DNA of 64,000 nucleotides. It comes from Moorellales bacterium. Its GTDB lineage: Bacteria > Bacillota > DSM-521 > Neomoorellales > SLTJ01. The translations under genes were made by a program, and so were the position numbers. Each line of letters opens with the position of its first letter. Position 1 is the first letter of the stretch. The stretch is taken from NCBI GenBank assembly GCA_049719955.1, contig JBNARC010000002.1, positions 77,626 through 141,625 of the forward strand, written 5' to 3'. The notes under the pieces were generated by a model. The model ran no database searches. It was given only the letters and a program-made list of their open reading frames with translations, and was not told the origin of the DNA. This document shows positions 1 through 64,000 of the stretch, piece after piece.

Positions 1-947
1 TTCAGCCGGGTCATGGAGCGCAGGGCGTCAATCTCCATTATCCGGGAGCGAGAGGCGAAGCGCTCTCGGTCCGGCCGGGTGGGCCCGCAACCGGTAAGGT
101 TCAGACAACAGGGAGCCAGCACTACCGGGATCCCCCGTTCCAGCGGGGCCCGCAGCCGATCCATCCCTGCCGCCCGGTTACCTTTCAGCACTTCCTCTAT
201 AAGCCCGGCGGGCACGATGTCGATCAAGGCATCGAAAAAGCCTTGCCCTATCAACTGATCCATGGCCCGGTCGCTAATGCCCTGGGCGTGGAAGGAGCAA
301 ACCTCGTAGCCTCTTTCCTTTAAGAGCCTTTCCACCTCCCGGGCGCAGCGGGTGCAAAAGCCCATCTCGGTAATAGCTGCCGAAGGAAAGGGCAGCCGCA
401 GGTCGGTTCGCTCCCGGCTTTCCTCCACCATACCGGAAACCATCCCGGCTACCTGATCCAGGAGGTAGAGGAGCATGGGGTTGCTTCCCGCGGCCTCGAA
501 GAGCATCTGCATGACCACCAGGTCGGCGGCGCCAAACCATTCCTTAATATAGGTGGGCATGGCCGCCGGGACGGCGATGATCTTGGGTATGCCGAAGGGC
601 AGGCTGTGCATTACCCGGGCGCCCAGGAGGGCCAGGGTGGTGCCGCCGTAGGCCACCACGGCGTCCAGACTCCCCTGTCGCACCAGTTCCTGAGCCTTTA
701 TAATGGCCCCTCGGGTCATGGCCTCGGTGACCCGGAAACGCTCGGCCGAAGCCCGCAAGGCGGCTATGTCCTCCCCCGCCGCCCGGGCTATCTCCTCCGC
801 CGGCACCTCCGCGGGGTAGCAGGAGGCCTCTTTCATACTCACGTCCATCAGGATAACCCGGTGCCCCCGAGCGCGGATTCCCTCCCGCAGGTAATCAAGC
901 TGCTCGCCCTTGGTGTCTAAGGTGCCGATAAGCACCACGGCCTTCAT
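1..947 (-). CDS. UPF0261 (Tm-1-like, predicted nucleotide-binding) family protein; 3' end runs off the window
   Basis: Not in the ORF track because no stop lies inside the window. ATG at 947-945 is preceded by GGGGGGAGAGAA. Translation MKAVVLIGTLDTKGEQLDYLREGIRARGHRVILMDVS... stays open to position 1. GTLDTKG N-terminus is typical of UPF0261. Confidence 0.7.
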   Translation of the reverse strand, partial: MKAVVLIGTLDTKGEQLDYLREGIRARGHRVILMDVSMKEASCYPAEVPAEEIARAAGEDIAALRASAERFRVTEAMTRGAIIKAQELVRQGSLDAVVAYGGTTLALLGARVMHSLPFGIPKIIAVPAAMPTYIKEWFGAADLVVMQMLFEAAGSNPMLLYLLDQVAGMVSGMVEESRERTDLRLPFPSAAITEMGFCTRCAREVERLLKERGYEVCSFHAQGISDRAMDQLIGQGFFDALIDIVPAGLIEEVLKGNRAAGMDRLRAPLERGIPVVLAPCCLNLTGCGPTRPDRERFASRSRIMEIDALRSMTRL

Positions 948-1000
948 TTCTCTCCCCCCTGACGTGACCGCTTTTCGTCCCCAACCTTTCTACCGCGCTC

Positions 1001-2422
1001 TCAGCCCCTGATCGGACCGGCGGCCAACATGCGGTCCACCTCTTTGGCGGTGAGGCTATAACGCAGCAGAAACTCCTCCTCCGATACTTCCGGCCCCAAC
1101 CCCAGCTCCGCCCGCAACTCCTGCACCGTGGGCTGGGGGAAGGAGCGTCCCAGGATCTCCTTGGCCAGGGGTTGGGTAGCAATGCGGTCCATAACGTTAG
1201 GATCTATGGGCGCGGGCGAGGGACCGAACCACCCCGCGGCGTACTGCACCAAGTCGGTGGGTATTACCTTGTAGCGCTCGCCGTAGATCACGTTCATGGT
1301 GGCCTGAGTACCTACGAACTGAGAGTAGGGCGTGGCCATCACCGGGTACCCCAACTCCTCCCGGACGCGTACCACCTCCTCCAGCACTGCGGGCAGGCGG
1401 TCCAGCATTTTCATCTCCGAAAGCTGTCGCCTTAAGGTGCTCATCATTCCCCCGGGAACCTGGTGCACGTAGTAGTAGGCGTCGTGCTCCGCCGGCTGGC
1501 CTGCCGGTCGGTTGTCCCGCCGGGCCACGGCCCAGAAGTGCTCGGACATGACCTTTAGCCCCTCGCGGTCCAGTTCCCCCCAAAATCTCTCCCGTCCCGC
1601 CAGCCAGGGAGGCAGGGCCCTTACAATGTCCCCGCCCAGAATCGCCCCCTGGCCCAAGTAGGGCAGGTTATCCAGCAGGTTCTCCGCCGAGGGGAGAGAA
1701 GTACCGTAGGCGAGAGGAGGAACCGTGGTGTGTACCACTTCCGCCCCGCAGCGAATACCTTCCAGGTAGCACACGGTAGCCATGCCGGTATTGCAGTGGA
1801 AGTGCAGCTCCAAGGGTTTGGCTCCCAGCGCTTCCTTTAAGGCCGGAACCAGGGTGCGGACCCGCTCCGGAATGAGGAGCCCTCCCTGATCCTCCAGGCA
1901 CAGGGCGTCCACATCCGGGCTTTGGGCGAGCTCTAACGCCCGGTCGGCGTAATAACGGTCGGTATGCACGGGGCTAATGGTGTAGCAGAAAACCGGTACT
2001 ATCTCCTCAACGCCCGCCGCCCGGGCCAGGCGGGCCACCTTGAGGATATGCGGCACTTCGTGGGCGGCGTCCAGAATCCACACCCGTCTGATGCCGTTGG
2101 CCACCACCCGCTTCAGCACCAACTCGATGATCGAATAGGGCACCCGCTTAAACCCAATGAAACGCCGGCCGGTGGTGCCAAAGCTCAGGGGCGTACGCCT
2201 CACCCGGTCGGCTACCAGACGCATCCTTTCCCAGGGGTTTTCTTTGTGGTAGCGAACCGCCACCCCCATGTGGATGCTGGCGGTGAGGTCTATGGCCTTA
2301 AAGCCCACCGTATCCATGATGGGGGCTACCTCCAGGATCGCGGCCGTGTTTAGCCCGGTAGCGCCCCAAAGGCTCTGGTCGCCGTCCCGAACGGTGGTAT
2401 CCACAAACTTTACCTCTGCCAA
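1001..2422 (-). CDS. Carboxyltransferase of the pyruvate carboxylase B / transcarboxylase 5S / oxaloacetate decarboxylase alpha type, without fused biotinyl domain
   Basis: 473 aa. VKFVDTTVRDGDQSLW and LHFHCNTG match the RDxxQS and HxH metal-site motifs. VPGGMMSTL matches the conserved PGGM region of the family. Ends without a biotin carrier. Confidence 0.8.
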   Translation of the reverse strand: MAEVKFVDTTVRDGDQSLWGATGLNTAAILEVAPIMDTVGFKAIDLTASIHMGVAVRYHKENPWERMRLVADRVRRTPLSFGTTGRRFIGFKRVPYSIIELVLKRVVANGIRRVWILDAAHEVPHILKVARLARAAGVEEIVPVFCYTISPVHTDRYYADRALELAQSPDVDALCLEDQGGLLIPERVRTLVPALKEALGAKPLELHFHCNTGMATVCYLEGIRCGAEVVHTTVPPLAYGTSLPSAENLLDNLPYLGQGAILGGDIVRALPPWLAGRERFWGELDREGLKVMSEHFWAVARRDNRPAGQPAEHDAYYYVHQVPGGMMSTLRRQLSEMKMLDRLPAVLEEVVRVREELGYPVMATPYSQFVGTQATMNVIYGERYKVIPTDLVQYAAGWFGPSPAPIDPNVMDRIATQPLAKEILGRSFPQPTVQELRAELGLGPEVSEEEFLLRYSLTAKEVDRMLAAGPIRG

Positions 2423-2514
2423 CTTCGGGCCTCCTCAAGCCAGTTTTGCGCGGGGCCCGGCCGGGCGGCACGGCTGCGGCCGGCGCGGACGCCGCCGCCC
2501 CATATAGGGCCGGA

Positions 2515-4200
2515 TTAGCGATCCAGGATGTATACCACGCCCCGGTCCCCGTCCACCCGGATCCTTTGCCCGGTCTTGATCTTGCTGGTGGCCTCCACGC
2601 ATCCGGCCACGCAGGGCAAACCGTATTCCCGGGCCATTATTATCGGGTGGGATAAGGCTCCGCCCCCATCCGTGACCAAACCCCGTATGAGGTTGAAGGC
2701 CACCATCCAGGCGGTAGAGGTTCCCGGCGCCACCAGAATTTCGCCCGGCTTTAGATCCACCAGCCGGTCGGCGGTCATGATTACCCGGGCTACCCCCTCC
2801 ACGCAGCCCGGCGCCGCGGCCGCGCCGTACAGGTCGGCCTTCAACTCCTCCCGGACGATGGGGTGCTGGGCCGATACCAGCAGGGTGGGGTCGGAGCGTA
2901 TGACTACTTCAGCCTGCGAGATATCACCCACGAAGGGGGCGGGCTCCACTTCCAGATTGGCCAGGTACTCCTTTTTCCGGCGCTCGGCGTAGGGACGCAA
3001 GTTTATCCGGCCCATAGGTATGGCCGCCTTGCGGATCTCGTTGGGGTGCAGGAAATGGATGTCCTCGGGATCGTCGATGCAACCGGCCTCGGCGAAACGC
3101 CGGCCGAACTCGGTAACTATCCACCGGCCTAGGGCACCGATGTACAGGTCGCAGTAGTAGCAGTGGTCTTCGCTCCAGAACCCGGCCATGCGCGCCGCCC
3201 GCATCAGTACCCGGAAGGCTTCCCGCTGGGGTCCGGGTACTTCGCCCAACACCTCCGCCTCGGTGGTTTCCCTTTCCTTAACGATGCGCTCCCGCTCTGC
3301 ATCCAGGGCAAAGGTTTCTTGCGGGAGCAGGAGTTTTATCTCTGCCAGGGCCAGGCTTTGGTCTTCGATCCAGGCCGGGGTGTCGTAGGCGTGCATCCGC
3401 TGGCAGCGCCAGCCGTCCCGCACCAGGAACTGCCGGTACTCCTCTAACCAGCGTTGGGCTACCTCGGAGCTTTCCAGCTCCTTAAGGGTCTCCTTAGGAT
3501 CGTCGGCAAAAGCGGCCTCCAGTCCCATCTCCACCGCCCGGCGGGCCAAGCGCCACAACTCCCTGGCCACCCGGGCCGCCTGGTGCTCCAGTTCTCCGCC
3601 GGCGGTGCAACGGGCAAACCGGGGGTCGATGGTAGGCTCTACCCTCAGCAGTTCCCGCCACTGCTGTTGGAACAATCCGTTCAGGTAGTAGGCGGCCATG
3701 AGCATAAGGAAGTGGATTTCCGCTTCCTTGCGGTTGATGATGTAGGCAAAGTCCAGAAAGAAGTCCAAGAGTTCGTGGTTGGAAAGCCGGCGGATGTCCG
3801 ACCACTCCACCAATCCCCGCTTCCTCTTGGCCTCCTCGTAGGTGCGCATCAGTTCGGTCTTGTAGCCCGTCCAGACCCGGTTGAAATCCTCGATGAAAGG
3901 CCGGATCTTTTCCCGGAATACCGGCTCTCGCGCCCGCCGCTCCTCCTCCGTGGTCCTAATGGCGGTAATGTAGGGGTAACCGTTGATGAAGCGGGAATCC
4001 CAACCGTGAGTGGTGGGCAGGCACAAGGTTTCCGCCCCGTAGCGCACGCCGTGGTAGTACCAGTACCACCCCAGCCCCATGTAAAGGGGCTTCATGGGCG
4101 GTTTCCCGTGGGTGAAATCGCAGAGTAACACCCCGTAGGCTTTGGGATCGTTCTCGGGATCGTACTCGTAAAAACTCAGGTCATAGGCCGGTGCGAGCAT
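2515..4200 (-). CDS. PEP-utilising enzyme, phosphohistidine (swivel) subunit; phenylphosphate synthase PpsA-like
   Basis: Frame of track ORF 2515..4353. Start moved to ATG 4200 (SD AAGGAGAGGAGTGAGGAAGG, 20 nt after the upstream stop). C-terminus GGALSHPIIMAREYGLPCV is the mobile-domain phospho-His motif. No PEP/pyruvate-binding barrel. Confidence 0.7.
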   Translation of the reverse strand: MLAPAYDLSFYEYDPENDPKAYGVLLCDFTHGKPPMKPLYMGLGWYWYYHGVRYGAETLCLPTTHGWDSRFINGYPYITAIRTTEEERRAREPVFREKIRPFIEDFNRVWTGYKTELMRTYEEAKRKRGLVEWSDIRRLSNHELLDFFLDFAYIINRKEAEIHFLMLMAAYYLNGLFQQQWRELLRVEPTIDPRFARCTAGGELEHQAARVARELWRLARRAVEMGLEAAFADDPKETLKELESSEVAQRWLEEYRQFLVRDGWRCQRMHAYDTPAWIEDQSLALAEIKLLLPQETFALDAERERIVKERETTEAEVLGEVPGPQREAFRVLMRAARMAGFWSEDHCYYCDLYIGALGRWIVTEFGRRFAEAGCIDDPEDIHFLHPNEIRKAAIPMGRINLRPYAERRKKEYLANLEVEPAPFVGDISQAEVVIRSDPTLLVSAQHPIVREELKADLYGAAAAPGCVEGVARVIMTADRLVDLKPGEILVAPGTSTAWMVAFNLIRGLVTDGGGALSHPIIMAREYGLPCVAGCVEATSKIKTGQRIRVDGDRGVVYILDR

Positions 4201-4220
4201 GCCTTCCTCACTCCTCTCCT

Positions 4221-5258
4221 TCAGGCGTAAAACCACTTGACCAGCATTTCCGCCACCTGGTCTACCGCCGGCTTGCGCTCGGCGATCACCGCCGGCCGGG
4301 TTTGCAGCAGCACCACGTTTTCCGGAAAAGGACTCTCGGCGTCCACCGCCCACTCCACATCCTGCGGGACCTGGAAGTGCTCCTCTACCTTCTTGCCCAG
4401 CCGAGCGATTTCTTGTGCTTCCGCCTCGTTCAGGCAGAAGCTCGTCTGCCGCTCGGCGTTGACCTCCTGGTGGGCTACCCCCCGGTCCAGGGTAGTTACC
4501 CAGTGAAGTTTCCGGCCCAGTTTGCGGCCTACAACCCGCAGGCTCTTCTTGTCCAGGTAGAATACGTCCGGCGTGACCTCTCCGCTCACCACGCTTTCAC
4601 CCAGTCCCCAGTTGGCCTCGATCACCATGGTTTCGGGGTCACCGCTATTAGGGTCGGCCGTGAACAGCACCCCCGCGGCCCGGGCATTGACCATCTTCAA
4701 CACCGTCACCCCAATGGGGTCCCGTTCCAGAGGCAGACCGTGCCGGAGCCGGAAGGCCAGGGAGCGGGCATTGAAGGTACTGGCCCATACCCGGCGGATC
4801 TTCTCCAGTACCTCTTGAGGCCCTACCACGTTAAGGTAGGTTTCGTACTGACCCGGTCGACTCACCGGGCCGGCCGAACGGGTGGACACGGCCAGGCTCT
4901 GCCGGCCGCAGCGGCGGCAGAGTTCCCCGTAGGCCCCGGCTATGGTTTCCTCCAGTTCGGCCGGGAAAGGCTCGGATTCCACTATCTCCCGCAGCCGGGC
5001 GCTGAGCCGATCCAACTTATCGATGTCCTCCAGATCCACTCCCTCCTGCTCTATGACCTCCCGGATGCGGCCGCCGGCGCGGGTGCCCTCCAGGAAGTCC
5101 TCGTAGGCTCGGACCGACACCGCAAAGCCGGGTGGCACCCTAAGGCCCAGACGCAGGGCTTCTCCCAAATTGGCCGACTTCTTGCCCACCAGCGGGGTAT
5201 CTTCCTTACCCAAATCCTCCAGCCAGTAAACATATTGGGTGGCGCTTGGTTGGGCCAT
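4221..5258 (-). CDS. PEP synthase / PPDK N-terminal ATP-grasp subunit only; phenylphosphate synthase PpsB-like
   Basis: 345 aa. PLVGKKSANLGEAL and the overall pattern match the nucleotide-binding N-domain of PEP synthase. No His domain. Confidence 0.75.
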   Translation of the reverse strand: MAQPSATQYVYWLEDLGKEDTPLVGKKSANLGEALRLGLRVPPGFAVSVRAYEDFLEGTRAGGRIREVIEQEGVDLEDIDKLDRLSARLREIVESEPFPAELEETIAGAYGELCRRCGRQSLAVSTRSAGPVSRPGQYETYLNVVGPQEVLEKIRRVWASTFNARSLAFRLRHGLPLERDPIGVTVLKMVNARAAGVLFTADPNSGDPETMVIEANWGLGESVVSGEVTPDVFYLDKKSLRVVGRKLGRKLHWVTTLDRGVAHQEVNAERQTSFCLNEAEAQEIARLGKKVEEHFQVPQDVEWAVDAESPFPENVVLLQTRPAVIAERKPAVDQVAEMLVKWFYA

Positions 5259-5303
5259 AAAGCCTCACTCCTTTCTCCCTCTAAGCCACCCGCCCGGAAG
5301 GAC

Positions 5304-6017
5304 TTATTCCTCGGCTTTCGGTTCCGCCGCTCCCTCCGGCCCCTCTATCAAGGCCGTAGCATCGGTGACCCAGCCGAAAAAGGTCTTGACGTTGTAAAGC
5401 GTGGCCTCCTGTACCCCTTCCGGCCCCACGGCCGCCACCGCATCACCTACCAGAAGGGGGCGGTAGCCCAGATGATAGGCCCGTCTGAGGGTAGACTCTA
5501 CGCAGACATTGCTTGCTATTCCGACAAATATGAGCCACTTAACCGCCGCCGCCCTCAACACCGAATCCAGATTGGTCCCCTCAAAGCCGTCGTAGTAGGA
5601 CTTCCGGATTACCAGATCGCCCGCCTGAGGGGCTAACTCCTCCAGGATTTCCGCTCCCCAGGAGCCCTCCAGAGGCAGGAAAGGTCTCATTTCCGGGTGC
5701 TCCCGCAGTAACCGCAACGTCCCGGACTTTTGCCCCACCACCGAGTCCGGGCCCGAGAGGATGTCCACCTCGGGTCCGGGCGCCATCCGGAGATATACCA
5801 CCAAACGAACCCGCGAGCGTAAGCATGCGATTACCCGCCGACAATTGACCACCACCGGCCGCAGATCCACTTCCCGGGCCCTCCCCAGACGGAGAAAGTA
5901 GCCTTCGGGGTGCAGGAAGGCATTCTGCAGGTCTACGGCCACAAGTGCCGTCCGTGACCACTCCAGGGTGACCGGCTCCGGCTCAGCGGCTATCCGGGTC
6001 CAGACCGAACGGGGCAA
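5304..6017 (-). CDS. Isochorismatase-family cysteine hydrolase
   Basis: 237 aa. ALVAVDLQNAF and GIASNVCVESTLR (catalytic Cys) motifs. Confidence 0.8.
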   Translation of the reverse strand: MPRSVWTRIAAEPEPVTLEWSRTALVAVDLQNAFLHPEGYFLRLGRAREVDLRPVVVNCRRVIACLRSRVRLVVYLRMAPGPEVDILSGPDSVVGQKSGTLRLLREHPEMRPFLPLEGSWGAEILEELAPQAGDLVIRKSYYDGFEGTNLDSVLRAAAVKWLIFVGIASNVCVESTLRRAYHLGYRPLLVGDAVAAVGPEGVQEATLYNVKTFFGWVTDATALIEGPEGAAEPKAEE

Positions 6018-6030
6018 CGCCGCTACCTCC

Positions 6031-7362
6031 TCACATCTGCGCCACCAGGCCGGTATGGTAACGGCCGTGGCGGAACTCCGGCTGCTTCAACAGCCGGCGG
6101 TGAAACTCCAGGCTGGTGGCGATACCGTCAATCACCGTTTCCGCCAGGGCCTGCTCCAGCCTCTCCAGGGCCTCCGTTCGGTCCCGGCCCCAGGCGATCA
6201 GCTTAGCGATCAAAGGATCGTAATAAGGGGGTACCTTAACCCCTTCTTCTAGGGCGTGGTCCACCCTTATGCCCTCACCGGCGGGCAGGCGCAGCCGGCT
6301 CACCGTGCCCGGAGAAGGCATAAAAGTGTTGGGGTCTTCGGCGTAGATCCTGGCCTCTACCGCATGCCCCTTTTGCGGCACTTCCTCTTGGGCAAAGGGA
6401 AGGCTGCCGGTACCGGCCACCAGAAGCTGCGCCTGCACCAGATCCCTGCCAGTCACCATCTCCGTGACCGGGTGCTCCACCTGAATGCGCTTGTTGACTT
6501 CCAGGAAGTAGAACTGGCCCTGCGCATCCCGCAAAAATTCCACCGTACCGGCGTTTACGTACCCCAGGTGGGCGGCCAGGCGGACGGCCATGGCCGTCAC
6601 TCGTCGGCGGTCTTCTTCCGGGAGATCCGGAGCCGGGGATTCCTCTACCAGCTTCTGAAACCGCCGCTGCACCGAGCACTCCCGCTCCCAAAGGTGGACC
6701 ACCTTACGGCCGGGGGCGGCCAGGATCTGCACCTCGATGTGCCTGGGATTTTCCAGTAACTTCTCGATGTATACCCCCGAACCGCCGAAGTAGGCCTCGC
6801 TTTCCCGGCAGGCGGCCTCAAACACCGCCTCCAGTTGCGACCGGTCGTCCACCCGGTAGATGCCCTTGCCCCCACCTCCTCGATCGATCTTGAGCGCCAC
6901 CGGCGGTCCCAACCGCTCGAACCATTCCTCTACCTCCCGCAGGTCGTGCAGGCTCTCCAGCGATCCCGGAACCACCGGCACTCCGGCTTCCCTCGCCAGT
7001 TGCCGCGAACGGCACTTGGATTCCAGGACTTCCATCACGTCAGCCGGCGGCCCTATCCAGACCGCGCCCGCCTCCTCTACCGCCCGAGCAAACCGGGCAT
7101 TTTCGGCCAGGAAGCCGTAGCCCGGGTGAACGGCATCCGCTCCCGACGCCTTCAGCACCTCTACGATCTTGGGTATGTTTAGGTAACTATCCAGCGGCCG
7201 GGACCGCCCCAGAGGATAGGCCTCGTCGGCCTCCCGAACGTGCAGGGCCTCCCGATCCGCCTCCGAGTATACCGCTACCGCCTCCAGGCCCAGTTCGTGA
7301 CAGGCCCGTATCACCCGGCGGGCTATCTCACCTCGGTTGGCTACCAGAACTTTGGCGATCAT
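6031..7362 (-). CDS. accC: Biotin carboxylase subunit
   Basis: 443 aa. MIAKVLVANRGEIARRVIRACHELG N-terminus and full ATP-grasp biotin carboxylase pattern. Confidence 0.92.
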   Translation of the reverse strand: MIAKVLVANRGEIARRVIRACHELGLEAVAVYSEADREALHVREADEAYPLGRSRPLDSYLNIPKIVEVLKASGADAVHPGYGFLAENARFARAVEEAGAVWIGPPADVMEVLESKCRSRQLAREAGVPVVPGSLESLHDLREVEEWFERLGPPVALKIDRGGGGKGIYRVDDRSQLEAVFEAACRESEAYFGGSGVYIEKLLENPRHIEVQILAAPGRKVVHLWERECSVQRRFQKLVEESPAPDLPEEDRRRVTAMAVRLAAHLGYVNAGTVEFLRDAQGQFYFLEVNKRIQVEHPVTEMVTGRDLVQAQLLVAGTGSLPFAQEEVPQKGHAVEARIYAEDPNTFMPSPGTVSRLRLPAGEGIRVDHALEEGVKVPPYYDPLIAKLIAWGRDRTEALERLEQALAETVIDGIATSLEFHRRLLKQPEFRHGRYHTGLVAQM

Positions 7363-7441
7363 CCTCGTCTTCTCCCTCCCCGGGGACGCCCCCGTGCCGC
7401 GGACCCGGCCTGGGCACTTACCTGCCGCTCCACCAACGGGG

Positions 7442-7663
7442 CTAACACAGGTCCATAATTACGTCCCCTAGTTCTACCTCGTCGCCCTCCTCAACCCGGA
7501 TGGAGCGAACCACGCCTCCGTTTTCGGCCACCACCGGTATCTCCGTCTTCATGCACTGGACCAGGGCCACAATCTGGCCCGGCTCCACCGGCTGGCCCTC
7601 CCTTACGCTGATCTTGGCGATAAGACCGGCGACCGGAGCGGTTGCTTGCCACATGTCCGCCAT
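7442..7663 (-). CDS. Stand-alone biotin carboxyl carrier (biotinyl domain, 73 aa)
   Basis: C-terminal part of track ORF 7442..8011. Start set at ATG 7663 (AAAGGAGGG SD). The long N-terminal extension overlaps the upstream CoA-transferase. Biotinyl-lysine context VQCMKTEIP. Confidence 0.8.
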   Translation of the reverse strand: MADMWQATAPVAGLIAKISVREGQPVEPGQIVALVQCMKTEIPVVAENGGVVRSIRVEEGDEVELGDVIMDLC

Positions 7664-7690
7664 CCCTCCTTTTACCCTGACGAATGCCCC

Positions 7691-7732
7691 CCGGCAAGGT
7701 GCCAATGTACCTAGGGAAGACCCGGAACCGCC
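7691..7732 (-). repeat. Half-copy of the structured repeat family (GAGTACATTGG arm plus one closing-stem strand)
   Basis: CCGGCAAGGTGCCAATGTACCTAGGGAAGACCCGGAACCGCC aligns with the 3' end of the full copy at 60944-61154. Confidence 0.6.
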
Positions 7733-7761
7733 TGCCCACTCTAAACTGGGAATAACTACCA

Positions 7762-8841
7762 CTACTCTTCCGTCTGAAGGCAAGCGTTCCAGGCCACCTG
7801 ATAGCCCTCCACCCCGGGAGCAATCTCCGCCCTTTCCAGCACCCCCGCCGAGGCGGGCATAGGATGCGCCGCCACCTCCTCCACGTTTAGCACCGGGGTG
7901 AAGCCCACCTCCTCCCCTAGCACTTCGGCCCAATGTTCCGCCGCGGCGGAGGAAAACACTTCGCTTAAGGTACGAATGATCTCCGGCTGCTTTTCCGGCA
8001 AGAACTGCCAATCAATCCATTCTTCCCTGCCCAGACGTAGGCACACCTGGCGCCAGGCATGAACTTCCAGGGCGCATAGAGCCGCCCAGCGACCGCCCGC
8101 CACCGGATAGAGGTTATAACAGGCAAAGGCGCCGCCCAGGTAGCCCGGTACTCCCCCGGCCGCGGGGGCGGAGGCCGGCGGCACCAGGCGGTGCAATTCC
8201 CCTACCAGCCAGGGCAGGGTGGTACCCAAGAGGCTTAACTCCAGGTGGCAGCCCTTACCGGTCTCCTCTCTCCGGCGGAGGGCCAACAGCACCCCGATGA
8301 CCCCCCAGAGGGCGATGCTAAGGTCGGATATCTGCACCCCGGGAATGACCGGACGACCGTTACCGTCACGGTTCAGGTCTAAGACGCCGGCCAGGGCCAG
8401 GCAGTTAAGATCGTGGCCCGGCCGGGTGGCCCAGGTTCCCCGCCCCCCGTAGGCGCTCATGGAGACGTAGATGAGCGCCGGATTATATTCCTTGACCGTC
8501 TGGTAGTCGATCCCCAGCCGGGAGGTAACCTGCGGCCGAAAGGACTCAACCAGGACGTCCGCCCGGCGCACCAACTCCCAAAACCGCTCCCGGTCCGGCT
8601 GGGACTTCAAATCCAGGTTCACGATCTCTTTTCCCCGGTTGATGTTGGTGTAGGTTAGGTTGGCACCGCCGAAGAGGGGAGGGACGGTCTTGGCCCAGTC
8701 ACCCCGCCGGGGATCTTCTACCTTTACCACCTCGGCCCCGTAGGCGGCCAAAATGCCCGTACAGAGGGGACCGGGTAGCAACCGGGACAGATCCACCACT
8801 TTTGTGCCGCGTAAGGTTTGCCGCAGGTACACCTCGGGCAC
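7762..8841 (-). CDS. Family III CoA-transferase (CaiB/BaiF/racemase type)
   Basis: 359 aa. GTKVVDLSRLLPGPLCTGILAAYGAEVVKVEDPRRGDW is the family N-terminal signature. Confidence 0.8.
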   Translation of the reverse strand: MPEVYLRQTLRGTKVVDLSRLLPGPLCTGILAAYGAEVVKVEDPRRGDWAKTVPPLFGGANLTYTNINRGKEIVNLDLKSQPDRERFWELVRRADVLVESFRPQVTSRLGIDYQTVKEYNPALIYVSMSAYGGRGTWATRPGHDLNCLALAGVLDLNRDGNGRPVIPGVQISDLSIALWGVIGVLLALRRREETGKGCHLELSLLGTTLPWLVGELHRLVPPASAPAAGGVPGYLGGAFACYNLYPVAGGRWAALCALEVHAWRQVCLRLGREEWIDWQFLPEKQPEIIRTLSEVFSSAAAEHWAEVLGEEVGFTPVLNVEEVAAHPMPASAGVLERAEIAPGVEGYQVAWNACLQTEE

Positions 8842-8916
8842 CTCCGTAATGGAGCCGGGTTACAAATCCGGCCCCTCACGTTCGACCAGCATAATCCTAT
8901 CAAAGATGGGTTAGCC

Positions 8917-8931
8917 CGGTAAATGTTACCG
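8917..8931. promoter_or_regulatory. Candidate operator: inverted repeat CGGTAA-ATG-TTACCG in the AT-richer gap upstream of the carboxylase operon
   Basis: Perfect 6+6 inverted repeat with a 3-nt spacer, between the regulator stop (8974) and the CoA-transferase start (8841). Confidence 0.25.
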
Positions 8932-8973
8932 AACAATAAGGTTTAGGAAGCTCATTTGGACCCTTTATACATA

Positions 8974-11730
8974 TCAGAAGAATTCCGGATGGTAGAAGTG
9001 GATGACCCTTAAAGCCACCTCCAGATTCAGCCGGCGGTCGGCTTGGTCAATCTCTGCGCCCAGGAGATCACGTATTCTTTCCAGTCGGTAACGAATAGTA
9101 TTGGGGTGACAAAACAGGGCCTCGGCCGCGCCCTTTATGCTTCCGTTAGCGGCATAATAGCTGGCCAAGGTCTTGAGATAGCCGGTATCCCTCCTGCCAT
9201 CCCGTTCTATCAGGGGGCCTAACAGGGCCACCGCCGCCTGGTAGAGACAGCGAGCGGTCTCCTCGTGGGCCAAAGCCTGGTAGAGGCCTAGTTCCTGGAA
9301 GGACGTAATCCCAGGCGGCAACTTCAGCCGCCGCGCGTACTCTACGGCGAAGCATGCCTGCGAGAAGGCGGCCGAAAAGGCGCTCAAGTCCTCCGCATAG
9401 CCCCCCACTCCCACCCAAAGGCGGTAATTCCGCGCCATGGTTTCTAACTGCCGCCGCGCCCTTTCCAGCCGACCGGGTATCAATACCACCAGCCGACCCT
9501 CGACCAGGGCGCAGAGGTTGTCGGAGAAGGCCTGCCGGATAAAAGCCCTTATTTCCGCCACTTCCGCCCGAGACAGTTTTCGCGACTGCCCGGCGTCCGC
9601 CGTGTTTTCCTCCGGGAGGGCCCGTGTCGGAAGGCAAACTACTACCAGGTGCGGGCGGGCCACATCGTAGCCCAGTCCGGCCGCCCGGGCCAGCACCTCC
9701 CCGGCCGAGGGACCACCGCCGACCAGGCCGGAAACCAACTCTTGCTCGGCAAACTGTATTACTCCCTGGGCCACTCGACTCTGCTCCTTGAGTAGCTCCA
9801 GAGCGTAGATAGGCAGCACCCGGAGCACTATTTCCTTAATCTCCTCGTATTCCTCCTTGCTATCCACCAGCACCCCCAGGTACCCACCGATATCTGCGGC
9901 CAGTTCGATCGGCAACAGAACCATTTCCCCGGCCGGCGGCACGGGCACCACGCAGGGCGGCTCCCGGCCAGCGGGAACACTCCTCGCACTTTCGGCCACC
10001 GCTCCCCGCAGCCCCTTTTCCGCCGCCGCCAGTTCCTCGGCCGCGAACCCCGCCCAGGCCCGTCGCACCAATCGGCAGTCGTAAAAGGCCACCTTCCGCT
10101 GCAGGCTCTTCGCCAGGGCCTCGGTAATGGCCTTGAGACCGGCCCCATCCAGTATTAGACGCGCGAGCTGCTCGTTGGTACCGGTGATGCGCTCCAGGCG
10201 CCGGGTCATCCTCCTTTCCGAGGCAAACAAGCGAGCGTTTCTTACCGCCATGGCCAGTTGACTGGCCACCAGGGACAGGAAGCGCAACTGGGAAGAAGTG
10301 AGCTGGACCGTAGGCCCCACCCAGGCCAACAGGCTACCCAGGTATTCCCCTCCCGTGGCAATTACCGCCCGTACCTGCGTGGCCGCCCCCAGAGTCCGGG
10401 CCTCGGTCTCTACCCAGTCCCCCGGTATCGGGTCGGCCCGCAGGTCCTTCACCTCCAGCTCGGCCGAACCGGCAGGCAAAAAGCGCCCGATCCAGGCACC
10501 GGCAACGCCTTCGGCGGCCACAATCCGGGGCCGGTCCGAGCCCTCCGGACAAACGGCTACGGCCACACCCAGCACCGGCATCACCTGGGGAATGGCCTGA
10601 GCGGCCTTCTTCACCAGGCCCTCCGGGTCTAATAGGTTAAAGTCCCGACTGAGCTCGTAAAGCACCCGGGACTGAGTCTCCTCCAGCTTGATGCGGCATA
10701 CCAGACGGGCGTTGGCAATGGCTACGGCCAGCTGGGAAACTACGGATTTCAACAGGGTTACGTCCTCTTCGGTAAAGCCTCCCGGCTTATTGGTTACATG
10801 CATTACCCCGATACAGCGGTTGCCTACCACCACCGGTAGACTCACCACACTCCGGGCGGGAAACAGGTCTAGGAGATGCTTAACGAACCTGGGGTCCTGG
10901 GGAGCGTCGTTGGAGAAATACGGTTCTCTCGTCTTGAACACCCGCACCGCGTTACTTACGTCTTCGGTAGTTACCTTGTAACGACTTATTCGGTGTTCGT
11001 CGTAGGAGCCGAAGGCGGGCTTTTGCAAGGCCAGGTACCCGGTTTCCTCCTCATAGAGCAATAGGCCCGCACCTTCCGCCCCCACCATGTTGCGGGCGGC
11101 CTCCAGCACTCTTTCCAGCGCCGCCTCAAAACCGCCTCCTTCCAGAAGGCGCTCGTTGGCCTCCCGCAGGCAGGCCAGGGTATCGTTCAGGAGCTTTCGC
11201 TCTTTGTTCAGGCTGTCCACCGTACTCAATAAGTGCCCATAATGGCGGCCCAGACCGGTAAGTAACCGGTGCGCTCCCGCCGGCACCAAGTCCGCTGCCC
11301 CGCCCAACAGGGCGAACCCGAACACCCGCTGCTCGGGCAAAAAGAAGCCCGTGCCTACTGCCCGGGCCGCCGGCGGTTCTCCAACGGCGGCCAACAGGGC
11401 GTTTATCGCCCGAAGGTCGAGTTCCTGCTCTCTCTCGCCTCCGGACGGGAGGGGATACGGGAAGATGTCGGCACCCAGAAAGAGCCGTCGGCGGTCTACC
11501 TCCCCGCCCTCATTCTTCCGCATTAGCGTAACCGAACCGCCGGACGATCGAGAACCCAGAAACAGTAAGGCGCCGGAACAGAAGCTATTGGCCACCAAGT
11601 CGGCCAACAGCCCCTCGTATCCCCACCACAACGGATCTTCTTCCGCCCGGAAGGTGGGGCACGCTTCGGCCGCAGAGGACGGACCCCACCCGCCGTCGCG
11701 CGCTTCCTCCCGTTGCACCGTGCCCTCCAT
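8974..11730 (-). CDS. Large transcriptional regulator: multiple GAF domains plus PucR-type C-terminal HTH
   Basis: 918 aa. GAF-like segments (e.g. GAEGAGLLLYEEETGYLAL...VGNRCIGVMHV). C-terminus GSIKGAAEALFCHPNTIRYRLERIRDLLG is the PucR-family HTH. Confidence 0.8.
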   Translation of the reverse strand: MEGTVQREEARDGGWGPSSAAEACPTFRAEEDPLWWGYEGLLADLVANSFCSGALLFLGSRSSGGSVTLMRKNEGGEVDRRRLFLGADIFPYPLPSGGEREQELDLRAINALLAAVGEPPAARAVGTGFFLPEQRVFGFALLGGAADLVPAGAHRLLTGLGRHYGHLLSTVDSLNKERKLLNDTLACLREANERLLEGGGFEAALERVLEAARNMVGAEGAGLLLYEEETGYLALQKPAFGSYDEHRISRYKVTTEDVSNAVRVFKTREPYFSNDAPQDPRFVKHLLDLFPARSVVSLPVVVGNRCIGVMHVTNKPGGFTEEDVTLLKSVVSQLAVAIANARLVCRIKLEETQSRVLYELSRDFNLLDPEGLVKKAAQAIPQVMPVLGVAVAVCPEGSDRPRIVAAEGVAGAWIGRFLPAGSAELEVKDLRADPIPGDWVETEARTLGAATQVRAVIATGGEYLGSLLAWVGPTVQLTSSQLRFLSLVASQLAMAVRNARLFASERRMTRRLERITGTNEQLARLILDGAGLKAITEALAKSLQRKVAFYDCRLVRRAWAGFAAEELAAAEKGLRGAVAESARSVPAGREPPCVVPVPPAGEMVLLPIELAADIGGYLGVLVDSKEEYEEIKEIVLRVLPIYALELLKEQSRVAQGVIQFAEQELVSGLVGGGPSAGEVLARAAGLGYDVARPHLVVVCLPTRALPEENTADAGQSRKLSRAEVAEIRAFIRQAFSDNLCALVEGRLVVLIPGRLERARRQLETMARNYRLWVGVGGYAEDLSAFSAAFSQACFAVEYARRLKLPPGITSFQELGLYQALAHEETARCLYQAAVALLGPLIERDGRRDTGYLKTLASYYAANGSIKGAAEALFCHPNTIRYRLERIRDLLGAEIDQADRRLNLEVALRVIHFYHPEFF

Positions 11731-11762
11731 TGCGCGCTCCCCCTCGCCGTTGGGCTTGCTCC

Positions 11763-11788
11763 GGGGGCGGCCGGAACCGGCCGCCCCC
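11763..11788 (-). terminator. Perfect 12-bp GC hairpin between the ligase gene and the regulator gene (no clear U-tract)
   Basis: GGGGGCGGCCGG-aa-CCGGCCGCCCCC. Confidence 0.3.
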
Positions 11789-11797
11789 GGGCGGCTC

Positions 11798-13219
11798 TTA
11801 ACTCTTCACCCTTACCAGCGCCGTCTTGTACTGGGTGCGCGGCAGGGTGTTGGGCGCCACCAGGGTCGCCTCGATGCGCACGTTGAGCAGGTCGCGTACC
11901 TTATCTTCCACGGATCGCTTTAGCGCCGCCAAGTCCTGGGCCAAAGACTTTACCTCTACGTCCACGGGTATGGGGTTATCAAACCTCACCTGGCCGGGAT
12001 AGTCCTTGACTATCTGGATATAGCCAGTGACCGCATCGGCGAAGTGGGTGAGAATGACGTCGCGGATGGCCGAGGGGAATACGTTCATGGCCTTATAGAT
12101 CAGCATGTCGTCTATTCGACCTATGCAGCGTATCTTCGGAGACTGCCGGCCGCAGGCGCAACCCCTTCCTTCCACCCGAATGAGATCGGCGGAGCGATAC
12201 CTCACCGCCGGGGTGGCCTCCCGTCGCAGGGCAGTGTAGACCGGTTCCCCTGTAACCCCCGGCTCCCAAGGCAGGTGCTCGCCCGTCTGAGGATCGATAA
12301 GCTCTACGGCTACATCCCTAAGGGCCACAAAATGCATTCCGGTTTCCTCTTCGCACTCCGCCCAGACTCCCGGAAACACGTCCGCCAGGCCCATAATCTC
12401 GCGCACCGAGGGATTGCCCCAGAGCTCTTTGAGCTTGCGCCGGATGGGCTCCTCCCCCAGTCCGGGCTCACCGCCGCCCAGAACCTTCTCTATGCCTATA
12501 TCCCTGGCCTCTACTCCCAGGGCTTCGCGACAGTGCTCGCCCAGGTACACGTCGAACGAGGCGGTAGCCTGCAGGACGTTACAGTGAGTATAGCGCATAA
12601 TCTCCAACACCCGGGCGGTAGAAACCCCCCCGATCCAGACCGTGGTGGCCCCCACGTGCCTTATGCCCTCGAAGTAGGGGTCGCCGCCGGCAAATAGGGG
12701 AACGGCGGTAGTATGGGCCACGATGTCTCCCCTTCGCACTCCGGCGGTGTGGAAGAACATGGCCAGGCCGTCGCGGAAGGCCTCGAGGTCATTGCGGGTT
12801 AAGCCGTAAAAAACCGGACGCCCCGAGGTTCCGGAAGAGGAAAGCACCTGCACCAGATCTTCCGTCTTGGCGGTCTGCAACAATCCCAGGGGCATCTCCC
12901 TGGTGGTGGAATTCTGGGCGTTGCGCACGTCTTCCTTGGTAAGAAAGGGCAGGTCGCGCAACTGCTCCAGAGAACGTAGTTTTTCCGGATCGAAGTCCTT
13001 CAGACGTTCCCGATAAAAGGGGCTGGCTTCCTTCACGTACTGCAGCTGACGCGGAAGCTGCGCCAGCCAATACCGTTGCACTTCCTCCCAGGACATAGTT
13101 TCTAACTCCGGGTTCCAATACTCGGCCAAGTCCAAACCCTCCCCCAACCTGGTGTGGTCGGAACGCCACCCTATCCAACTGCCTACGGCGCTACAGTCTA
13201 AGTATACTAGTTCCTTCAT
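11798..13219 (-). CDS. Phenylacetate-CoA ligase-like (PaaK / F390 synthetase family) adenylate-forming enzyme
   Basis: SSGTSGRPVFYGLTRNDLEAF and the overall PaaK pattern. The real start may be TTG at 13129 (GGGGGAGGG SD), giving the usual ..YWNPELETM.. N-terminus. Confidence 0.75.
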   Translation of the reverse strand: MKELVYLDCSAVGSWIGWRSDHTRLGEGLDLAEYWNPELETMSWEEVQRYWLAQLPRQLQYVKEASPFYRERLKDFDPEKLRSLEQLRDLPFLTKEDVRNAQNSTTREMPLGLLQTAKTEDLVQVLSSSGTSGRPVFYGLTRNDLEAFRDGLAMFFHTAGVRRGDIVAHTTAVPLFAGGDPYFEGIRHVGATTVWIGGVSTARVLEIMRYTHCNVLQATASFDVYLGEHCREALGVEARDIGIEKVLGGGEPGLGEEPIRRKLKELWGNPSVREIMGLADVFPGVWAECEEETGMHFVALRDVAVELIDPQTGEHLPWEPGVTGEPVYTALRREATPAVRYRSADLIRVEGRGCACGRQSPKIRCIGRIDDMLIYKAMNVFPSAIRDVILTHFADAVTGYIQIVKDYPGQVRFDNPIPVDVEVKSLAQDLAALKRSVEDKVRDLLNVRIEATLVAPNTLPRTQYKTALVRVKS

Positions 13220-13301
13220 AATGATACAAAGGTTCTGGCGGCCAAATTTGTTCGCTTCGACTTGTTATTGGACTACAACTTCGGGCCAGACGACCGGCGG
13301 A

Positions 13302-13928
13302 CTAATCGATCAGCACCAGGGCCAGGGCCAGCAGGCCCGGCACCTCCTCCGGAGGATGACTGCCCGCCGGATGGATCTCCCACCCGGCGGCCAGGGCCAT
13401 GGCGTAGGCGTCGAATCCCGCCGCCTCCATGCTCGGCCGGGCCAAAAGCGGGAAGCGGCAGCCCTCAGCCGGATTGATCAGGGCGCGGCAGGGCTCGTTC
13501 CCGCAGAGATAGCGCCTGCAAGAGCCGGAACCGAAACCGGCCGCCAGATAGTAGCCGTCGTAGAAGGCCGCGGTCTCCACCGCGCTTACCGCCTCGTACA
13601 CCGCCCGGCTGGCCCGCCCGTCCCACCGCAACAAGAGGCCCCAGGAATACCGGGCCACTACCTCCGGGCTCTCGGCTAAGTTAGGCGCCCAGGGCGGACA
13701 GTTGCCGCAGGCTCCGTAATGCCGACACCTGGGCGCCTGACACTTCAGGCGCACCCGGGGATCCAGGCGCAGGTCTTCGCGGCGGAGAACCCTACCGGCC
13801 GCAGCCCCGAACTCCCGGGCCAGGGCCAGGTACCGATCCAGGTCCGCCCGCACCGCCTCTTCCCGCCGCCTGGCGGCCTCGGCCAGAGAGCGGACCCGCA
13901 GGTAGCGGCTTCGCAGGGCCGAGTTCAT
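13302..13928 (-). CDS. DUF2284-type predicted metal-binding (Cys-rich) protein
   Basis: 208 aa. RVRLKCQAPRCRHYGACGNCPPW and a second Cys cluster (CRRYLCGNEPC). ATGA overlap with the upstream hydrolase. Confidence 0.65.
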   Translation of the reverse strand: MNSALRSRYLRVRSLAEAARRREEAVRADLDRYLALAREFGAAAGRVLRREDLRLDPRVRLKCQAPRCRHYGACGNCPPWAPNLAESPEVVARYSWGLLLRWDGRASRAVYEAVSAVETAAFYDGYYLAAGFGSGSCRRYLCGNEPCRALINPAEGCRFPLLARPSMEAAGFDAYAMALAAGWEIHPAGSHPPEEVPGLLALALVLID

Positions 13929-14560
13929 CCTTCACCCGCCTCCAGCGCCGCGAGAATGGAGGCGCTGTCCATGACCCGGCCGAAAACCTCGGCCATGTTG
14001 CGCAGGGTGGCCCGGTGCAGTTCCTCATCCAGGGCGGCGTTTACGTCGCTCCCGAACACCACCTGGTAATCGCGGAAGAAGGCGTCCCGGGCGGTGGATT
14101 CGCAGCAGATGTTGGTGACCGTACCGCAGATGATTACGGTGTCGATCTGGTTGGGTCCTTTAAGATTGCGCAGAACGGTTTCCAGCTCCGTGTTGTAGAA
14201 GGCGCTGAACCTCCGCTTACGAATTACCATCTCTCCCGGCCGGGGGGCTATTTCTGGGTATACCTCCACCCCCGGAGTACCCTCCCGCAGCCCTACCTCC
14301 TTCAGGCGGGGAAACATGCGCACCTGGAGGGGACAAAGCCACAGTTCCGGATGATGAACGTGCACGGTGTATATCACCGGCACGCCCAATCGCCGGCATC
14401 CCTCGATTAGCGCCTTAACCCGGGGAATCTGCCGCCTGGCCTCGGGCACTTCCATGATCGCCCCCGGCGCCACAAAATCGTTTTGCAAATCGATTACCAG
14501 TAACGCGCTCCTCTCCCGCCGAAAGGTCCAGGGAACCCCGGCTTGACCGGCCTGTCCCAC
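13925..14560 (-). CDS. Isochorismatase-family cysteine hydrolase (second copy)
   Basis: 211 aa. ALLVIDLQNDFV and CGTVTNICCESTARDA motifs. GTG start with AAGGAGGAG SD. Confidence 0.85.
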   Translation of the reverse strand: MGQAGQAGVPWTFRRERSALLVIDLQNDFVAPGAIMEVPEARRQIPRVKALIEGCRRLGVPVIYTVHVHHPELWLCPLQVRMFPRLKEVGLREGTPGVEVYPEIAPRPGEMVIRKRRFSAFYNTELETVLRNLKGPNQIDTVIICGTVTNICCESTARDAFFRDYQVVFGSDVNAALDEELHRATLRNMAEVFGRVMDSASILAALEAGEG

Positions 14561-14587
14561 AATTCAACTCCTCCTTTCCGCCTGGTT

Positions 14588-14624
14588 AAGAAAGGGGGGG
14601 GGGCGCCCTCGCACCCGCGCCCCC
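14588..14624 (-). terminator. Rho-independent terminator after the symporter/micro-ORF unit
   Basis: GGGGGCGC-loop-GCGCCCCC followed by CCCCCTTTCTT on the minus strand. Confidence 0.55.
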
Positions 14625-14658
14625 TCCCGGTCCAGCGCCCGCAAGATACCTGGCGGTC

Positions 14659-14778
14659 TCAGTTAGAGGACTGCGGCCGCTTCTTGATTGCCCCCCACCA
14701 CAGGGCAAAACCGCCGTACACCAGCATCAGGACCATGATCATAATCATCCACAAGCGGGTAACCACTACTTCTTCCAT
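14659..14778 (-). CDS. Micro-ORF, 39-aa single-pass membrane peptide
   Basis: Below the ORF-track cutoff. GGTGGGGAGG SD. MEEVVVTRLWMIMIMVLMLVYGGFALWWGAIKKRPQSSN. ATG lies 3 nt after the stop of the preceding micro-ORF. Confidence 0.5.
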   Translation of the reverse strand: MEEVVVTRLWMIMIMVLMLVYGGFALWWGAIKKRPQSSN

Positions 14779-14781
14779 TGC

Positions 14782-14892
14782 TTAAGCCTCCCCACCTTGT
14801 TGACGTCCGCCCAAACGCACGAGAAAATCGATTATCAAGGTTGCCACCAACACCGTTACCATTACCTTCCAGAATAGTACCCATATTAACAT
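14782..14892 (-). CDS. Micro-ORF, 36-aa single-pass membrane peptide
   Basis: Below the ORF-track cutoff. GGGGGGAAGG SD. MLIWVLFWKVMVTVLVATLIIDFLVRLGGRQQGGEA. Lies 65 nt downstream of the symporter stop. Confidence 0.5.
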   Translation of the reverse strand: MLIWVLFWKVMVTVLVATLIIDFLVRLGGRQQGGEA

Positions 14893-14957
14893 TTCGCCTT
14901 CCCCCCTTGCCCGTATGTCCGGATGGTCCCGTCGCGGCGGGTTCGAGCCCACCGCCC

Positions 14958-16445
14958 TCAGGCGCCCACTACCGGCGCGGACCGACGGCGCGAAGCGGTG
15001 AAGTAGCCCGGTTCTCCCCTGAGGACCGCGGTTAGGACAATGCCCAGGACCAGACTAATGAGCAGCACAATATAAATGCCCGGCAGGTTGGGCAGGCCGA
15101 TCGCCGCCGGAAGCCCGGTGAAGGACCACAGAGCGTTAGCTATCCAGGCCACCGCCCAGGTAATGCCGGCCGCCAGGGGCGAGCGCTTCCAGAAGAGGCC
15201 CATGACCAGGAACACCGAGACCGGAACCGACCAGGCGTACAGCCACAGAATGGCGGCCACGATAGGCGGAAGAGCCATGGACGGCACCACCGCGGCCACC
15301 GCCAAGATCAGCATTACCACGCGGATGGCCCGTTCGACTTCCTTCTCCGAGGCCTGCGGTTTCAAAAGGTTAACGTATATATCCTTGACAAAGGCGGTAG
15401 CCGGAGCCAAGCAGGTGATGGAGAAGGTAGAGAGCACCACCAACATGAAGCTGGCCAACAACCAAGCGCAAAGCCACCAGGGCAGCAGTCCCACCAGCAT
15501 GGCCGGAGAGGCCAGCTTGGGCCCCAACCCAGCGAACTGCGGTAGGGTCTTGGCCGCCAGCCCCATGGCGCAGGTGAAGATGCCAAAGGCGGCGTTTACC
15601 GGCACCGCGATCCACATCGACTTCTGGACGGTACGCACGCTGTCCGCGGAAATCATGGGCTGCAACAGGAACTGATTGGACAAATGGAACAGGGGCAACA
15701 CCAGCAGGTTCACCAGGGCGAAGGATACGAAAGTCCCCGGTGCTCCCATTATGCTGAGAGCCCAGGCCTGGTTCTGGGAGAGGTAGAACTCGTTTACCCC
15801 GCTCCAGCCGCGAGGGAGCACCAGGCCCAGATATATGGCCGCCACCACCCCGCCCACGTAAAGCACGCCGATATTGACCAGATTCAGGCGGGCGATCTGT
15901 TTCATTCCCGCTATGAATACGTACAGAATGCCTATTATGGCCCCCAGAATAACCCCGTACTGCAAAGGCACCCCGGTCAGGGCGGACATAACGATACCCA
16001 ACCCTTGGGTCTCCAGGGTAAGCACCCCCCAGATCAGAGGGGCGCCCACGCAAACGCTGACCACCGCCAGGGCTTGGCTTCCCGTGGCCCGGCCCACCAG
16101 CTCGTAAGCCGTGCCCACCCCCAGGCTCCTGGCCCAACGCCCGCTGGTGGCGGCCAGAATCGCCAAAGTAAGGGCGGAACCGATGGAAAACCACAGCGTG
16201 GCCGCCCCCATAAACCAAGACATCTCAAAGAAGCCCAGAACGTGTACCGCTCCCAGTACCGCCAGGCCGCAGGTCAGCCCTACCTCCCACAACCCCATGC
16301 TTCGAGCCGCAAGGGCGAATTCGTCCTTGGCCCCTTTGCGCCGGCGCAACTCACTGATTCCGATGCCGATAACCACCGCCAACAAATAAGCAAGCACGAT
16401 TGCCAATACCAGGCCAGACTTACCGCTCATACCCGTGCCACCCAC
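14958..16445 (-). CDS. Sodium:solute symporter family transporter
   Basis: 495 aa, polytopic hydrophobic pattern typical of SSS permeases. Paralogue of 20970..22463. Confidence 0.85.
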   Translation of the reverse strand: MGGTGMSGKSGLVLAIVLAYLLAVVIGIGISELRRRKGAKDEFALAARSMGLWEVGLTCGLAVLGAVHVLGFFEMSWFMGAATLWFSIGSALTLAILAATSGRWARSLGVGTAYELVGRATGSQALAVVSVCVGAPLIWGVLTLETQGLGIVMSALTGVPLQYGVILGAIIGILYVFIAGMKQIARLNLVNIGVLYVGGVVAAIYLGLVLPRGWSGVNEFYLSQNQAWALSIMGAPGTFVSFALVNLLVLPLFHLSNQFLLQPMISADSVRTVQKSMWIAVPVNAAFGIFTCAMGLAAKTLPQFAGLGPKLASPAMLVGLLPWWLCAWLLASFMLVVLSTFSITCLAPATAFVKDIYVNLLKPQASEKEVERAIRVVMLILAVAAVVPSMALPPIVAAILWLYAWSVPVSVFLVMGLFWKRSPLAAGITWAVAWIANALWSFTGLPAAIGLPNLPGIYIVLLISLVLGIVLTAVLRGEPGYFTASRRRSAPVVGA

Positions 16446-16508
16446 CTTTCCTCCTTAATTCAGGCGCTCCTTTCGACCCAGAAAACGCCCCCAACTTGCT
16501 CCGGTTCC

Positions 16509-16535
16509 CTCAGGCGCTACCGTCGGCCAACTCAG
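16509..16535 (-). repeat. Mini-fragment related to the repeat family
   Basis: Minus-strand CTGAGTTGGCCGACGGTAGCGCCTGAG is near-identical over about 20 nt to CTGAGTTGGCCGGCGGTACCGGG at 34802-34824. Confidence 0.35.
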
Positions 16536-16552
16536 AAGTCGGAACAACCCGG

Positions 16553-18574
16553 CTATCGCCCCCCTTCTTCGGTTGTTGGTTCTGCCGCGTCCTTCTCATT
16601 CGGACGGGCCTGCATGCGGGTTACCGCTTCCCGGATCTCCTCCACCGAGGCGTCCTCCTCCAGGGTGGAGAGATCCCCCAACTCGCCGCCGGTCAAGAGC
16701 GCCTTCATCACCCGGCGCATTATCTTACCGCTGCGGGTCTTGGGGAGGGCGGCGACAAATTGAATATCCCTCATCACCACAATCGGGCCCAGGCTACGGC
16801 GCAGGTGAGCCATAAGTTCCTGCTTCAGCTCCTGGGTCCCCGCATAACCCGACCGTAGGACCACGAAAGCGCTGGCTACCTCTCCCCGCATTTCGTCCGG
16901 CACCCCGGACACCCCGGCTTCGGCCACCGCCGGGTGGGAAAGCAGGGCGCTTTCGATCTCCACCGTGCCGATGCGGTGGGAGGCGATCTTTATCACCTCG
17001 TCCGCGCGCCCGGCAAACCAGTAGTAACCCTCTTCGTCCCGGTAGGCGGCATCGCCCAGATAATAGCTCCCCCGGGTGCCGGCCGCCTTTTCCCAATACT
17101 CCTGGCGGTAGCGGTCCGGCTCGCCCCACAAGGTGGGGGTCAGCCCGGGAAACGGACGCCGGATCACCACCACCCCTTTTTGCCCCGGGGGCAGCGGCCG
17201 TCCTTCCTTCTCCTCCACTACCTCGGCTACAATGCCCGGCAGAGGAATACCGGCCGAACCCGGCTTGATGGGCACCATCCCCAGGCCGTAGGGATTGGCG
17301 AAAACCGGTCCCGAGGTTTCCGTCTGCCACAGATGATCGATCACCGGCACCCGGTTTTCAAAGACCTCCTCCTGCAACCACTGCCAGGCCGGAGGGTTCA
17401 GCACCTCCCCGGCGCAGAAAACGCGCTCCACCGAAGAAAGATCGTGCTGCCGCGCCGGCTCCAGCCCCAGTCGCATGAGCAGGCGCACTCCGGTAGGCGA
17501 AACCCAAAAGCCCGTCACCCGGTTACGCTCAATCACCCGCCACCACATATCCGGTTGCGGGTAGTCGGGGGCGCCGTCGTACAGCACGCTGGTGCACCCC
17601 GCCAGGAGCGGGCCGTATACGTTATAGCTGTGGCCCACAATCCAGCCGATATCCGAAGTGCAAAACCACACGTCCTGCTCCTTGAGGCCGTACACCCACT
17701 TGCCCATCAGGTGAACATATACTTGGTACCCGCCGTGGGTCTGAACCGTAACCTTAGGCTTGGCGGTAGTCCCCGAGGTGGGAAGAAGGAAAAGCGGCTC
17801 GTTGGCCTCCATGACCTCCGCCTCGGCCTCCTGGGGGCGACCGAGGCTTAACAATTCTTCCCAGGAAATCTCCCGCCTCCGATCACCGGGAGGAAAAAGG
17901 CCTGCCGGTTCGGCCCCGCTCTCGGGGTGGCGCACTACCACCGCCCACCGCACCCGGTCGCCGTCGCCCGCCAAGGCCTCCTTGGCAATATCCGCCAGTT
18001 CCACCGGTTTGCCCCGGCGAAAGGTGCGCTGTCCGGTGACCAGGTACCGGGCGCCGGTAAGGCGCAGGCGCTCCGCCAACGCTCCGGCCGAGAAGCCCGC
18101 GAAAACCACTACGTGCACCGCGCCTATTCGAGCGCAGGCCAGCATGGTGACCACGGCCTCCAGGCTCATGGGCAGGTAAACCGCCACCCGGTCCCCGCGC
18201 CCCACTCCCAGGGCTTTAAGCGCGGAGGCGCACCGTCTCACCAGATCAAGCAACTGCGCGTAGGTCACCACCGTGCTTTGCCCCGTTTCGCCGGACTCCA
18301 GAACCAAGGCCGCCCGGCCGGCCCGGCCCTTCTTCACATTGTGGTCCAGGCAGTTATAACTAATGTTGGTGTGGCCCCCCACGAACCAGCGAAAACTGGG
18401 ATACTCCCAGACCAGGGCCTGGTCCCAGTATCGAAACCAGTGAAGATCCGAGCATACCTCCCGGGCGACCCAATCCCAGAAACGCTCGGGCTCGGCCTCC
18501 GCCCAACGCCGGAGGGTATCTAGCTGCGGTGGCAGGATCCTGGTAACGGCCAGTGAGTGCGCCATGCCCTTCAC
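16553..18574 (-). CDS. Acs-family AMP-forming acyl-CoA synthetase (acetate/propionate/acetoacetate-CoA ligase type)
   Basis: 673 aa. WFVGGHTNISYNCLDHNV, TSGTTAKPK and SGKIMRR motifs of the acetyl-CoA synthetase family. Confidence 0.85.
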   Translation of the reverse strand: MKGMAHSLAVTRILPPQLDTLRRWAEAEPERFWDWVAREVCSDLHWFRYWDQALVWEYPSFRWFVGGHTNISYNCLDHNVKKGRAGRAALVLESGETGQSTVVTYAQLLDLVRRCASALKALGVGRGDRVAVYLPMSLEAVVTMLACARIGAVHVVVFAGFSAGALAERLRLTGARYLVTGQRTFRRGKPVELADIAKEALAGDGDRVRWAVVVRHPESGAEPAGLFPPGDRRREISWEELLSLGRPQEAEAEVMEANEPLFLLPTSGTTAKPKVTVQTHGGYQVYVHLMGKWVYGLKEQDVWFCTSDIGWIVGHSYNVYGPLLAGCTSVLYDGAPDYPQPDMWWRVIERNRVTGFWVSPTGVRLLMRLGLEPARQHDLSSVERVFCAGEVLNPPAWQWLQEEVFENRVPVIDHLWQTETSGPVFANPYGLGMVPIKPGSAGIPLPGIVAEVVEEKEGRPLPPGQKGVVVIRRPFPGLTPTLWGEPDRYRQEYWEKAAGTRGSYYLGDAAYRDEEGYYWFAGRADEVIKIASHRIGTVEIESALLSHPAVAEAGVSGVPDEMRGEVASAFVVLRSGYAGTQELKQELMAHLRRSLGPIVVMRDIQFVAALPKTRSGKIMRRVMKALLTGGELGDLSTLEEDASVEEIREAVTRMQARPNEKDAAEPTTEEGGR

Positions 18575-18585
18575 CCCTGCGGCCG

Positions 18586-19560
18586 CTACGGTAAGGGCCG
18601 CATCCCGGTCAGTTCCCGATACTCTTGAGCGGTCATCGGTTCCCTACCCAGCATGCGGGCCACGGCTACGGTTTGCTCCACTGTCTCGCGATTGGATACG
18701 ATTACCGTATCCCGGTGCGGCAGGCGGTAAATGGTATCCTCTTTGCCCACCCGAACGTGACAACCCAAAAGGATGGCCAGGGTCACCAGATAGAAAGACG
18801 CCCTTCCGCAGGCACAGATGGTGACAACGGACCTCTCCTGGCTGCACACGTCCCTGATACGCCTTATCGTGTATAATATGGTTTCCGCCATAGAAAGAGG
18901 GTCCCACATGGGGGCATTGCCGGGCATCCCTGCCAGCACCAGCCAACAGAAGGGCGGTTGCACAATTCCTGGTCGGATCAGCCACCGATAGGTATTGTCT
19001 ACATCTCCGGGATTGTAAACCGCCAGCAGAGGTTTCTTTCCGCAGGCGTGGAGTACTTCCACCGTAGCCTTACAGGTCTGCGGGGGCAGGTAAGATATCG
19101 TATCTCCGAAGAAGGTGGCATGACAGTTAATGGCAGCCGATTCATATAGGTCTTCTACAATGGGCTCCATCATTTCCTCAAAAGTCTCACCGAAAAGAGC
19201 CTCCCCATCTATGTGAACCGCAAACCCGAACCGTTCTCGCAAGGCCCGGACCACTGCTTCCGTCTTCTTGCGATCCCCAGATGGAAAGCCGTTTTCGTCG
19301 CGCACGTGGACGTGGACGGAGCACGCTCCAGCCTCCACGCTTTCAATGGCTTCCCTGATTATTTCCTCTACGGTATACGGTTGATAGGGATTCTGCTGCT
19401 TGGTATAGAAGGCTCCCGTGGGAGCCGCTATTATGGCAATCTTATCCGGTACCTCCCAGGGCGGGTGAGACGCGGTCTCCAGGATGGTGTGCCCGTAGGG
19501 CCGAAAGAAGATGGTCGGAACGTCCCTGTACCGGGAGAAGTCGACGTCGTGCCTCGCCAA
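18586..19560 (-). CDS. Beta-keto acid cleavage enzyme (BKACE / DUF849, 3-keto-5-aminohexanoate cleavage enzyme family)
   Basis: 324 aa. IIAAPTGAFYTKQQNPYQPYTVEEIIREAIESVEAGACSVHVHVRDENG is the family signature. TTG start with GGGAGGG SD. Confidence 0.8.
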   Translation of the reverse strand: MARHDVDFSRYRDVPTIFFRPYGHTILETASHPPWEVPDKIAIIAAPTGAFYTKQQNPYQPYTVEEIIREAIESVEAGACSVHVHVRDENGFPSGDRKKTEAVVRALRERFGFAVHIDGEALFGETFEEMMEPIVEDLYESAAINCHATFFGDTISYLPPQTCKATVEVLHACGKKPLLAVYNPGDVDNTYRWLIRPGIVQPPFCWLVLAGMPGNAPMWDPLSMAETILYTIRRIRDVCSQERSVVTICACGRASFYLVTLAILLGCHVRVGKEDTIYRLPHRDTVIVSNRETVEQTVAVARMLGREPMTAQEYRELTGMRPLP

Positions 19561-19594
19561 GGTCTAATCCCTCCCGTGCCCATTTCTCACGAGG

Positions 19595-19645
19595 CTAGTA
19601 GTGTCTGGCGCCGCCCTCGACGTTGATACTCTGTCCGGTTATAAA
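19595..19645 (-). pseudogene. Orphan 3' stub of an SDR gene (last 16 codons plus stop)
   Basis: Minus-strand FITGQSINVEGGARHY* against FITGQNINVEGGARHY* at the end of the intact SDR 20147..20914. No upstream SDR reading frame. Confidence 0.6.
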
Positions 19646-19767
19646 CCGCCGCCATGTACCGCCGTCCAAAGGACAGTACCAAGTGGGCAGTATGGTCACG
19701 AAAGCCGCCTGAAGGCCCTGAATTAATTATAGCCCTTCAATATAAATTAAGAATATCGGGGAAGTAT

Positions 19768-20007
19768 AAAAAATAACAAGCGACCTTGTCACAGCCGAAC
19801 AATCGCGGTGGAGCCGGTATTCGGGCAGATCAAGCAAGGCCGGGGCCTTGGCCAGTTCCCCTACGGGGCCTGGAGAAGGTACGCTCGTCCTGGCGTTTCG
19901 ATTGCGCGGTACACAACCTGATCAAGCTGTTCCGGGCGGGGGTGTGGGGTAAGGGTCTGAAAGGGGTCACCCCAAATCCCTGCCTTAACCACCGGTGTGA
20001 AGGATAG
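19768..20007 (+). mobile_element. Decayed C-terminal remnant of an IS1182/IS5-type DDE transposase (N-terminally truncated and frameshifted)
   Basis: One frame reads ..IAVEPVFGQIKQGRGLGQF. A second frame (track ORF 19786..20007) reads LRGLEKVRSSWRFDCAVHNLIKLFRAG. Together they form the conserved transposase C-terminus, broken by a frameshift near 19856. Confidence 0.65.
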
Positions 20008-20146
20008 CTACAATATACGGTTATCAAAGACCGGTTTCTCTGGGCCAACCGATTACTAACACAGGCTGCTAGAAGCCCTTCTGGCCACCGTTTTCCGCTT
20101 CGCGGTCGGCGGTGGCGTTGAGTTGGGTGGCGCCCAGCGGCACACG

Positions 20147-20914
20147 CTAGTAATGGCGGGCACCGCCCTCTACGTTGATGTTCTGTCCGGTTATGAACCC
20201 ACTATCGTCCGAGGCCAAGAATACCAACACTCCTTCCAAATCCTCGGGCTCCATAGGACGCTTGAAGATGCGCTGCTCCATAGCCACCTTGTAGATAAAC
20301 TCCATTTCGGCCGGGTCGCTGGCAAGCCCCTTGGCCGCCTCGGTCATAGTGAACCCCGGCGTAATGGAGTTCACCCTGATCCCGTACTCTCCCACCTCGC
20401 GAGCCAACGCCCGGGTTAGCGCCCAAATTGCTCCCTTAGAGGCCACATAGTGGCTCAGCAAGGGAGCGCCCTCGATGATGGTGGCGGAGGAAATATTGAT
20501 GATTACCCCTCCACCCTGTTTTTTCATCTGCGGCACTACCGCCCGGCAACAGTTCCAGACCCCCTTCACGTTTACGGCGAAGACCGCGTCCCACTCTTCC
20601 TCCGGGATCGCGTCGAAAGGCTTTAGTTTAAGCCCTCCCAAAAAGGCCGCGTTGTTTACCAAAATGTCGATACGGCCGAACGCGCCCACGGTTTCTTCCG
20701 CCATTTGCTTCACCCGGTCGAATCGGGTTACGTCTACCTGTATACCCAGTACTTCACTCCCCTGAGCTTTGAGCAGGTCTACGGTGCCACCCGGGTCGAG
20801 AATATCGGCCACCACCACCCTGGCGCCCTCCCGACCCAGGCGCCGTGCGAACACCCGGCCGATCCCGCGAGCCGCGCCCGTAACTATGGCCACCCGGCCC
20901 TCCAACCCCGGCAC
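20147..20914 (-). CDS. Short-chain dehydrogenase/reductase (FabG-like)
   Basis: 255 aa. VAIVTGAARGIG, NNAA, and Y..ASK catalytic pattern (SHYVASKGA). Confidence 0.9.
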   Translation of the reverse strand: MPGLEGRVAIVTGAARGIGRVFARRLGREGARVVVADILDPGGTVDLLKAQGSEVLGIQVDVTRFDRVKQMAEETVGAFGRIDILVNNAAFLGGLKLKPFDAIPEEEWDAVFAVNVKGVWNCCRAVVPQMKKQGGGVIINISSATIIEGAPLLSHYVASKGAIWALTRALAREVGEYGIRVNSITPGFTMTEAAKGLASDPAEMEFIYKVAMEQRIFKRPMEPEDLEGVLVFLASDDSGFITGQNINVEGGARHY

Positions 20915-20969
20915 GACCCTGTCACCTCTTTCTATGAGGAGTAACTTTCCTCCCGCGAACTACTCCCTG

Positions 20970-22463
20970 TCAGCTCAACCCGGAGGAAAGCGAAGACCCA
21001 GCCGCCCTATGGCCCCGAGCGAACCGTCCCCTTTCGCCCGGCAGAGCCAAGGTAAGGCCCACTCCCAGTATCAGGGAAACAATCAGGCTAAAGTACGGGA
21101 CGCCAAACCACTCCGGAGCGCCCAGCGCTTTGGGTAAACCCGTATACTGCCACACAAAGGAAAGGACGAGGGTCGGCAACATAGTCCAGAAGGCAGCCTG
21201 GGGAGTCCTCTTCCAGAACAGACCGATCACCATCATCACAAACATGGGTATGGCCAAGGCGAAGACGAACAGCCCGGTGAGCAGTATGTGCGGCAGGAAG
21301 TACGCGGGTATTAAGGTAGCCACCCCCGGAACGATAATTAGAAGCCGCCCCAGCCACGGTATGAGGCTCTCTTTGTCTTCCCGGCGCGAGAAACGCAGGT
21401 AGAAATCATTGATCAGGATCTGGCTAATGCCCATAGAAAAACGAGCCCACGTAGACAGCACTATGACCAGGAAGGCGGCCAGCAGTATACCGGCCACAAG
21501 AGTAGGCAGGTAGGTAAGAAGCATGGCTACCCCGGCGCTCTTCGGCCCGTAACCGGCAAACTCCGGCAGGGCCATGGCCGCCAGGCCGAAGCTGATGGTG
21601 AAGAAGGCAAACGGGACGTTGAACAGTATGGAAATGAAAAAGGCGTTACGGGCGCTCCTGGTATCCTGAGCCGAGAGGGCGTACTGCATCATCCCCTGGT
21701 CGATGGAATCCGAACAGACCACGGCGATGACGATCGCAAAGGCAAACCCCAGAAGCAGCATGGGATCGGCCGGCCAGAAGCTAAGCATGGTAGAAGCTCC
21801 TTTTGCAAGGTAGGTGGCCTCTACCCCCGCCCAGCCCTGAGGCAGCCGGGCGCTGACCAGGATGAAACCCAGAACTATCACCGCGTAGGTCAGAATGGTG
21901 TTAATGAAATTGAGATAGGCCACCTGCCACATGCCCGAGATCAACATATATGAGGCGGCGCATACCAGGAAAAGAAACAGCGCCAGCCGCACGTCCACCC
22001 CGGTTATGCCCGCCAACACCACGCCGCCGCCCTGGGTTTCCAAGGATAGGATCCCCCACGCGATAAACAGGCCTATGAGCGACGCTACCACTCTGGACCG
22101 GCCGTCGAATAGCTCACCGATAATCTGCGGTACGGTATTGGCGCCCAAACGACGATAAAAAGGCGCGAGAAAAGCACCCGATACCGCCTTCACCACTCCC
22201 GCTGCTACCGAAAACCAAAGCGCTACCAATCCTAAGGTTCCACCGGATTCCATCAACCCCACGGTGTGAAGAGATCCAATGCCTGCCAGGGCAATGGTTA
22301 TCCCACCCAACCAGGGACCGAGCGACTTATCGGCAAAAAGAAAGCTTTCCCCGGTGCGGCCGAGCTGCCGTCTGGCCAGATACACGCCGATCCCTACCGA
22401 TACCAGCAGCACGTAAACAATAGCTATCACCAGGATGTCCCACTTGAAGCCCACCGCGCACAC
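20970..22463 (-). CDS. Sodium:solute symporter family transporter (second copy)
   Basis: 497 aa polytopic. The likely true start is the GTG 9 nt inside (AAGGAGG SD). Confidence 0.85.
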   Translation of the reverse strand: MCAVGFKWDILVIAIVYVLLVSVGIGVYLARRQLGRTGESFLFADKSLGPWLGGITIALAGIGSLHTVGLMESGGTLGLVALWFSVAAGVVKAVSGAFLAPFYRRLGANTVPQIIGELFDGRSRVVASLIGLFIAWGILSLETQGGGVVLAGITGVDVRLALFLFLVCAASYMLISGMWQVAYLNFINTILTYAVIVLGFILVSARLPQGWAGVEATYLAKGASTMLSFWPADPMLLLGFAFAIVIAVVCSDSIDQGMMQYALSAQDTRSARNAFFISILFNVPFAFFTISFGLAAMALPEFAGYGPKSAGVAMLLTYLPTLVAGILLAAFLVIVLSTWARFSMGISQILINDFYLRFSRREDKESLIPWLGRLLIIVPGVATLIPAYFLPHILLTGLFVFALAIPMFVMMVIGLFWKRTPQAAFWTMLPTLVLSFVWQYTGLPKALGAPEWFGVPYFSLIVSLILGVGLTLALPGERGRFARGHRAAGSSLSSGLS

Positions 22464-22484
22464 CTCCTTAGCCGGCCGGGCCGA

Positions 22485-22583
22485 CTAGACTTCTTTGGGC
22501 ATAAGCAGATAACAGACGAGGGTAACCACACCCACTATAACCCACTGCCACACCACCGCTTTGAGAATAAACAGCACCCCCAT
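22485..22583 (-). CDS. Micro-ORF, 32-aa single-pass membrane peptide upstream of the second symporter
   Basis: Below the ORF-track cutoff. GGGAGGGAGGG SD. MGVLFILKAVVWQWVIVGVVTLVCYLLMPKEV. Stop lies 21 nt before the symporter ORF-track start (30 nt before the internal GTG). Confidence 0.45.
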   Translation of the reverse strand: MGVLFILKAVVWQWVIVGVVTLVCYLLMPKEV

Positions 22584-22652
22584 CCCTCCCTCCCGAATTC
22601 CGTACCCGGCCCGCTTCGGTACCGCCTCCGTCACGAGCCACCTCTGCCGAGC

Positions 22653-23399
22653 TCAATGAACCGTATAGCCACCATCCACGTAAAGGCAAGCTCCGGTGAT
22701 AAACGACGCTTCGTCCGAGGCCAGGAACAGGCAAGCATAGGCTACTTCTATGGGCTCTCCCAGCCGTCCGAGCGGGTGCAGCGGTATAATGGTATCCAGC
22801 GCGTCCTTCATAGGTCCTTCCAGGGTCAACGGCGTACGGATAAAGGCCGGGCACACCGCGTTGGCGCGGATGTTGTCCTTGGCGTAGTCAAGCGCTATGC
22901 TCTTGGTCAGCATGACCACCCCGCCCTTCGACGCCGCGTAGGCGGCCAGACCGGGAATCGCCACCTGAGCCGCTATCGAGGCCAGGTTCACGATACTGCC
23001 TCCCCCACTCCGCTTCATGAAGGGAAGGGCATGCTTACAACAGAGGTATATGCCTTTTAGATTGGTACCGACGACGTAGTTCCAACGCTGTTCCTCCAGT
23101 TCTCCCACCGGCGCGGCCTCGGCCACCCCGGCGGAGTTGACCAGGACGTCCAGCCGAGAGAACCGGCCAAACGCCTGCTCCATCAGGGATCTCACCTGTT
23201 CCTCCTGGGTTACATCCGCCTCCATGAACACCGCCGTTCCTCCGGCCCGCCCGATCTCATCCACAACCAGACGACCCGCTTCCTGATTCAGGTCACTGGC
23301 GACTACCTGCGCCCCCTCCCGGGCAAAGAGCAGGGCTACCTCGCGACCGATGCCGCTGGCCGCACCGGTGATCACCGCCACCTTATTCCTCAACCTCAT
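22653..23399 (-). CDS. Short-chain dehydrogenase/reductase
   Basis: 248 aa. VAVITGAASGIG, NSAG, YAASKGG motifs. Confidence 0.9.
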   Translation of the reverse strand: MRLRNKVAVITGAASGIGREVALLFAREGAQVVASDLNQEAGRLVVDEIGRAGGTAVFMEADVTQEEQVRSLMEQAFGRFSRLDVLVNSAGVAEAAPVGELEEQRWNYVVGTNLKGIYLCCKHALPFMKRSGGGSIVNLASIAAQVAIPGLAAYAASKGGVVMLTKSIALDYAKDNIRANAVCPAFIRTPLTLEGPMKDALDTIIPLHPLGRLGEPIEVAYACLFLASDEASFITGACLYVDGGYTVH

Positions 23400-23594
23400 C
23401 CGGTCACCCCCTACGAATTAACCCTCGTGCCGCTGTTCACCTTAAGGCAATATTTCAATTAATTGTAGTTCTTCGGAGATACTTCTAAAACGTCTCCGGT
23501 GTACAAAAAGCGCCGTCGCCGTTGTCGCTCACGAACATACTTGCCTCGTCCGAAGGCAGCAACCGGTCCCAATTTCTCCGGGCCCCAAGTCCTA

Positions 23595-23623
23595 TTGTGC
23601 GACAGAAAGTGACTTGGTAGAAT
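23595..23623 (+). promoter_or_regulatory. Sigma-A-type promoter for the HU gene
   Basis: TTGTGC, 17-nt spacer, TAGAAT, with TGg extended -10. Confidence 0.45.
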
Positions 23624-23676
23624 AGGAAGTGACAGGAAACGTCGGCCGGCCTGCCGGGATCAGGGGGTTGAAAAGT

Positions 23677-23952
23677 GTGAACAAACGGGAGCTTATCGCC
23701 CGCGTAGCTGCGGCCACCGGCTTAGAAAAGAAGGCGGTCCGTACCGGCCTGGAAGCCCTCCTGGCCACCGTCCGGGAAACCTTAGGCCAGGGAGAAAAAG
23801 TGAAGCTGGTGGGCTTCGGCACCTTCCGGACCGCCCACCGCAAGCCACGTCCGGCAGTTAACCTAAAAACCATGGAGAAGGTAATGCTGCCCGCCCGCCG
23901 GGTGGTGACCTTTTCTCCCGGGCTGCCGCTCAAACATAACCTCAACCGCTAG
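23677..23952 (+). CDS. hup: HU/IHF-family nucleoid-associated DNA-binding protein
   Basis: Start set at GTG 23677 (GGGGG SD), giving 91 aa: VNKRELIARVAAATGLEKKAVRTGLEALL...VGFGTFRTAHRKPR. Confidence 0.85.
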   Translation: MNKRELIARVAAATGLEKKAVRTGLEALLATVRETLGQGEKVKLVGFGTFRTAHRKPRPAVNLKTMEKVMLPARRVVTFSPGLPLKHNLNR

Positions 23953-23975
23953 CCATCACCCGGCCGGCCGGCCGC

Positions 23976-25232
23976 CTAACCCCGCACCTGCCCGGACCCG
24001 TACACCACGTACTTGATGGTGGTGAGGGCCTCCAACCCCATGGGCCCCCGGGCGTGAAGTTTCTGGGTGCTGATGCCGATTTCCGCTCCGAACCCGTACT
24101 GGAAACCGTCGGTAAAGCGGGTGGAGGCATTAACATAAACCGCGGCGGCATCCACCTGTTGCAGGAATTGCCGGGCGCGGGAATAACTGTTGGTCACGAT
24201 GGCCTCGGAATGCTTGGTGCCGTAGCGGTTGATGTGCTCGATGGCCTCTTCCAGGCCGTCCACCACCCGCACCGCCAGGATGAGGTCCAGGTATTCGGTG
24301 GCCCAGTCCTCCTCGGTGGCCTCCTTCATGTAGGGCACCAGTTCCCGACTGCGGGGGCACCCGCGCAGTTCCACGCCCAGTTCGCTCAACCGGGCCGAGA
24401 CCTGCGGCAGCCAGGTGGGAGCGATGTCCCGGTGGACTAACAGGGTTTCCATGGCGTTACAGACTCCCGGCCGCTGGGTCTTGGCATTGATTACTATGGC
24501 CGTGGCCATCTCCGGGTCGGCGTCCGCGTCCACGTACACGTGGCAGTTCCCCACTCCGGTCTCGATCACCGGCACGGTAGCGTTCTCTACCACGGTCCGG
24601 ATCAGGCCCGCCCCCCCGCGCGGTATAAGTAAGTCCAGATACTCCCGCATCCGGAGCATCACGTTTACCGCCTCGCGGTCGGTGGTTTCGATGAGCTGGA
24701 TGGCTCCCGGCGGTATGCCTTCCGCCTCCGCCGCCTCGCTGATCACCTTGGTTATGGCCGAGTTGGAGTTTATGGCCTCCGAGCCCCCGCGCAGCAGCAC
24801 CGCGTTGCCGGTCTTAAGGCACAAGCCCGCCGCGTCCACGGTAACGTTGGGCCGGGCCTCGTAAATAATGCCGATCACCCCGATGGGAACCCGCTGCCGA
24901 CCGATCTGCAGGCCGTTGGGCCGGGTCCACATAGAGGTGACCTCCCCTACCGGGTCCGGCAGGGCGGCAATGGCCCGCAGCCCTTCGGCCATCTCCTTCA
25001 CCCGGGCCGGGTTCAGCAGCAGCCGGTCCAGAAGCGCGCGGCTCAACCCCTTTTCCCGGCCGGCGGCCATATCCTTTTCGTTGGCGGCCAGAATCTCGGC
25101 CTCCCTCTCCTCCAGCGCCCGGGCCATGGCCAAAAGGGCCCGGTCCTTCACCTGAGTAGAAAGGCCGGCCAGCAGGTAGGAGGCCTCCTTGGCCCGCCTT
25201 CCCTTGCTCAAGACCTCTTCGGCAACCGACAT
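23976..25232 (-). CDS. proA: Gamma-glutamyl phosphate reductase
   Basis: 418 aa, full-length ProA pattern (..VIGIIYEARPNVTVDAAGLCLKTGNAVLLRGG..). Confidence 0.93.
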   Translation of the reverse strand: MSVAEEVLSKGRRAKEASYLLAGLSTQVKDRALLAMARALEEREAEILAANEKDMAAGREKGLSRALLDRLLLNPARVKEMAEGLRAIAALPDPVGEVTSMWTRPNGLQIGRQRVPIGVIGIIYEARPNVTVDAAGLCLKTGNAVLLRGGSEAINSNSAITKVISEAAEAEGIPPGAIQLIETTDREAVNVMLRMREYLDLLIPRGGAGLIRTVVENATVPVIETGVGNCHVYVDADADPEMATAIVINAKTQRPGVCNAMETLLVHRDIAPTWLPQVSARLSELGVELRGCPRSRELVPYMKEATEEDWATEYLDLILAVRVVDGLEEAIEHINRYGTKHSEAIVTNSYSRARQFLQQVDAAAVYVNASTRFTDGFQYGFGAEIGISTQKLHARGPMGLEALTTIKYVVYGSGQVRG

Positions 25233-25245
25233 GGCTTTCCCCTCC

Positions 25246-26364
25246 TCAAAGCAGACACAGGTTGTCCCGGTGGATTACCTCGTCGTAGTCCTTGTGCCCC
25301 AGGACCCGGGGAATGTCCGCCGACCGGCACCCCTTGATCCGCTCCAGCTCCTGGGCCCCGTAGTTCACAATGCCCCGGGCGATCTCCCTGCCCTGAGGGT
25401 CGCACACGCTCACCACCGCGCCGGCCTCAAACTCGCCCTCCACCCGGGTGAGCCCGGCGGGCAGAAGGCTCTTGCCGGAACGCACCAAAGCCTCCACCGC
25501 CCCGGCGTCCACCCAAAGCCGGCCCTGAACCGGAGGCCCGTAGGCGATCCAGCGCTTGCGGCCGGCCAGGCGGGCCTGATGGGGAAGAAACAGGGTCCCC
25601 ACCTGCTCTCCGGCCAGGGTGCGCTCGATCACCCTTTCTTCTCCGCCGTGGGCAATAACCATGGGGATGCCGGAGTTCATGGCCATATGCGCCGCGGCCA
25701 ACTTGGTTCCCACCCCTCCGGTCCCGAGGGGAGAGGTGCCGGCACCGGCCAGTTGTTCGATCTCGGGGGTGATCTCGGTAACCAAATCCAGGCGCCGGGC
25801 GTCGGCGCAGGTCCGGGGGTTCGCGGTGTAAAGGCCATCGGTGTCGGTGAGCAGCAACAACAGGTCCGCGTCCACCAGCCCGGCCACCAGAGCGGATAGG
25901 GTGTCGTTGTCCCCCACCCGGATTTCCTCCACCGCCACGGTGTCGTTTTCGTTCACGATGGGGATGGCCCGGTAGCGCAGGAGGGTAAGCAGGGTGTGCC
26001 GGGCGTTTAGATAACGGCCCCGGTCGGCCAGGTCCTGACGGGTGAGCAGCACCTGGGCCACCACCTGACCGTACTCAGCGAAAAGTTTCTCGTAAATATG
26101 CATTAGGATGCCCTGACCCACCGCCGCCGCCGCCTGCTTCTCGGGCAGGGTCCGCGGCTTTTTCGTCCACCCCAGCCTTCCCATTCCCGTGCCCACGGCG
26201 CCGGAGGTGACCAGCACCACCTCCCGGCCGCTGTTGGCTACCGCCGCCAGCTCCCTTACCAGGCGCTCCAGGCGAAAGAGGTTTAGCCGGCCGTCGGGGT
26301 AGGCCAGGATACTGGTGCCCACCTTAACTACCAGTCGTTTGGTCTTGGTCAGTGATTCGATCAT
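25246..26364 (-). CDS. proB: Glutamate 5-kinase with PUA domain
   Basis: 372 aa. KRLVVKVGTSIL, VLVTSGAVGTG, C-terminal PUA. Confidence 0.93.
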   Translation of the reverse strand: MIESLTKTKRLVVKVGTSILAYPDGRLNLFRLERLVRELAAVANSGREVVLVTSGAVGTGMGRLGWTKKPRTLPEKQAAAAVGQGILMHIYEKLFAEYGQVVAQVLLTRQDLADRGRYLNARHTLLTLLRYRAIPIVNENDTVAVEEIRVGDNDTLSALVAGLVDADLLLLLTDTDGLYTANPRTCADARRLDLVTEITPEIEQLAGAGTSPLGTGGVGTKLAAAHMAMNSGIPMVIAHGGEERVIERTLAGEQVGTLFLPHQARLAGRKRWIAYGPPVQGRLWVDAGAVEALVRSGKSLLPAGLTRVEGEFEAGAVVSVCDPQGREIARGIVNYGAQELERIKGCRSADIPRVLGHKDYDEVIHRDNLCLL

Positions 26365-27355
26365 GGCCCCGTAACCAGGCGGCCAGGCGGTAGATTAAGG
26401 ACTTCACCCCTTCGCCCGTGGCCGCCGAAAGCGGATGAATTTCAAAGCGTTCGCCCACCGCCGCCCGCAGGCGGGAAAGGTTTTGCTCTGCGGCCGGCAA
26501 ATCAATCTTGTTGGCGGCGATCAGCCGGGGTCGGCGGGCCAGCTCCGGGTTATAAAGGTTAAGCTCCCGGTCCACGGTGGCGAAGGCCTCCTCCACCGGC
26601 GGGCCGGCCTCGCTGCCCACATCGATCACCTGCACCAGCACCCGGGTGCGCTCCACGTGCCGGAGGAACTCGTGCCCCAGCCCCGCGCCGGCGTGCGCCC
26701 CCTCTATTAGTCCGGGAATATCGGCCATGACGAAGCTCTCGCCTTCCTCCACCTTCACCAGGCCCAGGTGCGGCTCCAGGGTGGTGAACGGGTAGTCGGC
26801 AATCTTGGGCCGGGCGTTAGATACCGCCGCCAGCAGGGTGGACTTGCCGGCGTTGGGCAGACCCACCAGCCCCACGTCAGCCAAAAGCTTAAGCTCCAGC
26901 TCCAGCCAGCGCTCCTCTCCCGGCCCGCCCGGTTCCGCCCGCCTCGGCGCCGGGTCCTGGGAAGTGGCCAGCCGGGCGTTACCCCGACCGCCCCGACCGC
27001 CCCGGGCCACCCGCACCACCTGGCCCGGCGCCACCAGGTCGGCCAGAACCTCCCCGGTTTGGGCGTCCTTCACCACCGTTCCCACCGGCACCCGCAGGAA
27101 GAGGTCCTCGCCGTTCGCGCCTCGCTGCTCCTTTCCCCGGCCGTGCTCGCCCCGTCCCGCCTGGTAATGCGTCTTGTACTTGAAGTCCACTAAGGTGCGC
27201 AGTCCCGGGTCGGCCACCAGGTAAACGCTTCCGCCGTCCCCGCCGTCCCCACCGCTGGGCCCCCCTCGGGGTACGTACTTCTCCCGGCGGAAGGCCACTA
27301 TGCCGTTACCGCCGTCGCCGGCCTTAACCCGGATCCTGGCCAGATCGTAAAACAT
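26324..27355 (-). CDS. obg: GTPase Obg (343 aa, no C-terminal OCT domain)
   Basis: Start set at MFYDLARIRVKAGDGGNGIVAFRREKYVP (ATG 27355). GLPNAGKST G1 motif. Ends about 15 aa after the GTPase domain and overlaps proB by 41 nt. Confidence 0.9.
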   Translation of the reverse strand: MFYDLARIRVKAGDGGNGIVAFRREKYVPRGGPSGGDGGDGGSVYLVADPGLRTLVDFKYKTHYQAGRGEHGRGKEQRGANGEDLFLRVPVGTVVKDAQTGEVLADLVAPGQVVRVARGGRGGRGNARLATSQDPAPRRAEPGGPGEERWLELELKLLADVGLVGLPNAGKSTLLAAVSNARPKIADYPFTTLEPHLGLVKVEEGESFVMADIPGLIEGAHAGAGLGHEFLRHVERTRVLVQVIDVGSEAGPPVEEAFATVDRELNLYNPELARRPRLIAANKIDLPAAEQNLSRLRAAVGERFEIHPLSAATGEGVKSLIYRLAAWLRGHDRITDQDQTTGS

Positions 27356-27380
27356 GCTTCGCCGGCCCTCGCCGCCGCCT

Positions 27381-27944
27381 CTAATGAGGCCCAAAAGTCA
27401 GCTCTACTACCAAAGAATCGTTTCCCGAGTGCCACTTTATGCCGGCGCCGATCTCCCGGGCTCTTTCCTCCAGGCCCTCGAGGATTCGCTCCCCATCGGC
27501 CGGTTTGTCGGGACGGCAACCCGAAAGCTGCCACCGGATACGGAAAAGCCCGTTTTCTTCTTCCACCTGTACCGCCAACTCCGCCTCCGTACCGCGAGAC
27601 TCCTCCAGGCCCGCCACCACCCGGTCCCATAAATCCCACACCAGGGCGGCCAGCGGTCTTTCCTTGGCCCCCAGGCCAGCAAGGTCCGTAGCCACTTCAA
27701 ACCGAACCGGCACTTCCCGGCGCTCGGCTTGGGCCTCCCCGGCCAGCATGGCCAGTATCAGAGCCGGGGCCTCCAGGCGCAGGAGGGTTCCGCGACGCTC
27801 CATTTCTCCCGCTATCCGATAGATGTAGTCCATGGCCATCTCTACGCGGCGCATCTGGAGAAGGCCGTACAGGACCTGGAGGTAGTTTAGGAAGTCGTGC
27901 CTTTCCTTTCGCAGCAATTCCAGGTAAGCCGCTTCTACCGTCAT
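27381..27944 (-). CDS. Spo0B-like sporulation phosphorelay phosphotransferase
   Basis: 187 aa. LLRKERHDFLNYLQVLYGLLQM parallels the B. subtilis Spo0B His-box (..SRHDWMNKLQLIKGNLSL..). Canonical position immediately upstream of obg. Confidence 0.65.
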   Translation of the reverse strand: MTVEAAYLELLRKERHDFLNYLQVLYGLLQMRRVEMAMDYIYRIAGEMERRGTLLRLEAPALILAMLAGEAQAERREVPVRFEVATDLAGLGAKERPLAALVWDLWDRVVAGLEESRGTEAELAVQVEEENGLFRIRWQLSGCRPDKPADGERILEGLEERAREIGAGIKWHSGNDSLVVELTFGPH

Positions 27945-28459
27945 AGGGATTTCTCCTGCCTCCTCTGGGCGGGGCCCGATGCCTTCAGGCTCCGCCAGGC
28001 CAGCTCCACCGCTTCCTCCGGGTCGCGGGCGGTAATTATGCCCGGATCCCGCCGGCCCTGCCGGAACACCTCCCAGGTGCCGAGCCCGATCACCGGGCGG
28101 CCCAGTTTAAGCGCCAGCCCGATTTCCGACAAGGTTCCGTATCCCCCACCCACGGCAATAACCGCATCACCCGCCCTCACTACCAGTACATTGCGGGCCT
28201 CGCCCAACCCGGTGGCGATGGCCACGCTGAGGTAAGGATTGCCCTCCTCGCGGCGGAATCCCGGGAGAAGGCCCACCACCGTTCCTCCGGCTTCGGCCGC
28301 CCCTTGCGAGGCCGCGGCCATAATGCCTCCCAGGCCTCCGCAGACCAGTACCGCCCGCCGACGCGCCAGCTCCCGGCCTACCGCGTAGGCCAGACGGGCC
28401 TCCTCCGGGCTGCACTCTCCGGCCCCGATCACGGCAATGTAGGGCGCCAATTCCCTCAC
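27941..28459 (-). CDS. TIGR00725 / LOG-SLOG superfamily Rossmann protein
   Basis: 172 aa. IAVIGAG..., VCGGLGGIM, GGGYGTLSEI motifs. ATGA overlap with the spo0B-like gene. Confidence 0.75.
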   Translation of the reverse strand: MRELAPYIAVIGAGECSPEEARLAYAVGRELARRRAVLVCGGLGGIMAAASQGAAEAGGTVVGLLPGFRREEGNPYLSVAIATGLGEARNVLVVRAGDAVIAVGGGYGTLSEIGLALKLGRPVIGLGTWEVFRQGRRDPGIITARDPEEAVELAWRSLKASGPAQRRQEKSL

Positions 28460-28462
28460 CCC

Positions 28463-28492
28463 AATAAAAAAGCCCCGGCTTCCGGGCCGGGG
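28463..28492 (-). terminator. Rho-independent terminator after rpmA
   Basis: CCCCGGC-CCGGAA-GCCGGGG followed by CTTTTTTATT on the minus strand. Confidence 0.75.
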
Positions 28493-28497
28493 ACCGG

Positions 28498-28770
28498 CTA
28501 GGCGGTGACCACGCTTACCTTCTTCTTATCCTTGCTCAGGCGTTCGAACTTCACGTAGCCGTCGGCCAGGGCGTAGAGGGTATCGTCCTTTCCCCTTCCT
28601 ACGTTAAGCCCGGGATGTATCCTGGTTCCCCGTTGACGCACCAGGATGTGCCCGGCCCGGACCCACTGGCCGTCGTGCCGCTTTACCCCTAAGCGCTTAG
28701 ACTCGCTATCCCGACCGTTACGAGAACTGCCCACACCCTTCTTATGGGCGAAAAGCTGCAGATCGAACAT
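28498..28770 (-). CDS. rpmA: 50S ribosomal protein L27 (with Prp-cleaved N-terminal extension)
   Basis: Start set at ATG 28770: [22 protein letters not shown]... The track ORF extension overlaps prp. Confidence 0.95.
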
Positions 28771-28771
28771 G

Positions 28772-29119
28772 CTATTCACCTCCCGGTCTCTGCTGTTCCC
28801 CTTCCTGGTACCGAAAAATCTTGAGGTGCGAGGGATGAGTGCGCTCAATTTCGGCCAAACCCAGGGCCGCGCTCTCCAATAAAAGCTCCGCCTCCGGCGG
28901 AAAGCCCTCTTCGGAAAGAAAGCACTCCAGGTAACCTTCCTCGATCCGCAGTCGCGGACGAAGTCCCAGCAGCCGCTCCAGCGCCAGTACCGTCGTCTGG
29001 GCCAGGGCCGAAACCGCAGCGCAGACGATATCCCGGCCTCGAGGCGCATAGCCCGCGTGACCCCTGACCACCATCCCTACCGGGCGGCCTTGCCGGTAGT
29101 AAAGATCCACGCGGATCAT
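28772..29119 (-). CDS. prp: Ribosomal-processing cysteine protease Prp (YsxB family)
   Basis: 115 aa. [20 protein letters not shown] pattern, located between rplU and rpmA. Confidence 0.85.
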
Positions 29120-29121
29120 AA

Positions 29122-29433
29122 CTAGGCTTCGATCTTCTCCACCCGCACCTCGGTAAATTCCTGACGATGGCCCCGGCGCCGCCGATAATTCTTTTTGGGC
29201 TTGTACTTAAATACCAGGATCTTGCGGCCCCGCCCGTGCCGGAGCACTTTCAGCCACACCCGGGCGCCTTCTACCACCGGTTGGCCAATTCTTAACTCCT
29301 CCGCCCGGCCTACCGCCAGCACCCGCTCGACGGGAACCGTGCTCCCTTCTTCGGCGGCCAGCTTCTCCAGCCGCAGAACCTCTCCTTCGTGTACCCGGTA
29401 TTGCTTGCCGCCGCTTTCGATTATAGCGTACAT
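29122..29433 (-). CDS. rplU: 50S ribosomal protein L21
   Basis: Start set at ATG 29433: [20 protein letters not shown]... Confidence 0.95.
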
Positions 29434-29503
29434 CGTCCTCCGGGGCCTGGTACCCCGAATCTCGCTCCTTTCCGGATTACAGGTTGGCTGGGAGTCTGGC
29501 AGA

Positions 29504-29532
29504 ACTCTAACACACCCCCCGCCGCTTGTCAA
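29504..29532 (-). promoter_or_regulatory. Sigma-A-type promoter of the rplU-prp-rpmA operon
   Basis: TTGACA, 17-nt spacer, TAGAGT on the minus strand, about 70 nt before the rplU ATG. Confidence 0.55.
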
Positions 29533-29568
29533 GGCCGAACGGCGCTGACGTATCCCCTGTTTCCTCCA

Positions 29569-29653
29569 GGCGGTACCGGGTGCTCCCCGTTCGAACTATC
29601 ACCTCGCCGGGCTCGGTGCGCAAGATTGCCTTAGCGGGTCTGGTTCCCACCGC
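29569..29653 (-). repeat. Short-form copy of the structured repeat family
   Basis: GGCGGTACCGGGTGCTCCCCGTTCGAACTATCACCTCGCCGG... shares the closing-stem strand and the CACCTCGCCG arm with the full copies. Confidence 0.6.
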
Positions 29654-29705
29654 AAACGGTCTGGTCCGTCCGGGAGCGGATCCCGGACGGTGCCGGGAGT
29701 GCACC

Positions 29706-30419
29706 CTACCGCCACCGGTCCCGGCGCGCAGGCGCCGGCGCCGTGAGCAGGGCGCCCAGGGGTACGGGGTGACGTCCCCGGCAGCCGAAGAGCCCCAGCC
29801 TTTCCAAAACCGGAGGCCGCTCCTCTTTCCAACCCCCTACCTGAGCCAGAGCGCTTAGCGCCAATTCCGGCCGCAGGTACCGCTGCGAACCGGCGGCAAG
29901 GAAAAGAATCAAGTAAGAGCTCTTCGCACCCCCCCGAACCCGCAGGTCCAAAATGCCCGGCCGAACATCCTTGTTCTGGCCCTTCGCCTCCAGGGTGAAG
30001 AAGGGCCGGTTCAAGAGCTCCACCACCGCCCGCTCCAGCTCCGGTCGGGAAGGGTAGGGCTCCCACCCCGGGCGGGCCCGGTAGAGCGCGGCCACCACCA
30101 CGGCCGAGGGTACGGTTCCGGGGGCCAGGGGATGCACCAGTTTAAGCGCAAATCCCGGCGGCATCTCGGCCGCCAGCCGGGCCTGCACCTCCGTGGCAGG
30201 CAAGGCCTGAGACAGCTCCACTACCGCCAGCTCCGAGCGGCCCGACATCCCTACCGGCAGGGGCAGGGCAAAAGAAAGATAAGGTCGGGGGTTAAACCCC
30301 TGAGAGAGCTTCAGGGGCAGGCCCGCCCGTCGCAGGGCCCGCTCCAGGGCCCGCGAAACCTCTAGATGCGACACGAACCGCGCCGGCCCCCGCTGGGCGT
30401 AGTTAATCAGGTACAGCAT
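29706..30419 (-). CDS. Radical-SAM-linked protein (DUF2344 / TIGR03936 family)
   Basis: 237 aa. RFVSHLEVSRALERALRRAGLPLKLSQGFNPRP signature. Follows its radical SAM partner. Confidence 0.8.
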   Translation of the reverse strand: MLYLINYAQRGPARFVSHLEVSRALERALRRAGLPLKLSQGFNPRPYLSFALPLPVGMSGRSELAVVELSQALPATEVQARLAAEMPPGFALKLVHPLAPGTVPSAVVVAALYRARPGWEPYPSRPELERAVVELLNRPFFTLEAKGQNKDVRPGILDLRVRGGAKSSYLILFLAAGSQRYLRPELALSALAQVGGWKEERPPVLERLGLFGCRGRHPVPLGALLTAPAPARRDRWR

Positions 30420-30493
30420 GATCTCGCTCCTCTGCCTTCCCTCCCGGGTGGGCAGTAAACCTCCGGCGGCTTTCTCCCACTCCGGCTTCCCAT

Positions 30494-30566
30494 GGGCGGT
30501 ACCGGGTGTTCGCCGTTCGTACCGTCACTTCGCCGACGATACTTGCGCTCAGTCCGGCGCCCCGCC
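30494..30566 (-). repeat. Short-form repeat copy overlapping the 3' end of the radical SAM CDS
   Basis: GGGCGGTACCGGGTGTTCGCCGTTCGTACCGTCACTTCGCCGACGATACTTGCGCTCAG... is near-identical to the copy at 48490-48564. Confidence 0.65.
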
Positions 30567-32444
30567 TTCGGGCGACCCGCCGGCCAGCCGCACCCCCACC
30601 CCCAATCGGGAGCAAACTCCGCAGCCCGGGCAATCCCGCCAGCGGCAGTCCGGCGTGGGCACCGCCTGCTTAGCTCTTTCCGCCTCCCGCCGCAGGAATT
30701 CCCGGCTCACCCCCAGGTCGAGGTGCTCCCAGGGCAGCACCTCCTGGTAGTCCCGGCGGCGGTGGGCGTAAAAAGAGGGATCGAGTCCCGTTTCTGCCAG
30801 GGCTTTCTCCCACCGAGACCAGGAAAAATATTCCTCCCAGCTATCGAATTTAGCCCCCGAGCGCCAGGCCGCCAGCACCGCCTTCGCCAGCCGCCGGTCC
30901 CCCCGGGCCAGCACCGCCTCCAGGAGGCTTTGCTCCGGGTCGTGCCAGTCGTACTTGATCCGCCGGTGGCGCAGGCGCCTTCCCAAATAGGCCTGCTTCT
31001 CCCGCAGCTCAGCCTGGGTGGCCTGGGGTTCCCACTGAAAAGGGGTGTGGGGTTTGGGCACGAAGGAAGAAACGCTCACCGTGACTTCCGGCCGACCCCG
31101 GGTGGAACCCTCGTCTAACCGCAACACCTTGAAGGTAAGGTCTACCACTCCGTCCAGATCCTCCTGGGTTTCGGTGGGCAGGCCGATCATAAAGTAGAGC
31201 TTCACCCGGCGCCAGCCGGCCGCAAAAGCGGCCCGGCAGGCGTTCAAAAGGTCTTCCTCGGTAACCCCCTTGTTGATCACCGCCCGAAGCCTGGCCGTGC
31301 CCGCCTCCGGCGCGAAGGTGAGCCCGGTCTTGCGCACCCGCTCGATTTCCTCCGCCAGCCCCACGCTGAACGCGTCCGCCCGCAGGGAAGGCAGGGAGAG
31401 GCCTATTCCCCTTTCGCCGTAGGTGGCCACCAGGCCCCGGGCCAGGGGCTCGATGGCGGTATAGTCGGCCGAGCTTAAGGATACCAGACCTATTTCCTGA
31501 TGCCCGGTGGCCCGAACCAGCTCTTCCGCCTGCCGGCGCAGGACCTCCGGAGAACGCTCCCGTACCGGGCGGTAGATGATCCCCGCCTGGCAGAACCGGC
31601 AGCCCCGGGTGCAACCGCGCATGATTTCCAGCATGGCCCGGTCGTGTACCACCTCCAGGAAGGGCACGATGGGCCGGGTGGGAAAGTAGGCCCGGTCCAG
31701 GTCGGCCACCACCCGGCGCACCACCCTTTCCGGCACCCCGGGCTCAAGGGGTTTTACCGCCGCCACCCGGCCGTCCGCGTGGTAGTCCACCCGGTAAAGC
31801 GAAGGCACGTAAACTCCGGGCAGACCGGCCAGACGGCGCAGCAGTTCCGCCCGGGTAACCTTCCACCGACCCGACCCGGACCGGTCGTCCCCGTTCTTGG
31901 CCTCCTTTATAACCGAGAGAATCTCCAATAGCACCTCTTCCCCCTCGCCCAGCACCAGGGCGTCGAAGAAGGGCGCCAGCGGCTCCGGGTTCACCGCGCA
32001 GGGCCCCCCGCCGATTACCAAGGGGTGCTCTTGGGTGCGCTCGGAGGCCATCAAGGGAATTCCGGCCAGATCCAGGAGGTTCAGCACGTTGGTGTAGGTG
32101 AGCTCGTACTGGAGGGTGAATCCCACCAAGTCGAAATCGGCCACCGGCCGGTAGGATTCCAAACTAAAAAGGGGAAGGCCCCGGCGCCTAAGCTCCGCCT
32201 CCAGGTCCGGTGCCGGGGCAAACACGCGTTCCAGCAGGTATTCGTCCCGCTGGTTAACCAGGCCGTAGAGGATGGCCAGACCCAGGTGCGACATCCCGAT
32301 CTCGTACAGGTCGGGAAACACAAAGGCCAGCCTCGCCGCCACCCGGTCCCAATCTTTGTGCACCGCGTTAACCTCGGTGCCCAGGTAGCGGCCGGGTTTT
32401 TGCACCCGGGGCAAAATCTCTTCCCAAAACCATTCCTTGTCCAT
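30549..32444 (-). CDS. B12-binding-domain radical SAM protein (TIGR03960 family)
   Basis: 631 aa. MDKEWFWEEILPRVQKPGRYLG N-terminus and CTRGCRFCQAG radical SAM motif. Confidence 0.85.
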   Translation of the reverse strand: MDKEWFWEEILPRVQKPGRYLGTEVNAVHKDWDRVAARLAFVFPDLYEIGMSHLGLAILYGLVNQRDEYLLERVFAPAPDLEAELRRRGLPLFSLESYRPVADFDLVGFTLQYELTYTNVLNLLDLAGIPLMASERTQEHPLVIGGGPCAVNPEPLAPFFDALVLGEGEEVLLEILSVIKEAKNGDDRSGSGRWKVTRAELLRRLAGLPGVYVPSLYRVDYHADGRVAAVKPLEPGVPERVVRRVVADLDRAYFPTRPIVPFLEVVHDRAMLEIMRGCTRGCRFCQAGIIYRPVRERSPEVLRRQAEELVRATGHQEIGLVSLSSADYTAIEPLARGLVATYGERGIGLSLPSLRADAFSVGLAEEIERVRKTGLTFAPEAGTARLRAVINKGVTEEDLLNACRAAFAAGWRRVKLYFMIGLPTETQEDLDGVVDLTFKVLRLDEGSTRGRPEVTVSVSSFVPKPHTPFQWEPQATQAELREKQAYLGRRLRHRRIKYDWHDPEQSLLEAVLARGDRRLAKAVLAAWRSGAKFDSWEEYFSWSRWEKALAETGLDPSFYAHRRRDYQEVLPWEHLDLGVSREFLRREAERAKQAVPTPDCRWRDCPGCGVCSRLGVGVRLAGGSPEGGAPD

Positions 32445-32448
32445 GATA

Positions 32449-33831
32449 TTAGTATGTCTGCCCCTTCTTCTCTCTCAAGTAGGCGTCGATGGCCCGGGCC
32501 GCCTTCTTGCCCGCGCCCATGGCCAGGATAACCGTAGCCGCACCGGTGACGATGTCGCCGCCGGCGAACACGCCCGGCTTGGAGGTGGCGCCGGTTTCCT
32601 CGTCGGCCACAATGGTGCCGTGGCCGGAGTTGATCGCCAGACCCGGCGTGGTCTGCGGTACCAGGGGATGCGGCCCCTGGCCTATGGCCATTACCACCGT
32701 GTCCACCTCCATGGTGAACTCCGAGCCGGGAATGGGAACCGGCCGGCGCCGACCGGAGGCGTCAGGCTCGCCCAACTCAAACCGCCGGCAGGTCATACCC
32801 GTGACCCACCCCTGATCGTTCCCGTGAATGGCCACCGGGCTGGTCAGGAAATGGAACTTAACTCCTTCCTCCTCGGCGTGTTCCACCTCTTCCTTGCGGG
32901 CCGGCATCTCTGCGGCCGAGCGCCGGTAGACGATGTAGGATTCCTGAGCTCCCAGCCGCAGCGCCGTGCGGGCCGCGTCCATGGCCACGTTACCGGCGCC
33001 TATTACCGCCACCCGCCGGCCCACCTTAATAGGGGTAAGGTACTGCGGAAAGAGGTAGGCTTTCATAAGGTTGGTGCGGGTGAGGAATTCGTTGGCGGAG
33101 TAGACTCCCAATAGGTTTTCTCCCGGGATACCCATAAAGTGGGGAAGTCCCGCCCCCGTGCCCACAAAGACGGCATCGAACCCGTGCTCGTTCAGAAGTT
33201 CGTCCACAGTGAACAGCTTGCCCACCACGCAATTGGTGCGGATCTCTACCCCCATCTGCCGAATGATGTCTATCTCCGCCTGCACCACCTTCTTGGGGAG
33301 ACGGAACTCCGGGATGCCGTACATCAGTACCCCGCCCGGCACGTGCAGGGCCTCGAACACCGTGACCGCATGGCCCATGCGCGCCAGATCGGCGGCGGCG
33401 GTAAGCCCCGCCGGGCCCGACCCCACCACCGCCACCCGAAACCCGGTAGGAGGGGCTACCGGCGGCGGAGTAACCCCGCGGGCGAGCTGCCAGTCGGCCA
33501 CAAAGCGTTCCAGGCGGCCGATGGCCACGGGATCACCCTTCTTGCCCACGTTGCAGTACTTCTCGCATTGGTTCTCCTGCGGGCACACCCGGCCGCATAT
33601 GGCCGGCAGGTTGTTCTTTTCCTTGATCTTGTTGATCGCCCCCAGGAAGTCGCGCTGCCGGATCAGGTTTATAAATTCGGGAATATCTACTTCCACCGGG
33701 CAGCCCTGCTTGCAATTGGCGCGCTTACACAGGTTACAGCGCTGGGCTTCCGCCAGCGCCTGCTCTTCGCTATACCCAAGGGCCACCTCGCCGAAATTCT
33801 TGATCCGTTCCCGGGGATCCTGCGAAGGCAT
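32449..33831 (-). CDS. nfnB: NADH-dependent reduced ferredoxin:NADP+ oxidoreductase large subunit (GltD/SudA-like)
   Basis: Start set at ATG 33831 (MPSQDPRERIKNF...). Two Cys clusters (CNLCKRANCKQGCP, CGRVCPQENQCEKYC). GSGPAGL FAD/NAD motifs. Confidence 0.85.
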   Translation of the reverse strand: MPSQDPRERIKNFGEVALGYSEEQALAEAQRCNLCKRANCKQGCPVEVDIPEFINLIRQRDFLGAINKIKEKNNLPAICGRVCPQENQCEKYCNVGKKGDPVAIGRLERFVADWQLARGVTPPPVAPPTGFRVAVVGSGPAGLTAAADLARMGHAVTVFEALHVPGGVLMYGIPEFRLPKKVVQAEIDIIRQMGVEIRTNCVVGKLFTVDELLNEHGFDAVFVGTGAGLPHFMGIPGENLLGVYSANEFLTRTNLMKAYLFPQYLTPIKVGRRVAVIGAGNVAMDAARTALRLGAQESYIVYRRSAAEMPARKEEVEHAEEEGVKFHFLTSPVAIHGNDQGWVTGMTCRRFELGEPDASGRRRPVPIPGSEFTMEVDTVVMAIGQGPHPLVPQTTPGLAINSGHGTIVADEETGATSKPGVFAGGDIVTGAATVILAMGAGKKAARAIDAYLREKKGQTY

Positions 33832-33848
33832 AGGGACCTTTTCGCGAA

Positions 33849-34691
33849 TTACCGGCACCCGCAGCCACCTCCGTTCTGGTGAAACGCCAGGGCTTGTTGC
33901 TCTTCCTCCCGGTACATGGCCAGCCGCCGCATGGCCAGCTCCCAGTCCACCTCGTGGCCGTCGAACTCCGGACCGTCCACGCAGGCAAACTTGGTTTGAC
34001 CGCCTACCGATACCCGGCAGGCGCCGCACATCCCCGTCCCGTCCACCATGATGGGGTTGAGGCTGACGATGGTCTTAACCCCGTAAGGGCGCGTGACTTC
34101 GGCGACGTTACGCATCATGATCATGGGCCCTACCGCCCAAAGCCGCGCCACCGGTTCGCCCTCGTCCAGCACCCGCTTTACCAGATCGGTGACAAACCCC
34201 TTGTGCCCGTAGCTACCGTCATCCGTGGCCACCAGCAGACGGTCGCTAGCACCGCGCATCTCTTCCTCCAAAATTAACAGTTCTTTGCTGCGGGCGCCAA
34301 TGATGGCCGTGACCCGGTTGCCCGCCTCCTTCAACGCCCGGGCAATAGGATAAATGGGGGCAATGCCCACGCCCCCGCCCACACACACTACATAGCCGTA
34401 CTCCTCCACTTCTGAGGGTAGACCCAAGGGCCCCACGAAATCCAGAAGGGCTTGGCCGGCCTCCAGCCGGGCCAGTTGGCGGGTGGTGTATCCCACCTCC
34501 TGAAAGATGATGGTCACCGTACCCCGCTGCCGGTCGAAATCGGCGATGGTGAGGGGTATGCGTTCTCCGTTTTCCGACAGGCGTACGATTACAAACTGCC
34601 CCGCCCGGGCCTTCTTAGCCACCTCCGGAGCCTCAATCTCCATCAGGGTTATGGAGGGAGCGAGCGGCTTCTTGTTTAGTATGCTATACAC
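33849..34691 (-). CDS. nfnA: NfnA / SudB-like FAD, [2Fe-2S] small subunit
   Basis: 280 aa. ITLMEIEAPEVAKKARAGQFVIVR and C-terminal MCGACRV cluster. GTG start with AAAGGGGGGA SD. Confidence 0.85.
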   Translation of the reverse strand: MYSILNKKPLAPSITLMEIEAPEVAKKARAGQFVIVRLSENGERIPLTIADFDRQRGTVTIIFQEVGYTTRQLARLEAGQALLDFVGPLGLPSEVEEYGYVVCVGGGVGIAPIYPIARALKEAGNRVTAIIGARSKELLILEEEMRGASDRLLVATDDGSYGHKGFVTDLVKRVLDEGEPVARLWAVGPMIMMRNVAEVTRPYGVKTIVSLNPIMVDGTGMCGACRVSVGGQTKFACVDGPEFDGHEVDWELAMRRLAMYREEEQQALAFHQNGGGCGCR

Positions 34692-34739
34692 CTGGTGGGG
34701 TCCCCCCTTTAAGAAGGTTGGCGCCGACCGTCTTCACCG

Positions 34740-34768
34740 ATTATAATATTTTACCTGCGTTCACACAA
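34740..34768 (-). promoter_or_regulatory. Sigma-A-type promoter of nfnAB
   Basis: TTGTGT, 17-nt spacer, TATAAT on the minus strand. Confidence 0.5.
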
Positions 34769-34786
34769 CCACCCACCTGGCGCGCC

Positions 34787-34840
34787 AACGTATCCCCACT
34801 CCTGAGTTGGCCGGCGGTACCGGGTGCTCGGGGATACGTT
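34787..34840. repeat. Hairpin carrying a repeat-family fragment
   Basis: An 11-bp inverted repeat AACGTATCCCC / GGGGATACGTT encloses CTGAGTTGGCCGGCGGTACCGGGTGCTC. Confidence 0.45.
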
Positions 34841-34854
34841 ATCTGGAGTAGCGT

Positions 34855-34884
34855 TTGACCGGGATCGGATCGTCGTTTTACAAT
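34855..34884 (+). promoter_or_regulatory. Sigma-A-type promoter of queF
   Basis: TTGACC, 18-nt spacer, TACAAT. Confidence 0.5.
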
Positions 34885-34919
34885 GAACCAGGGGGACGAA
34901 TACGGTAGGAGGTTGACCT

Positions 34920-35348
34920 ATGGACGGGCAGGCACAAGATAGGTACGCGGAACGGCGGTGGGATACCGCGGGCTACAAAGCCATCGACACGGCCGTATTG
35001 GAGGCCATACCGTTTGAGTATCCGGGTAGCGGTACCCGGGTGGAATACGTTTTCCCGGAGTTCACCTCCGTCTGTCCCTGGTCGGGGTTGCCGGACTTCG
35101 GGACCGTAACCATCACCTATGTGCCCCGGGACAAGCTGGTAGAGCTGAAGTCGCTCAAGTACTACCTGAACTCCTTCCGCAACGTGGGAATTCTGCAGGA
35201 GCACGCGGTCAATCGCATAAAGGAAGACCTGGTAAAGCTACTGGAGCCGGAAAGCCTCACCGTCACCGCCGAGTTTGCGCCCCGGGGAGGTATTAGCACC
35301 CGAGTGTCGGTTACCCACCCCGGCCCGGCGCGACCCCCGGAAGACTAG
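34920..35348 (+). CDS. queF: NADPH-dependent 7-cyano-7-deazaguanine (preQ0) reductase, type I
   Basis: 142 aa. [14 protein letters not shown] catalytic Cys motif and QueF motif ELKSLKYYL. Confidence 0.9.
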
Positions 35349-35369
35349 GCGCTCGCCGCCGGGGCCCGC

Positions 35370-35756
35370 TTACCACAGGACTTCTACCGGATAGCGGGCT
35401 ATCACCGGATCACCGCTAATCAAGGGTAGATTTTCCACCTGCGCCTGGGCCACCAGTAAGCGGTCAAAGGGATCCCGGTGGTAAGCGGGAAGAGCGTGCA
35501 CGCGCAGGGCGTGACTCAACCTTACCGGTAGGGGCAAAATACCGTTCTCGGCCAGTTGTTCGGGTATGAAGCTTTCCAAGTCGTCGGGTAGCGACAGTCT
35601 CCCCAACCCGGCCTTGATGGCGATTTCCCAGGCGCTGGCGGCGCTCAAGTACAGAGTATTCTCTCCGCTGCCGATGATTTCTCGCGCCCGTCCGGACAGT
35701 CTCGAATCATCGGTTATCCACCACAGAAAGACGTGAGTATCAAGGAGGGCCTTCAC
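35370..35756 (-). CDS. vapC: PIN-domain toxin (VapC type)
   Basis: 128 aa. MKALLDTHVFLWW... and PFDRLLVAQA PIN signature. Confidence 0.85.
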   Translation of the reverse strand: MKALLDTHVFLWWITDDSRLSGRAREIIGSGENTLYLSAASAWEIAIKAGLGRLSLPDDLESFIPEQLAENGILPLPVRLSHALRVHALPAYHRDPFDRLLVAQAQVENLPLISGDPVIARYPVEVLW

Positions 35757-35989
35757 TTTTCAAATCCCTCCAAGACTTCTTCCGGAAGCGGGGCATCGAA
35801 GTCGGGAGCCAGCCAAATCTTCCCTTTGGCAGTACCCGGCACCCTCGTCTTCGTCTGTTGGGGGACGGGGACCAGGCGCGCCACGGGCACTCCGGCCTTG
35901 GCGATTATCACCTCTTCCCCTTCGCTAACCCAGGCCAAGAGCCTGGAGAAATGCGTCTTAGCCTCATGAACGTTTACCCGGAAGGGCAC
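35753..35989 (-). CDS. Phd/YefM-type antitoxin
   Basis: 78 aa. VNVHEAKTHFSRLLAWVSEGEEVIIAKAGVPVARLVP. ATGA overlap with vapC. GTG start. Confidence 0.8.
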   Translation of the reverse strand: MPFRVNVHEAKTHFSRLLAWVSEGEEVIIAKAGVPVARLVPVPQQTKTRVPGTAKGKIWLAPDFDAPLPEEVLEGFEK

Positions 35990-36011
35990 TGGGTAATCAT
36001 CTCCCGGGGTT

Positions 36012-36041
36012 ATAGTAGACTAAGTTAATGGACTAAGTCAA
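36012..36041 (-). promoter_or_regulatory. Promoter with repeated operator-like motif for the vapBC locus
   Basis: TTGACT, 18-nt spacer, TACTAT on the minus strand. The spacer carries ACTTAGTC twice; the upstream copy overlapping the -35 forms the palindrome GACT-T-AGTC. Confidence 0.45.
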
Positions 36042-36840
36042 GCCCCGGATCTAGCGGCCGGCCGGACCGCTCCAAACCGAAGTGCAGCCAGCGCCCCACG
36101 GCGGTGCCTATTTCCTCCCCGGCGGCTACCGGCTGGCCGGGTGTCACCCGGACCTCGGCCAGCCGCTCGTAAACCGTTTCCAAACCTCCCTCGTGGGCGA
36201 TCCGCACCGCATAGGCGGTGGAAGCTCCTACCGGAAGCACGTCCACGGTCTTGACCGTGCCGGCCAGGGCCGCCCGCACCGACTGGCCGGGGCGCACCGC
36301 CAGATCTACCCCGGGGTGAAACACTTTTTGGGTGCCCACCGGAGAAGCACTCCAGCCGAAGGGCCGCAGCACCTCCCCCTCCACCGGAACGGTGAGCGCA
36401 GGCAACGGCGGTTCCGAGCCGCCCGGCACCGGTGCCGCGCCGGCTTCCGTCCCGGCCCCGGCCTCCGCCGGAGCCAGAGCGGGCAACTCCGAAGCGCCCG
36501 GCTGTCCCGCCTCCAAGTCAGGACCTCCGCCCAGGAAATAGCCGTAGCGGTCGAAACTGTCCAGCCCCAGATACCGGGCCAGGCGCGGCGTCCAGTCCGC
36601 GGCCGGCGAGGTGAGGTAGAAGGCGGCCCTTTCGCGCCAGGTTTCCGGTACCGGTAGCAACCCTTGCAGAGACAGGTAGGCTACTCCGAAGCAGAGCGCC
36701 GCCGTCCACAGCCGCCAGGTGCGGCGGTACCGCCGGGAAGGTGCCCCCAGATAACCGCGGGGGCGGCTTAAGGAGATGTAGTCCCGCACCTCTTCCCTAC
36801 GGGTTTCTTCCGGCCTGGTTTCCTTTTCCGCCACCGGCAA
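36025..36840 (-). CDS. Membrane-anchored M23/LytM-domain protein with a degenerate active site (SpoIVFA-like architecture)
   Basis: 271 aa. One TM segment (WRLWTAALCFGVAYLSL). FHPGVDL gives the HxxxD motif. The HxH motif reads WLH (GRWLHFGLE). Confidence 0.75.
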   Translation of the reverse strand: MPVAEKETRPEETRREEVRDYISLSRPRGYLGAPSRRYRRTWRLWTAALCFGVAYLSLQGLLPVPETWRERAAFYLTSPAADWTPRLARYLGLDSFDRYGYFLGGGPDLEAGQPGASELPALAPAEAGAGTEAGAAPVPGGSEPPLPALTVPVEGEVLRPFGWSASPVGTQKVFHPGVDLAVRPGQSVRAALAGTVKTVDVLPVGASTAYAVRIAHEGGLETVYERLAEVRVTPGQPVAAGEEIGTAVGRWLHFGLERSGRPLDPGLDLVH

Positions 36841-36870
36841 CCCTCCCCACCTGAACGTCGTGCCGCGACC

Positions 36871-37086
36871 CCGGCGGGCAGGGTTGGATTCCCCGAGTAC
36901 ATTGGAGCCTCGCCGGGCACCGAGCTTAGCGAGGGCAAGCCTGGAGGCGGGCCGAAGGCCACGGATGGCCGAAGCGGCGGGGCGCCATGGACGGCGCTTC
37001 CGCCGGGCGCCCGCCGGAGGGCGAAGCCCGAGCCCTAGCTCGGTCGGCGAGGCGAGAGTACGAGGGGAACCAACCCCGCCCGCCGG
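36871..37086 (+). repeat. Full-length structured palindromic repeat, copy B (216 nt)
   Basis: Closing stem CCGGCGGGCAGGGTTGGATTCCCC / GGGGAACCAACCCCGCCCGCCGG. Core shared with copies at 46864 and 60944 (GAGTACATTGG, TCGCCGGG, AGGCCACGGA, GGACGGCGC, GAGCCCTAG, GGTCGGCGAGG). Confidence 0.85.
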
Positions 37087-37156
37087 ATAACGCGCCTTGC
37101 CCCAGGGGCCTTGCCTCGGGGCCTGTCCGGTTAAATTCTATGCCCCACCGCTGCGG

Positions 37157-38224
37157 TTATGCCTCCCGGTTGGAAACTCCCGCCTCGCCGAAGGTGGCCA
37201 TCTCCCGCAGGATCTTCACCGCCGCCTCCACGATGGGCATCACCAGCGCCGCGCCGGTGCCCTCTCCCAGCCGCAGGTCCATAAAGAGAATGGGTTTGAG
37301 CCCCATGAGCTCGAGCATGACCCGGTGGGCGGGCTCGGCCGATTGGTGGGAGGCCAAGAGGTAGTCCCGCACCGGCGGTGCCAGGCCCACGGCGATCAGC
37401 GCCGCCGCGGCGGAGATGAGCCCGTCCACCAGCACCGCGCCCCGGGCTGCCGCTACCCCTATGGCCACTCCGGCCAGGCCCGCGATCTCCAGCCCTCCCA
37501 CCTTGCACAGGACGTCCCAGGCGTCGCGCGGATCGGGCCGGTTCTCCGCCAGGGCCTGCTCCAGGCAGCGGATCTTCTTTTTGAGCCGTTCGTCGTCCAC
37601 TCCCGTGCCCCGGCCGGTCAGCTCGGCTACCGGAAGGCCGCTGTACACCGCGGCGATGGCGGTGCTGGCGCTGGTGTTGGCGATACCCATGTCGCCCAGG
37701 GCCACCAATCGCGCCCCTCGGCCTACCACCTCCCGGGCCACCTCCAGGCCCACGGCTACGGCCCGCTCGGCCTCCTGCCGGGTCATGGCCGGACCGCGGG
37801 TGAAGTTCCGGGTGCCGTAGGCCACCTTGCGGCTCAACACCCCGGGAATTAACGGCAGGTCCCGGGCCACGCCGATATCTACCACCACCAGCTCCGCCCC
37901 GACGTGGCGGCTGAGCACGCTCATGGCCGCGCCGCCCCGGGCGAAGTTGGCCACCATCTGGGCGGTTACCTCTTGAGGAAAGGCGCTAACCCCTTCCTCG
38001 GCCACGCCGTGGTCCGCGGCCATCAGCACCGCCGCCTTCTTGGGCAACTCCGGCAGGGCCTCGCCGGTGATGGCCGCCAGGTGCGCGGCCAGATCCTCCA
38101 GCCGTCCCAGGCTGCCCTGGGGTTTGGTCAGATCGTCCAGACGGAGGCGGGCGGCCCGGCGCGCCTCCTCGTTTAGCTCGGGAATGCTCGGCAGTTCCAG
38201 CATGCTAGAAACCATACCCCCCAT
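37157..38224 (-). CDS. cobT: Nicotinate-nucleotide--dimethylbenzimidazole phosphoribosyltransferase
   Basis: 355 aa. RLDDLTKPQGSLGRLEDLA signature. The functional start may be the ATG 21 nt inside (MLELPSIP...). Confidence 0.9.
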   Translation of the reverse strand: MGGMVSSMLELPSIPELNEEARRAARLRLDDLTKPQGSLGRLEDLAAHLAAITGEALPELPKKAAVLMAADHGVAEEGVSAFPQEVTAQMVANFARGGAAMSVLSRHVGAELVVVDIGVARDLPLIPGVLSRKVAYGTRNFTRGPAMTRQEAERAVAVGLEVAREVVGRGARLVALGDMGIANTSASTAIAAVYSGLPVAELTGRGTGVDDERLKKKIRCLEQALAENRPDPRDAWDVLCKVGGLEIAGLAGVAIGVAAARGAVLVDGLISAAAALIAVGLAPPVRDYLLASHQSAEPAHRVMLELMGLKPILFMDLRLGEGTGAALVMPIVEAAVKILREMATFGEAGVSNREA

Positions 38225-38235
38225 GTAAGCGTGGA

Positions 38236-38284
38236 TATAAAAGCAAAAGTCCCCAGCCTTGACTCTCGTCAGACTGGGGACTTT
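38236..38284 (-). terminator. Intrinsic terminator forming the riboswitch expression platform
   Basis: AAGTCCCCAG-loop-CTGGGGACTT followed by TTGCTTTTAT on the minus strand, 12 nt before the cobT ATG. Confidence 0.7.
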
Positions 38285-38510
38285 GCCATCGTCCCGGTCC
38301 GCCCCGCGCCCGGCGCGGGTTAATTTCTGGACGGGCAGGTCTCCTGGCTTCCTTCCTCGCCCTCCTTCCCTTCCCCGGGCGGTAGCGGCTAGACTCCGCC
38401 CCGACCGAGTGGGTCCGGCCGGCGGAAAAAGGAGGGCTCCGGTTCACAGTGGCGGGACCGCGCAGGATTCGCACCTGCTTCCCTATTCTCCGGGCCAACG
38501 CCCGGCACCC
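38236..38510 (-). promoter_or_regulatory. Cobalamin (B12) riboswitch
   Basis: Minus strand shows AATAGGGAAGCAGGTGCGAATCCTGCGCGGTCCCGCCACTGTGA core and B12 box AGCCAGGAGACCTGCC (38334-38349). Confidence 0.88.
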
Positions 38511-38570
38511 GCCCAGCTAGGTTGTTCAGAAACCCATATTCTACTTCCCTCCGGTTTTTCCTTCCGCCCG

Positions 38571-39707
38571 CTAGAAAAGCAGGCGACGCTGCCGGAGGTT
38601 AATGCTTATGATAAGACCCAGGGCGGTAAGGTTGGTAAGCATGGCGCTGCCGCCGTAGCTGAACAGGGGCAGGGGGATACCGGTTATGGGCATGATGCCC
38701 ATGGTCATGCCCACGTTCACCAAGAGATGAAAGGTAAAGGTGGAAATAATGCCGGCGATAACCAAACGGCCGAAAAGGTTGTCGGTCTCGGCGGCGATGA
38801 TCAGGGCCCGGTAAAGCAGAAGAAAATACAGCCCCAGAAGGGCGGTTGCACCCACAAACCCGAACTCCTCCCCCACTACCGAAAAGATAAAGTCGGTGTG
38901 GTGCTCGGGAAGAAAGTTGAGCTGCACCTGTGAGCCCCGGCGGTATCCCTGGCCGAACAGCCCTCCGGCTCCTATAGCCACCAGCGACTGGATGATGTGG
39001 TAACCCGCGCCCCGGCCGCCCTGGCCGTCGTTATAGGGGTTCAGGAAAACTACCAACCGCATGATCTGATAGTCCTCCAGGGGCAAGGGCAGGCCCAGGT
39101 GAAAGTGGGCCAGCAGGAGCGCTATTGCCACCGCCAGGCCGCCTCCCACCAGGCCCAACAGCAGCCGCGGGTTGGCTCCGGCCATGAACAGCATGCCCAG
39201 ACAGGTGGCCACCAGGACCAAAGAAGTTCCCAGGTCGGGTTGGCGCAGGATTAGAAGCATGGGCAGGCCTACGTAAGCAAAAACCGGAAGCAGGTCGCGA
39301 AATCGAGCCAGCCGCCCCTGACGCCGGCTAAGGTAGTCGGCCAGGGCTATCACCAGCAGCAATTTGGCGAATTCCGAGGGCTGAAAGATGAAGGGGCCAA
39401 CACCGATCCAGCGTTGGGCACCGCGCGCCCCGGTACCCACCACCAGCACCGCGGCCAGCATGACCAGCGTAGCCGCGTAGACCAAGGGGCCGGTTCGCTG
39501 CCACCGCCGGTAATCCACTACCGCGGCCGCGGCGGCCAGAACGCTACCCAGCCCGATCCACAGGGCCTGGCGCTTGACGTAGATCAGACCGTCCCCCCCG
39601 GCGCCGGCCGAGGCGCTGCCCAGAACCACCAGGCTTGCGCCCAAAATGGCCGCCGAAGCCAGCACGAAAGGCCAGTCCAGATTGCGGAGCTGTTTGCGCG
39701 TAAGCAC
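38571..39707 (-). CDS. rodA: SEDS-family peptidoglycan polymerase RodA
   Basis: 378 aa FtsW/RodA/SpoVE pattern (..PSEFAKL.., ..TDFIFSVVGEEFGF..), downstream of minE. Confidence 0.88.
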   Translation of the reverse strand: MLTRKQLRNLDWPFVLASAAILGASLVVLGSASAGAGGDGLIYVKRQALWIGLGSVLAAAAAVVDYRRWQRTGPLVYAATLVMLAAVLVVGTGARGAQRWIGVGPFIFQPSEFAKLLLVIALADYLSRRQGRLARFRDLLPVFAYVGLPMLLILRQPDLGTSLVLVATCLGMLFMAGANPRLLLGLVGGGLAVAIALLLAHFHLGLPLPLEDYQIMRLVVFLNPYNDGQGGRGAGYHIIQSLVAIGAGGLFGQGYRRGSQVQLNFLPEHHTDFIFSVVGEEFGFVGATALLGLYFLLLYRALIIAAETDNLFGRLVIAGIISTFTFHLLVNVGMTMGIMPITGIPLPLFSYGGSAMLTNLTALGLIISINLRQRRLLF

Positions 39708-39765
39708 GACCGGGCCTCTCCCTCCCGAGAAGCATTATACCAGAAGCCCGGCCGCAAGACAGGCC

Positions 39766-40038
39766 TTATCGACCTGGAACTCTTTTCATCCGCACCACCG
39801 GTATGTTGGCCACCAGGGCCACCGCCTCCGGAGAGTTGCGGAGTTGCACCTCCAGGCGACGGGCGTCCACGTCCATGTACTTGGATACGGTCTTAACCAG
39901 GTCGCTCTTCAGGGCCTCCAGGAAAGGGGTGGCGATGTCCGCCCGGTCGCGAGTTAAGACCGAATGCAGCCTTTCCTTGGCCACCTTCTTGCTGGGCTCG
40001 CTTTCCCGCCCCCACATGCGCTGCCACAGACCCAGCAT
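39766..40038 (-). CDS. minE: Cell division topological specificity factor MinE
   Basis: 90 aa. SKKVAKERLHSVLTRDRADI pattern. Confidence 0.88.
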   Translation of the reverse strand: MLGLWQRMWGRESEPSKKVAKERLHSVLTRDRADIATPFLEALKSDLVKTVSKYMDVDARRLEVQLRNSPEAVALVANIPVVRMKRVPGR

Positions 40039-40060
40039 GCTTCACCGGCTCCCTTCCTAA

Positions 40061-40855
40061 TTACTTCCAACCCACCAGGCGCTTTAGCCGCTGCATGAAG
40101 CCGCCGTGGTCGAATACCGGCATCAACGGAACCTCCTCCCCCATCAGGCGACGGGCGATGTTACGAAAGGCCATTCCCGCCCGGGAGTTCTTGTCCCATA
40201 CCGCCGGTTCGCCCCGGTTGGTGGAAACCACAATGTGGTCGTCCTCGGGGATTATTCCCAGCAGCCGCACCGCCAGTATGTCCAGGATGTCGTCTATGTC
40301 CATCATGTCGCCCCGGCGCACCATGTCCGGCCGCAACCGGTTAACGATAAGCTGGGGTTCTTTTAGCCCCCGGCTCTCCAGTAGGCCGATGACCCGGTCC
40401 GCGTCCCGCACCGCCGAAACCTCAGGGGTGGTAACCACTATGGCCTGCTCCGCTCCCACTACCGCGTTCACGAACCCCTGCTCGATCCCCGCCGGGCAGT
40501 CTATCAGGATAAAATCGTAATCTTGTTTAAGTTTGCGGCACAAGTCCAGCATTTGCTCCTCGCTCACCGCCGACTTATCCTCGGTCTGCGCCGCGGGTAA
40601 CAGATATAGGCCCTCAAGGTGCTTGTCCTTTACCAGGGCCTGGGGCAGGCGGCAGCGGCCCCGGACTACATCTACCAGGTTATAAACGATACGGTTTTCC
40701 AGCCCCATCACCACGTCCAGGTTGCGCAGCCCGATGTCCGTGTCTACCATAACCACTTTTTGCCCCATCTGGGCCAGGACGGTGCCGATGTTAGCCACGG
40801 CGGTGGTCTTACCCACCCCACCTTTACCCGAAGTGACCACAATTACCGTTCCCAA
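40061..40855 (-). CDS. minD: Septum site-determining ATPase MinD
   Basis: Start set at TTG 40855 (GGGGGAGGA SD), giving (M)GTVIVVTSGKGGVGKTT. 264 aa. Confidence 0.92.
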   Translation of the reverse strand: MGTVIVVTSGKGGVGKTTAVANIGTVLAQMGQKVVMVDTDIGLRNLDVVMGLENRIVYNLVDVVRGRCRLPQALVKDKHLEGLYLLPAAQTEDKSAVSEEQMLDLCRKLKQDYDFILIDCPAGIEQGFVNAVVGAEQAIVVTTPEVSAVRDADRVIGLLESRGLKEPQLIVNRLRPDMVRRGDMMDIDDILDILAVRLLGIIPEDDHIVVSTNRGEPAVWDKNSRAGMAFRNIARRLMGEEVPLMPVFDHGGFMQRLKRLVGWK

Positions 40856-40869
40856 GCGCAGTCCTCCCC

Positions 40870-41298
40870 CTAGCAAGCCTTACCATCTGTAAAGCCGAAA
40901 TAGGGTTCGATCACAATTAGACCTTCGCGAATGCGGGCGACCTCCGGCTCTTGGGGCTCGCCGGCTTCGTCCGGGCTACGGCTGATCAGGTGCGCGATCC
41001 GAAGCTGCGTGGGCTGAAGGCGGTAGGCCACCACTACCGCCCGCTCGTCCCCCCAGGCGCCGGCGTGCACGGTGCCCCGCAGGCTACCCAGCACCATTAC
41101 GTGACCCCCTGCCTTTACCTCCGCGCCGGGGTTAACGTCTCCCAGTACCACCACGTGGCCGGGGTAGGTTACGCTCTGCCCGGAACGCAGGGTCTGCTGC
41201 ACCAGCAAGGTATGCTCGGACACCGCCGTGCCCGGCTCCGGCCGGAACCCGGACGGCACGGGGCCTTTTCCTGCCGGCTCGAGGGGGAACTTAGGCAT
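40870..41298 (-). CDS. minC: MinC, C-terminal beta-helix domain only (142 aa)
   Basis: Start set at ATG 41298 (GGGAGG SD). TLRSGQSVTYPGHVVVLGDVNPGAEVKAGGHVMVLGSLRGTVHAG is the MinC C-domain. Confidence 0.8.
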   Translation of the reverse strand: MPKFPLEPAGKGPVPSGFRPEPGTAVSEHTLLVQQTLRSGQSVTYPGHVVVLGDVNPGAEVKAGGHVMVLGSLRGTVHAGAWGDERAVVVAYRLQPTQLRIAHLISRSPDEAGEPQEPEVARIREGLIVIEPYFGFTDGKAC

Positions 41299-41374
41299 GG
41301 CCAAACCTCCCGGAGCCAAAAATTGCTGCTGGTTTGATTTCTACGCCCGCCGCCCAATTCCTGCCGCCCGCCGC

Positions 41375-43495
41375 TTAATTCCTCGGAACTTGCGCTCCGG
41401 TAGCCCCCTCGCCCGCAGCCCCTCGGGTTCCGGCGGCGCCGGCCGCACTCTCCGCGCCGGCAGTCGCCTGCTGATCCAGGCCGAAGTAGGCGCGGAAAAC
41501 TTCCCGCGCCACCTTGGCCGCCGAGCCCGCCCCGGATTCGCCGTACTCCACCAGGATGGCCACCGCGATCTCCGGCCGGTCGAAGGGGGCGAAGCCCACG
41601 AACAGGCCGTGGAAGTCCTTGCCGGGGTCATCCCCGCCCAGCCCGGTCTGGGCGGTACCGGTCTTGCCCGCCACCTGGATCGAGGGCGGGAAATCGGCAA
41701 ACAGCGAACCCGCCGTACCTCCCGGCAGGCATACCCGGTGCATCCCTTCCCTCACGGCCGCCAGCACTTCCGGGTCTAAATTCACCTGGTGCACCAGGTA
41801 GGGGCCGAACTCGGCTACCGTCCGCCCTTCGGCGGTGACCAGCCGCTTTACCAGGTAAGGCTGCCAGCGCCGACCGCCGTTGGCCAGGGTGGCCACGTAA
41901 TTGGCCAACTGCAGCATGGTGTAGGAGTTGGCTCCCTGGCCTATGGAGAGGTTGAAGGTGTCGAACGGCTGCCACCGGGTGTAGAAGTTGTAGTTGATGC
42001 GGAACTCCGCCTCCAGCAGCCGCTCCTCCTGCTGCTTCTGGCGCTCGAGTTTCTTTTGCTCTTCCGGACCGGCTGCGGCCATAAGCTGCCGGTATTTGCG
42101 CTCCAGGTCCTTGCGCTTTTGCTCGTAATCCCTTTCCAGGCTGGCCGCCCATATCTCCCGTTTCCACTCCGGGGAGGGCAGGAGCCCCGCGCTCTCGGCC
42201 GTAACATCCCGGGCGCCGGTCTTCTCGCCCAGGCCGAACTCCCGCGCCACCTTTACTATTTCGTCAACCCCGGCCAGATACCCCACGTGCTGGAAAAAGG
42301 TGTTGCAGGAAACGGCAAAGGCCCGGTAGAGATCCACCCGTCCGTGGACTCCCCAGCACTTGATGTAGGGCGGCTGCCAGTACCGGCCGGTGCAGGTAAC
42401 GGTAAATTCGGGGGTGATGGCGCCGGAAGCCAGCGCCGCCATGCCGGTAACCATCTTAAAGGTGGAGCCCGGGGGATAGGTGCCCTGCACCGCCCGGTTC
42501 AAGAAGGGCCGAAGCCGCGGGTCCTCGTAATAGGCGCGCTCCTGGGCGTTCAATCCGTCCACGAAATCGTTCGGATTGAGGGCCGGCCGGCTGGCTATGG
42601 CCAGAATGGCCCCGCTACGTACGTCCAGCACCACCGCCGCCGCCCCTCCGGCCTTGGGGTGTTTTTCTTTAACCTGGGCAATAACCTGGTCCAGGGAATC
42701 TTCCAGGGCCTTTTGCACCCGCAAGTCCAGGGTGGTCACCAGATTGGTTCCGGGTGCCGGAGGGATGAGGGGTTGGGGGTCGCCTACCGGCCGGTTGTGC
42801 ACGTCCACTGCCACCTGCTGCATGCCCTTCTGACCCCGCAGCCCGTACTCCTGATCCCCTACCAAATAAGACTCGTAAAGCCGCTCCAGCCCGATCTTAC
42901 CGATCAGGTCGTTCAAACCGTACTGACGCTCGGCGAACTGGGTCAATTCCTCCTGGGTGATCCGGCCCACATACCCCAGCACGTGCCCGGCCAGCGCTCC
43001 GTAAGGATAGTAGCGCACCGGCTCGGTGTTGATGCTCACTCCCGGCAGGTCGGCGCTGTTCTCTTCCAGCCGGGTCACCAAGTCCATGGTGTGGGGTTCC
43101 CCCCAGGGGAGCCGGGCGATTTCCACCGGCTCGTAACGCCGGGGCTGGTTCTTGACCGTCTGGCGGATGCTCTCCGGAGTCAGTTCGGGATTATCCAGCA
43201 GCGCCGCCAGACGTGAAGCCACCTGCCCGATTTCCTCTTCCGATAGACCAAAGGGATTAAAGGAAACCACGAACACCGGCCGGCTGGTGGCCAGCACCCG
43301 ACCGTAGCGGTCCAGGATATCCCCCCGGCGGGCGGGAATGGGGATGAGGCGGGTGCTGTTAGCCTCCGCCCGAGCCTGAAGCGCCCGGCCCTGCAGGATC
43401 TGCAGGTCGAAGAGCCGGAACACCAGTACGGAAAAGATGACTATTAGAACCACCAGGAAGGCGGTAAGTTTTTGGTCCAGCTTACGCTCTTCCAT
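41375..43495 (-). CDS. mrdA: Penicillin-binding protein 2 (elongasome transpeptidase)
   Basis: Start set at ATG 43495 (GGGGAGG SD). STFK, SCN and KTGT motifs present. Confidence 0.9.
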   Translation of the reverse strand: MEERKLDQKLTAFLVVLIVIFSVLVFRLFDLQILQGRALQARAEANSTRLIPIPARRGDILDRYGRVLATSRPVFVVSFNPFGLSEEEIGQVASRLAALLDNPELTPESIRQTVKNQPRRYEPVEIARLPWGEPHTMDLVTRLEENSADLPGVSINTEPVRYYPYGALAGHVLGYVGRITQEELTQFAERQYGLNDLIGKIGLERLYESYLVGDQEYGLRGQKGMQQVAVDVHNRPVGDPQPLIPPAPGTNLVTTLDLRVQKALEDSLDQVIAQVKEKHPKAGGAAAVVLDVRSGAILAIASRPALNPNDFVDGLNAQERAYYEDPRLRPFLNRAVQGTYPPGSTFKMVTGMAALASGAITPEFTVTCTGRYWQPPYIKCWGVHGRVDLYRAFAVSCNTFFQHVGYLAGVDEIVKVAREFGLGEKTGARDVTAESAGLLPSPEWKREIWAASLERDYEQKRKDLERKYRQLMAAAGPEEQKKLERQKQQEERLLEAEFRINYNFYTRWQPFDTFNLSIGQGANSYTMLQLANYVATLANGGRRWQPYLVKRLVTAEGRTVAEFGPYLVHQVNLDPEVLAAVREGMHRVCLPGGTAGSLFADFPPSIQVAGKTGTAQTGLGGDDPGKDFHGLFVGFAPFDRPEIAVAILVEYGESGAGSAAKVAREVFRAYFGLDQQATAGAESAAGAAGTRGAAGEGATGAQVPRN

Positions 43496-43497
43496 AC

Positions 43498-43944
43498 CTA
43501 AGGCCTCCCCGGCCGATAGAACGCCCAATACACCGCCAGCCCCACTACCACGTTGACCAAGCCTTCCGGCAGCAGGTGAGTCGGCGGCCAGGGGAATCTC
43601 CCCCAGAGGGCCAGAACGCCGGCCAGGGTATGGCCCACCCCCTCCATCAGGGTAGCGGCCAAAACGGCCAAGGCCGGCAGCAGGGGGTGCTCCTGAAAGA
43701 AGTGGCGGCGCGCCTCGCCGATAATGAAGCCGATCAAGCCCTTAACCAGGGCGTGCAGGCCCGGGTAGGTGCCGGCCAGAAGATCCTGGGCCAGACCGTA
43801 GCCCACCCCCACCAGGGCGCCCCGGCGGGACCCGCCGAAGAGCGCCTCCAGCACCGTGCCCACCAGTAGCAGGTCTGCCGGCGCCCCTAAGGCCAGAGCT
43901 CCCAGCCCCACCAGCCCCAGCGCCGCAATTCTTACCAGAAACAC
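43498..43944 (-). CDS. mreD: Rod shape-determining protein MreD
   Basis: 148 aa hydrophobic protein between mreC and mrdA. Confidence 0.8.
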   Translation of the reverse strand: MFLVRIAALGLVGLGALALGAPADLLLVGTVLEALFGGSRRGALVGVGYGLAQDLLAGTYPGLHALVKGLIGFIIGEARRHFFQEHPLLPALAVLAATLMEGVGHTLAGVLALWGRFPWPPTHLLPEGLVNVVVGLAVYWAFYRPGRP

Positions 43945-43945
43945 C

Positions 43946-44773
43946 CTAAGAACCTCCGTAGCTTCGAACCACCATCACTTCTTCCAACCGGGAGAAATCC
44001 ACGAAAGACTGCACCACCGCCCGCTGCATCAGGCCGCTGGGCTCCGGGCTAACCTCCAGGATGTAGCCGATGCGCAGCCCCGGGGGGAGTCCCCCTCCCA
44101 GGCCCGAGGTCACCACCACCTGGTAGGGCTCGACCTTGGCCGCGTAGGGCAGGTGCAGCATCTGCAACCGCCCCCGGGCATCGCCCAGGCCTTTAACCAC
44201 CCCCGGCAGCCGCGACTGCTGAATAAGAGCGCCGGCCGCCGCCTCCCGGTCGGTCAAGAGCAACACCTGGGCGGTGGTAGGGGTGACCGCCAGCACCCGA
44301 CCCACCAATCCCTGGTAATTGATCACCGGCATGTCCTTCTTAACCCCGTCCCGGGTCCCCCGGTCAATGGTTACGGTACGAAACCACCGGTCCGGATGCC
44401 GGCCGATCACCCGCGCGGCCAGAAGGTCGTACTCCGGCCACTCCTCCTGAAGCTGTAGCAGGAGCCTCAGCCGCTCGTTCTCCAGCCGGTATTCCTCCAG
44501 CCGCGTGTTCTCCGCCCTGAGCCGCCCCAGCTCTTCCCTAAGGGCCCGGTTTTCCGCCTCCAGTTCCCGATAACGAAAAAAAGCCCCGGCTAGGGGCTCC
44601 AAGCCGTCTTGCAGCCGGACCCAGCTTCGGCCGACCGCTCCCACCAGCTCTCGCACCCACACCTCCGGGGCGGTCAGAGCCGGCCTTTCCAACCCCGCCG
44701 CCCGGGCCAGAAAAAGGCCGGCGGCTACCAAGAGGAGGATCAACGCCGCCCGCGCCCGGCCCATCGGGCTCAC
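43946..44773 (-). CDS. mreC: Rod shape-determining protein MreC
   Basis: 275 aa. Coiled-coil ELEAENRALREELGRLRAEN followed by the beta domain. Confidence 0.88.
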   Translation of the reverse strand: MSPMGRARAALILLLVAAGLFLARAAGLERPALTAPEVWVRELVGAVGRSWVRLQDGLEPLAGAFFRYRELEAENRALREELGRLRAENTRLEEYRLENERLRLLLQLQEEWPEYDLLAARVIGRHPDRWFRTVTIDRGTRDGVKKDMPVINYQGLVGRVLAVTPTTAQVLLLTDREAAAGALIQQSRLPGVVKGLGDARGRLQMLHLPYAAKVEPYQVVVTSGLGGGLPPGLRIGYILEVSPEPSGLMQRAVVQSFVDFSRLEEVMVVRSYGGS

Positions 44774-44777
44774 CTTC

Positions 44778-45818
44778 TTAGCTCAAGTGCCGGGTCGGCA
44801 GCAGCACCCGCTTGAGCACTTCGATGTTCTCTAACACCTTGCCGGTACCCAGGGCCACCGCCGCCAGGGGATTCTCGGCCAGGTTCACCGGCATCCCCGT
44901 CTCCTCCGCCGCCAGGGCGTCCAGCCCCCACAGCAGCGACCCGCCACCGGCCATAACTATCCCGCGGTCCATGATGTCCGCGGCCAGTTCCGGCGGCGTC
45001 TTCTCCAGGCAGGTCTTTATGGCCTCCAGGATGGCCGCAACCGGCTCGGACAGAGCCTGGCTGATTTCCTCGGCGCTCACCTCAATGGTCTTGGGCAAGC
45101 CCGTAACCAGGTCCCGGCCCCGCACCGGGTACACCCGGCGCCGGCGCTCCCGGCTTTGCTCGTCATCGCCGAAATAGGCGGCGCCGATCTCTATCTTGAT
45201 CTCCTCTGCCGTGCGCTCGCCCACCATGAGGTTATAAGCCCGCTTTATATACTGCACGATGGCCTCGTCCATCTCGTCTCCCCCGATGCGGATCGACCGG
45301 CTGGTTACGATCCCGCCCAGGGAAATAACCGCCACCTCGGTGGTGCCGCCGCCGATGTCCACGATCATGCTGCCCATGGGCTCGTGGACCGGCAGCCCCG
45401 CGCCAATGGCCGCGGCCATGGGCTCTTCTATAAGGTAGACTTCCTTGGCTCCGGCCTGCAGGGCCGCCTCGCGCACCGCCCGCTCCTCCACCGCTGTCAC
45501 TCCGGAGGGCACGCCTATCACCACCCGGGGCCGCACCAGTCGGCTTCCGCCCAGGGCCTTGTTAATGAAATAGCGCAGCATGGCATGGGTGGTATCGAAA
45601 TCGGCGATGACTCCGTCTTTCATGGGCCGGATGGCCACGATGCTGCCCGGTGTCCGGCCGATCATGCGCTTGGCCTCTTCCCCCACCGCCAGGATGGTGC
45701 CGGTCTCGCGCTGCAGGGCTACCACCGAGGGCTCGTATAGTACGATTCCCTTGCCGCGAACGTACACCAAACTGTTGGCCGTTCCTAGATCAATCCCCAC
45801 GTCCCTGGCAAAGAGCAT
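44778..45818 (-). CDS. mreB: Actin-like rod shape-determining protein MreB
   Basis: 346 aa. [22 protein letters not shown], full MreB pattern. Confidence 0.95.
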
Positions 45819-45851
45819 GAAAGCTCTCCTTCCTTATGAAATGCCGCCTCA

Positions 45852-45880
45852 ATTATAGTACAGGCCCCTAGGGGGAGCAA
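45852..45880 (-). promoter_or_regulatory. Sigma-A-type promoter of mreBCD
   Basis: TTGCTC, 17-nt spacer, TATAAT on the minus strand. Confidence 0.55.
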
Positions 45881-45891
45881 GGGAAACATTT

Positions 45892-45910
45892 GGGGAGCAG
45901 CCGGTACCGC
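45892..45910 (-). repeat. Fragment of the repeat closing-stem sequence
   Basis: Minus strand GCGGTACCGGCTGCTCCCC against GCGGTACCGGGTGCTCCCC at 29570. Confidence 0.35.
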
Positions 45911-45946
45911 TTCCGCCCCAAGCCGGGCACACACCGGGACAATTGG

Positions 45947-46786
45947 CTATGCGTTAAGCAACCCCTGCTCCTTGAAGCTCACGTAGCGGCCGTCCCCTAT
46001 CACCAGGTGATCCAGCACGGCAATACCCAGTATGTTACCCGCCTGCACCAGCCGCCTGGTTACCTCTATGTCCTCGGCGCTGGGGGTGGGATCGCCGCTG
46101 GGATGGTTATGTATCAGGATCACCGAGGCGGCGCTGTGCATTACCGCCCGCTTGAACACCTCCCGGGGGTGCACCAGAGAGGAATTGAGGCTGCCTACGG
46201 AGATGGTGTCCAAATACAGCACCCGGTTCTTGGTGTTAAGGGAAAGGGTGCGGAAGTGCTCCCGGTCCAGGTAGCGCATCTCCTCCATCACCAGCTCCGC
46301 CACCTCGGCCGGAGAGCGGATGACCGGCCGACTGCTGGGAGCGGTCTGGGCCAATCGCCGGCCCAACTCCACCGCCGCCTTCACCTGCGCCGCCTTGGCC
46401 GGCCCCATACCTTTTACCGCCGCCAACTCCGCCAGGCCGGCCCGGGCCAGATACTCCCGACCCCGGGGCTGGGCCAAGAGCCTGTGGGCCAGTTCCAGAG
46501 CGCTCTCTTCCGCCCAACCGGTGCGCAAGATTATTGCCAGCAGTTCGGCGTCGGAGAGCGCCTCCGGGCCCAGTCGGGCCAAGCGCTCCCGGGGCCGCAC
46601 CTCCTCCGGCAGAGACTTGATGCCCACCCGGTAGCTTGGCGGTGCTTCCGGCGGCACCGGGGCCCGGCCGGGGTCTACTGGCCCGGGCGTCAAGGCCGCC
46701 CTCTCCTCCACCCGTCCGTCTTCCTTAATCTTGCGCCTACGGCCGGTCTTCCCGCCCGAACCGCCGGACTCTTGTCTACCAGCCAC
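45947..46786 (-). CDS. radC: RadC-family JAB-domain protein
   Basis: 279 aa. RPRERLARLGPEALSDAELLAIILRTG and HNHPSGDPTPS motifs. Arg/Gly-rich N-terminal extension makes the start uncertain. Confidence 0.85.
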   Translation of the reverse strand: MAGRQESGGSGGKTGRRRKIKEDGRVEERAALTPGPVDPGRAPVPPEAPPSYRVGIKSLPEEVRPRERLARLGPEALSDAELLAIILRTGWAEESALELAHRLLAQPRGREYLARAGLAELAAVKGMGPAKAAQVKAAVELGRRLAQTAPSSRPVIRSPAEVAELVMEEMRYLDREHFRTLSLNTKNRVLYLDTISVGSLNSSLVHPREVFKRAVMHSAASVILIHNHPSGDPTPSAEDIEVTRRLVQAGNILGIAVLDHLVIGDGRYVSFKEQGLLNA

Positions 46787-46863
46787 CTTTCTCCCCCCAG
46801 CCAGGTTATCCCTATCTCCCTTGGGTCAAGTTACCCCCACTTCGAAGGCGACTTGGGTTGACT

Positions 46864-47074
46864 GGCGGTACCGGGTCTCGCCTGAGTACATTGGCAACTC
46901 GCCGGGCACCGAACTTGGCGAGGCCGAGCGCGAAGGCGGGCCGGAGGCCACGGACGGCCGCAGCCGAGGAGCGCCATGGACGGCGCTTCCGAGGGGAGCC
47001 CGCCGTAGCGCGAAGGCTGAGCCCTAGTTTGGTCGGCGAGGTGACAGTACGAACGGCGAGCACCCGGTACCGCC
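46864..47074 (+). repeat. Full-length structured palindromic repeat, copy A (211 nt)
   Basis: Closing stem GGCGGTACCGGGTCTCGCC / GGCGAGCACCCGGTACCGCC. Paired arms and two apical hairpins with loops ACGGAC and ATGGAC. Confidence 0.85.
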
Positions 47075-47117
47075 CGTGGGAAGGTAGGATTACGTCAGCC
47101 CTTGAGGCCCTTTGTCG

Positions 47118-47705
47118 CTATCCCAGCACCCTTACCCCGAAAAAGGAGAGCATGTCCGCCAGTCGCGCCAGCGGCAGCCCCACCACGTTGAAATAACACC
47201 CTTCCAGGCGACGGACCAGGACCGCTCCCAGTCCCTGAACCGCGTAGGCCCCGGCTTTGTCCAAAGGCTCGCCGCTGGCCACGTAGGCTTCAATCTCCTC
47301 GGGAGTAAGCTCGCGAAAGATAACCTCGGTCTCCTCGTGGTCCACCAGCGCCTCTCCCCGCGAGACGTTCACCACGGCCACTCCGGTGAGCACCCGGTGC
47401 CGGGCGCCGCTCAGCCGCCGCAGCATGGCCCTGGCTTCCCCGGGGCCGGAGGGTTTACCCAGTATCTCCTCGCCCAGCACCACTACCGTATCGGCGCCGA
47501 TCACCAATCCCTCGGTTAGATCGCGGGCCACCTGCTGCGCTTTCCCCAGGGCCAGGGACCTCACCGCGGCCGCGGGATCTCCCCGGGGCGGCGCCTCCTC
47601 TACCTGACTGGGAATCACCTCAAAAGGCAGGCCCAACTGCGCCAGCAGCATCCGGCGGCGGGGAGAGGCGGACGCCAGATAGATGGGAAGAGGAGTAAAG
47701 GCCAC
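47118..47705 (-). CDS. maf: Maf-family nucleoside triphosphate pyrophosphatase
   Basis: Start set at GTG 47705 (GGTAGGAGGTGG SD overlapping the rex stop). LASASPRRRMLLAQLGLPFEV signature. Confidence 0.88.
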   Translation of the reverse strand: MAFTPLPIYLASASPRRRMLLAQLGLPFEVIPSQVEEAPPRGDPAAAVRSLALGKAQQVARDLTEGLVIGADTVVVLGEEILGKPSGPGEARAMLRRLSGARHRVLTGVAVVNVSRGEALVDHEETEVIFRELTPEEIEAYVASGEPLDKAGAYAVQGLGAVLVRRLEGCYFNVVGLPLARLADMLSFFGVRVLG

Positions 47706-47719
47706 CCCAAGACCACCTC

Positions 47720-48415
47720 CTACCGCGGCGGATTGGGCAAGCCGCCGGACAGACTCGGTTCCTCCTCCCATCCCCCGGCTGCTCCCGCCCGCCAGGTAAG
47801 ATTGAAGCTCAAAACCTCCAGGTGCACCGAAAGATCCACGTTGCGTACCCTCACTCGCTCCGGAACGTTTATGAACTGGGGAGCGAAATTGAGTATCCCT
47901 TGTATTCCTGCCTCCACCAGGAGGTCGGCCACCGGCTGCGCCTGATCCGCAGGAACGCAGATGATGCCGATCCGGGCTCCCACCGCCCGAACCACCTCGG
48001 GCAACCTCTCCACCGCGTAGACCGGTATGCCGTTCAGGCTACGGCCGATCTTGTTGGGATCCCGGTCAAACACCGCCCGGATGATGAACCCCCGCCGGGC
48101 AAAGCCCCGATAGGAAACCAGCGCGGCACCCAGGTTGCCGGCTCCCACCAACACCACCGACCATACGTCGGACAGGCCCAGGATTTTCAAAATCTCCTCG
48201 TTTAGGGCTCTTACGCTGTAACCCACTCCCCGGGTGCCGAACTCTCCAAAGTAGGCCAGGTCTTTGCGCACCTGGGCGGCGCTAACGCCCACCGCCTGGG
48301 CGATCTCGCCGGAAGAAACGGTAGCTACGCCCTGCTGCTCGAGCTGGGCCAGATACCGGGAGTAGATGGATAGTCGCACCACGGTGGCCTCGGGTACTCT
48401 TGGGGTCTTCACCAC
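47720..48415 (-). CDS. rex: Redox-sensing transcriptional repressor Rex
   Basis: 231 aa. TVVRLSIYSRYL, VRKDLAYFGEFGTRGVGY, Rossmann VLVGAGNLG. Confidence 0.92.
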   Translation of the reverse strand: MVKTPRVPEATVVRLSIYSRYLAQLEQQGVATVSSGEIAQAVGVSAAQVRKDLAYFGEFGTRGVGYSVRALNEEILKILGLSDVWSVVLVGAGNLGAALVSYRGFARRGFIIRAVFDRDPNKIGRSLNGIPVYAVERLPEVVRAVGARIGIICVPADQAQPVADLLVEAGIQGILNFAPQFINVPERVRVRNVDLSVHLEVLSFNLTWRAGAAGGWEEEPSLSGGLPNPPR

Positions 48416-48489
48416 GCCTCGTCCCTCCTGGCAACAGAGCCGTTACTGTCAAGCCTACCGGCCATGAAACGTATTCCAAGCTTCCCCTA

Positions 48490-48564
48490 GGCGGTACCGG
48501 GTGCTCCCTTTCGTACTGTCACCTCGCCGACGATACTTGCGCTCGGCCTGCACCCGGTACCGCC
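48490..48564 (-). repeat. Short-form repeat copy (75 nt) with intact closing stem
   Basis: GGCGGTACCGGGTGC...GCACCCGGTACCGCC encloses TTCGTACTGTCACCTCGCCGACGATACTTGCGCTCGG. Confidence 0.75.
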
Positions 48565-48590
48565 AGAGCCAACTCAAGGCCGGGGATAAC

Positions 48591-49943
48591 TCAGCTACCG
48601 GCCCCCACACCATCGTCCCGGAGCGCGGCTCCCGGTGCCCATCGCTCCATACGCGCCCGGGCCTCACCCACCAGATAGAAAGAACCGGTAACCAGCACCA
48701 TATCCTCTTCCCCGGCCAGGCCTAACGCCCGATCCAGGGCGGCGTCCAAATCCGCCTCGGCGTACACCGCGCCCACGTGCCTGGCCGCCATACTCGCCAC
48801 CTTTTCCCAATCCCCCGCCCGGGGACTGAGGGGGCGGGTGACCACCACCGCCGCCGCCAAAGGGGCCAAAAGATCCATTATCGCCTCCCTCTCCTTGTCG
48901 GCCAGAAGCCCCACCACCAGGATGATCCGGCGAAAGGCCAGCCGCTCCACCGCCGCCCGCAGGGCCCGGGCGGCGTCCCGATTATGGGCGGCATCGAACG
49001 CCAGGAGCGGGCGGGTGGGCCAAAGCTCCAGCCGGGCCGGCCAGCTCACCCGGGCCAGACCCTCGCGCACCGCCTCCGGCCCGAGCTCAAGCCCCCGGAA
49101 GCGGGCCAGTACTTCGGCCGCCAACACGGCGGTAGCGGCGTTCGCCAGTTGGTGCGGTCCCAACAGAGGCAAGAAGAGTTCGGGATATTCCCGCCCCATC
49201 ACCGTGAGGTCGAAGCGCTGGCCCCGGGTATCCGCTTCCCGGGGCCGGATTTGGGTTTCTTCCTGCACCACGAAAAGCCGGGCCTCTACCTCCCGGCAAC
49301 GTTCTCTGACCGCCTCCAGGGCCTCCCCTTCGGCGGCGGTGACCGCGAAGCCGCCGGGCTTTATTATCCCCGCCTTGGTCCGGGCGATGGCCTCCAGGGT
49401 GCGGCCCAGGTGCTCCATGTGATCCCAACCCACGTTGGTGATCACGCTCACCAGGGGCATAGGGACGGCGTTGGTGGCGTCGTGCTCCCCGCCCATCCCT
49501 ACCTCCATTACCGCCACCTCTACCCCTTGCTCCCGGAAGCCCGCCCAGGCCATGGCGGTGAGCACCTCAAACTCCGTGGGCTCCTCGCCCCGTTCCGCCG
49601 CCAGCCCGGCCACCGCCGGCCGTACCGCTTCCACCAGCCGGGCGAACTCCTCGGGATTTATGGGTCGGCCGTCAATGCGGAAGCGTTCGGTGTAGGAAAC
49701 CAAATGAGGGGAAGTAAAAAGGCCGGTGCGGTAACCGGCCGCTTGCAGTATGCTGGCCAGCATGGCCGCCGTAGACCCCTTGCCGTTAGTGCCCCCCACG
49801 TGAACCACCGGCAGGTCCAGATGGGGATTACCCAGCCGCTCCAGTAGATCCCGGATGCGGTCCAGCCCCAGGTGGATGCCCAGGCGCAGGTAGCTTTCCA
49901 AATAGGCGACGGCTTCTCGGTAGTCCAAGGTTGCTCTCCCCAA
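48591..49943 (-). CDS. folC: Folylpolyglutamate synthase / dihydrofolate synthase
   Basis: 450 aa. VHVGGTNGKGST P-loop and Mur-ligase pattern. Confidence 0.9.
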   Translation of the reverse strand: MGRATLDYREAVAYLESYLRLGIHLGLDRIRDLLERLGNPHLDLPVVHVGGTNGKGSTAAMLASILQAAGYRTGLFTSPHLVSYTERFRIDGRPINPEEFARLVEAVRPAVAGLAAERGEEPTEFEVLTAMAWAGFREQGVEVAVMEVGMGGEHDATNAVPMPLVSVITNVGWDHMEHLGRTLEAIARTKAGIIKPGGFAVTAAEGEALEAVRERCREVEARLFVVQEETQIRPREADTRGQRFDLTVMGREYPELFLPLLGPHQLANAATAVLAAEVLARFRGLELGPEAVREGLARVSWPARLELWPTRPLLAFDAAHNRDAARALRAAVERLAFRRIILVVGLLADKEREAIMDLLAPLAAAVVVTRPLSPRAGDWEKVASMAARHVGAVYAEADLDAALDRALGLAGEEDMVLVTGSFYLVGEARARMERWAPGAALRDDGVGAGS

Positions 49944-49950
49944 TCCCCGC

Positions 49951-52581
49951 CTAGGCCAGGGCCGCCAGCCGCTCGGTAAGTGCCTTCTCTTTGGCCGCCA
50001 GCTCCTCCGCCCGCTTCTTCTCCCGGACCACTACTTCCTCCGGCGCCCGGGAGAGAAAATCCGGGTTGGCCAATTTTTGCCGGGTGCGCGCCAGTTCCCG
50101 GCTCACCGCGGCCAACTCCTTGCCCAAGCGCTCCCGCTCGCGGTCGAAGTCGATCAGACCGGCCAGGGGCACGAATATTTGCACCCCGGGGGCCACCGCG
50201 CCGGCCGCCTGCCGGGGGGGCTCCATCTGGGCCCGCACCTCAATGGGCTCGGCCTGGGCCAGCCGCCTAATAAGCTCCCGGCCCTCCTCCAGAAGGGACC
50301 GGGTGGCGGCCGCCTCCGCCACCAGGTAAACCGGCACGCTCTGGGCCGGGGGCAGGCGCATTTCCCCCCGCAGGTTGCGGATGCCCCGGATCACTTCCAT
50401 TAACAGTTGCACCGCCTCTTCCGCCTGAGGATCGGTCCGGCCGGTAGGCACCGGCCAGTCCGCCAGCATCAGGCTGCCCTCGCTGCCGGGAAGATAATTC
50501 CAGATCTCCTCGGTGATGAAGGGCATGAAGGGGTGCAACAGCTTCATAAGCTCGCGCAACACCTGCAGCAGCACCCGCTGCGCGGTGCGCCGCCGGGCCG
50601 GATCCTCTCCGTACAGCCGGAGCTTAGCCATTTCCAGGTACCAGTCGCAGAACTCGCTCCAGGTGAACTCGTACAGTACCCGCGCCGCCTCCCCTAATTC
50701 GTAGGCCTCCAGATACTCGGTAACCTCGCCGGTCACCGCCTCCAGCCGGCTTAGGATCCAGCGGTCGGGGAGTTCCTCCGGCGCCGAAGGGCCGGCTTCC
50801 TGGAAGTCTTCCAGGTTCATAAGGGTGAAACGGGCGGCGTTCCAAATCTTGTTGGCGAAGTTGCGGGCCGCCTCCACCCGTTCCCAGTTGAACCGCAGGT
50901 CGTTACCCGGAGTGTTGTTGGTCACCAGCATGAAACGCAGGCTGTCGGCGCCGTAGCGCTCGATAACCTCCACCGGGTCCACGCCGTTACCCAGGGACTT
51001 GCTCATCTTGCGGCCCTGGGCATCCCGCACCAGGCCGTGGATGAACACCTCCCGGAAGGGCACCTCGCCCATGAACTCCAGGCCCATGAAGATCATCCGC
51101 GCCACCCAGAAGAAAAGGATGTCCCGGCCGGTGACCAGGACCGAGGTGGGATAAAAGCGGGAAAGCTCCAGCGTGGCCTCGGGCCATCCCAGGGTGGAGA
51201 AGGGCCACAGGGCGGAGCTGAACCAGGTGTCCAAAACGTCCTCGTCCTGCCGGAGATTCTTGCTGCCGCAGGCCGGGCAGCAATCGGGGTCCTCGCGCCG
51301 GCATATGGTGTGGCCGCAGTCCTGGCAGTACCACACCGGAATGCGGTGGCCCCACCACAACTGCCGCGAGATGCACCAGTCCCGGATACCGTCCAGCCAA
51401 TTAAGGAAGATTTTCGTGAACCGCTCGGGAACGAACCGCACCCGGCCCTCCAGGGCGGCGCGGCGGGCGGGCTCGGCCAGGGGCTCCATGCGCACGAACC
51501 ACTGCTCGGAAACCAGGGGCTCGATCACCGTGCCGCAGCGGTAACACCGGCCCACGCTGTGGCGGTAGGGTTCCTGCCGCAGCAACAGGCCCCGGGCGGC
51601 CAAATCCCTTACCACCGCCTCCCGGGCCTGGTAGCGGTCCATTCCCGCATAGGCCCCGGCGGCCGCGGTCATGCGCGCCTCCCGGTCGATAACCTCTACC
51701 TGCTCCAAGCCGTGACGCTGCCCGATCTCGAAGTCGTTGGGGTCGTGGGCGGGGGTGATCTTCACCGCTCCGGAGCCGAAGGCCGGGTCCACGTAGGCGT
51801 CGGCAATGATGGGTATGGGCCGTTCCGCCAGGGGCAGCATGACCCGCCGGCCCACCAGGTGCTGATAGCGCAAGTCTTCCGGATGCACGGCCACGGCGGT
51901 GTCGCCCAGCATGGTTTCCGGCCGCGTGGTGGCCACGATGATGTGCCCCTTGCCGTCTACCAGGGGGTAAAGTATATGCCAAAGGAAGCCGTCCTCTTCC
52001 TCGTGCTCCACTTCGATGTCCGAGATCACCGTGTGGCACTTGGGGCACCAGTTGATCATATAGTTGCCCCGGTAGATGAGGCCCTTTTCGTACAGGCGCA
52101 CGAAAACCTCCCGCACCGCCCGGGAGCAGCCCTCGTCCATGGTGAAGCGCTCCCGGCTCCAGTCGCAGGAAGCCCCCAGCAGGCGCAGCTGCTCGGTAAT
52201 GCGCCGGCCGTACTTTTCCTTCCAGTCCCACACCCGGGCCAGGAACGCCTCCCGTCCCAGGTCGTAGCGGCTTAAGCCCTCCTTGGCCAACTCCTCCTCC
52301 ACCCGGGCCTGGGTGGCGATACCGGCGTGGTCGGTGCCGGGAAGCCAAAGGGCGTTATACCCCTGCATGCGGCGCCAGCGGGTGAGGATGTCCTGCAGGG
52401 TTTCGTCCAGGGCATGTCCCAGGTGCAGGGAGCCGGTGACGTTGGGCGGGGGCATGACGATGCTGAAAGGGGGAGCGGAGCCGTCGGCCGAAGCCCGGAA
52501 AAAGCCCGACTGCTCCCAGTGCGCGTACCACTTCTTCTCTACGGCCCGGTGATCGTAGGTGGAAGGCAGGTTCTTGGGCAC
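49951..52581 (-). CDS. valS: Valine--tRNA ligase
   Basis: HIGH (SLHLGHAL) and KMSKS motifs. Start set at GTG 52581 (AAGGAGGA SD), giving (M)PKNLPSTYD... Confidence 0.95.
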   Translation of the reverse strand: MPKNLPSTYDHRAVEKKWYAHWEQSGFFRASADGSAPPFSIVMPPPNVTGSLHLGHALDETLQDILTRWRRMQGYNALWLPGTDHAGIATQARVEEELAKEGLSRYDLGREAFLARVWDWKEKYGRRITEQLRLLGASCDWSRERFTMDEGCSRAVREVFVRLYEKGLIYRGNYMINWCPKCHTVISDIEVEHEEEDGFLWHILYPLVDGKGHIIVATTRPETMLGDTAVAVHPEDLRYQHLVGRRVMLPLAERPIPIIADAYVDPAFGSGAVKITPAHDPNDFEIGQRHGLEQVEVIDREARMTAAAGAYAGMDRYQAREAVVRDLAARGLLLRQEPYRHSVGRCYRCGTVIEPLVSEQWFVRMEPLAEPARRAALEGRVRFVPERFTKIFLNWLDGIRDWCISRQLWWGHRIPVWYCQDCGHTICRREDPDCCPACGSKNLRQDEDVLDTWFSSALWPFSTLGWPEATLELSRFYPTSVLVTGRDILFFWVARMIFMGLEFMGEVPFREVFIHGLVRDAQGRKMSKSLGNGVDPVEVIERYGADSLRFMLVTNNTPGNDLRFNWERVEAARNFANKIWNAARFTLMNLEDFQEAGPSAPEELPDRWILSRLEAVTGEVTEYLEAYELGEAARVLYEFTWSEFCDWYLEMAKLRLYGEDPARRRTAQRVLLQVLRELMKLLHPFMPFITEEIWNYLPGSEGSLMLADWPVPTGRTDPQAEEAVQLLMEVIRGIRNLRGEMRLPPAQSVPVYLVAEAAATRSLLEEGRELIRRLAQAEPIEVRAQMEPPRQAAGAVAPGVQIFVPLAGLIDFDRERERLGKELAAVSRELARTRQKLANPDFLSRAPEEVVVREKKRAEELAAKEKALTERLAALA

Positions 52582-52655
52582 GTACGCGTCCTCCTTAAAG
52601 AAAACTCCTTGCATCCGCAGGGGATGAAGGAGCGGATTGGCACCTTCACGGCTTC

Positions 52656-52684
52656 ATCTTAATGAGCCGCCCGGCCAAAGTCAA
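52656..52684 (-). promoter_or_regulatory. Sigma-A-type promoter of valS-folC
   Basis: TTGACT, 17-nt spacer, TAAGAT on the minus strand. Confidence 0.55.
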
Positions 52685-52690
52685 GACTTA

Positions 52691-52734
52691 AGCTCGGCAC
52701 CCGGCGAGCTGCCAATGTACTCAGGAGAGCACCC
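52691..52734 (-). repeat. Half-copy of the repeat family between lon and the valS promoter
   Basis: AGCTCGGCACCCGGCGAGCTGCCAATGTACTCAGGAGAGCACCC matches the GAGTACATTGG arm. Confidence 0.6.
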
Positions 52735-52766
52735 ATGCCTGCCCGCAAACCCGAGCCAGCGACAAC

Positions 52767-55109
52767 TCAGGCCGACGACCGGCCGTTCACCAGGGCGTGG
52801 GGCAGCACCTCGTCCATGTGCCCCACCAGGATGAACTGCATCTTGCGCCGGATGTTGGCCGGGATCTCCTCCAGGTTCTTCTCGTTCTCCCGGGGCAGGA
52901 TTACGGTCTTAATCCCCGCCCGGTGCGCGGCCAGCACCTTCTCCTTAATGCCCCCCACCGGCAGCACCCGGCCGCGCAGGGTGATCTCTCCGGTCATGGC
53001 CACGTCGCGGCGCACCGGCTGGTTGGTCAGGGAAGAGGCCAGGGCCGTGGCCATGGTTATTCCCGCACTGGGCCCGTCCTTGGGGATGGCCCCCTCGGGC
53101 ACGTGGATGTGGAGGTCATACTTCTCGTAGAAATCCTCGGGAATGCCCAGCTCCTGAGCTTTAGAGCGGATGTAGCTAAACCCTGCCTGGGCGGATTCCC
53201 GCATCACCTCGCCCAGCTTGCCGGTAAGGGTGAGGTTACCCTTGCCCTTCACCACCGTGGCCTCCACGCTCAGCACTTCCCCGCCGTTCTCGGTCCAGGC
53301 CAGGCCCGTGGCCACCCCTACCTGGTTCTCTTCGTCAATGACTCCGTAGCGGTAGCGGGGTATGCCCAGCCAGTGGGGCAGGCTCTGGCTGCTCACCTTA
53401 ACGCTTTGCGCCTTACCGGTCACGATATCCCGGGCCACTTTCCGGCAGATGGTGGCTATCTGCCGCTCTAGATTCCGCACCCCCGCCTCCCGGGTGTACT
53501 CCCGGATTATGCGTCGGATGGCGTTCTCGGAGAGGCTGAGCTGCTTGGGCTTAAGCCCGTGCTCCTTGAGCTGGCGGGGCAGAAGGTGGCGGAGCGCAAT
53601 CTGCACCTTCTCCTCCTCGGTGTAGCCCGAGATGGTGATTACTTCCATCCGGTCCAGAAGCGGCCGGGGAATGGTATGCACCACGTTGGCGGTGGTGATG
53701 AAGAACACCTTGGAAAGATCAAAGGGCGATTCTATATAATGATCGCTGAAAGCGTGGTTCTGCTCCGGGTCCAGCACCTCCAGCAGCGCCGAGGTGGGGT
53801 CGCCCCGGAAGTCCATGCCCACCTTGTCGATCTCGTCCAGAAGGAACACCGGGTTCTTGGTGCCCGCCTGCTTCATGCCCTGGATGATGCGTCCGGGCAG
53901 GGCCCCCACGTAGGTGCGGCGGTGCCCCCGGATCTCGGCCTCGTCCCGAATGCCCCCCAGGGAGATGCGCACAAATTTCCGGCCCATGGCCCGGGCGATG
54001 GACTTGGCCAGCGAGGTCTTGCCCACCCCGGGCGGTCCTACAAAGCACAGGATGGGGCCCTTCATCTTCCGGGCCAGCTTGCGGATGGCCAGGTACTCCA
54101 GGATGCGGTCCTTAACCTCTTTCAGCCCGTAGTGGTCCTCATCCAGAATCTTCTCCGCCAGGGCCACGTCCAGCCGGTCCCTGGTCTGCTCGGCCCAAGG
54201 CAGGGACAGGAGCCAGTCCAGGTAGTTACGCACCACCGTGGCTTCGGCCACCATGGGCGGCATCTTTTCCAGCCGCTCTACTTCCTTAAGCGCCTTCTCC
54301 CGCACCTCTTTGGGCAGCCGGGCCTTGTCGATGCGCTCCCTAAGCTCCTCCACTTCCGCCGCCCGCTCGTCCTTCTCGCCCAGCTCCTTCTGGATGGCCT
54401 TTATCTGCTCCCGCAGGTAGTACTCCTTCTGGGTCTTTTCCATCTGCTTGCGCACCCGCTGGTTGATGCGCCGCTCCAGCTCCAGAATCTCCATCTCCTG
54501 GGCCAGAATGCGCAGCAAGAGCTCCAGCCTCTCCTTGACCTCCAGGGCCTCCAGCAGGGCCTGCTTGTCGGCCAGCTTAAGGTTCAGGTGGGCGGCGATG
54601 GCGTCCGCCAGCCGGCCGGGGTCGTCCAGGTTGGAAACCGTAACCACCGTCTCCGGCGGGATCTTCTTGCTGTTCTTCACGTACTCCTCAAATTGGTCCA
54701 GCAACGCCCGCACCAGGGCGTCTATCTCTACGTCCCGCTCCACCGGCGGCGAGCTTACCTGCACCTCCACCTCGAGATAAGGCTCCAGGCGCAGGAACCG
54801 CAAGATCACCCCTCGGGCCAATCCTTCCACCAGAATGCGGATGGTGCCTCCCGGCAGCTTCAGGAGTTGCTTAATCTCCGCCACCGTACCCACGGCGAAG
54901 ATGTCGCCCTCTCCGGGGTCGTCCGTCTCCGCCTCTTTCTGCATGGCCAGAAGTATGCGCCGGTCCTCCAGCATGGCCTGGTCAATAGCCGCCACCGACT
55001 TCTCCCGGCCCACGTCCAGGTGCACCACCATATGGGGGAACACCGCCACTCCCCGCAGGGGGAGCAAGGGTATGGTCCGTATCTCGCTGCCGCGTGGAAC
55101 CCGTAGCAT
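52767..55109 (-). CDS. lon: ATP-dependent protease LonA
   Basis: 780 aa. N-domain [18 protein letters not shown]+ GPPGVGKTS, protease DGPSAGITM. Confidence 0.95.
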
Positions 55110-55240
55110 GCCCTTTCACCCCTTTTCGGCCCGCAAATCCTACGTTTATTCTACGCCATTTATCAAGGCTGCTGCAAGCCCGCCCGGCGCTGACATAATA
55201 GGTAAAGGCCCGGCCATTATACCCCCGCCAGGTAGGGTTC

Positions 55241-55277
55241 TTGACATTAAGTAAGCTAGGCCTTAAGCTCTACTTAA
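55241..55277 (+). promoter_or_regulatory. Promoter and inverted-repeat operator of the orphan antitoxin gene
   Basis: TTGACA, 17-nt spacer, TAAGCT. Inverted repeat TTAAGTA (55247-55253) / TACTTAA (55271-55277), plus two CTTAAG palindromes. Confidence 0.4.
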
Positions 55278-55323
55278 GGGTACACATTAAGGTCTGGGAA
55301 TTGCTGAGAAGGGGAGAAGGAAT

Positions 55324-55605
55324 ATGGAACGGATCACAGGCATTAATGAGGCTCGACCAAGGCTGACCCAACTGGTCAACTCGGTGGCCGCCGATAAGTC
55401 GGCGGTAATAATTACCGTCAATAGCGAGCCGAAGGCCGTGCTTATCGATTACGAGGAGTACCGGTCGCTTACCCGGGCCCGGGAAGAAAACAAACGGCTG
55501 GCCCTGAGACTGGCCCTGGCCGACCTCCGGTCCCGAGCTGCGGCCGCGGGTATCACCGACCAGGACGTGGTGGAAGAAATCAAAGCCCACCGCGAAAACC
55601 AATGA
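55324..55605 (+). CDS. Phd/YefM-type antitoxin
   Basis: 93 aa. ITGINEARPRLTQLVNSVAADKSAVIITVNSEPKAVLIDYEEY. Strong GGGGAGAAGG SD. Confidence 0.8.
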   Translation: MERITGINEARPRLTQLVNSVAADKSAVIITVNSEPKAVLIDYEEYRSLTRAREENKRLALRLALADLRSRAAAAGITDQDVVEEIKAHRENQ

Positions 55606-55706
55606 GGGTAGTGCTGGACACAAACGTGGTGAAGCCAATTCCTAGAAATCGTCCGGGAAGGCCAATCCTCACCTTAAGACGAATACGCGGACCGGTAAGG
55701 GATTAA
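55602..55706 (+). pseudogene. Truncated PIN-domain toxin stub (34 codons)
   Basis: ATGA-coupled to the antitoxin. It starts MRVVLDTNVV (canonical PIN N-terminus), then diverges and stops inside the 3' end of lonB. Confidence 0.5.
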
Positions 55707-57382
55707 CCTTGAAGGGCGCGGGAAGGCGGGAAGGGCCGCACCAGGCCCCGGGGCTCCTCGATGAGGGCGTGGGAAAGCACCTCGGTGAGCGTCCTTACCG
55801 GCACCACGGTGAGGCCGCTCAGGCGCCGGAAGCTCTCCTGCCAGTTGTCTTTGGGTATGAGTACCTTTTTCACCCCGGCCTGCCGGGCCGCCTCCAGCTT
55901 GGGCACAATGCCGCCCACCGGCCGCACCGTCCCCCGGATGGAAAGCTCGCCGGTCATGGCCACCAGGTTATCTACCGGGATGCCGTGCATGGCCGAATAC
56001 ACCGCGGTGGCAATGGTTACCCCGGCCGAGGGGCCGTCGATGGGCACCGAGCCGGGAAAGTTAACGTGAATGTCGTAGTGGCGGGGATCGAGGTTGAGGT
56101 GGCGCCGCAGCACCGTGAGCACGTTCTCCACCGAACTGCGCGCCAGGCTCTTGCGCCGCACCCGCCGGCCGTCCGTACCGCCCAACTCTTCCTCTTCCAC
56201 CACACCGGTAACCACCAGTTGCCCCCGCCCCTTGGCCACCGGCACCACGCTGGCCTCGATCTCCACCAGCGTTCCCAGGTTGGGCCCCTGCACCGCCAGG
56301 CCGTTCACCAGCCCCACCTCGGGCTGGGGCGCCACCTTGGGCTCCGGCCGGGGCGAGTACTGGCCGCTGTTCACCACCCACTCCATATCCTCCCGGGTTA
56401 TGACCGACCGGCCTTCGGTCACCGCCAGACCGGCGGCGATCTGCACCATGTTCACCGCCTCCCGGCCGTTGGTGGCGTAGCGCTTCAGGACCTCCACCGC
56501 CTCCTCCTCCAGGCGGCAGTCGATCTTCCGGGCGGCGTTACGGGCAATTACCGCCACCTCCTCGGGGAGCAGGGCCCGGAAGAATATCTCCAGGCAGCGG
56601 GAGCGGATGGCGGGCGGGATTTCCTCCGGCAGCCGGGTGGTGGCCCCCACCAGGCGGAAGTCCGCGGGCAGGCCGTTCTGGAAAATGTCGTGGATGTAGC
56701 CCGGGATGTTGGTATCCTCGGAGCTGTAGTAGGCGCTCTCCAGGAGCACCTTGCGATCCTCCAGCACCTTCAGAAGCTTATTTATCTGAATGGGGTGCAG
56801 CTCGCCGATCTCGTCGATGAAGAGAATCCCGCCGTGGGCCTTGGTAACCGCGCCCGGCTTGGGCTGGGGAATGCCGGCCACGCCCATGGGGCCGGCCCCC
56901 TGGTAGATGGGGTCGTGCACCGAGCCGATGAGGGGATCGGCTATACCCCGCTCGTCGAAGCGGGCGGTGGCGCCGTCGATCTCCACGAACTTGGCGTCCT
57001 GGCGAAAAGGGGAGTGAGGATTCTGTTTGGCCTCCTCCAGCACCAGGCGGGCGGCCGCGGTCTTGCCCACCCCGGGAGGGCCGTAGAGGATGACGTGCTG
57101 GGGATTGGGCCCGCACAGCGCCGCGCGCAGGGCCTTGACCGCGTCCTCCTGCCCGATTATCTCCTCGAAGCTCGCCGGCCGGGTTTTTTCCGCCAGGGGC
57201 TCGGTGAGCCTTATCTGGCGCAGCCTCTCCAGCTTCTCCAGCTCTTTACGGGACTCCTTCTCGACGGCCAGGCGGCTGCCCTGTTGGCCGCGCAACTGGT
57301 TCCAGAAGTACATCCCTACCACCACAATGAAGAAGAGCTGCACCAGAGCAAAGACGCCCATGCCTGCGTTCCAGTCCGACAT
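55703..57382 (-). CDS. lonB: Membrane-anchored Lon-like protease LonB
   Basis: 559 aa. N-terminal TM (VFALVQLFFIVVVGMYFW), [19 protein letters not shown]. Position between clpX and lon as in Bacillus. Confidence 0.88.
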   Translation of the reverse strand: MSDWNAGMGVFALVQLFFIVVVGMYFWNQLRGQQGSRLAVEKESRKELEKLERLRQIRLTEPLAEKTRPASFEEIIGQEDAVKALRAALCGPNPQHVILYGPPGVGKTAAARLVLEEAKQNPHSPFRQDAKFVEIDGATARFDERGIADPLIGSVHDPIYQGAGPMGVAGIPQPKPGAVTKAHGGILFIDEIGELHPIQINKLLKVLEDRKVLLESAYYSSEDTNIPGYIHDIFQNGLPADFRLVGATTRLPEEIPPAIRSRCLEIFFRALLPEEVAVIARNAARKIDCRLEEEAVEVLKRYATNGREAVNMVQIAAGLAVTEGRSVITREDMEWVVNSGQYSPRPEPKVAPQPEVGLVNGLAVQGPNLGTLVEIEASVVPVAKGRGQLVVTGVVEEEELGGTDGRRVRRKSLARSSVENVLTVLRRHLNLDPRHYDIHVNFPGSVPIDGPSAGVTIATAVYSAMHGIPVDNLVAMTGELSIRGTVRPVGGIVPKLEAARQAGVKKVLIPKDNWQESFRRLSGLTVVPVRTLTEVLSHALIEEPRGLVRPFPPSRALQG

Positions 57383-57417
57383 GCTCGGGCCCCTTCCCTA
57401 CAGGAGAACTCAGGCCT

Positions 57418-57447
57418 TATTATGAGCCGGTAGCTGTCTTTTTATGC
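57418..57447 (-). promoter_or_regulatory. Forespore sigma-F/sigma-G-type promoter upstream of lonB
   Basis: GCATA, 18-nt spacer, CATAATA on the minus strand, about 35 nt before the lonB ATG. Confidence 0.5.
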
Positions 57448-57462
57448 CAGAAGGAGCTGCCC

Positions 57463-57496
57463 AAGAAGCGCAACAGCAGGAGCCACGCTCCTGCTG
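57463..57496 (-). terminator. Rho-independent terminator after clpX
   Basis: CAGCAGGAGC-GTG-GCTCCTGCTG followed by TTGCGCTTCTT on the minus strand. Confidence 0.7.
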
Positions 57497-57525
57497 CCGA
57501 AAGCGGGGTGAGAAGGGGCTTAAAC

Positions 57526-58788
<1,263 letters not shown>

Positions 58789-58808
58789 AGTTTCACCCCG
58801 CTAGGCGC

Positions 58809-59408
58809 TTACTTCTTGGACAGACTGCGCCGCGTTATCACCTCGTCGATGAGCCCGTACTCCTTGGCCTCCTCGGCGGTCATGAAGTAGTCGCGGTCGG
58901 TGTCCCGGGCGATCTGCTCCACGCTCTTGCCGGTGATCTCCGCCAGGATACGGTTCAGACGATCGCGAATCCGCAGGATCCGCTTGGTGTGTATTTCTAT
59001 ATCTACCGCCTGGCCCTGAGCGCCGCCCATGGGCTGGTGGATCATGATCTCGCTGTGAGGCAGAGCAAAGCGCTTGCCCTTGGCCCCCGCGGCCAACAGA
59101 AACGCCCCCATGCTGGCCGCCAGGCCCACGCAAATGGTGGACACGTCGGGCTTGATGTACTGCATGGTGTCGAAGATGGCCATGCCCGCGGTAATCATGC
59201 CCCCGGGAGTGTTGATGTAAAGGTGGATATCTTTATCCGGATCCTCGGCCTCCAGAAAAAGCAACTGGGCAATCACCAGGTTGGCCACGTGATCGTCAAT
59301 GGGGCTGCCGATAAAAATGATGCGGTCCTTCAAAAGCCGCGAGTAAATGTCGTACGCCCGCTCGCCCCGCCCGGTTTGCTCCACCACTATAGGTACCAGT
59401 GTGCTCAA
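58809..59408 (-). CDS. clpP: ATP-dependent Clp protease proteolytic subunit
   Basis: 199 aa. [25 protein letters not shown] start overlapping the tig stop (TTGA). Confidence 0.96.
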
Positions 59409-60697
59409 GGCTCGGTCACCTCGATATTGGCGTTTTCGACCAGGAAGTCCACCACTTTCCGGTACAACAGGCTGTCCCTCAGGCTCTCCAGAGCCATCGG
59501 GGTAAAACTCTCCTTTAGCGCCGCCGCTTCCCGACCGGACTGCTCGGCCAGAGCTTCCACTTCCCGGTCCAGTTCCGCCTCCTCTACCTTTAGGCCCTCC
59601 TTCTCGGCAATGGCCTCCAACACCAAATCCCGCTTCACCGCGGCCTCGGCTTCGGGACGGAAGCGGGCCCGTACGTCTTCCATTGTACCGTTAGTCAGCT
59701 TCAGATATTCCTGTAGGTCCAGGCCCTGCTGGCGCAGGCGGAACTCCATGTCGGCCAGCATGACGTCGATCCGCCTCTCCACCATCGTGGCCGGCACCTC
59801 CACCTGAGCCGCGGCCACCGCCTGATCGATGAGCTGCCGCCGCACCTCGTTCTCCGCCTCGCGGGCGTAGCCCTCGGCTAACCTATTCGCGACGTCGGCG
59901 CGCAACTCCTGCAGGGTTTCAAACTCGCTCACGTCCTTGGCGAACTCGTCGTCCAGCGGCGCCAGCACCCGGCGCTTGGCCTCCCGCACCTTCACCCTGA
60001 AGGTAGCCTCCTTGCCGGCCAGCTCGGGATCGGAGTAATCTTCGGGCAGAGTTACCTTGATCTCGCGTTCCTCGCCCGCCTTGGCGCCCACCAGTTGCGC
60101 GCTAAAGTTGGGCACCGGTATGGTTCCCCCCACCAGTAGCCCCACCGACCGGCCGGGAGGCAGGGCCTTGCCGTCCGCCGTACCCTCGTAATCCACTATG
60201 GCCAGGTCACCCTCGGTCAGGCCCGCCTCACCCAGGTCCACCAACTGGGCCAACTGCTGGCGCAGGTTCTCCAGATACCGGTCCACGTCCTCCTCGGTAA
60301 CCGTGCGCACGGTCTTGCGGGCGCTAAGCCCCTTATATTCACCCAAAATCACTTCGGGCTTGACCTCAACTTTGGCCTTAAAAATTAAAGGCTGGCCTTC
60401 CTCCATCTGCACCAGCTCAACCTCGGGCTGGCTTATGGGCTCTATCCGGGTCTGCTCCACCGCCTCGGCGTAAGCCTCCGGTATCAGCCGGTCCAGCGCC
60501 TCGCTGTAGATGTACTCCCGGCCGAAATAGTTTTCTAACAGCGGCCGGGGAGCCTTTCCCCGCCGGAAGCCCGGAATATTCGCCCGGTTGGCCAGGTTTT
60601 TGAACACCAGGTCCACGGCTCTTTGCAACCGCTGAGGTTCTACCTTAACTTCCAGGACCACCTGGTTCTTCTCTATCTTTTCCACCGACGCTTCCAT
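59405..60697 (-). CDS. tig: Trigger factor
   Basis: Start set at ATG 60697 (AAGGAGGA SD): [20 protein letters not shown]... The track ORF extension runs into the tRNA. Confidence 0.93.
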
Positions 60698-60731
60698 AAT
60701 ATGTCTCTCGTCCTCCTTAAGAGCACCAGTT

Positions 60732-60769
60732 AAGATAAAACCTCGGCGTGTCCGGCTTCCGGCCGAGGC
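60732..60769 (-). terminator. Rho-independent terminator after tRNA-Leu
   Basis: CCTCGGC-loop-GCCGAGG followed by TTTTATCTT on the minus strand. Confidence 0.6.
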
Positions 60770-60778
60770 AGACAAAGC

Positions 60779-60866
60779 TGGTGCGGGCGGGGGGACTTGA
60801 ACCCCCATGGGCCTGACACCCACCAGATCCTAAGTCTGGCGCGTCTGCCAGTTCCGCCACGCCCGC
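60779..60866 (-). tRNA. tRNA-Leu (anticodon UAG), CCA encoded
   Basis: GCGGGCG acceptor stem / CGCCCGC-ACCA. Anticodon arm CCAGA-CTTAGGA-TCTGG. Long variable arm. T-arm GGGGG-TTCAAGT-CCCCC. Confidence 0.9.
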
Positions 60867-60943
60867 CCGGCGATTTAAGCCTACCACATCGATTCCGCCA
60901 GCGTCAAGGGGTAGGAGCTCTGAGCGGATTCCCAGTTTGCCTT

Positions 60944-61154
60944 GGGCGGTTCGGGGTCTCCCCTTCGTACTGTCACCTCGCCGACCGAACTAGGGCTCGG
61001 GCTTCGCCCTCCGGCGGGCACTCGGCGGAGGCGCCGTCCGTGGCGCCCCGCCGCTTCGGCCGTCCGTGGCCTCCGGCCCGCCTTCGGACCTGCCCTTGCC
61101 AAGTTCGGTTCCCGGCGAAGTGCCAATGTACTCAGAGGAGACCCCGAACCGCCC
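60944..61154 (-). repeat. Full-length structured palindromic repeat, copy C (211 nt, inverted relative to copies A and B)
   Basis: Perfect 18-bp closing stem GGGCGGTTCGGGGTCTCC / GGAGACCCCGAACCGCCC. Same core as copies A and B when read on the minus strand. Confidence 0.85.
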
Positions 61155-61240
61155 GGCCACCCGCAACCGGAGATAACTCAGGTAGAGAAGGCCGACGCCC
61201 CTCCTTGACCGCGCCGCCGGCTTGTGTTACCTTGGGAGCG

Positions 61241-62215
61241 GTGATCGCCGTGCGCTGGTTGCGGATTTCCCTGCCCACGCCCTTCCCGGTGGGCCCGGTT
61301 AACGTTTACCTCCTTCCCGGGGACCCGCTCACCCTCATCGACGCCGGCCCCTACCTGGAGGAGGCCTGGCAAACCTTGCGGGAGGCTCTTCGCGCCCAGG
61401 GCTTCCGGGTGGGCAGCCTGCGCCGCATCCTCCTGACCCACAGCCACCCCGACCACTCCGGCCTGGCCCGCCGGCTGCAGGAAGAGAGCGGAGCCGAGGT
61501 CTACCTACACCCTCGCGAGCACCAGAAGCTGGGCATCGAGTACCGGGAAGAGCCGCCCTGGCTTCTGGCCTGCGGCATTCCGCCGGAGCTGATACAGGAG
61601 GCGGCACGGAGTCGGGAGTGGGACAGCCGCTTTCTGCAGCCCCTCCCGGCGGTGCGGCCCCTGGGCGAGGGGGACCAGATCCCCGGCGACGGCTATTGCC
61701 TGCGGGTGCTGCACACGCCCGGCCACTCCAGCGGGCACCTCTGCTTTTACGACCCAAACCCGGGCCTGATGTGGTGCGGCGATACCCTGCTGGAGCACAT
61801 CACCCCTAACCCCATGGTGGAGCCCTGCCGGGCGGAGGCCAACGGCCGCACCCCCAGCCTCTCCCTTTACCTGTCCACCCTCAACCGGCTGGCGGACCTG
61901 GAAGTGCGCCAGGCCCTGCCGGGACACGGCGCCGCCATCACCTCCCCCCGGGAGCGCATACGGCAAATGCTGGCCCACCACCGGCAGCGCTCGGAGGAAA
62001 TCCTGGCCATCCTGCGCGGCGCCGGCCGGCCGCTCACGCCCTGGCAGGTGGCGCTGAAACTCTATTCCGGACTTGAAGGGGAAAACATCTTCCTGGCCGC
62101 CTCGGAAGTGGTGGCCCACTTAGACGCATTGGCCAAACGGGGCCTGGTGCGGGAAGTGGGCTCCGAGCACACCGTGTATTTCTCTTCCGCCCCTCGGAGC
62201 GGAGCTTTCTCCTAA
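61241..62215 (+). CDS. Metallo-beta-lactamase-fold hydrolase with C-terminal winged-helix-like tail
   Basis: LLTHSHPDHSGLA (HxHxDH) motif. Start uncertain (GTG 61241 or 61250). The upstream part of track ORF 60797..62215 crosses the tRNA and repeat C. Confidence 0.8.
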   Translation: MIAVRWLRISLPTPFPVGPVNVYLLPGDPLTLIDAGPYLEEAWQTLREALRAQGFRVGSLRRILLTHSHPDHSGLARRLQEESGAEVYLHPREHQKLGIEYREEPPWLLACGIPPELIQEAARSREWDSRFLQPLPAVRPLGEGDQIPGDGYCLRVLHTPGHSSGHLCFYDPNPGLMWCGDTLLEHITPNPMVEPCRAEANGRTPSLSLYLSTLNRLADLEVRQALPGHGAAITSPRERIRQMLAHHRQRSEEILAILRGAGRPLTPWQVALKLYSGLEGENIFLAASEVVAHLDALAKRGLVREVGSEHTVYFSSAPRSGAFS

Positions 62216-64000
62216 ACGCCCACCTCGTCCAGACGGTCCAACTGGTAACGCCGGATTAAATCTATCAGTTTGACCGCGTACTTAGAGTCCGTAGCGTAGC
62301 CGCAGCGCTTGAGCGCCCAGGCTCCCTGCTCGGCGCTATGCATCACCGCGCGGAAAGGCGCGTAACGGCTACCGGTAAGCAAGAACTGCTGGTGATCCCT
62401 CCAGCCCTCCTCCAAATTGTGGTAGGCGCGGAAGGCGGCATCCACCCTGTAGACCACGCCGTTATACTCTTCCCAGGTGTTGGAGACGATCGAACCTGCC
62501 GGCCCCTCGCCCTTGATCCCGAAAAGATTGTAGGAAGGCTGCCCGGTGTATTTGTCCACCGGCACCGACTGGCCCCACCCCGTCTCCAGGATGGCCTGGG
62601 CCACCTGCAGGGCGGCGGACATGCCGGTTTCGGCCAGCACCTGCCGCGCCAGGGGCGAGACCAGGTCTATGAATTGATCCTTGGCCACTATGGGCTGCGG
62701 CCCGTAGATCTTGCCCGCGTACACCCGCACTGGGATCTCGGGGGTGGAAAGCTTTTCCCCGGAGGAAGTGGTACCTACCGCCCGCAAGTTCCAGTACCCG
62801 GCGTCCTCCCCCGCCGGCCGCCAGGTATAGCTTGCCCGCGCATCCGTGCCCCGGACGATCACCCGCGCCGCTCCGGTCTGGGGATCGACCAAATGGTACT
62901 CTATCCCCTGCAGGGGTACGTTAGCCTCGGAGCGCAGAGTGACCTCGCCTGCCAGCACCTGCCTGGGCCCTACGGTGGCCAGTACCAGGCGCGGGGTTCC
63001 CTTTACCTCCACCGCCACCGCCGGAGTGGAGAAGGTGTTCCCCTGATCGTCGGCAATCACCGCTAGCACCTCTGCCCGCCCGGCCTGATCCGGCCCGGGG
63101 AACCAGCGGTAGCCCGACGCTCCCCCCACCGTGGCCAGCACGGTTTCGCGGCCCGAATCCGGGTAGCGCAAAAGGTACTGCACCTGGCGCGCGGAGAAGT
63201 TGAGGGAAACGCCCAGATTGACCGGCCCGTCCACCACCGCGCCCTCCTTCACGCCCTTCAGGTCGAACTTCCGTTCCACCGCCACCTCCACCGACACCAC
63301 CGGGCCGGCGTAGGCCTGTCCCTGGCGGTCGTAAGCTACGGCCTGGAGCGTGCGCGGCCCGTTGTCCGCCCAGACCGGCGTCCAGTTGAAGGGCCCGTAA
63401 GGGTCGGCCTGGGCCAGCTCGGTCACCTGACCCGTGGCCGGGTCTCCCAGGCGGTAACTCACGTAGGCGGCCAGGAAGTTAACCTCCGGCGAAAGGGCGA
63501 TGGTCCCGGTTATCCGCTGCCCGGCTGTCACCCCCGCCAGACCCACCTGCGGCGACACCGCCAGCTCTACCGGCACCACCGCCCCGCCCACGAACTTACC
63601 CGTCCGGTCGTAGGCTGCCGCCGCCACCAGACGCGTCCCCTTCCAGGCCGGGTCCGGGACCAGGCGGTAGGCGGCGTTCAAGTTCTGGCCCCGCGCCACT
63701 ATCGGTCCCCTACCGGTGGCCGGATCCAGCAGGAAATAGCGCACCTCGGCCGGCTCGCCGGGCAGCGGGCCGGTTACGGTCACCTTTAGGTCCGTAGCCC
63801 CGGTGAGGACCTGGCCTGGCTGGGGCGAGCTAAAGGCCAGCACCGGCGGAGCCACCGCCGCCTCCCGGCCAGAGTCCACCCTCACCGTGCCGCGGGCTGC
63901 GTCCCAGCCGATCCATACCCCCAGGGTTTCCGCCACCAGCCGCAGGGGAACAAAGGTTCGGTCCTTAATTAGGCTGGGAGGCACGTCGGTCAAAAGGTAG
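62212..64000 (-). CDS. Cell-wall hydrolase: copper-amine-oxidase-N-like stalk, four Ig-like repeats, C-terminal glucosaminidase (LytD/FlgJ type); 5' end outside the window
   Basis: The frame stays open to the window edge (the TTG at 63993 is probably internal). C-terminus AQAILETGWGQS...NLFGIKG is a glucosaminidase domain. Confidence 0.8.
   Translation of the reverse strand, partial: YLLTDVPPSLIKDRTFVPLRLVAETLGVWIGWDAARGTVRVDSGREAAVAPPVLAFSSPQPGQVLTGATDLKVTVTGPLPGEPAEVRYFLLDPATGRGPIVARGQNLNAAYRLVPDPAWKGTRLVAAAAYDRTGKFVGGAVVPVELAVSPQVGLAGVTAGQRITGTIALSPEVNFLAAYVSYRLGDPATGQVTELAQADPYGPFNWTPVWADNGPRTLQAVAYDRQGQAYAGPVVSVEVAVERKFDLKGVKEGAVVDGPVNLGVSLNFSARQVQYLLRYPDSGRETVLATVGGASGYRWFPGPDQAGRAEVLAVIADDQGNTFSTPAVAVEVKGTPRLVLATVGPRQVLAGEVTLRSEANVPLQGIEYHLVDPQTGAARVIVRGTDARASYTWRPAGEDAGYWNLRAVGTTSSGEKLSTPEIPVRVYAGKIYGPQPIVAKDQFIDLVSPLARQVLAETGMSAALQVAQAILETGWGQSVPVDKYTGQPSYNLFGIKGEGPAGSIVSNTWEEYNGVVYRVDAAFRAYHNLEEGWRDHQQFLLTGSRYAPFRAVMHSAEQGAWALKRCGYATDSKYAVKLIDLIRRYQLDRLDEVGV

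Follow-up and report, generated by a model that had tools for sequence, protein, structure and literature searches.

A conserved gene cluster of an uncultured Moorellales bacterium combines a split Pps-type kinase with a biotin-dependent carboxylase and may encode an anaerobic relative of the Hpe and Acv systems

Introduction

Catabolism of aromatic ketones, such as those derived from lignin, by phosphorylation and subsequent carboxylation was proven biochemically in 2022 and 2025, in aerobes only. In the Hpe pathway of Rhodococcus rhodochrous GD02 (2022), which degrades hydroxyphenylethanones, a split Pps-type dikinase is combined with a biotin carrier protein (BCCP), a biotin carboxylase (BC), and a PycB-type carboxyltransferase (CT). 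HpeHI phosphorylates the phenolic hydroxyl group, HpeCBA carboxylates the phosphorylated ketone only, and a HAD phosphatase acts afterwards (PMC9618137). The same pairing of kinase and biotin carboxylase is found in the Acv pathway for acetovanillone of Sphingobium SYK-6 (acvABCDEF; bioRxiv 10.1101/2022.04.28.489975). In 2025, MarK, a UPF0261 protein encoded in an operon with acvCDEF, was shown to be an aromatic kinase (PMC12624787). In the anaerobe Aromatoleum aromaticum EbN1, the Xcc genes represent the same combination of Pps-type kinase and biotin carboxylase; the Xcc system of this denitrifier was implicated through proteomics alone.

Here, these systems are compared with a locus in a 64-kb stretch of DNA (the window) of an uncultured Moorellales bacterium. 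A first-pass annotation could assign a Pps-type kinase located between the components of a biotin enzyme to no described pathway. The view that no such pathway exists has to be abandoned, since the Hpe, Acv, and Xcc systems combine a kinase of this type with a biotin enzyme and its PycB-type CT (PMC9618137; bioRxiv 10.1101/2022.04.28.489975). By analogy with them, we propose with moderate confidence that the operon is catabolic and encodes a biotin-dependent C-carboxylase, coupled to phosphorylation, of the Hpe/Acv/Xcc type.

Results

Eight co-directional genes on the minus strand extend from a UPF0261 gene at the left edge of the window to a CoA-transferase gene and are separated, in this order, by 53, 92, 20, 45, 13, 79, and 98 nt. 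The ORF coordinates agree with the spacing of 13-98 nt reported in the first-pass annotation, and Pfam profile searches of the ORFs returned the domain content it had assigned to the eight genes. The 918-aa regulator that it placed upstream is present as well (8974-11730, minus strand; GAF, GGDEF-like, and PucR-HTH domains in Pfam), 132 nt from the CoA-transferase gene. Regulators of the same GAF/PucR architecture adjoin the clusters of two related loci (L007 and L172). Upstream of the regulator, related genes continue on the minus strand with a PaaK-like aryl-acid CoA ligase (11798-13219, NCBI start 13129; Pfam and NCBIfam), a DUF2284 metal-binding protein (13302-13928; Pfam), and a second isochorismatase-family hydrolase (13925-14560; Pfam, NCBIfam). 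A possible extension of the cluster on the same strand (14958-23399; Pfam, NCBIfam) comprises an SSF transporter, an Acs-family CoA ligase (16553-18574), a beta-keto acid cleavage enzyme (BKACE, 18586-19560), an SDR, and a further SSF transporter and SDR; these genes may be linked to the core cluster. The SSF and TRAP transporters give a hint of an anionic substrate, which counts against an explanation of the Hpe type. On a sister contig (L001), which is 99.7% identical to the window and covers the DNA past its left edge, the remaining part of the UPF0261 gene is found there together with genes for a second CT (CT2), a nitroreductase-family protein, and an acyl-CoA dehydrogenase, so the cluster extends past the window's left edge.

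The split kinase consists of a PpsB-like ATP-grasp (nucleotide-binding) dikinase subunit of 345 aa (4221-5258, minus strand; PF01326, E = 5e-86) and a PpsA-like subunit of 561 aa (2515-4200, minus strand; PF00391, Rph_4th). The PpsA-like protein has an N-terminal substrate region and a C-terminal phospho-His swivel domain (PEP-utilizers mobile domain, residues 484-554) with His518 in the motif GGALSH518P; the Pfam scan of this protein gave no match to the PEP/pyruvate TIM barrel (PEP-utilizers_C). The phenylphosphate synthase of Thauera aromatica and the phenylphosphoamidate synthase of Desulfatiglans anilini display the same ATP-grasp/His-swivel split without the barrel. Their carboxylase partner, however, is of the UbiD type and acts on the ring, whereas the window encodes a biotin enzyme; a UbiD domain was detected neither in the minus-strand ORFs at positions 1-23399 (Pfam scan) nor among the Pfam-annotated genes of L001. 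The PpsA-like family is large (780 matches at E <= 1e-10, about 560 aa), and the best 120 of these 780 homologues share 66-87% identity. Since 61 of 83 related loci, corresponding to more than 60 genomes, keep the split into genes of about 345 and 560 aa, the pair is a true two-gene kinase, as the first-pass annotation had assumed. An ordinary PEP synthase broken by a frameshift is ruled out by the same recurrence and by the missing barrel.

Compared with the Hpe and Acv systems, in which a two-subunit Pps-type dikinase is likewise clustered with separate BCCP, BC, and PycB-type CT genes, the kinase subunits are deeply divergent. The PpsA-like protein is 28% identical to AcvA and the PpsB-like protein 35% identical to AcvB. 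The PpsA-like protein scores 209.5 against the subfamily model NF006153 (cut-off 578), which AcvA passes with 772. Despite the same architecture, the window kinase is therefore not assigned as an orthologue of AcvAB or HpeHI, and judged by sequence, its PpsA clade is distinct from AcvA.

BC (443 aa; 6031-7362, minus strand; three BC Pfam domains) and a minimal BCCP (73 aa, or 70 aa as called by NCBI; 7442-7663, minus strand; PF00364; NF006079, E = 8e-19) are encoded by separate genes within the cluster. The BC shares 43-47% identity with the BC of Acv-type clusters, and the Lys of the MKT motif of BCCP is located 34 residues from the C-terminus. CT1 is a stand-alone 5S/PycB-type CT of 473 aa (1001-2422, minus strand; Pfam HMGL-like and PYC_OADA); CT2 on the sister contig (476 aa) is 64% identical to it. 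With the CTs of syntenic Acv/MarK-type clusters, both share 43-49% identity, but with OadA only 29%. Where the sequence LLRGQN with its pyruvate-binding Arg would stand, the CT reads GTTGRRF, and the signature TTGxRF is common to CT1, CT2, and the Acv-type CTs in place of the pyruvate-binding LLRGxN. In an NJ tree without bootstrap support, CT1 and CT2 are sister to the Acv clade. On these sequence grounds, the window CTs are placed with the CT clade of the Hpe/Acv/Xcc type.

Within the cluster, the NCBIfam models matched best are those of PEP synthase, PycB, and OadA. Taken at face value, they would assign the locus to the PEP-pyruvate-oxaloacetate node, with a split PEP synthase and a multi-subunit pyruvate carboxylase or oxaloacetate decarboxylase. 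All such matches are far under their cut-offs (for the CT, 323 vs. 402 and 308 vs. 734 with the PycB and OadA models, respectively). The absent TIM barrel of PpsA, the CT lacking the Arg of LLRGxN and resembling OadA so little, and the widely kept Pps split also speak against a role in central metabolism, which we consider extremely improbable.

CT1 carries a Glu at the position normally held by a carbamylated Lys. This substitution is shared by the CT of a Rhodococcus pRB98-type cluster (L086, L087; CT identity 40-41%), in which BCCP-BC-CT genes like those of the window are followed by an OB-fold/thiolase pair, plus an AMP ligase. Its kinase parts are different (a PPDK-like protein of 579 aa and a small PEP-utilizer protein), and it carries a Tyr-phosphatase-like gene.

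The gene at the left edge encodes an ATP-binding protein of the UPF0261 (Tm-1/MarK) family (947 to <1, minus strand, cut by the window edge; PF06792 and PF23189), of which the window holds the N-terminal 315 of 413 aa. It aligns with MarK (PDB 9MPY; E = 3.6e-47). Both UPF0261 domains (N- and C-terminal) and the D-T-K ATP motif are present (Pfam, alignment to MarK), and of the acetovanillone-binding residues of MarK, the equivalents of G195 and H219 are conserved. In contrast, the third such residue, H304, is replaced by Ile, and the respective 'YHxHN' motif is absent throughout the window-type UPF0261 subgroup. The window protein is 27-29% identical to MarK-type proteins and scores 312.9 bits against NF002674 (cut-off 335), below the threshold which these pass with 469-502. 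The remoteness of both kinases from the characterized ones counts against an explanation of the Hpe type.

As in marK-acvCDEF of Novosphingobium aromaticivorans, with syntenic clusters on plasmids of P. putida YC-AE1 (L085) and S. bisphenolicum (L084), the UPF0261 gene of the window adjoins BCCP, BC, and CT genes. In the MarK-type loci examined, MarK replaces AcvAB, both never occur together, and a HAD phosphatase is always encoded, whereas the window has both kinase types. A HAD-type phosphatase (HpeD/AcvF type) was present in 14 of 14 Acv-type loci. In the 64-kb window and in 83 related loci, neither a HAD nor a PTP phosphatase was found, a further observation that counts against the Hpe-type explanation.

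The conservation of the neighborhood was quantified in 36 full-flank loci seeded with PpsA. PpsB is located next to PpsA in 83% of them; CT (53%), UPF0261 (56%), CoA ligase (33%), and thiolase (22%) are less frequent. Pairs of DUF35 and thiolase genes as well as AMP ligases occur in related loci. All seven core genes are found again in other loci, with their order retained in L171 and rearranged in L173, L172, and L007; because the same set recurs whether ordered or shuffled, the arrangement is more than chance. The first-pass annotation's reading, in which the Pps pair belongs functionally with BC, BCCP, CT, and UPF0261, is thereby supported. In the anaerobe-type loci, the UPF0261 gene adjoins the CT gene almost always, and a PaaK-like ligase homologue lies between them in L002, L012, L021, L110, L113, L115, and L172. 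The CoA-transferase of family III (7762-8841, minus strand; PF02515) is not conserved, with a homologue in L056 and L072 only.

Two independent modules, a kinase plus hydrolase for activation and a biotin carboxylase with a substrate of its own, might have become neighbors by chance, given that 47% of the full-flank loci have no CT or BC within 10 kb of the Pps/hydrolase module. We regard this as very unlikely. Seven genes remain together across three different gene orders, the window kinase genes are flanked by BC/BCCP on one side and by CT on the other, with 13-92 nt between genes, and loci seeded with CT bring back window-type UPF0261 and Pps, the latter in 7 of 9. In none of the nine loci with the closest CTs was a BC found within 10 kb, which counts against an explanation of the Hpe type.

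The core set is found in many strict anaerobes (Bacillota, Syntrophorhabdales, Desulfobacterota, Dehalococcoidia), and many of the host lineages, such as Syntrophorhabdus and Desulfatiglans, belong to taxa known to degrade aromatic compounds anaerobically.

A RutB-like cysteine hydrolase of the isochorismatase family (5304-6017, minus strand; PF00857), encoded in 61% of the full-flank loci, accompanies the Pps pair more constantly than any other gene. It resembles RutB (PDB 8bkd; E = 1.2e-47), and the Asp-Lys-Cys triad is intact in the alignment. DUF2284 is found in 33% of these loci, mostly directly upstream of the isochorismatase gene. The Hpe scheme offers no role for the conserved RutB-like amidohydrolase, which thus counts against that explanation.

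The same enzyme classes might serve a substrate of a different chemical class: an amide, a ureido compound, an N-heterocycle, or an enolisable carbonyl compound that is not aromatic. The hydrolase would then perform the core C-N cleavage and the carboxylase would act on the ketone formed, while the target activated by the Pps-like enzyme would be the oxygen of an amide or enol, or else an amine, as with phenylphosphoamidate synthase. The constancy of this close RutB relative, the separate PpsA clade, and a DUF2284-hydrolase-PpsB-PpsA module without a nearby carboxylase in Desulfobacterales point in this direction, as does aniline as a substrate of a Pps-family enzyme (PMC7500099). Conversion of an aryl ketone to a beta-ketoacyl-CoA fits better with the clade of the CT and with the PaaK-like and AMP ligases, SDRs, and pairs of DUF35 and thiolase genes in related loci. 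With the many aromatic-degrading host lineages also opposing it, such a substrate appears unlikely, though it retains some weight.

Discussion

The favored assignment to the Hpe/Acv/Xcc type builds on the observed domain content, CT clade, and conservation of the gene set, from which we infer the catalytic steps and the substrate. In the first step, a substrate bearing a hydroxyl group would be phosphorylated; the known systems suggest a hydroxy-aryl alkyl ketone, for example 4-hydroxyacetophenone. In the split dikinase, the PpsB-like subunit would load His518 of the PpsA-like subunit, giving AMP and Pi; the MarK-like UPF0261 kinase, which would give ADP, may phosphorylate the substrate together with the dikinase or instead of it. 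BC would carboxylate the biotin carried by the 73-aa BCCP, and CT1 and CT2 would pass the CO2 to the carbon beside the carbonyl group, yielding a beta-keto acid. As in the Hpe and Acv pathways, the product would then be CoA-activated: the PaaK-like ligase or the CoA-transferase, with BKACE (thiolases in other genomes), could turn it into acyl-CoA units. The PaaK-like ligase, CoA-transferase, BKACE, and Acs-family ligase are present, but orthologous to neither HpeE/HpeF, VceAB, nor AcsA/TioL.

The Xcc system of EbN1 (XccABC and neighboring Pps-like genes; p-ethylphenol/4-hydroxyacetophenone route) comes close to the window in being anaerobic and in its enzyme classes, with an SDR alcohol dehydrogenase, a CoA ligase, and a thiolase alongside, a likeness drawn from description, not sequence. 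EbN1 is a denitrifying Betaproteobacterium, and the Hpe, Acv, and MarK papers cited here mention no UPF0261 or isochorismatase in its Xcc cluster. What appears to be new here, according to the sequence comparisons, is a lineage of anaerobes with deeply divergent kinases, both kinase types in one operon, no phosphatase, and a conserved RutB-like hydrolase. The two CT paralogues, one of which has the Glu substitution, DUF2284 as a second conserved partner, and the strictly anaerobic hosts further set it apart from Hpe/Acv.

The Pps dikinase might add the phosphate irreversibly and UPF0261 return the aryl phosphate to ADP after carboxylation, regenerating ATP. We consider this quite unlikely; it would nevertheless explain the two kinases per operon, the missing phosphatase, and the energy-limited, strictly anaerobic hosts, and ATP recovery through UPF0261 would stand in for the HAD phosphatase, a wasteful step of the aerobic pathway. 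Alternatively, UPF0261 and the CT TIM barrel may form a new ATP-coupled unit, or the RutB-like cysteine hydrolase may take off the phosphate.

The distinct anaerobe version is widespread in strict anaerobes, among them syntrophs, sulfate reducers, Dehalococcoidia, and Moorellales. In sediments and digesters, these organisms turn over aromatic carbon from lignin and other sources. The locus ties a large uncharacterized PpsA-like family, a UPF0261 subgroup, a RutB-like hydrolase, and DUF2284 to a testable function. The enzymes would join the few biotin carboxylases that form C-C bonds on non-acid ketones, and the locus may show how energy-limited cells afford or recover the cost of phosphorylation.

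Gene content and surroundings of the cluster

The eight co-directional genes described in the first-pass annotation for positions 1–8841 were all found on the minus strand with the expected domains, as assigned by Pfam matches. From the left edge, these are a UPF0261 gene truncated at the window edge (947 to <1), the gene of the carboxyltransferase CT1 (1001–2422, 473 aa, HMGL-like and PYC_OADA domains), the PpsA-like (2515–4200, 561 aa) and PpsB-like (4221–5258, 345 aa, PPDK_N ATP-grasp domain) genes of a split Pps-type dikinase, an isochorismatase-family hydrolase gene (5304–6017), the genes of a biotin carboxylase (BC, 6031–7362) and a 73-aa biotinyl domain protein (biotin carrier, BCCP, 7442–7663), and a family III CoA-transferase gene (7762–8841). 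The intergenic gaps are 53, 92, 20, 45, 13, 79, and 98 nt, in agreement with the range of 13–98 nt read before, and the 918-aa GAF/PucR regulator is likewise present upstream (8974–11730, minus strand). The sole strong Pfam match of the PpsA-like protein is the PEP-utilizers mobile domain (residues 484–554, GGALSH518P); a PEP/pyruvate barrel is absent from its 561 residues according to Pfam. None of the cluster proteins of the window reached an NCBIfam equivalog cut-off.

Contig L001, which matches window positions 1–15260 at 99.7% identity, belongs to a sister assembly and is not the window's own contig; an exact look-up of the CT1 sequence matched no contig. Because the genes left of the window edge are known from L001, their presence is inferred: the remainder of UPF0261 (413 aa in full), a second carboxyltransferase paralogue (CT2), a nitroreductase-family gene, and an acyl-CoA dehydrogenase gene. 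Upstream of the regulator, genes for a PaaK-like ligase, a DUF2284 protein, a second isochorismatase, SSF transporters, an enzyme of the acetate-CoA ligase family, a beta-keto acid cleavage enzyme (BKACE), and two SDRs were found, and positions 23976–45818 carry housekeeping genes (proBA, obg, mreBC, PBP2, rodA, minD). A 673-aa ligase had been considered as an acetoacetyl-CoA synthetase similar to HpeE; this link was given up because NCBIfam places the protein in the acetate-CoA ligase subfamily.

A promoter and terminator scan of positions 1–14700 gave counts not above shuffled expectation and no intergenic terminator, which neither supports nor refutes a single transcript. On the operon strand, a single sigma-70-like match is strong (8482–8510, minus strand, TCGACT-17-TATAAT), and it lies within the CoA-transferase gene upstream of the BCCP gene; such matches were not above shuffled expectation. 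An Rfam scan detected no regulatory RNA in the cluster. Elsewhere in the window, a cobalamin riboswitch (Rfam, 99.4 bits, 38317–38527, minus strand) immediately precedes a CobT-like phosphoribosyltransferase gene (37157–38224). A stretch of approximately 240 nt at 60925–61158, adjoining a tRNA gene (60782–60866, minus strand), is 86.7% identical to L001:17071–17307 between CT2 and the nitroreductase gene and is a small dispersed repeat.

Precedent for the combination of kinase and biotin enzyme

The same parts are joined in the pathway described for aromatic ketones. The UPF0261 protein MarK phosphorylates acetovanillone with conversion of ATP to ADP, and its gene is the first of the marK-acvCDEF operon (PMC12624787). 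HpeHI/AcvAB is a split Pps-type dikinase directed at the phenolic hydroxyl group of 4-hydroxyacetophenone or acetovanillone, and HpeCBA/AcvCDE consists of BCCP, BC, and a carboxyltransferase approximately 26% identical to PycB, which carboxylates only the phosphorylated ketone at the cost of one ATP to ADP (PMC9618137; preprint 10.1101/2022.04.28.489975). The phosphate is then removed by the HAD phosphatase HpeD/AcvF, followed by a CoA ligase and a hydrolase; in the anaerobe A. aromaticum EbN1, the homologous xcc genes are also clustered with hpeHI homologues (PMC9618137; 10.1101/2022.04.28.489975). Since these studies unite the parts seen in the window, the combination has a described precedent. 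The gene content given in the first-pass annotation is confirmed and its interpretation is supported in part, as it could assign the combination to no described pathway. No description of the anaerobe variant was found in the literature searched; a paper on anaerobic benzene degradation (PMC13416013) has no bearing on it.

Conservation of the gene set

A PpsA-seeded scan of species-representative genomes yielded 79 loci, every one of which belongs to an uncultured anaerobe (Desulfobacterota, Syntrophorhabdales, Dehalococcoidia/Chloroflexota, and Bacillota). Neighbourhoods were tabulated by BLAST and clustering. Flanks of 8 kb or more on either side were available for 36 loci; in these, PpsB was found near PpsA in 83%, isochorismatase in 61%, UPF0261 in 56%, a 5S-type carboxyltransferase in 53%, BC in 36%, DUF2284 and an AMP-forming CoA ligase in 33% each, and a thiolase, often with a DUF35/OB-fold partner, in 22%. 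The set thus recurs in other genomes, contrary to the refuting condition named in the first-pass annotation that no other genome conserve it. The order of the window (BCCP-BC-hydrolase-PpsB-PpsA-CT-UPF0261) is repeated in locus L171 (PpsA 87% identical), and the genes are rearranged in L173 (72%; PpsB-PpsA-BCCP-BC-UPF0261-CT-hydrolase), L172 (73%; GAF/PucR-UPF0261-PaaK-CT-PpsB-PpsA), and the Dethiobacter locus L007 (UPF0261-CT-PpsB-PpsA-BCCP-BC). A third architecture, typical of Syntrophorhabdales, comprises a CT-BCCP fusion, BC, UPF0261, PpsB, and PpsA, with genes for a ligase and a DUF35-thiolase next in order. Because the set stays together while its order shuffles, these loci are good evidence for a functional linkage of the genes; that the cluster represents two independent modules is, in our estimate, very unlikely.

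An independent, CT-seeded metagenome scan split the loci cleanly into class I (CT at least 50% identical to the window, n = 9) and class II (Acv/MarK-type, n = 14), counted with at least 5 kb on each side. A window-type Pps kinase occurs in 7/9 class I loci and AcvAB in 7/14 class II loci. UPF0261 is of the window type in 7/9 class I loci (MarK-type as best match in one) and of the MarK type in 6/14 class II loci. Both kinds of kinase were present in six of the nine class I loci and in none of class II. Isochorismatase followed the same direction (4/9 against 0/14), whereas the HAD phosphatase was found in all 14 class II loci and no class I locus. Neither the 64-kb window nor 83 PpsA-seeded loci contained a HAD or Tyr-phosphatase homologue. 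UPF0261 might run in reverse, transferring the phosphate back to ADP and so taking the place of the absent phosphatase in anaerobes that are limited for energy, but we consider this unlikely. BC was encoded in 13/14 class II loci and within 10 kb in none of the nine class I loci with good flanks. For these loci, the alternatives are a supply of BC and BCCP in trans and a different mode of action of the UPF0261-CT pair. In the class I metagenome loci (L091–L119), the CT gene almost always directly adjoins the UPF0261 gene. The informative cases, with BC and BCCP embedded beside a class I CT, are the window, L171, and L173.

Carboxyltransferases

Clade placement rests on syntenic plasmid proxies, used in place of the characterised proteins (HpeH/I, AcvA-E, XccABC, PpsA of T. 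aromatica, and Pas-alpha of D. anilini). The proxies were R. leguminosarum pRlBT01c (L088; acvA-acvB-BCCP-BC-CT-HAD-acetoacetate-CoA ligase), P. putida YC-AE1 and S. bisphenolicum pBAR1 (L085 and L084; Tm-1-like (MarK)-BCCP-BC-CT-HAD), the variant cluster of Rhodococcus pRB98-type plasmids (L086, L087), and a kinase-less CT-AccB-AccC cluster of Burkholderia (L090), with Ilyobacter OadA (L089) as outgroup. CT1 and CT2 share 43–49% identity with the Acv/MarK-type CTs and 29% with OadA. A neighbour-joining tree (without bootstrap) places the window-type CTs as the sister group of the Acv/MarK clade, with OadA far outside. The stretch aligned with the pyruvate-binding region is LLRGQN in OadA; at this place the window CTs have GTTGRRF and the Acv-type CTs LTTGMRF or GTGLRF. 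We take the arginine of LLRGQN to be the residue of PC, OadA, and 5S enzymes that binds the carboxylate of pyruvate. PDB sequence searches with the CT returned only matches named OadA, PC, or 5S.

CT2 (476 aa, L001:15581–17011) is 64% identical to CT1, and the two flank UPF0261. The lysine of the (I/L)KD / KD(P/M)GG motif, presumably the carbamylated metal ligand in PC, OadA, and 5S enzymes, is kept in CT2 and replaced by glutamate in CT1. The Bacillota MAG L011 has the same Lys/Glu pair, and CT1 groups with its Glu-type paralogue. The glutamate was rejected as a mark of an inactive CT1, because it also occurs in the sole-copy CTs of Syntrophorhabdales and Rhodococcus clusters.

Some details of the comparison loci are added here. 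The CTs of the window (1001–2422), L084, and L085 are publicly annotated as "biotin carboxyl carrier protein" despite having no biotinyl domain, which looks like a systematic misnaming. In L090 (Burkholderia sp. THE68 plasmid BTHE68_p2, 7983–11395), a CT of the same broad clade (42–43% identical) stands beside AccB and AccC with no kinase or phosphatase gene. An acetoacetate decarboxylase gene lies approximately 5 kb upstream of this group, and carbonic anhydrase, acetate symporter, and biotin synthesis genes are found in the same 17-kb stretch; the system may be a kinase-independent ketone carboxylase. On the Rhodococcus plasmids pRB98 and pA (L086, L087), genes for a small PEP-utilizer protein, a 525-aa hypothetical protein, and a PPDK-like 579-aa protein precede BCCP-BC-CT (Glu-type), followed by an OB-fold protein, a thiolase, and a Tyr-phosphatase-like gene in place of the HAD phosphatase.

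Kinases

The PpsA-like and PpsB-like proteins are 28% and 35% identical to AcvA and AcvB (syntenic proxies), respectively. AcvA passes NF006153 (cut-off 578) with a score of 772, and the window PpsA scores 209.5. UPF0261 is 27–29% identical to MarK-type proteins and matches PDB 9MPY (E 3.6e-47); under NF002674 (cut-off 335), it scores 312.9 and the MarK-type proteins 469–502. The window protein retains DTK and residues equivalent to MarK G195 and H219; the H304 motif (YHxHN) is replaced in it and throughout its subgroup. By sequence comparison, the window kinases are remote relatives of the Acv/MarK kinases. With 780 matches at E ≤ 1e-10, of which the best 120 are 66–87% identical and approximately 560 aa long, the PpsA-like protein can be placed in a large, tightly conserved family. 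The Syntrophorhabdales contig L016 carries two such genes in opposite orientation (5476–7176, plus strand, and approximately 9541 onward, minus strand), each 68% identical to the window protein.

PDB searches with the Pps pair gave only matches named PEP synthase, PPDK, PTS enzyme I, or pyruvate kinase (among them 9goj, 387 aa, named PEP synthase), and a characterised HpeHI or AcvAB chain was not recognised among them. A role in central PEP/pyruvate metabolism is extremely improbable, as domains and motifs tell against it; a split PEP synthase with a pyruvate carboxylase was ruled out by domain content, motifs, and scores.

The cysteine hydrolase and the proposed function

The hydrolase adjoining PpsB matches RutB (PDB 8bkd, E 1.2e-47), which makes it a clear RutB relative at the level of sequence. 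The motifs VD(L/M)QNA, K(S/P)xYxGF, and SNVCVEST are conserved in the alignment and presumably carry the Asp-Lys-Cys triad of the hydrolase family. Of the neighbouring genes, that of the hydrolase is the one most tightly associated with the Pps pair, also where no carboxylase is nearby: in Desulfobacterales, DUF2284-hydrolase-PpsB-PpsA has as neighbours a divergent radical-SAM gene and a gene for enoyl-CoA hydratase. In five MAG loci of Desulfobacterales, Desulfatiglandales, and other Deltaproteobacteria (L029, L030, L032, L041, L049), the module of DUF2284, isochorismatase, PpsB, and PpsA, with the radical-SAM gene divergently transcribed, was seen with no carboxylase within 10 kb; the enoyl-CoA hydratase gene is next in four of the five, and several carry LIV-type ABC transporter genes. 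The Hpe scheme offers no role that would explain the hydrolase. Another reading places the hydrolase at the centre of the pathway, with a substrate that is an amide, ureido, or N-heterocyclic compound; we regard it as rather unlikely.

With moderate confidence, we favour a phosphorylation-coupled, biotin-dependent carboxylation of the carbon next to a carbonyl group, of the Hpe/Acv/Xcc type. CoA activation would follow carboxylation, by the PaaK-like ligase or the CoA-transferase, and cleavage would then be carried out by BKACE here and by thiolases elsewhere. By analogy, and from the lineages carrying the cluster, a hydroxy-aryl alkyl ketone is the probable substrate. The general logic of phosphorylation and carboxylation is already known (published 2022–2025); the anaerobe version, which is widespread, has dual kinases and a conserved cysteine hydrolase but lacks the phosphatase, and this uncharacterised version is open to experimental test.

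Follow-up and report, generated by a model that had tools for sequence, protein, structure and literature searches.

In the Hpe, Acv and EbN1 pathways of ketone carboxylation, an aryl beta-keto acid is made by a kinase together with a biotin carboxylase, and a ligase working with either a thiolase or a hydrolase converts it to the aroyl-CoA. In strain SYK-6, VceA instead uses acetyl-CoA to turn vanilloylacetate into vanilloyl-CoA. VceA may be a BKACE, a beta-keto acid cleavage enzyme. For strict anaerobes, the fate of aryl methyl ketones such as 4-hydroxyacetophenone and acetovanillone after carboxylation is known for one denitrifier only, which uses a ligase and a thiolase. If a BKACE took over this step, the ATP spent by the ligase would be spared, and acetoacetate metabolism would be tied to aromatic degradation.

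The window analysed here is a stretch of 64,000 nucleotides from a Moorellales bacterium. It carries a module with a BKACE-like gene that, together with its neighbours, looks like the lower part of an accessory island of ~35 kb for the catabolism of ketones by carboxylation. The BKACE-like enzyme probably catalyses the last step of this anaerobic island and does not seem to be the hub of a hydroxy-acid pathway of its own. What we observed directly is the gene content, the residues of the active site, the synteny across phyla and the site of insertion; all steps of the pathway are inferred.

All genes named in the original prediction are found on the minus strand within 14659-23399, namely two SSS symporters, an Acs-type ligase, a PF05853 protein and two SDRs. 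The features of the module are as follows.

14659-14778, minus strand: micro-ORF of 39 aa, a single-pass hydrophobic peptide, 3' of symporter A
14782-14892, minus strand: micro-ORF of 36 aa in tandem with the 39-aa one, a single-pass hydrophobic peptide
14958-16445, minus strand: SSS symporter A (PF00474, 80 bits)
16553-18574, minus strand: Acs-type AMP-forming ligase (ACAS_N, AMP-binding and AMP-binding_C)
18586-19560, minus strand: BKACE-like Zn TIM-barrel protein (PF05853, 180 bits)
19595-19650, minus strand: 3' stub of a destroyed third SDR, similar to the 3' end of SDR-1
19786-20007, plus strand: frame-broken C-terminal fragment of a transposase, probably IS1182/IS5-type from the reading of its peptide
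20147-20914, minus strand: SDR-1 (adh_short_C2, 214 bits)
20970-22463, minus strand: SSS symporter B (PF00474, 101 bits)
22485-22583, minus strand: membrane micro-ORF of 32 aa, upstream of symporter B
22653-23399, minus strand: SDR-2 (adh_short_C2, 250 bits)

The run of genes is interrupted at 19561-20146 by the SDR stub and the transposase fragment. Apart from these, the ORFs are intact with short gaps between them, and the housekeeping genes proA, proB, obg and spo0B are the upstream neighbours (23976 onward). The stub is ~85% identical to the 3' end of SDR-1 over ~55 nt, which indicates a paralogue that has diverged, not a recent copy; 35 nt separate its stop codon from the start of the BKACE gene. 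A third SDR gene just upstream of the BKACE gene is destroyed by this IS scar. The transposase sequence recurs at 81-87% on several contigs of a genome of the same family (G002). On the minus strand, a match to a sigma-70-like promoter (19792-19763) faces the BKACE gene, and a G+C-rich hairpin followed by UUUCUU is situated at ~14590-14625, beyond the 39- and 36-aa micro-ORFs. The scar and the terminator-like hairpin would divide the region into separate transcription units, which counts against the island pathway proposed below.

Positions 1 to 14560 form the rest of the island inside the window, and its genes accompany BKACE orthologues elsewhere. The following were assigned with Pfam.

3-947, minus strand: UPF0261 protein
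1001-2422, minus strand: PYC-type carboxyltransferase
2515-4353, minus strand: PEP-utilizers subunit
4221-5258, minus strand: PPDK_N subunit
5304-6017, minus strand: isochorismatase-like protein 2
6031-7362, minus strand: biotin carboxylase
7442-8011, minus strand: BCCP
7762-8841, minus strand: family III CoA-transferase
8974-11730, minus strand: GAF/PucR regulator
11798-13219, minus strand: PaaK-like ligase
13302-13928, minus strand: DUF2284 protein
13925-14560, minus strand: isochorismatase-like protein 1

The distance between nadD and proA is ~0.55 kb in two genomes of the same family (G002 and G003) and ~35 kb here, which indicates a single island insertion between genes that are adjacent in those relatives. 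At the level of domains (PPDK_N, PEP-utilizers, Biotin_carb, Biotin_lipoyl and HMGL-like/PYC_OADA), the locus combines a two-subunit kinase of the PpsAB/HpeHI type with a three-part biotin carboxylase that includes a PYC-type carboxyltransferase. The kinase and the carboxyltransferase reached no specific NCBIfam family. No HAD-family phosphatase of the HpeD/AcvF type was found among ORFs of at least 110-150 aa in window positions 1-23399 and C2:64000-78700. The island encodes a UbiD-family protein. The genome also holds BcrAD-type ATPases, HGD-D pairs and a molybdenum hydroxylase, all scoring far below the cut-offs for benzoyl-CoA and 4-hydroxybenzoyl-CoA reductases. The two isochorismatase-like hydrolases, a CN-hydrolase in one BKACE locus (L021) and AmiC-type binding proteins are hints of a substrate with an amide group, which lies outside the model proposed here.

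The BKACE-like protein scores 180 bits on PF05853 (cut-off 24.8). Its AF2 model (pLDDT 91.6) superimposes on 3LOT, Kce (2Y7F) and BKACE15 (8RIP) with TM-scores of 0.77-0.80, and by this model the DUF849 TIM-barrel fold is present. The original prediction had suggested placement in the published active-site classes and regarded loss of the Zn and substrate ligands as grounds for rejection. H83, H85 and E274 correspond to the Zn ligands His46, His48 and Glu230 of Kce and are kept; they are invariant, bar fragments, in 34 clade members and all 175 sampled relatives. R270 and D275 (Arg226 and Asp231 in Kce) are invariant as well, and N145 (Asn108) is kept. The catalytic Glu, in contrast, is gone: Ala180 occupies the position of E143 in Kce and E171 in BKACE15, in a gap-free alignment of PEVEVYESG with KPLLAVYNPGD. 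By the published classes, the protein would be G7 ("non-BKACE"). Six residues after Ala180 there is an invariant Asp186. Phe51 is found at the position of Glu14 of Kce, where it may provide a hydrophobic pocket, and the protein has a 38-aa N-terminal extension.

In BKACE15, the E171L variant is inactive and E171D retains 5% of the activity (PMC11961710). According to the NetSyn preprint, Bastard et al. (2014) found no activity on any of the keto acids screened for proteins without a catalytic residue. Among the relatives sampled here, the change of E143 to Ala, Ser or Thr is coupled to a change of M149 to Asp, and the 112 sampled sequences that carry both changes all belong to a single clade, which makes up 117 of the 167 leaves of the tree. 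The clade includes Papillibacter, Syntrophaceae, Binatia and Betaproteobacteria. The window protein did not reach the NCBIfam equivalogs NF052387 (144 against 382), NF053538 (91 against 430) or NF053568 (79 against 350), which cover Kce, the 3,5-dioxohexanoate (triacetate) enzyme of the phloroglucinol route and 3-oxoadipate:acetyl-CoA acetyltransferase, and none of six representatives of the Glu-less clade came near any characterised cut-off in NCBIfam. A role as the Kce of lysine fermentation was rejected on the score far under the equivalog cut-off, the replacement of Glu14 by Phe and the lack of lysine-fermentation neighbours. The phloroglucinol route, with two SDRs and a triacetate lyase, was rejected on its NF053538 score and the lack of a cyclohydrolase gene. 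For the BKACE clade of the window, "3-keto-5-aminohexanoate cleavage enzyme" is a wrong annotation.

Orthologues of the BKACE-like protein (67-75% identical) are mostly from Desulfobacterota; no orthologue was found in 40 related genomes, where the best match is 31% identical. Nine independent loci offer at least 10 kb of sequence around an orthologue of at least 67% identity. Eight of them contain a kinase subunit, UPF0261 or a part of the biotin carboxylase, with the kinase subunits 54-67% and UPF0261 43-56% identical to those of the window. The BKACE gene directly follows a biotin-carboxylase gene in L105 and L025, and phenylphosphate-carboxylase-like genes adjoin it in L009. The carboxylase operon, noted earlier as a physical neighbour, is indeed adjacent, but it is more than that: it is a conserved partner of the BKACE clade across phyla. 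The module therefore fits better as the lower section of the carboxylase pathway than as a hydroxy-acid route that stands on its own. The association of SDR, BKACE and transporter genes recurs, with SDR homologues in seven of 22 non-redundant loci and a transporter gene directly after the BKACE gene in most long loci, where it is the most constant neighbour. SSS symporters and Acs, however, which had been named as partners, accompany BKACE orthologues nowhere else.

An orthologous Firmicute island (L190) shares the PEP-utilizers subunit (68%), the carboxyltransferase (53%), PPDK_N (51%), biotin carboxylase (48%), symporter B (55%) and isochorismatase-like protein 1 (48%). After its PucR regulator it has an AMP-ligase and a thiolase, where the window has Acs and BKACE. 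By analogy, the latter pair may have displaced the former. In a genome of the same genus (G001), the kinase/carboxylase part is kept and symporter A is conserved (79% DNA identity), but Acs is reduced to a remnant with a stop codon, and BKACE, symporter B and SDR-2 were not found, with a contig break at that spot.

The ligase had been proposed to recycle acetoacetate, a role its profile scores do not favour. It passes the acetate-CoA ligase model NF001208 (696, cut-off 657), is slightly under TIGR02188 (681, cut-off 725) and matches ACAS_N with 53 bits, while it stays far below the cut-offs of both acetoacetate-CoA ligase models (NF002937, 294 against 639; TIGR01217, 212 against 521). It is an extra, divergent paralogue, 45% identical to the housekeeping Acs of the genome on contig C24, and it is most closely related (60-69%) to Acs genes that stand alone, in housekeeping contexts, in Firmicutes of the Desulfotomaculia type. 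The two symporters are paralogues (34% identical) well above the PF00474 gathering threshold of 22.8, and both score far below the cut-offs of all substrate-specific NCBIfam models. Called 30-aa genes of similar sequence precede the symporter B orthologues in L187, L188 and L190, in the place of the 32-aa micro-ORF; the micro-ORFs themselves have no match in Pfam. SDR-1 and SDR-2 are 36% identical. Among the PDB matches of SDR-1, (S)-1-phenylethanol dehydrogenase (2EW8) ranks fifth; orthologues of SDR-1 are found in the BKACE loci L105 and L025 (49-50%) and adjoining a symporter B orthologue in L189 (63%). For SDR-2, 4URE/4URF ("cyclohexanol dehydrogenase") ranks fifth, which we take to be ChnA/R-HPED of EbN1, and its homologues (42-47%) abut BKACE orthologues in L004, L024, L026, L027 and L028.

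In the pathway that we propose, the SDRs would oxidize a secondary alcohol to a methyl ketone, or would take a 3-hydroxy acid straight to the corresponding 3-keto acid. The core of the island, a split PEP-synthase-type kinase with the three-part biotin carboxylase, would convert the ketone to a beta-keto acid, most likely an aroylacetate such as 4-hydroxybenzoylacetate. The BKACE-like Zn enzyme would bind this acid and, with acetyl-CoA, yield an acyl-CoA and acetoacetate, an assignment to which we give an even chance. This step would replace the ATP-consuming ligase and thiolase of the sister island and of Aromatoleum aromaticum EbN1. As the canonical base is Ala180 here, Asp186 is proposed as a relocated base, possibly aided by Asp118 and Glu120. 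Acetoacetate would be handled by the AtoDA-type CoA-transferases and thiolase of the genome, the Acs-type ligase would re-activate released acetate or supply acetyl-CoA, and the symporters and small membrane peptides may import substrate or acetate. The likeness of the SDRs to 1-phenylethanol dehydrogenase and 4URE, the UbiD gene and Phe51 are indirect hints of a 4-hydroxyphenyl methyl ketone, and the phenylphosphate-carboxylase-like genes of L009 fit an aromatic theme. Counting against the scheme are the missing catalytic Glu, the scores of the clade below every characterised equivalog, the HAD phosphatase not seen in the window and, with the reservation of the contig break, the state of BKACE and Acs in G001. 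Conversion of levulinate to 3-oxoadipate is not favoured, because the putative pocket has Phe51 and the acidic Asp118 and Glu120 but no cationic residue.

The module could also be self-contained, with symporters importing a beta-hydroxy acid that SDRs oxidize and BKACE cleaves, the ligase recycling acetoacetate and the carboxylase uninvolved. The gene order gives this some appeal: an SDR gene overlaps the BKACE orthologue start/stop in L026, SDRs lie to either side of it in L004, the third SDR, now destroyed, reached to just before the BKACE start, a transporter is the most constant neighbour, and the terminator-like hairpin separates the unit from downstream genes. We nevertheless consider it unlikely, given the absence of symporters and ligase beside BKACE orthologues, the Acs-type scores of the ligase, the kinase, UPF0261 or carboxylase partners in eight of nine long loci and the missing catalytic Glu. 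This last feature also bears on whether the protein is a CoA-dependent lyase at all. It might be a "non-BKACE" member of PF05853 using its Zn site for another step of the same pathway; candidates are hydrolysis of a phosphorylated carboxylation product (the HAD-phosphatase step of Hpe and Acv), hydration and decarboxylation. PF05853 already includes cis-epoxysuccinate hydrolase and ObcA, Ala180 replaces Glu throughout the clade, the window shows no HAD phosphatase, and the G7 proteins of Bastard et al. were, according to the NetSyn preprint, inactive on keto acids. Against this, the residues for beta-keto-acid and Zn binding (H-x-H, E274, R270, D275 and N145) are all kept, the loss of Glu goes strictly together with Asp186, as if the base had moved, and L190 has a ligase and a thiolase, not a phosphatase, at the corresponding place, and also carries an HD-domain gene. 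We regard a non-lyase function as quite improbable.

The region may, finally, be a partly decaying mosaic of unrelated genes that IS elements have gathered at a hot spot of recombination, with no common pathway. The IS fragment and truncated SDR, the losses in G001 and the solitary relatives of the ligase agree with this, but the other ORFs are intact and closely spaced, and three pairings recur in unrelated genomes: BKACE with kinase/carboxylase, symporter B with SDR-1, and symporter B with the carboxylase island. A mosaic is very unlikely in our view.

Beyond the window, we suggest tentatively, and with rather more doubt than confidence, that the Glu-less, Asp-fixed PF05853 clade (117 of 167 leaves) consists of active lyases with a relocated base, and that the window subclade is the anaerobic counterpart of VceA. 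If so, aroylacetates from a kinase-coupled biotin carboxylase would be charged straight to aroyl-CoA without ATP, the rule that a protein with no catalytic residue is a non-BKACE would be overturned, and an anaerobic route for aryl methyl ketones from lignin would gain the lower half that it lacks so far. As this clade is widespread and lies in a clear catabolic context although the "essential" Glu is gone, it offers a direct test of whether the catalytic base can move within the barrel.

The window protein shares its fold, Pfam family, Zn ligands and Arg/Asp/Asn residues with Kce (PDB 2Y7D-G) and BKACE15 of Paracoccus denitrificans (8RIO/8RIP/9HNF), but it is merely 20-27% identical to them and differs in Ala for Glu, the fixed Asp at +6, Phe for Glu14 and the 38-aa extension. 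The E. coli acs-yjcH-actP operon consists of an Acs gene followed by an SSS-family permease, with a small membrane protein. The window likewise pairs an Acs gene with an SSS permease and small membrane peptides, although its symporters reach 45-50 bits on the VC_2705/ActP-type model (cut-off 321), and its peptides match no Pfam family and sit downstream, not between the genes. With Hpe of Rhodococcus rhodochrous GD02 and Acv and VceAB of Sphingobium sp. SYK-6 it has in common the order from kinase through biotin carboxylase to an aryl beta-ketopropionate, a product predicted for the window; those aerobes have a HAD phosphatase (HpeD/AcvF), of which none is seen in the window, and the likeness to VceA is in the reaction proposed here. 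The anaerobic p-ethylphenol/4-hydroxyacetophenone pathway of EbN1 (Hped1/S-HPED, HacABC, which is XccABC, AcsA1 and TioL1) similarly has a pair of alcohol dehydrogenases of the SDR family and a biotin carboxylase in three parts whose genes cluster with kinase genes of the HpeHI type; as proposed for the window, an aryl beta-keto acid is then converted to aroyl-CoA. EbN1 does this with an acetoacetyl-CoA-synthetase-like ligase and a thiolase, and L190 keeps a ligase and a thiolase, whereas the window island, which lacks such a pair, has the BKACE-like protein and the Acs-type ligase instead.

The symporters, SDRs, BKACE-family gene and Acs-family ligase of the original prediction are all present on the minus strand.

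Features of the region around the BKACE-like gene
22653-23399, minus: SDR-2
22485-22583, minus: membrane micro-ORF, 32 aa
20970-22463, minus: SSS symporter B
20147-20914, minus: SDR-1
between SDR-1 and the BKACE-like gene: scar, 586 bp
18586-19560, minus: PF05853/BKACE protein
16553-18574, minus: Acs-type ligase, starting 11 bp past the BKACE-like gene
14958-16445, minus: SSS symporter A
14659-14892, minus: two membrane micro-ORFs
after the two micro-ORFs: G+C-rich hairpin with a U-tract

The two symporters are 34% identical and the two SDRs 36%. A third SDR gene survives in the scar as its final ~55 nt; ~85% identity with the end of SDR-1 marks it as a diverged paralogue, and its stop codon lies 35 nt upstream of the BKACE-like start. 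The opposite strand of the scar carries the broken end of an IS1182-like transposase. A sigma-70-like match (19792-19763) is directed towards the BKACE-like gene. The region is at least two transcription units, not one operon. The micro-ORF upstream of symporter B matched no Pfam family. Its position and sequence (...W...V...VCYL.MPKEV-like) are conserved before the symporter orthologues in three other loci (L187:7872-7964, L188:7872-7964 and L190:17826-17918), and it has the appearance of a small subunit belonging to this SSS subfamily.

The distance from proA to nadD, which lies downstream, is ~0.55 kb in two genomes of the same family. In the source genome, ~35 kb of catabolic genes separate the two (C2:66461-101600 on the contig that carries the window; window about -11160 to 23975), so that the comparison provides a clean empty site and defines an accessory island. 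Besides its split PEP-synthase-type kinase (PPDK_N and PEP-utilizers) and biotin carboxylase (BC, BCCP, CT), the inserted stretch (C2:66794-101024) carries an Fe-ADH, a nitroreductase-like protein, a TRAP permease and, left of the window, a second PYC-type carboxyltransferase paralogue (C2:75877-77304) and a UbiD-family (de)carboxylase (C2:67984-69357). Taken as longest ORFs, the PEP-utilizers and PPDK_N genes (window 2515-5258) overlap by 133 nt and the BCCP and CoA-transferase genes (window 7442-8841) by 250 nt; translation probably starts further inside these ORFs. Window 1-16430 is conserved at 71-83% DNA identity in a same-genus genome, G001, which retains only a ~200-nt ligase remnant with a stop codon directly at a contig end. 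The BKACE, symporter B and SDR-2 genes were not found anywhere in G001, whose contig breaks at that spot; the island thus varies at its BKACE end, with the break precluding a firm call of absence.

No orthologue of the BKACE-like gene was detected in 40 related genomes, the same genus included. MAGs of Desulfobacterota, Chloroflexota and Actinomycetota, together with metagenomes, supply most of the orthologues (55-75%). Clustering of a library at 50% identity places the clade in one cluster; 45 representatives are reached there at E ≤ 1e-30, and the family counts 1959 members at E ≤ 1e-3. The 18 proteins encoded in window 1-23400 served as queries against all retrieved loci. Partners were counted in nine independent loci of at least 10 kb with an orthologue of at least 67% identity, the window included. 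The split kinase (PEP-utilizers 54-67% and/or PPDK_N 54-57% identical) is present in five of the nine, UPF0261 in six and biotin-carboxylase parts in four, and eight have at least one of these three. An SSS symporter and an Acs above 27% identity occur in the window alone, in none of the other eight. Six long loci have a branched-chain-type ABC transporter after the BKACE gene, a place that the symporters occupy in the window. The order in L105, repeated in L025, is CT, BC, a 148-aa ORF, BKACE, ABC transporter, UPF0261, a PaaK-like ligase and an SDR-1-like gene. Across 22 non-redundant loci used for neighbour clustering, SDR homologues lie near BKACE orthologues in seven, and in L026 the SDR and BKACE genes have overlapping stop and start.

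Some neighbourhoods contain additional elements. After the BKACE/transporter unit, two orthologous loci (L021:8747-13516 and L009:16247-20972) encode an acetoin-dehydrogenase-like complex (E1alpha/E1beta/E2/E3), a possible sign of a diketone or alpha-hydroxyketone branch. An amide-bearing compound may be indicated by the isochorismatase-like hydrolases, DUF2284, the AmiC-type binding proteins and, in L021, a CN-hydrolase. A distant PF05853 protein (29% identical) in L075:10001-16769 likewise lacks the catalytic Glu, and its second Zn histidine is Gln; it directly precedes PPDK_N, two PEP-utilizers genes and UPF0261, so the kinase association reaches beyond the window's clade.

The BKACE-like protein (324 aa) has the family fold (AF2 model, pLDDT 91.6; TM-scores of 0.77-0.80 against the solved structure 3LOT and the characterised members Kce and BKACE15), with only 20-27% identity to any solved member, and reached none of the characterised NCBIfam equivalogs. 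Residues were mapped by gap-free alignments to Kce, and the published Zn ligands served to verify the numbering. The Zn ligands are kept (H83/H85/E274), and R270, D275 and N145 correspond to Kce R226, D231 and N108. Phe51 takes the position of Kce Glu14, which we take to bind the substrate's amino group, and the Ser82 region reads IDGE. At the position of Kce E143, equivalent to BKACE15 E171, the protein has Ala180. In BKACE15, E171L abolished activity and E171D left 5% (PMC11961710). Residues 143 and 149 (Kce numbering) show a reciprocal pattern across 175 relatives from two collections: canonical relatives carry Glu143 and, for the most part, Met149, and all sequences more than ~33% identical to the window protein combine Ala, Ser or Thr at the first position with Asp at the second, Asp186 in the window protein. 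All 112 of the latter type fall within one clade of 117 leaves in a FastTree phylogeny; support at that node is modest (0.58), in a sample that leans towards the query. In the AF2 model, Ala180 closes beta-strand 5 and Asp186 opens the next helix.

The ligase scores as an acetate-CoA ligase. It lies within a populous Desulfotomaculia-type clade (60-69%) of stand-alone genes in housekeeping contexts; a second Acs in the genome, 45% identical to it, is the copy common to relatives. The whole clade has DH[LM]WQTETSGP instead of the canonical DTWWQTETGG, and GWIVGHSY and CAGEV instead of GWVTGHSY and SVGEP. These substitutions alter three of the four residues that presumably line the acetate pocket. 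Relative to the Salmonella Acs structure, the pocket Trp414 appears to be retained and Val386 to be replaced by Ala, which would suggest acetate or propionate as substrate. The genome has AtoDA-type CoA-transferases and a thiolase, and the former could supply acetate to the ligase.

We give about an even chance to the reading that the BKACE-like enzyme is an island-linked beta-keto-acid:acetyl-CoA lyase, a reading that the kinase, UPF0261 and carboxylase partners support. The original prediction, a stand-alone hydroxy-acid route with the ligase recycling acetoacetate, appears unlikely: the symporters and Acs do not recur beside the orthologues, and the ligase falls far below acetoacetate-CoA ligase models; acetate recovery would fit it better than direct acetoacetate activation. 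A different Zn chemistry is decidedly unlikely. Loss of the Zn and substrate ligands had been proposed as a refutation; the outcome is mixed, the Zn ligands being present and one catalytic residue absent. The published classification assigns proteins with a missing catalytic residue to group G7, whose members showed no activity on any keto acid screened and were labelled non-BKACE (NetSyn preprint). That the region is a mosaic without common function, as its scar and variable end might indicate, seems very improbable beside the recurrent partners of the lyase reading.

An orthologous Firmicute island, L190, holds the best long-contig symporter B homologue (55%). It encodes UPF0261, CT (53%), PPDK_N (51%), PEP-utilizers (68%), BCCP, BC (48%), a GAF/PucR regulator, an AMP-ligase, a thiolase, a 30-aa micro-ORF, SSS and an isochorismatase-like protein (48%). 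The ligase and thiolase stand in the place of Acs and BKACE in the window and match the chemistry of A. aromaticum EbN1 on 4-hydroxybenzoylacetate (AcsA1/TioL1); a displacement of this kind is the expected picture, should the BKACE-like protein carry out that conversion in a single step.

Kinase and biotin carboxylase together lead to an aryl beta-ketopropionate in the Hpe (GD02) and Acv (SYK-6) pathways and in the eph cluster of EbN1. No phosphatase candidate was identified among the ORFs of at least 110-150 aa in window 1-23399 and C2:64000-78700. Of two other contigs of the genome, one ends with IorAB, two BcrAD-type ATPases and a PaaK-like ligase (C23:23344-28962) and the other starts with two HGD-D subunits and an acyl-CoA ligase (C20:679-4611); they may be one arylacyl-CoA dehydratase/reductase locus split by assembly. 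EbN1, like the window region, has two SDRs, there of opposite stereospecificity for 1-(4-hydroxyphenyl)ethanol. The fifth PDB hit is 1-phenylethanol dehydrogenase for SDR-1 and 4URE, which we believe to be EbN1 ChnA/R-HPED, for SDR-2; since SDRs are promiscuous in similarity, this is suggestive only. SYK-6 VceA (SLG_24960) converts vanilloylacetate to vanilloyl-CoA in an acetyl-CoA-dependent manner, so the proposed reaction has precedent; what would be new is its occurrence in an anaerobic island, executed by a Glu-less BKACE clade.

Follow-up and report, generated by a model that had tools for sequence, protein, structure and literature searches.

In the window, by which we mean the whole 64-kb stretch of Moorellales DNA that was analyzed, a repeat referred to here as copy B occupies the spacer between a cobT-like gene (37157 to 38224) and a gene for an M23 peptidase, just downstream of cobT. 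A cobalamin riboswitch (38317 to 38527, minus strand, 99.4 bits) is located directly upstream of the cobT-like gene, and the M23-peptidase gene, to judge by the gene order (maf-radC-mreBCD-minCDE...), is presumably the counterpart of Bacillus spoIVFA. Immediately after the cobT stop codon, the motif GCATA(G/T)(A/G)AT..GGACAGGC (37120 to 37145, minus strand; approximately 11060 to 11085 in the relative L008) was kept in five related genomes, unlike the rest of the spacer, with equivalents in L010, L037, and L038. Judging from this conservation, we guess that the spoIVFA-like M23-peptidase gene may have a sporulation-sigma-type promoter (CATAnnnT) here. The motif was not detected by a sigma-70 scan, which returned no promoter near B, and no terminator was found at B.

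The whole extent of copy B, including the decayed remnants of its terminal repeats, is 36845 to 37103 (plus strand), as delimited by reading the sequence and by an nhmmer profile of seven full copies, in which B matched positions 15 to 277 of 288 with E = 1.7e-61. Only the remnants TCCCCAC on the left and GGATAAC on the right are left of the terminal repeats. The 24-nt 5' arm of the closing stem, CCGGCGGGCAGGGTTGGATTCCCC (36871 to 36894, plus strand), and the 23-nt 3' arm, GGGGAACCAACCCCGCCCGCCGG (37064 to 37086, plus strand), form 22 to 23 bp and enclose a 170-nt core. In the consensus structure, the core of B runs from 36895 to 37063 (plus strand), starts with GAGTACATTGG, ends with GAGTACGA, and consists of a long imperfect helix leading to a three-way apex with two hairpins, the loops of which are ACGGAT and ATGGAC. 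Its identity is 88% to the core of copy C and 84% to that of copy A. Folding of the 228-nt B region gave one long hairpin of -158.2 kcal/mol, compared with -112.5 ± 5.0 kcal/mol for dinucleotide shuffles (z = -9.2), and the complementary strand folded nearly as strongly (z = -8.1). The 5' arm of B paired with its own 3' arm at -45.5 kcal/mol, compared with -18.6 ± 3.4 kcal/mol when the 3' arm was shuffled (best -29.1, n = 200) and -20 to -32 kcal/mol with the 3' arms of A, C, L001, L002, L003, and L007.

The 64-kb window contains three full and five partial copies of the repeat, in both orientations and all intergenic. The full and young copy A (46826 to 47098, plus strand) has terminal repeats and is flanked by CCCTTGGG (46818 to 46825) and CCCTTGAG (47099 to 47106), a near-perfect target duplication with seven of eight bases in common. 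Copy C (60920 to 61181, minus strand), also full, carries the terminal repeat CTGAGTTATCTCC and the closing stem GGCGGTTCGGGGTCTCC / GGAGACCCCGAACCGCC, and its target duplication is degenerate. A gene for tRNA-Leu (anticodon TAG; 60779 to 60866, minus strand) lies on the same strand as copy C, approximately 54 nt downstream of it. A short copy with an internal deletion (48464 to 48594, minus strand) retained the terminal repeats and the closing stem, GGCGGTACCGGGTGC / GCACCCGGTACCGCC, and is bordered by the exact 9-bp duplication CTACCGGCC at 48455 to 48463 and 48595 to 48603.

The remaining copies in the window are halves. One 3'-half copy with an intact terminal repeat (CTGACGTATCCCC at 29545 to 29557) lies downstream of the DUF2344 gene (29545 to 29609, minus strand), and another lies between the radical-SAM and DUF2344 genes (30482 to 30561, minus strand), where the spacer in L008 is only 18 nt long. 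The radical-SAM reading frame ends within the partial copy (GGACTGAGCG; 30549 to 30561, minus strand), giving a C-terminus unlike that in L008. The 5'-half copies are situated between lon and valS (52690 to 52771, minus strand) and at 7690 to 7757 (minus strand). The stop codon TGA of lon sits in the terminal CCTGAGTT of the half copy (52763 to 52771, minus strand). Downstream of this half copy and upstream of valS, the segment 52615 to 52690 (minus strand) has a promoter-like TTGACT-17-TAAGAT followed by the hairpin CTCCTT...AAGGAG and a T-run, which looks like a leader or an attenuator; according to Rfam there is no T-box there. A 54-nt direct repeat with 85% identity (19594 to 19647 and 20146 to 20199, 552 nt apart) is unrelated to the family.

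The termini of the young copies are CTGAGTTATCCCC or CTGACGTATCCCC, with the overall form CTGA(G/C)(T/G)TATCCCC...GGGGATAACTCAG, and these ends occur only at copy boundaries, with three matches in the window against 0.34 expected. The same terminal repeats were present in L003, L007, L002, and L044; their sequence is conserved among the young copies, as a transposase site should be, and decayed in B. The copy in L003 is flanked by the exact 9-bp duplication CGGAGCCTG, and a clear target duplication was seen neither at L007, L002, and copy F, the ends of which are recognizable, nor at B. At positions 2 to 80 of L044, a 3' arm like those of B and copy D is followed by an intact GGATAACTCAG end. 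This arm adjoins an intact end, and B remains homologous to the family beyond its closing stem; both findings place the stem inside the element, with which it travels. The initial annotation had set the closing stem beside the inverted repeats that a transposase recognizes; that comparison was misplaced, because the true terminal repeats, with their 9-bp target duplications, lie further out, and the closing stem is thus not the transposase site.

The stretch separating the terminal repeat from the 5' closing arm contains a short tandem motif, (C/T)TGAGTT(A/G)AC (L044, about 100 to 150; L003, about 425 to 450; window, 46845 to 46863), with about two units in L003 and about four in copy F of L044; it is minisatellite-like and has no partner on the 3' side. 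The elements are 130 to 290 nt long and contain no credible open reading frame. At the gathering score, Rfam 15 gave only the cobalamin riboswitch and tRNA in the window and no family for the element, and an E-value search with copy C yielded only sub-threshold matches far below the gathering scores, microRNA models among them. No match to an IS10-like transposase was obtained by tblastn in the window and about 150 kb of related loci, and no autonomous insertion sequence with these ends was found there. Because the ends match those of IS10 at 10 to 11 of 13 bases and the 9-bp duplication is the same, the repeats are a family of miniature inverted-repeat transposable elements (MITEs) with IS4/IS10-type ends in an uncultured Moorellales lineage.

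All sequences come from metagenome assemblies, in which repeats can be collapsed or chimeric. Two scans of species-representative genomes with conserved motifs of 19 to 21 bases gave no real copy (0 and 23 chance matches), and a metagenome scan gave four full copies (L001, L002, L003, and L007), two copies cut by contig ends, and one chance match. L025, L027, L030, and L031 ("Lapin" rabbit-gut Clostridia metagenome-assembled genomes) share 24 identical nt with the apex motif GCGCCATGGACGGCGCTTCCG and otherwise have no similarity to the element; the match is probably a conserved gene segment. The cobT and valS proteins assign the window to a "Moorellales bacterium" metagenome-assembled genome. 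Further copies were found on contigs of relatives: L008/L043, the cobT protein of which is 85% identical, contain B' and D; L043/L044 contain E; and L044 has F with a truncated neighbor. In about 45 kb of L010/L045 (cobT identity 81%) no copy was found, and the near-identical strain L042 (99.46% over 20 kb) carried the same copies as the window. Gain and loss of copies between genomes was observed at individual spacers, too: the Maf-RadC spacers of L008 and L010 lack copy A, copy D occupies the RadC-MreB spacer in L008 only, and the half copies around DUF2344 are specific to the window and missing in relatives.

In the RadC-MreB spacer of the window (45818 to 45947), GGCGGAAGCGGTACCGG resembles the 3' core of copy D, which may be due to a remnant of a deleted copy or to chance. 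Copy E of L043 was considered as an orthologue of the half copy at 52690 to 52771 and dropped; because its orientation is opposite, E is treated as an independent insertion. The segment 16369 to 16592 of L044 is a chimera, in which a D-type 5' arm and core are joined to a type-1 3' arm, and it coincides exactly with a synteny break with the near-identical L043, MreB being replaced by an aldehyde dehydrogenase gene. Its position at the break indicates either that dispersed copies recombined or that the assembly went wrong at the repeat; for assembly work, the case marks these repeats as sites where recombination or misassembly occurs.

The 11 full copies, drawn from the window, relatives, and metagenomes, are related by descent. 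In this enlarged sample, the closing stems did not turn out to be often non-complementary, as would be expected if the pairing in the window were fortuitous: a complementary stem of 19 to 23 bp lies directly outside the core in all 11, and the stem of the short copy at 48464 to 48594 is complementary, too. In a cross-pairing matrix of nine of the 11 full copies, cognate arms paired at -44 to -49 kcal/mol, arms of other classes at about -18 to -33 kcal/mol, and shuffled arms at about -19 ± 3.5 kcal/mol. At least four mutually incompatible classes of closing stem were distinguished (type 1, B/B', D, and E). The type 1 stem, GGCGGTACCGGGTGCTC, occurs in the compensated variants GGTACC/GGTACC, GGTTCC/GGAACC, GGTAGC/GCTACC, and GGTTCG/CGAACC. 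Copies at unrelated loci have stem classes in common: A, L003, L007, F, and the short copy all carry type 1, and D, E, and positions 2 to 80 of L044 carry the D-like class; the single case of a non-cognate arm pair is the chimera in L044.

The closing stem of B had been described as self-complementary and completely different from that of copy A. Its arms are indeed complementary to each other at the coordinates given above and do not pair with the arms of other copies, so that B belongs to an incompatible class, but "completely different" slightly overstates the case, since the GGCGG.../...CCGCC ends are kept and the position-wise identity to the common stem is about 65%. The stem quoted for copy A needs a small correction: the quoted string is the reverse complement of the 3' arm of A, and the actual 5' arm, GGCGGTACCGGGT-CTCGCC, is one base shorter.

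The core varies in the same manner. In the alignment of the 11 copies, the consensus has 44 pairs with 97.7% of cells paired, and eight of the 44 pairs were changed on both sides, a number reached by none of 500 shuffles, with 0 to 3 in slid controls. The compensated A>G change that had been noted in the arm of B, CCGAGCT (36920 to 36926, plus strand) opposite AGCTCGG (37037 to 37043, plus strand), was confirmed at columns 30/147, where eight copies have A-U, B and B' have G-C, and L002 has A.C as an apparent intermediate; the G.U pair reported for A was found at columns 28/149 in A and its close relatives. One-sided changes in the core were mostly G.U; counted as events read off the alignment, G.U and A.C occurred about 6 versus 4 times. 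With these two about equal and with copies in both orientations relative to transcription, no single RNA strand is indicated. In both the closing stem and the core, pairing has been preserved far beyond chance although the sequence has changed, and this central claim of the initial annotation is now borne out by the cross-pairing matrix, the eight core pairs, and the retention of the stem in the orthologues B and B'.

The orthologue B' (11126 to 11341 in L008) has the same site, stem class, and orientation as B, and its presence at the same site in this relative makes B an ancient insertion that predates the split between the species of the window and L008. B and B' are 81% identical, compared with 59 to 62% in the flanking spacer, and the synonymous p-distance between the window and L008 is 0.40 for cobT (dS 0.58) and 0.48 for the M23-peptidase gene (dS 0.76). 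Change at the orthologous site was thus slower than at synonymous positions, and the differences affected 16% of the paired columns versus 39% of the unpaired ones. At this locus, the only one with demonstrable orthology, the closing stems of B and B' each have at most one broken pair of 23. Retention of at most one broken pair in 23 in both orthologues had P = 1e-5 to 7e-5 in simulations at the synonymous rate and P = 0.02 at the mean rate of the element itself. Compensated differences between the two are GGTTGG/CCAACC versus GGTCGG/CCGACC and CCGAGCT/AGCTCGG versus CCGGGCT/AGCCCGG. Altogether, two double changes keep pairing and three break it, which is no better than neutral, and the argument for maintenance is built on the rates and the closing stem. 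Between B and B', 12 pairs are broken on one side, shifts of the alignment being partly to blame; the core of B' has 12 to 15 broken pairs, and its apex loops are lost. The change estimated from core identities is about 4.5% on the branch of B and 12.5% on that of B'. Pairing is actively maintained, both across the lineages of the family and in place. The element is absent at the B site in L010 and L037, and it is therefore dispensable for the flanking genes.

On balance, B is probably an old, immobilized IS10-like (IS4 family) MITE, the hairpin of which has been kept because the folded single strand matters. The full element is one long imperfect palindrome of about 260 to 290 nt, composed from the outside inward of terminal repeats of 13 or more nt, CTGA(G/C)(T/G)TATCCCC, as the putative transposase site, a spacer, the uninterrupted closing stem of 19 to 23 bp, and the 170-nt core with its three-way apex, and its insertion duplicates 9 bp of the target. 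As an internal part, the closing stem exists in incompatible versions in different lineages of the family, that of B being the version of an early lineage. After the insertion of B between cobT and the M23-peptidase gene, before the species of the window and L008 separated, the terminal repeats and the target duplication decayed and the hairpin was kept. The folded strand would most likely be the transcript of the operon or of the 5' leader that holds the element, in which a helix of at least 20 bp is predicted to be capable of serving as an RNase III-type processing or stabilizing element. Alternatively, the hairpin might simply keep the insert harmless, with no exposed start sites and no unstructured RNA. 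Single mismatches in the hairpin would then be removed or compensated.

The main rival accepts the same MITE family and attributes the pairing to a functionless process at the DNA level, namely, hairpin-templated correction. The hairpin formed on single-stranded replicating DNA would act as a template (intramolecular template switching or arm-to-arm conversion), and a change in one arm would be reverted or its complement copied to the other arm, producing "compensatory" changes without selection. In E. coli, quasi-palindromes are known to undergo such correction (Ripley 1982; Lovett and co-workers), and we regard it as a possible, if less probable, account of B. It agrees with the equal folding of both strands of B, with the lack of a strand bias of G.U over A.C intermediates, with copies in both orientations relative to genes, and with the dispensability of the element at the B site in other relatives. 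The decay of the outer repeats of B beyond a large asymmetric loop, the continuous inner helix being spared, is also what hairpin nucleation predicts. Asymmetries that correction should have evened out (ATTGG opposite TGACA, the GGGNA bulge, and two different apex hairpins) nevertheless persist in nearly all copies, 12 to 15 core pairs stay broken and uncorrected in B', and the conservation between B and B' far above the flanks extends to unpaired columns, for which arm-to-arm correction alone is insufficient. Selection on a folded single strand, most likely a transcript, is favored for three reasons: conservation well beyond that of the flanks extends to every part of the element, paired or not; the helix asymmetries are conserved without symmetrization; and what stays constant in the closing stem is a perfect helix of some two turns, its sequence being free to vary, as in the RNase III-processed MITE hairpins of the Correia type. 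Selection and templated correction are not mutually exclusive.

Two further accounts would deny either that the stem belongs to the element or that the element is mobile, and we consider both very improbable. The closing stem of B could be foreign if the core had inserted in the loop of a pre-existing palindrome, such as a terminator or another repeat, in which case every copy would have a host hairpin of its own as its closing stem. Some insertion sequences do target palindromes (PMC3184786), the core is bounded by GTAC...GTAC and far better conserved than the surrounding stems, and at least four stems look unrelated. Insertion into a palindromic target was nevertheless rejected, given that the stem is enclosed by the terminal repeats and target duplications and that stem classes are common to copies at unrelated loci; moreover, the profile homology of B continues beyond the stem, and no copy of a stem without the core sequence was seen. 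A multi-copy structured noncoding RNA gene that is not a mobile element would explain the strong fold (z = -9.2), the covariation in the core, and the conserved apex loops of the form AYGGAC. It is hard to reconcile with the occurrence of the copies in both orientations, many of them truncated, with terminal repeats accompanied by 9-bp duplications, and with presence that varies between close relatives, and neither an Rfam match nor promoter or terminator signals were found for it.

A bolder reading, on which the internal hairpin is more than ballast of a selfish element, is speculative and rather unlikely. The hairpin may be a functional module, made up of a sequence-free perfect helix of about two turns and a conserved three-way apex with twin AYGGAC loops, that is needed for propagation of the family or has been repeatedly co-opted by hosts. 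If it had a role in propagation, this would imply a folded single-strand intermediate or a site for a host factor, unusual for an IS4-type element. If it was co-opted, B at the cobT/spoIVFA-like leader would have been under purifying selection since before the two species diverged.

At least eight repeat copies in the window are accounted for by this abundant MITE family, which had not been described before; annotating them as RNA genes or regulatory sites would therefore require evidence. The family offers a clean natural case of compensatory changes in palindromic mobile elements, in which selection on transcripts can be set against templated correction of DNA. It is useful material for this, as it includes orthologous copies of great age, young ones that retain their ends, and several stem classes incompatible with each other. 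Its layout is unusual in that a core of conserved sequence is enclosed by a perfect inner helix of variable sequence.

Among the nearest known systems is MIC231 of Bacillus cereus, a mini-element of the IS4 family; a search of the literature for MITEs of the IS4 family that duplicate 9 bp gave nothing directly relevant. IS10 itself (IS10/ISVsa5) has, in the annotated record of E. coli 203740, the ends CTGATGAATCCCC... and ...GGGGATCTCTCAG and the 9-bp duplication GGCCAAGCT. It shares with the Moorellales element the arrangement CTGA-NNN-ATCCCC and the length of the duplication, the ends of the MITE being identical to the outside end of IS10 at 10 of 13 bases and to the inside end at 11 of 13. 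The Moorellales element differs in having no transposase gene, in its body, a long GC-rich palindrome unrelated to the IS10 sequence, and in its host, a thermophile-related Moorellales lineage and not Enterobacteria.

The inverted repeats of the Correia elements of Neisseria (NEMIS) are reported to form a long perfect helix in transcripts that is cleaved by RNase III (De Gregorio et al. 2003). Like the Moorellales family, these are MITEs with a long helix that occur in operons and leaders; however, their helix is made by the terminal repeats and their target duplication is TA, whereas the helix of the Moorellales element is internal and its sequence varies by sublineage. An uninterrupted helix of the Correia-like length of about 20 bp or more is approached or attained in all 11 full copies (19 to 23 bp), and cleavage by RNase III is a prediction. 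Conservation of structure and not of sequence in a palindromic site related to mobile elements is also known from REP/BIME sequences with RAYT transposases and from the attC sites of integrons. REPs are 20 to 40 nt long and lack terminal repeats of the DDE type and 9-bp duplications; this reading was rejected, as the defining features of REPs were not found in the element. Sites of the attC type, which lack such terminal repeats and duplications as well, are 57 to 141 nt long, have R'' (RYYYAAC) and R' (GTTRRRY) core sites, and stand in cassette arrays beside an integrase. An attC reading was likewise discarded: only B has the pair GTTGGAT/AACCAAC, in the wrong arrangement and lost in B', and the flanking genes are housekeeping genes.

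Long stable RNA stem-loops are a classic feature of MITEs in general, and in bcr1 of the Bacillus cereus group compensatory base-pair changes keep the double-stranded structure, the stability of which is lost in some copies (PMC3184786). The likeness to bcr1 is extensive, both being intergenic mobile repeats of Firmicutes with a target duplication, a patchy distribution between close strains, and compensatory changes. In contrast to the Moorellales element, which is approximately 270 nt long with a 9-bp duplication and IS10-like ends, bcr1 has about 155 bp, a 5-bp duplication, and another sequence. The family is new in sequence and host, whereas the kind of object, a MITE hairpin with compensatory changes such as bcr1, is known.

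Follow-up and report, generated by a model that had tools for sequence, protein, structure and literature searches.

The window, i.e. the whole stretch of 64,000 nt analysed here (positions 77,626 to 141,625 of contig JBNARC010000002.1 of the Moorellales bacterium assembly GCA_049719955.1), carries housekeeping operons and a set of genes for metabolic enzymes, and the host genes around the copies of the dispersed repeat described below are all located on the minus strand. The housekeeping genes of the region are tig-clpP-clpX-lonB-lon-valS-folC-rex-maf-radC-mreBCD-pbp2-minCDE-rodA, cobT and rplU, and these operons are interrupted here and there by several small genes of toxin-antitoxin type (PhdYeFM, PIN, MazE-like, HepT-like). 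Comparison of the window with Rfam at the gathering threshold returned a cobalamin riboswitch and a tRNA only. A 54-nt direct repeat, unrelated to the dispersed element, was also noted (Table 1). Most of the long intergenic gaps of the region are accounted for by copies of this element, which is of use for genome annotation.

The copies were searched with blastn and with an nhmmer profile, which gave E-values of 1e-64 to 1e-73 for full copies, and fragments were regarded as supported at a profile E-value below 1e-5. The window holds three full copies (A, B and C), five significant fragments and two tiny remnants, all of them intergenic. The three full-length copies and the intergenic location of all copies given in a preliminary description of this DNA were thereby recovered, while its count of at least eight short or fragmentary copies came down to seven (five with E < 1e-5 and the two remnants). 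The smallest two-ended remnant, at 34785..34842, is below the workable length for nhmmer and was read by eye. An additional full copy of the same genome lies approximately 1.8 kb past the window start (L130:17048-17311). No transposase gene was found in the window by means of gene lists, Pfam or tblastn with the IS10 transposase, as had been noted before, and comparison of the whole element with a plasmid collection gave no match; viral contigs gave none either.

Table 1. Copies of the dispersed element, their parts and other features of the region (window coordinates unless a locus is named; TIR, terminal inverted repeat)
Feature	Position	Strand	Score or identity	Remarks
Full copy A	46826..47098 (273 bp)	+	nhmmer E = 1.5e-73, match 46831-47097	antisense to flanking maf and radC
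Copy A, TIR-L	46826-46838			TCAAGTTACCCCC
Copy A, long hairpin	46864-47074			
Copy A, TIR-R	47086-47098			AGGATTACGTCAG
Copy A, apex	46946..46994	+		hairpin 1 GGCC-ACGGAC-GGCC 46946-46959; hairpin 2 46964-46994, loop ATGGAC
Full copy B	36851..37096	+	nhmmer E = 3e-64, match 36850-37097	hairpin ~36875-37083; between cobT and M23 peptidase gene, antisense to the two
Full copy C	60920..61181 (262 bp)	-	nhmmer E = 1.8e-72, match 60924-61182	hairpin 60945-61153; oriented like the flanking genes
Copy C, ends	TIR-L 61169-61181; TIR-R 60920-60933	-		TIR-L CTGAGTTATCTCC
Internally deleted 131-bp copy	48464..48594	-	E = 1.7e-11, match 48468-48553	both terminal repeats kept; between folC and rex
Internally deleted 83-bp copy	7677..7759	-	E = 3.6e-6, match 7689-7757	TIR-L, left arm, TIR-R CTGACGAATGCCC at 7677-7689; between CoA-transferase gene and biotin-carrier gene
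Right-end fragment	29545..29610	-	E = 1.3e-6, match 29546-29610	right arm and TIR-R (CTGACGTATCCCC, 29545-29557 on + strand); upstream of rplU (L21) operon
Right-arm fragment	30483..30554	-	E = 2.5e-9	between radical-SAM gene and DUF2344 gene
Left-end fragment	52689..52770	-	E = 2e-9, match 52689-52746	TIR-L CTGAGTTGTCGC and left arm; between lon and valS
Minimal 58-bp remnant	34785..34842	-		both TIRs (AACGTATCCCC ... GGGGATACGTT) around the hairpin's last 17 nt; read from sequence
Closing-stem remnant (~25 nt)	about 45888..45916	+		GGAGCAGCCGGTACCGCTTCC; between radC and mreB; read by eye
Target-site duplication of the 131-bp copy	48455-48463 and 48595-48603		9/9	CTACCGGCC
Target-site duplication of metagenome copy L114			9/9	CGGAGCCTG
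Target-site duplication of L130 copy	element L130:17048-17311		9/9	CAGCGCCGG
Cobalamin riboswitch	38317-38527	-	99.4 bits	upstream of cobT; copy B just downstream of cobT
tRNA	60782-60866			downstream of copy C
54-nt direct repeat	19594-19647 / 20146-20199		85% identical	552 nt apart
Toxin-antitoxin gene sites	about 55270-55640, 35370-35760; L123:1658-2915			

In the preliminary description the repeat had been delimited as a palindrome of 211 nt, positions 46864-47074 in copy A. Its closing inverted repeat of 19/20 nt, the nested arm pairings and the two apical hairpins were all found in place, so this segment is a real hairpin; it is, however, only the inner part of an element of approximately 262-274 bp, as the similarity between copies runs 25-35 nt further on each side via a variable linker up to outer terminal inverted repeats. 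Folded as a single strand, copy A forms one long imperfect hairpin of about 90 bp with a minimum free energy of -135.3 kcal/mol (z = -8.2; none of 200 shuffled sequences was as stable), and the opposite strand reaches -125.6 kcal/mol. Conservation was analysed in seven aligned full copies, which come from the two species compared below and from two metagenomes. Their consensus is a hairpin of 71 pairs with standard pairing in 92.7% of the cells, whereas sliding the partners by 1-3 columns left pairing at only 32-45%. Changes on both sides of a pair numbered 19, compared to 10.4 +/- 1.8 in column shuffles, and none of 500 shuffles reached the observed value. The hairpin is kept by compensatory changes, and the earlier view of a structured palindromic family dispersed over intergenic gaps, which a lack of structural covariation would have refuted, is borne out by the fold and by these changes. 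Since compensatory changes are equally expected of a DNA palindrome, an RNA hairpin and a DNA palindrome are not separated by covariation. The strand that carries the AYGGAY loops described below is more stable as RNA by 10-26 kcal/mol in this Moorellales family, and the internal loops on this strand are purine-rich in all copies (GAA opposite GGA or GUA). Counts on the consensus structure gave about 10 G-U against 2-5 A-C combinations, but when the arms were crudely aligned to each other the counts were mixed, so that the evidence on the strand is not uniform.

The ends of the element became apparent when every copy was turned the same way and compared together with its flanking DNA. They are 13-bp terminal inverted repeats, CTGAGTTATCCCC or CTGACGTATCCCC on one side and the complement ending in TCAG on the other, with the consensus CTGA[G/C][T/G]TATCCCC. 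These repeats were present at both ends of copies A and C, of the copies L114 and L130 and of short copies, and those of copy B are degenerate (CTGAACGTCGTGC ... CGGATAACGCGCC). Around the 211-nt palindrome no target-site duplication had been seen, but at the true ends perfect 9-bp duplications directly abut three of eight elements, namely the 131-bp copy at 48464, L114 and L130. Copy A is flanked by a near-duplicate, CCCTTGGG (46818-46825) and CCCTTGAGG (47099-47107), with 8/9 matching positions and one indel. As a control, the best of 56 flank comparisons across different elements reached 6/9.

For comparison, the ends of IS10 were taken from plasmid R100 (inside end CTGAGAGATCCCC, outside end CTGATGAATCCCC), where they adjoin a gene annotated as 'IS4-like element ISVsa5 family transposase'. 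The terminal repeat of the element agrees with the IS10 inside end at 11/13 positions and with the outside end at 10/13 positions; the estimated chance of a single match of this kind is ~1e-5, but a chance match can no longer be neglected once all known IS ends are considered. Elements of the IS10 subgroup of the IS4 family have ends starting with 'CT' and generate 9-bp direct repeats (PMC2266710). The present element possesses 5′-CT ends and a 9-bp duplication as well (compare Table 1 of PMC2266710), and these shared features agree with an IS10-type enzyme; the previous statement that no known IS end was recognisable has to be revised in this respect. Searches with the IS10 transposase by tblastn gave no match in the window or in the loci fetched before L125-L130, and in a protein-database search only Gammaproteobacteria were among the best 120 matches. 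Neither an autonomous partner with these ends in the approximately 90 kb of the genome covered nor a candidate DDE transposase with a YREK motif was found. Among the copies compared, only those of the Moorellales family have IS10-like ends; the gut, Thermincola-like and other copies described below have unrelated arms. The target consensus of IS10 is NGCTNAGCN, and it was not evident in the three duplicated 9-mers.

Occupancy of the insertion sites was compared with a related species (Rex 79% identical) with conserved gene order, for which the loci L127 (JGI metagenome) and L128 (GCA_024653205.1) were used. The folC-rex gap of the related species has a length of 29 nt and no element, compared to 175 nt with the 131-bp copy in the window, and its maf-radC gap likewise lacks an element at the position of copy A. 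Conversely, a full element is located between radC and mreB in the related species, where only some 25 nt of it are left at the homologous site of the window, and a full element in the opposite orientation is found between lon and valS, where the copy of the window is truncated. Rex of the window, which stems from an uncultured bacterium, is 100% identical to a protein recorded as 'MAG: Moorellales bacterium'. At strain level, two contigs of the MAG GCA_049721505.1 are collinear with the window and 99.3-99.7% identical to it; no difference in occupancy was seen between them and the window, and the same copies are present. The transposon ends, the 9-bp duplications and the occupancy differing between species identify the repeat as a non-autonomous transposable element (MITE), which decays by internal deletion and in this way gives rise to short and fragmentary copies. 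Copies of this genome agree with each other to only 84-94%, and internal deletion or breakage is frequent among them, so the family looks old, and it may be inactive by now.

At three insertion sites the TGA within the left terminal repeat (C-TGA-G) is the stop codon of the upstream ORF (48591-48593, 52767-52769 and 61178-61180), the ORFs concerned being folC, lon and an unannotated ORF of 92 aa. Without the insertion, the folC frame would go on for about 17 codons, which suggests that the element took the place of the original C-terminus.

The loops of the two apical hairpins are ACGGAC or ACGGAT and ATGGAC or ACGGAC in every full copy and thus fit the motif AYGGAY. Below both hairpins a shared stem is formed by GGCGGGC pairing with GCCCGCC, which is invariant but for one cell, and further stems follow below this helix. 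When Rfam was searched in E-value mode, the apex of copy A gave a local match to TwoAYGGAY (RF01731) with 19.7 bits (model positions 49-108) and that of copy B one with 23.4 bits; the two matches fall within model positions 47-111 of 168 and do not reach the gathering score of 43 bits. Copy C gave no match to TwoAYGGAY at E <= 10. TwoAYGGAY goes back to Weinberg et al. 2010 (PMC2864571), who reported it as a probable non-coding RNA with no function assigned. Binding of CsrA was suggested later (PMC4333381, 2015; bioRxiv 10.64898/2026.09.22.753630), and Bacillota members are said to possess an elongated basal stem (bioRxiv 10.64898/2026.09.22.753630). In the same preprint of September 2026 large swings of the copy number and a 'mobile-element-like expansion' were reported, with the mode of spread left unresolved.

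A pattern of 26 specified bases derived from the apices of the three window copies only (GCCACGGANGGC, 7-25 nt, GCGCCANGGACGGCGC) retrieved more than 120 metagenome loci, mostly from human gut. Rfam was applied to 18 of these loci, of which 9 carry TwoAYGGAY with 12 matches of 43-145 bits, namely 128-145 bits for gut loci, 84-86 bits for two others and 43-45 bits for two Thermincola-like loci. For the loop bases, this pattern-based check of continuity contains some circularity, which does not extend to the Rfam verdict on the loci. The loci with these scores are long hairpins of 220-330 nt which have the same tip on unrelated arms, and the lower stem of hairpin 2 covaries between lineages by compensatory changes. 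Scanning of a genome collection with the apex pattern yielded one true relative in a Thermincola MAG and one chance match in a coding region. The Thermincola relative (L001:5-222; Thermincola sp. MAG from an African mine) is a hairpin of about 220 nt with AT-richer, unrelated arms; its apex equals the window copies at the 26 pattern bases, is about 85% identical overall and remains below the Rfam threshold. Judged by sequence and predicted structure, the apex is a divergent, sub-threshold TwoAYGGAY motif, so that the earlier statement that no known RNA family was recognised does not stand after the Rfam comparison. Sub-threshold relatives of TwoAYGGAY which are missed by the Rfam model hence exist in GC-rich, thermophile-like Bacillota. 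With IS10-type terminal repeats and target duplications at hand, the claim of a new class fails as well; the element represents a new family combining two known kinds (MITE and TwoAYGGAY).

Within approximately 80 kb of the genome, 9 of 11 copies are oriented like the flanking genes (one-sided binomial, about 0.03). As the copies are located between a stop codon and the next start and are mostly in gene sense, they are probably co-transcribed. Scans revealed neither a promoter nor an intrinsic terminator belonging to the element; in particular, no intrinsic terminator was found at copies A or C, the tails of which are not U-rich. The GGA triplets in the two apical loops of copy A are 26 nt apart. 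The SELEX consensus of CsrA is RUACARGGAUGU with GGA in a hairpin loop, and one CsrA dimer bridges sites at a distance of 10-63 nt (PMC7652899). A search with B. subtilis CsrA by tblastn gave no match in the window or in the loci fetched before L125-L130, and no csrA gene was seen in the approximately 90 kb of the genome covered.

Downstream of four gene-sense copies (29545 copy, copy C, 48464 copy and L114) the sequence TTGAC(A/G) follows 11-12 nt after the right terminal repeat, in the window at ~29528, ~60903 and ~48448, respectively. Three of these four cases resemble promoters with a spacer of 17-18 nt and a TGn-extended -10 region when read by eye, below the threshold of the promoter scan, and in a fifth copy (L127:12530) the repeat is followed after 11 nt by TTGCTC, with TATAAT further downstream. 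The 9-bp duplication separates the terminal repeat from TTGACA in L114 and in the 48464 copy. No such arrangement is present at five other ends (A, B, L115, L130 and 7677). Insertion just upstream of -35 boxes is suggested by this small sample.

Taken together, it is reasonably probable that the element is an IS10-type MITE of approximately 262-274 bp whose hairpin carries a TwoAYGGAY tip and which has been moved in trans, the RNA role being the weaker part of this interpretation. It would be mobilised by cut-and-paste through a DDE transposase of the IS4 family (IS10 subgroup) whose gene would lie elsewhere in the genome, and the long palindrome in between may favour contact of the two ends. 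Copies in gene sense would be co-transcribed between operons, and the transcribed tip would then present two ANGGAN loops 26 nt apart. Two loops at this distance suit one dimer of the CsrA/Rsm type, so that a small RNA module for protein binding would travel with the MITE; at the RNA level, CsrA binding or a similar role may be envisaged. A more far-reaching version, in which an IS10-type transposase spreads a portable two-site CsrA-binding hairpin into short gaps between operons and thereby rewires post-transcriptional control, is speculative and judged unlikely as a whole. Insertion would in that case prefer positions 11-12 bp upstream of -35-like TTGAC boxes in the orientation of the downstream gene, and the 'mobile-element-like expansion' of TwoAYGGAY, if this holds true, would for the first time be given a concrete mechanism.

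Several other explanations were weighed against the IS10-type MITE with a TwoAYGGAY tip. The closest one, a purely selfish MITE whose hairpin and AYGGAY tip have no function at the RNA level in this genome, is a serious possibility, albeit a somewhat unlikely one. The hairpin would then persist by shared ancestry or by a need at the DNA level, e.g. cruciform-assisted pairing of the ends or a site for a host factor, and the occurrence of copies in both orientations, their free decay and the lack of a promoter or terminator at the element fit this well, as do the mixed counts of wobble-pair asymmetry between the alignments and the fact that compensatory changes are also seen in palindromic DNA. 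However, one and the same apex recurs in Thermincola-like, gut and other lineages whose arms are unrelated, which points to selection on the tip itself. The purine-rich internal loops (GAA/GGA) on the AYGGAY strand of all copies, the terminator-like hairpin with a T-run that follows gut-type copies on that strand (read by eye) and the orientation shared by 9 of 11 copies with the flanking genes likewise speak against a purely selfish element. If, on the other hand, the hairpin were primarily a structural RNA at operon boundaries, i.e. a terminator, an insulator or a 3′-end stabiliser like REP/ERIC, its mobility would be incidental. The very stable stems and the position of sense copies directly after the upstream stop codon and before the next promoter-like site are in line with such a role, which is nevertheless improbable: no U-tract is located 3′ of the hairpin and the terminator scan was empty at the elements, two full copies are antisense, fragments without hairpin persist at similar sites, and the conserved AYGGAY loops are left unexplained.

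Stand-alone TwoAYGGAY sRNA genes multiplied by duplication or recombination are disfavoured and very improbable; the family matched by the apex has indeed been regarded as a probable non-coding RNA (PMC2864571), but terminal inverted repeats with perfect 9-bp target duplications and an occupancy that differs between species speak against multiplication of this kind, and neither a promoter nor a terminator was found. REP/REPIN and IS200/IS605 systems have no target duplications and no terminal inverted repeats. The element has both and is 5-10 times longer than a REP, so that movement of a palindrome of this type by RAYT or TnpA(Y1), a lead proposed in the preliminary description, is contradicted and its probability is minimal, even though the element is a dispersed intergenic palindrome and copies of TwoAYGGAY in Pseudomonas adjoin REP arrays (bioRxiv 10.64898/2026.09.22.753630).

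The element resembles TwoAYGGAY (RF01731) in its pair of adjacent hairpins with AYGGAY loops, in the basal stem that carries both of them and in internal loops rich in G and A; it is also multi-copy, intergenic and provided with an elongated basal stem as described for Bacillota, and bona fide members were retrieved by the pattern derived from the window. It differs from the family in its scores of 19.7-23.4 bits compared to the gathering score of 43, in its hairpin 1 of 4 bp instead of about 8, in a GC-rich basal stem of about 90 bp with a sequence unrelated to other lineages, and in the location of the motif inside an element with defined transposon ends. With IS10/Tn10 (IS10 subgroup, IS4 family) it shares the 5′-CT ends, the core CTGA...ATCCCC and the 9-bp target duplication, in a likeness which is not clear beyond the first 13 bp. 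Unlike IS10, it has no transposase gene and a length of about 270 bp compared to 1329 bp, and its host is a Moorellales bacterium while the IS10 subgroup is mostly proteobacterial.

Correia/NEMIS elements of Neisseria and ERIC/IRU elements of enterobacteria are imperfect palindromes of 100-300 bp with terminal repeats and target duplications, which are inserted in intergenic regions, co-transcribed, present in full and internally deleted forms, and fold as long hairpins in transcripts. The element is like them an intergenic imperfect palindrome with terminal repeats and full and deleted forms. These elements duplicate TA, and their ends differ from those found here; we know of no Correia/NEMIS or ERIC/IRU element with a motif conserved across phyla on unrelated arms. 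CsrB/RsmZ sponge RNAs have in common with the element the GGA in hairpin loops and a spacing suited to one CsrA dimer. In contrast to these RNAs, the element offers only two sites, lacks its own promoter and terminator and forms part of a transposon instead of a dedicated gene, and no csrA was seen in the approximately 90 kb mentioned above. As far as the searchable literature shows, the combination of a MITE with IS10-type ends and a TwoAYGGAY cargo has not been described. Its readable ends and exact 9-bp duplications point to a specific enzyme family, the IS10-type DDE transposases, and with it a testable route for the spread of TwoAYGGAY.

Two further observations concern copies outside the window. 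L021:7027-11606 and 63 of the fetched loci, almost all of the human gut type, have bona fide TwoAYGGAY copies (139-145 bits) beside paralogous genes for a protein of 360 aa, which by eye is Rpn/PD-(D/E)XK 'transposase'-like and whose paralogues have conserved C-terminal 57 aa in common. Several units of the 360-aa gene and TwoAYGGAY RNA are arranged in tandem, and a terminator-like hairpin with a T-run was read by eye 3′ of the RNA strand of gut-type copies. Furthermore, the two assemblies of the related species, which have identical Rex, are the same until the middle of an element downstream of radC (L127:12292-12504 and L128:12292-12503) and diverge from there on, either by recombination between copies or by an assembly chimera at the repeat. 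Elements of this family also seem to coincide with a break in synteny or assembly between two related MAGs. In L128, the right half of the element is that of a different subfamily and has lost the pairing with the left half, and the element is followed by mreB in L127 and by an aldehyde dehydrogenase gene in L128.
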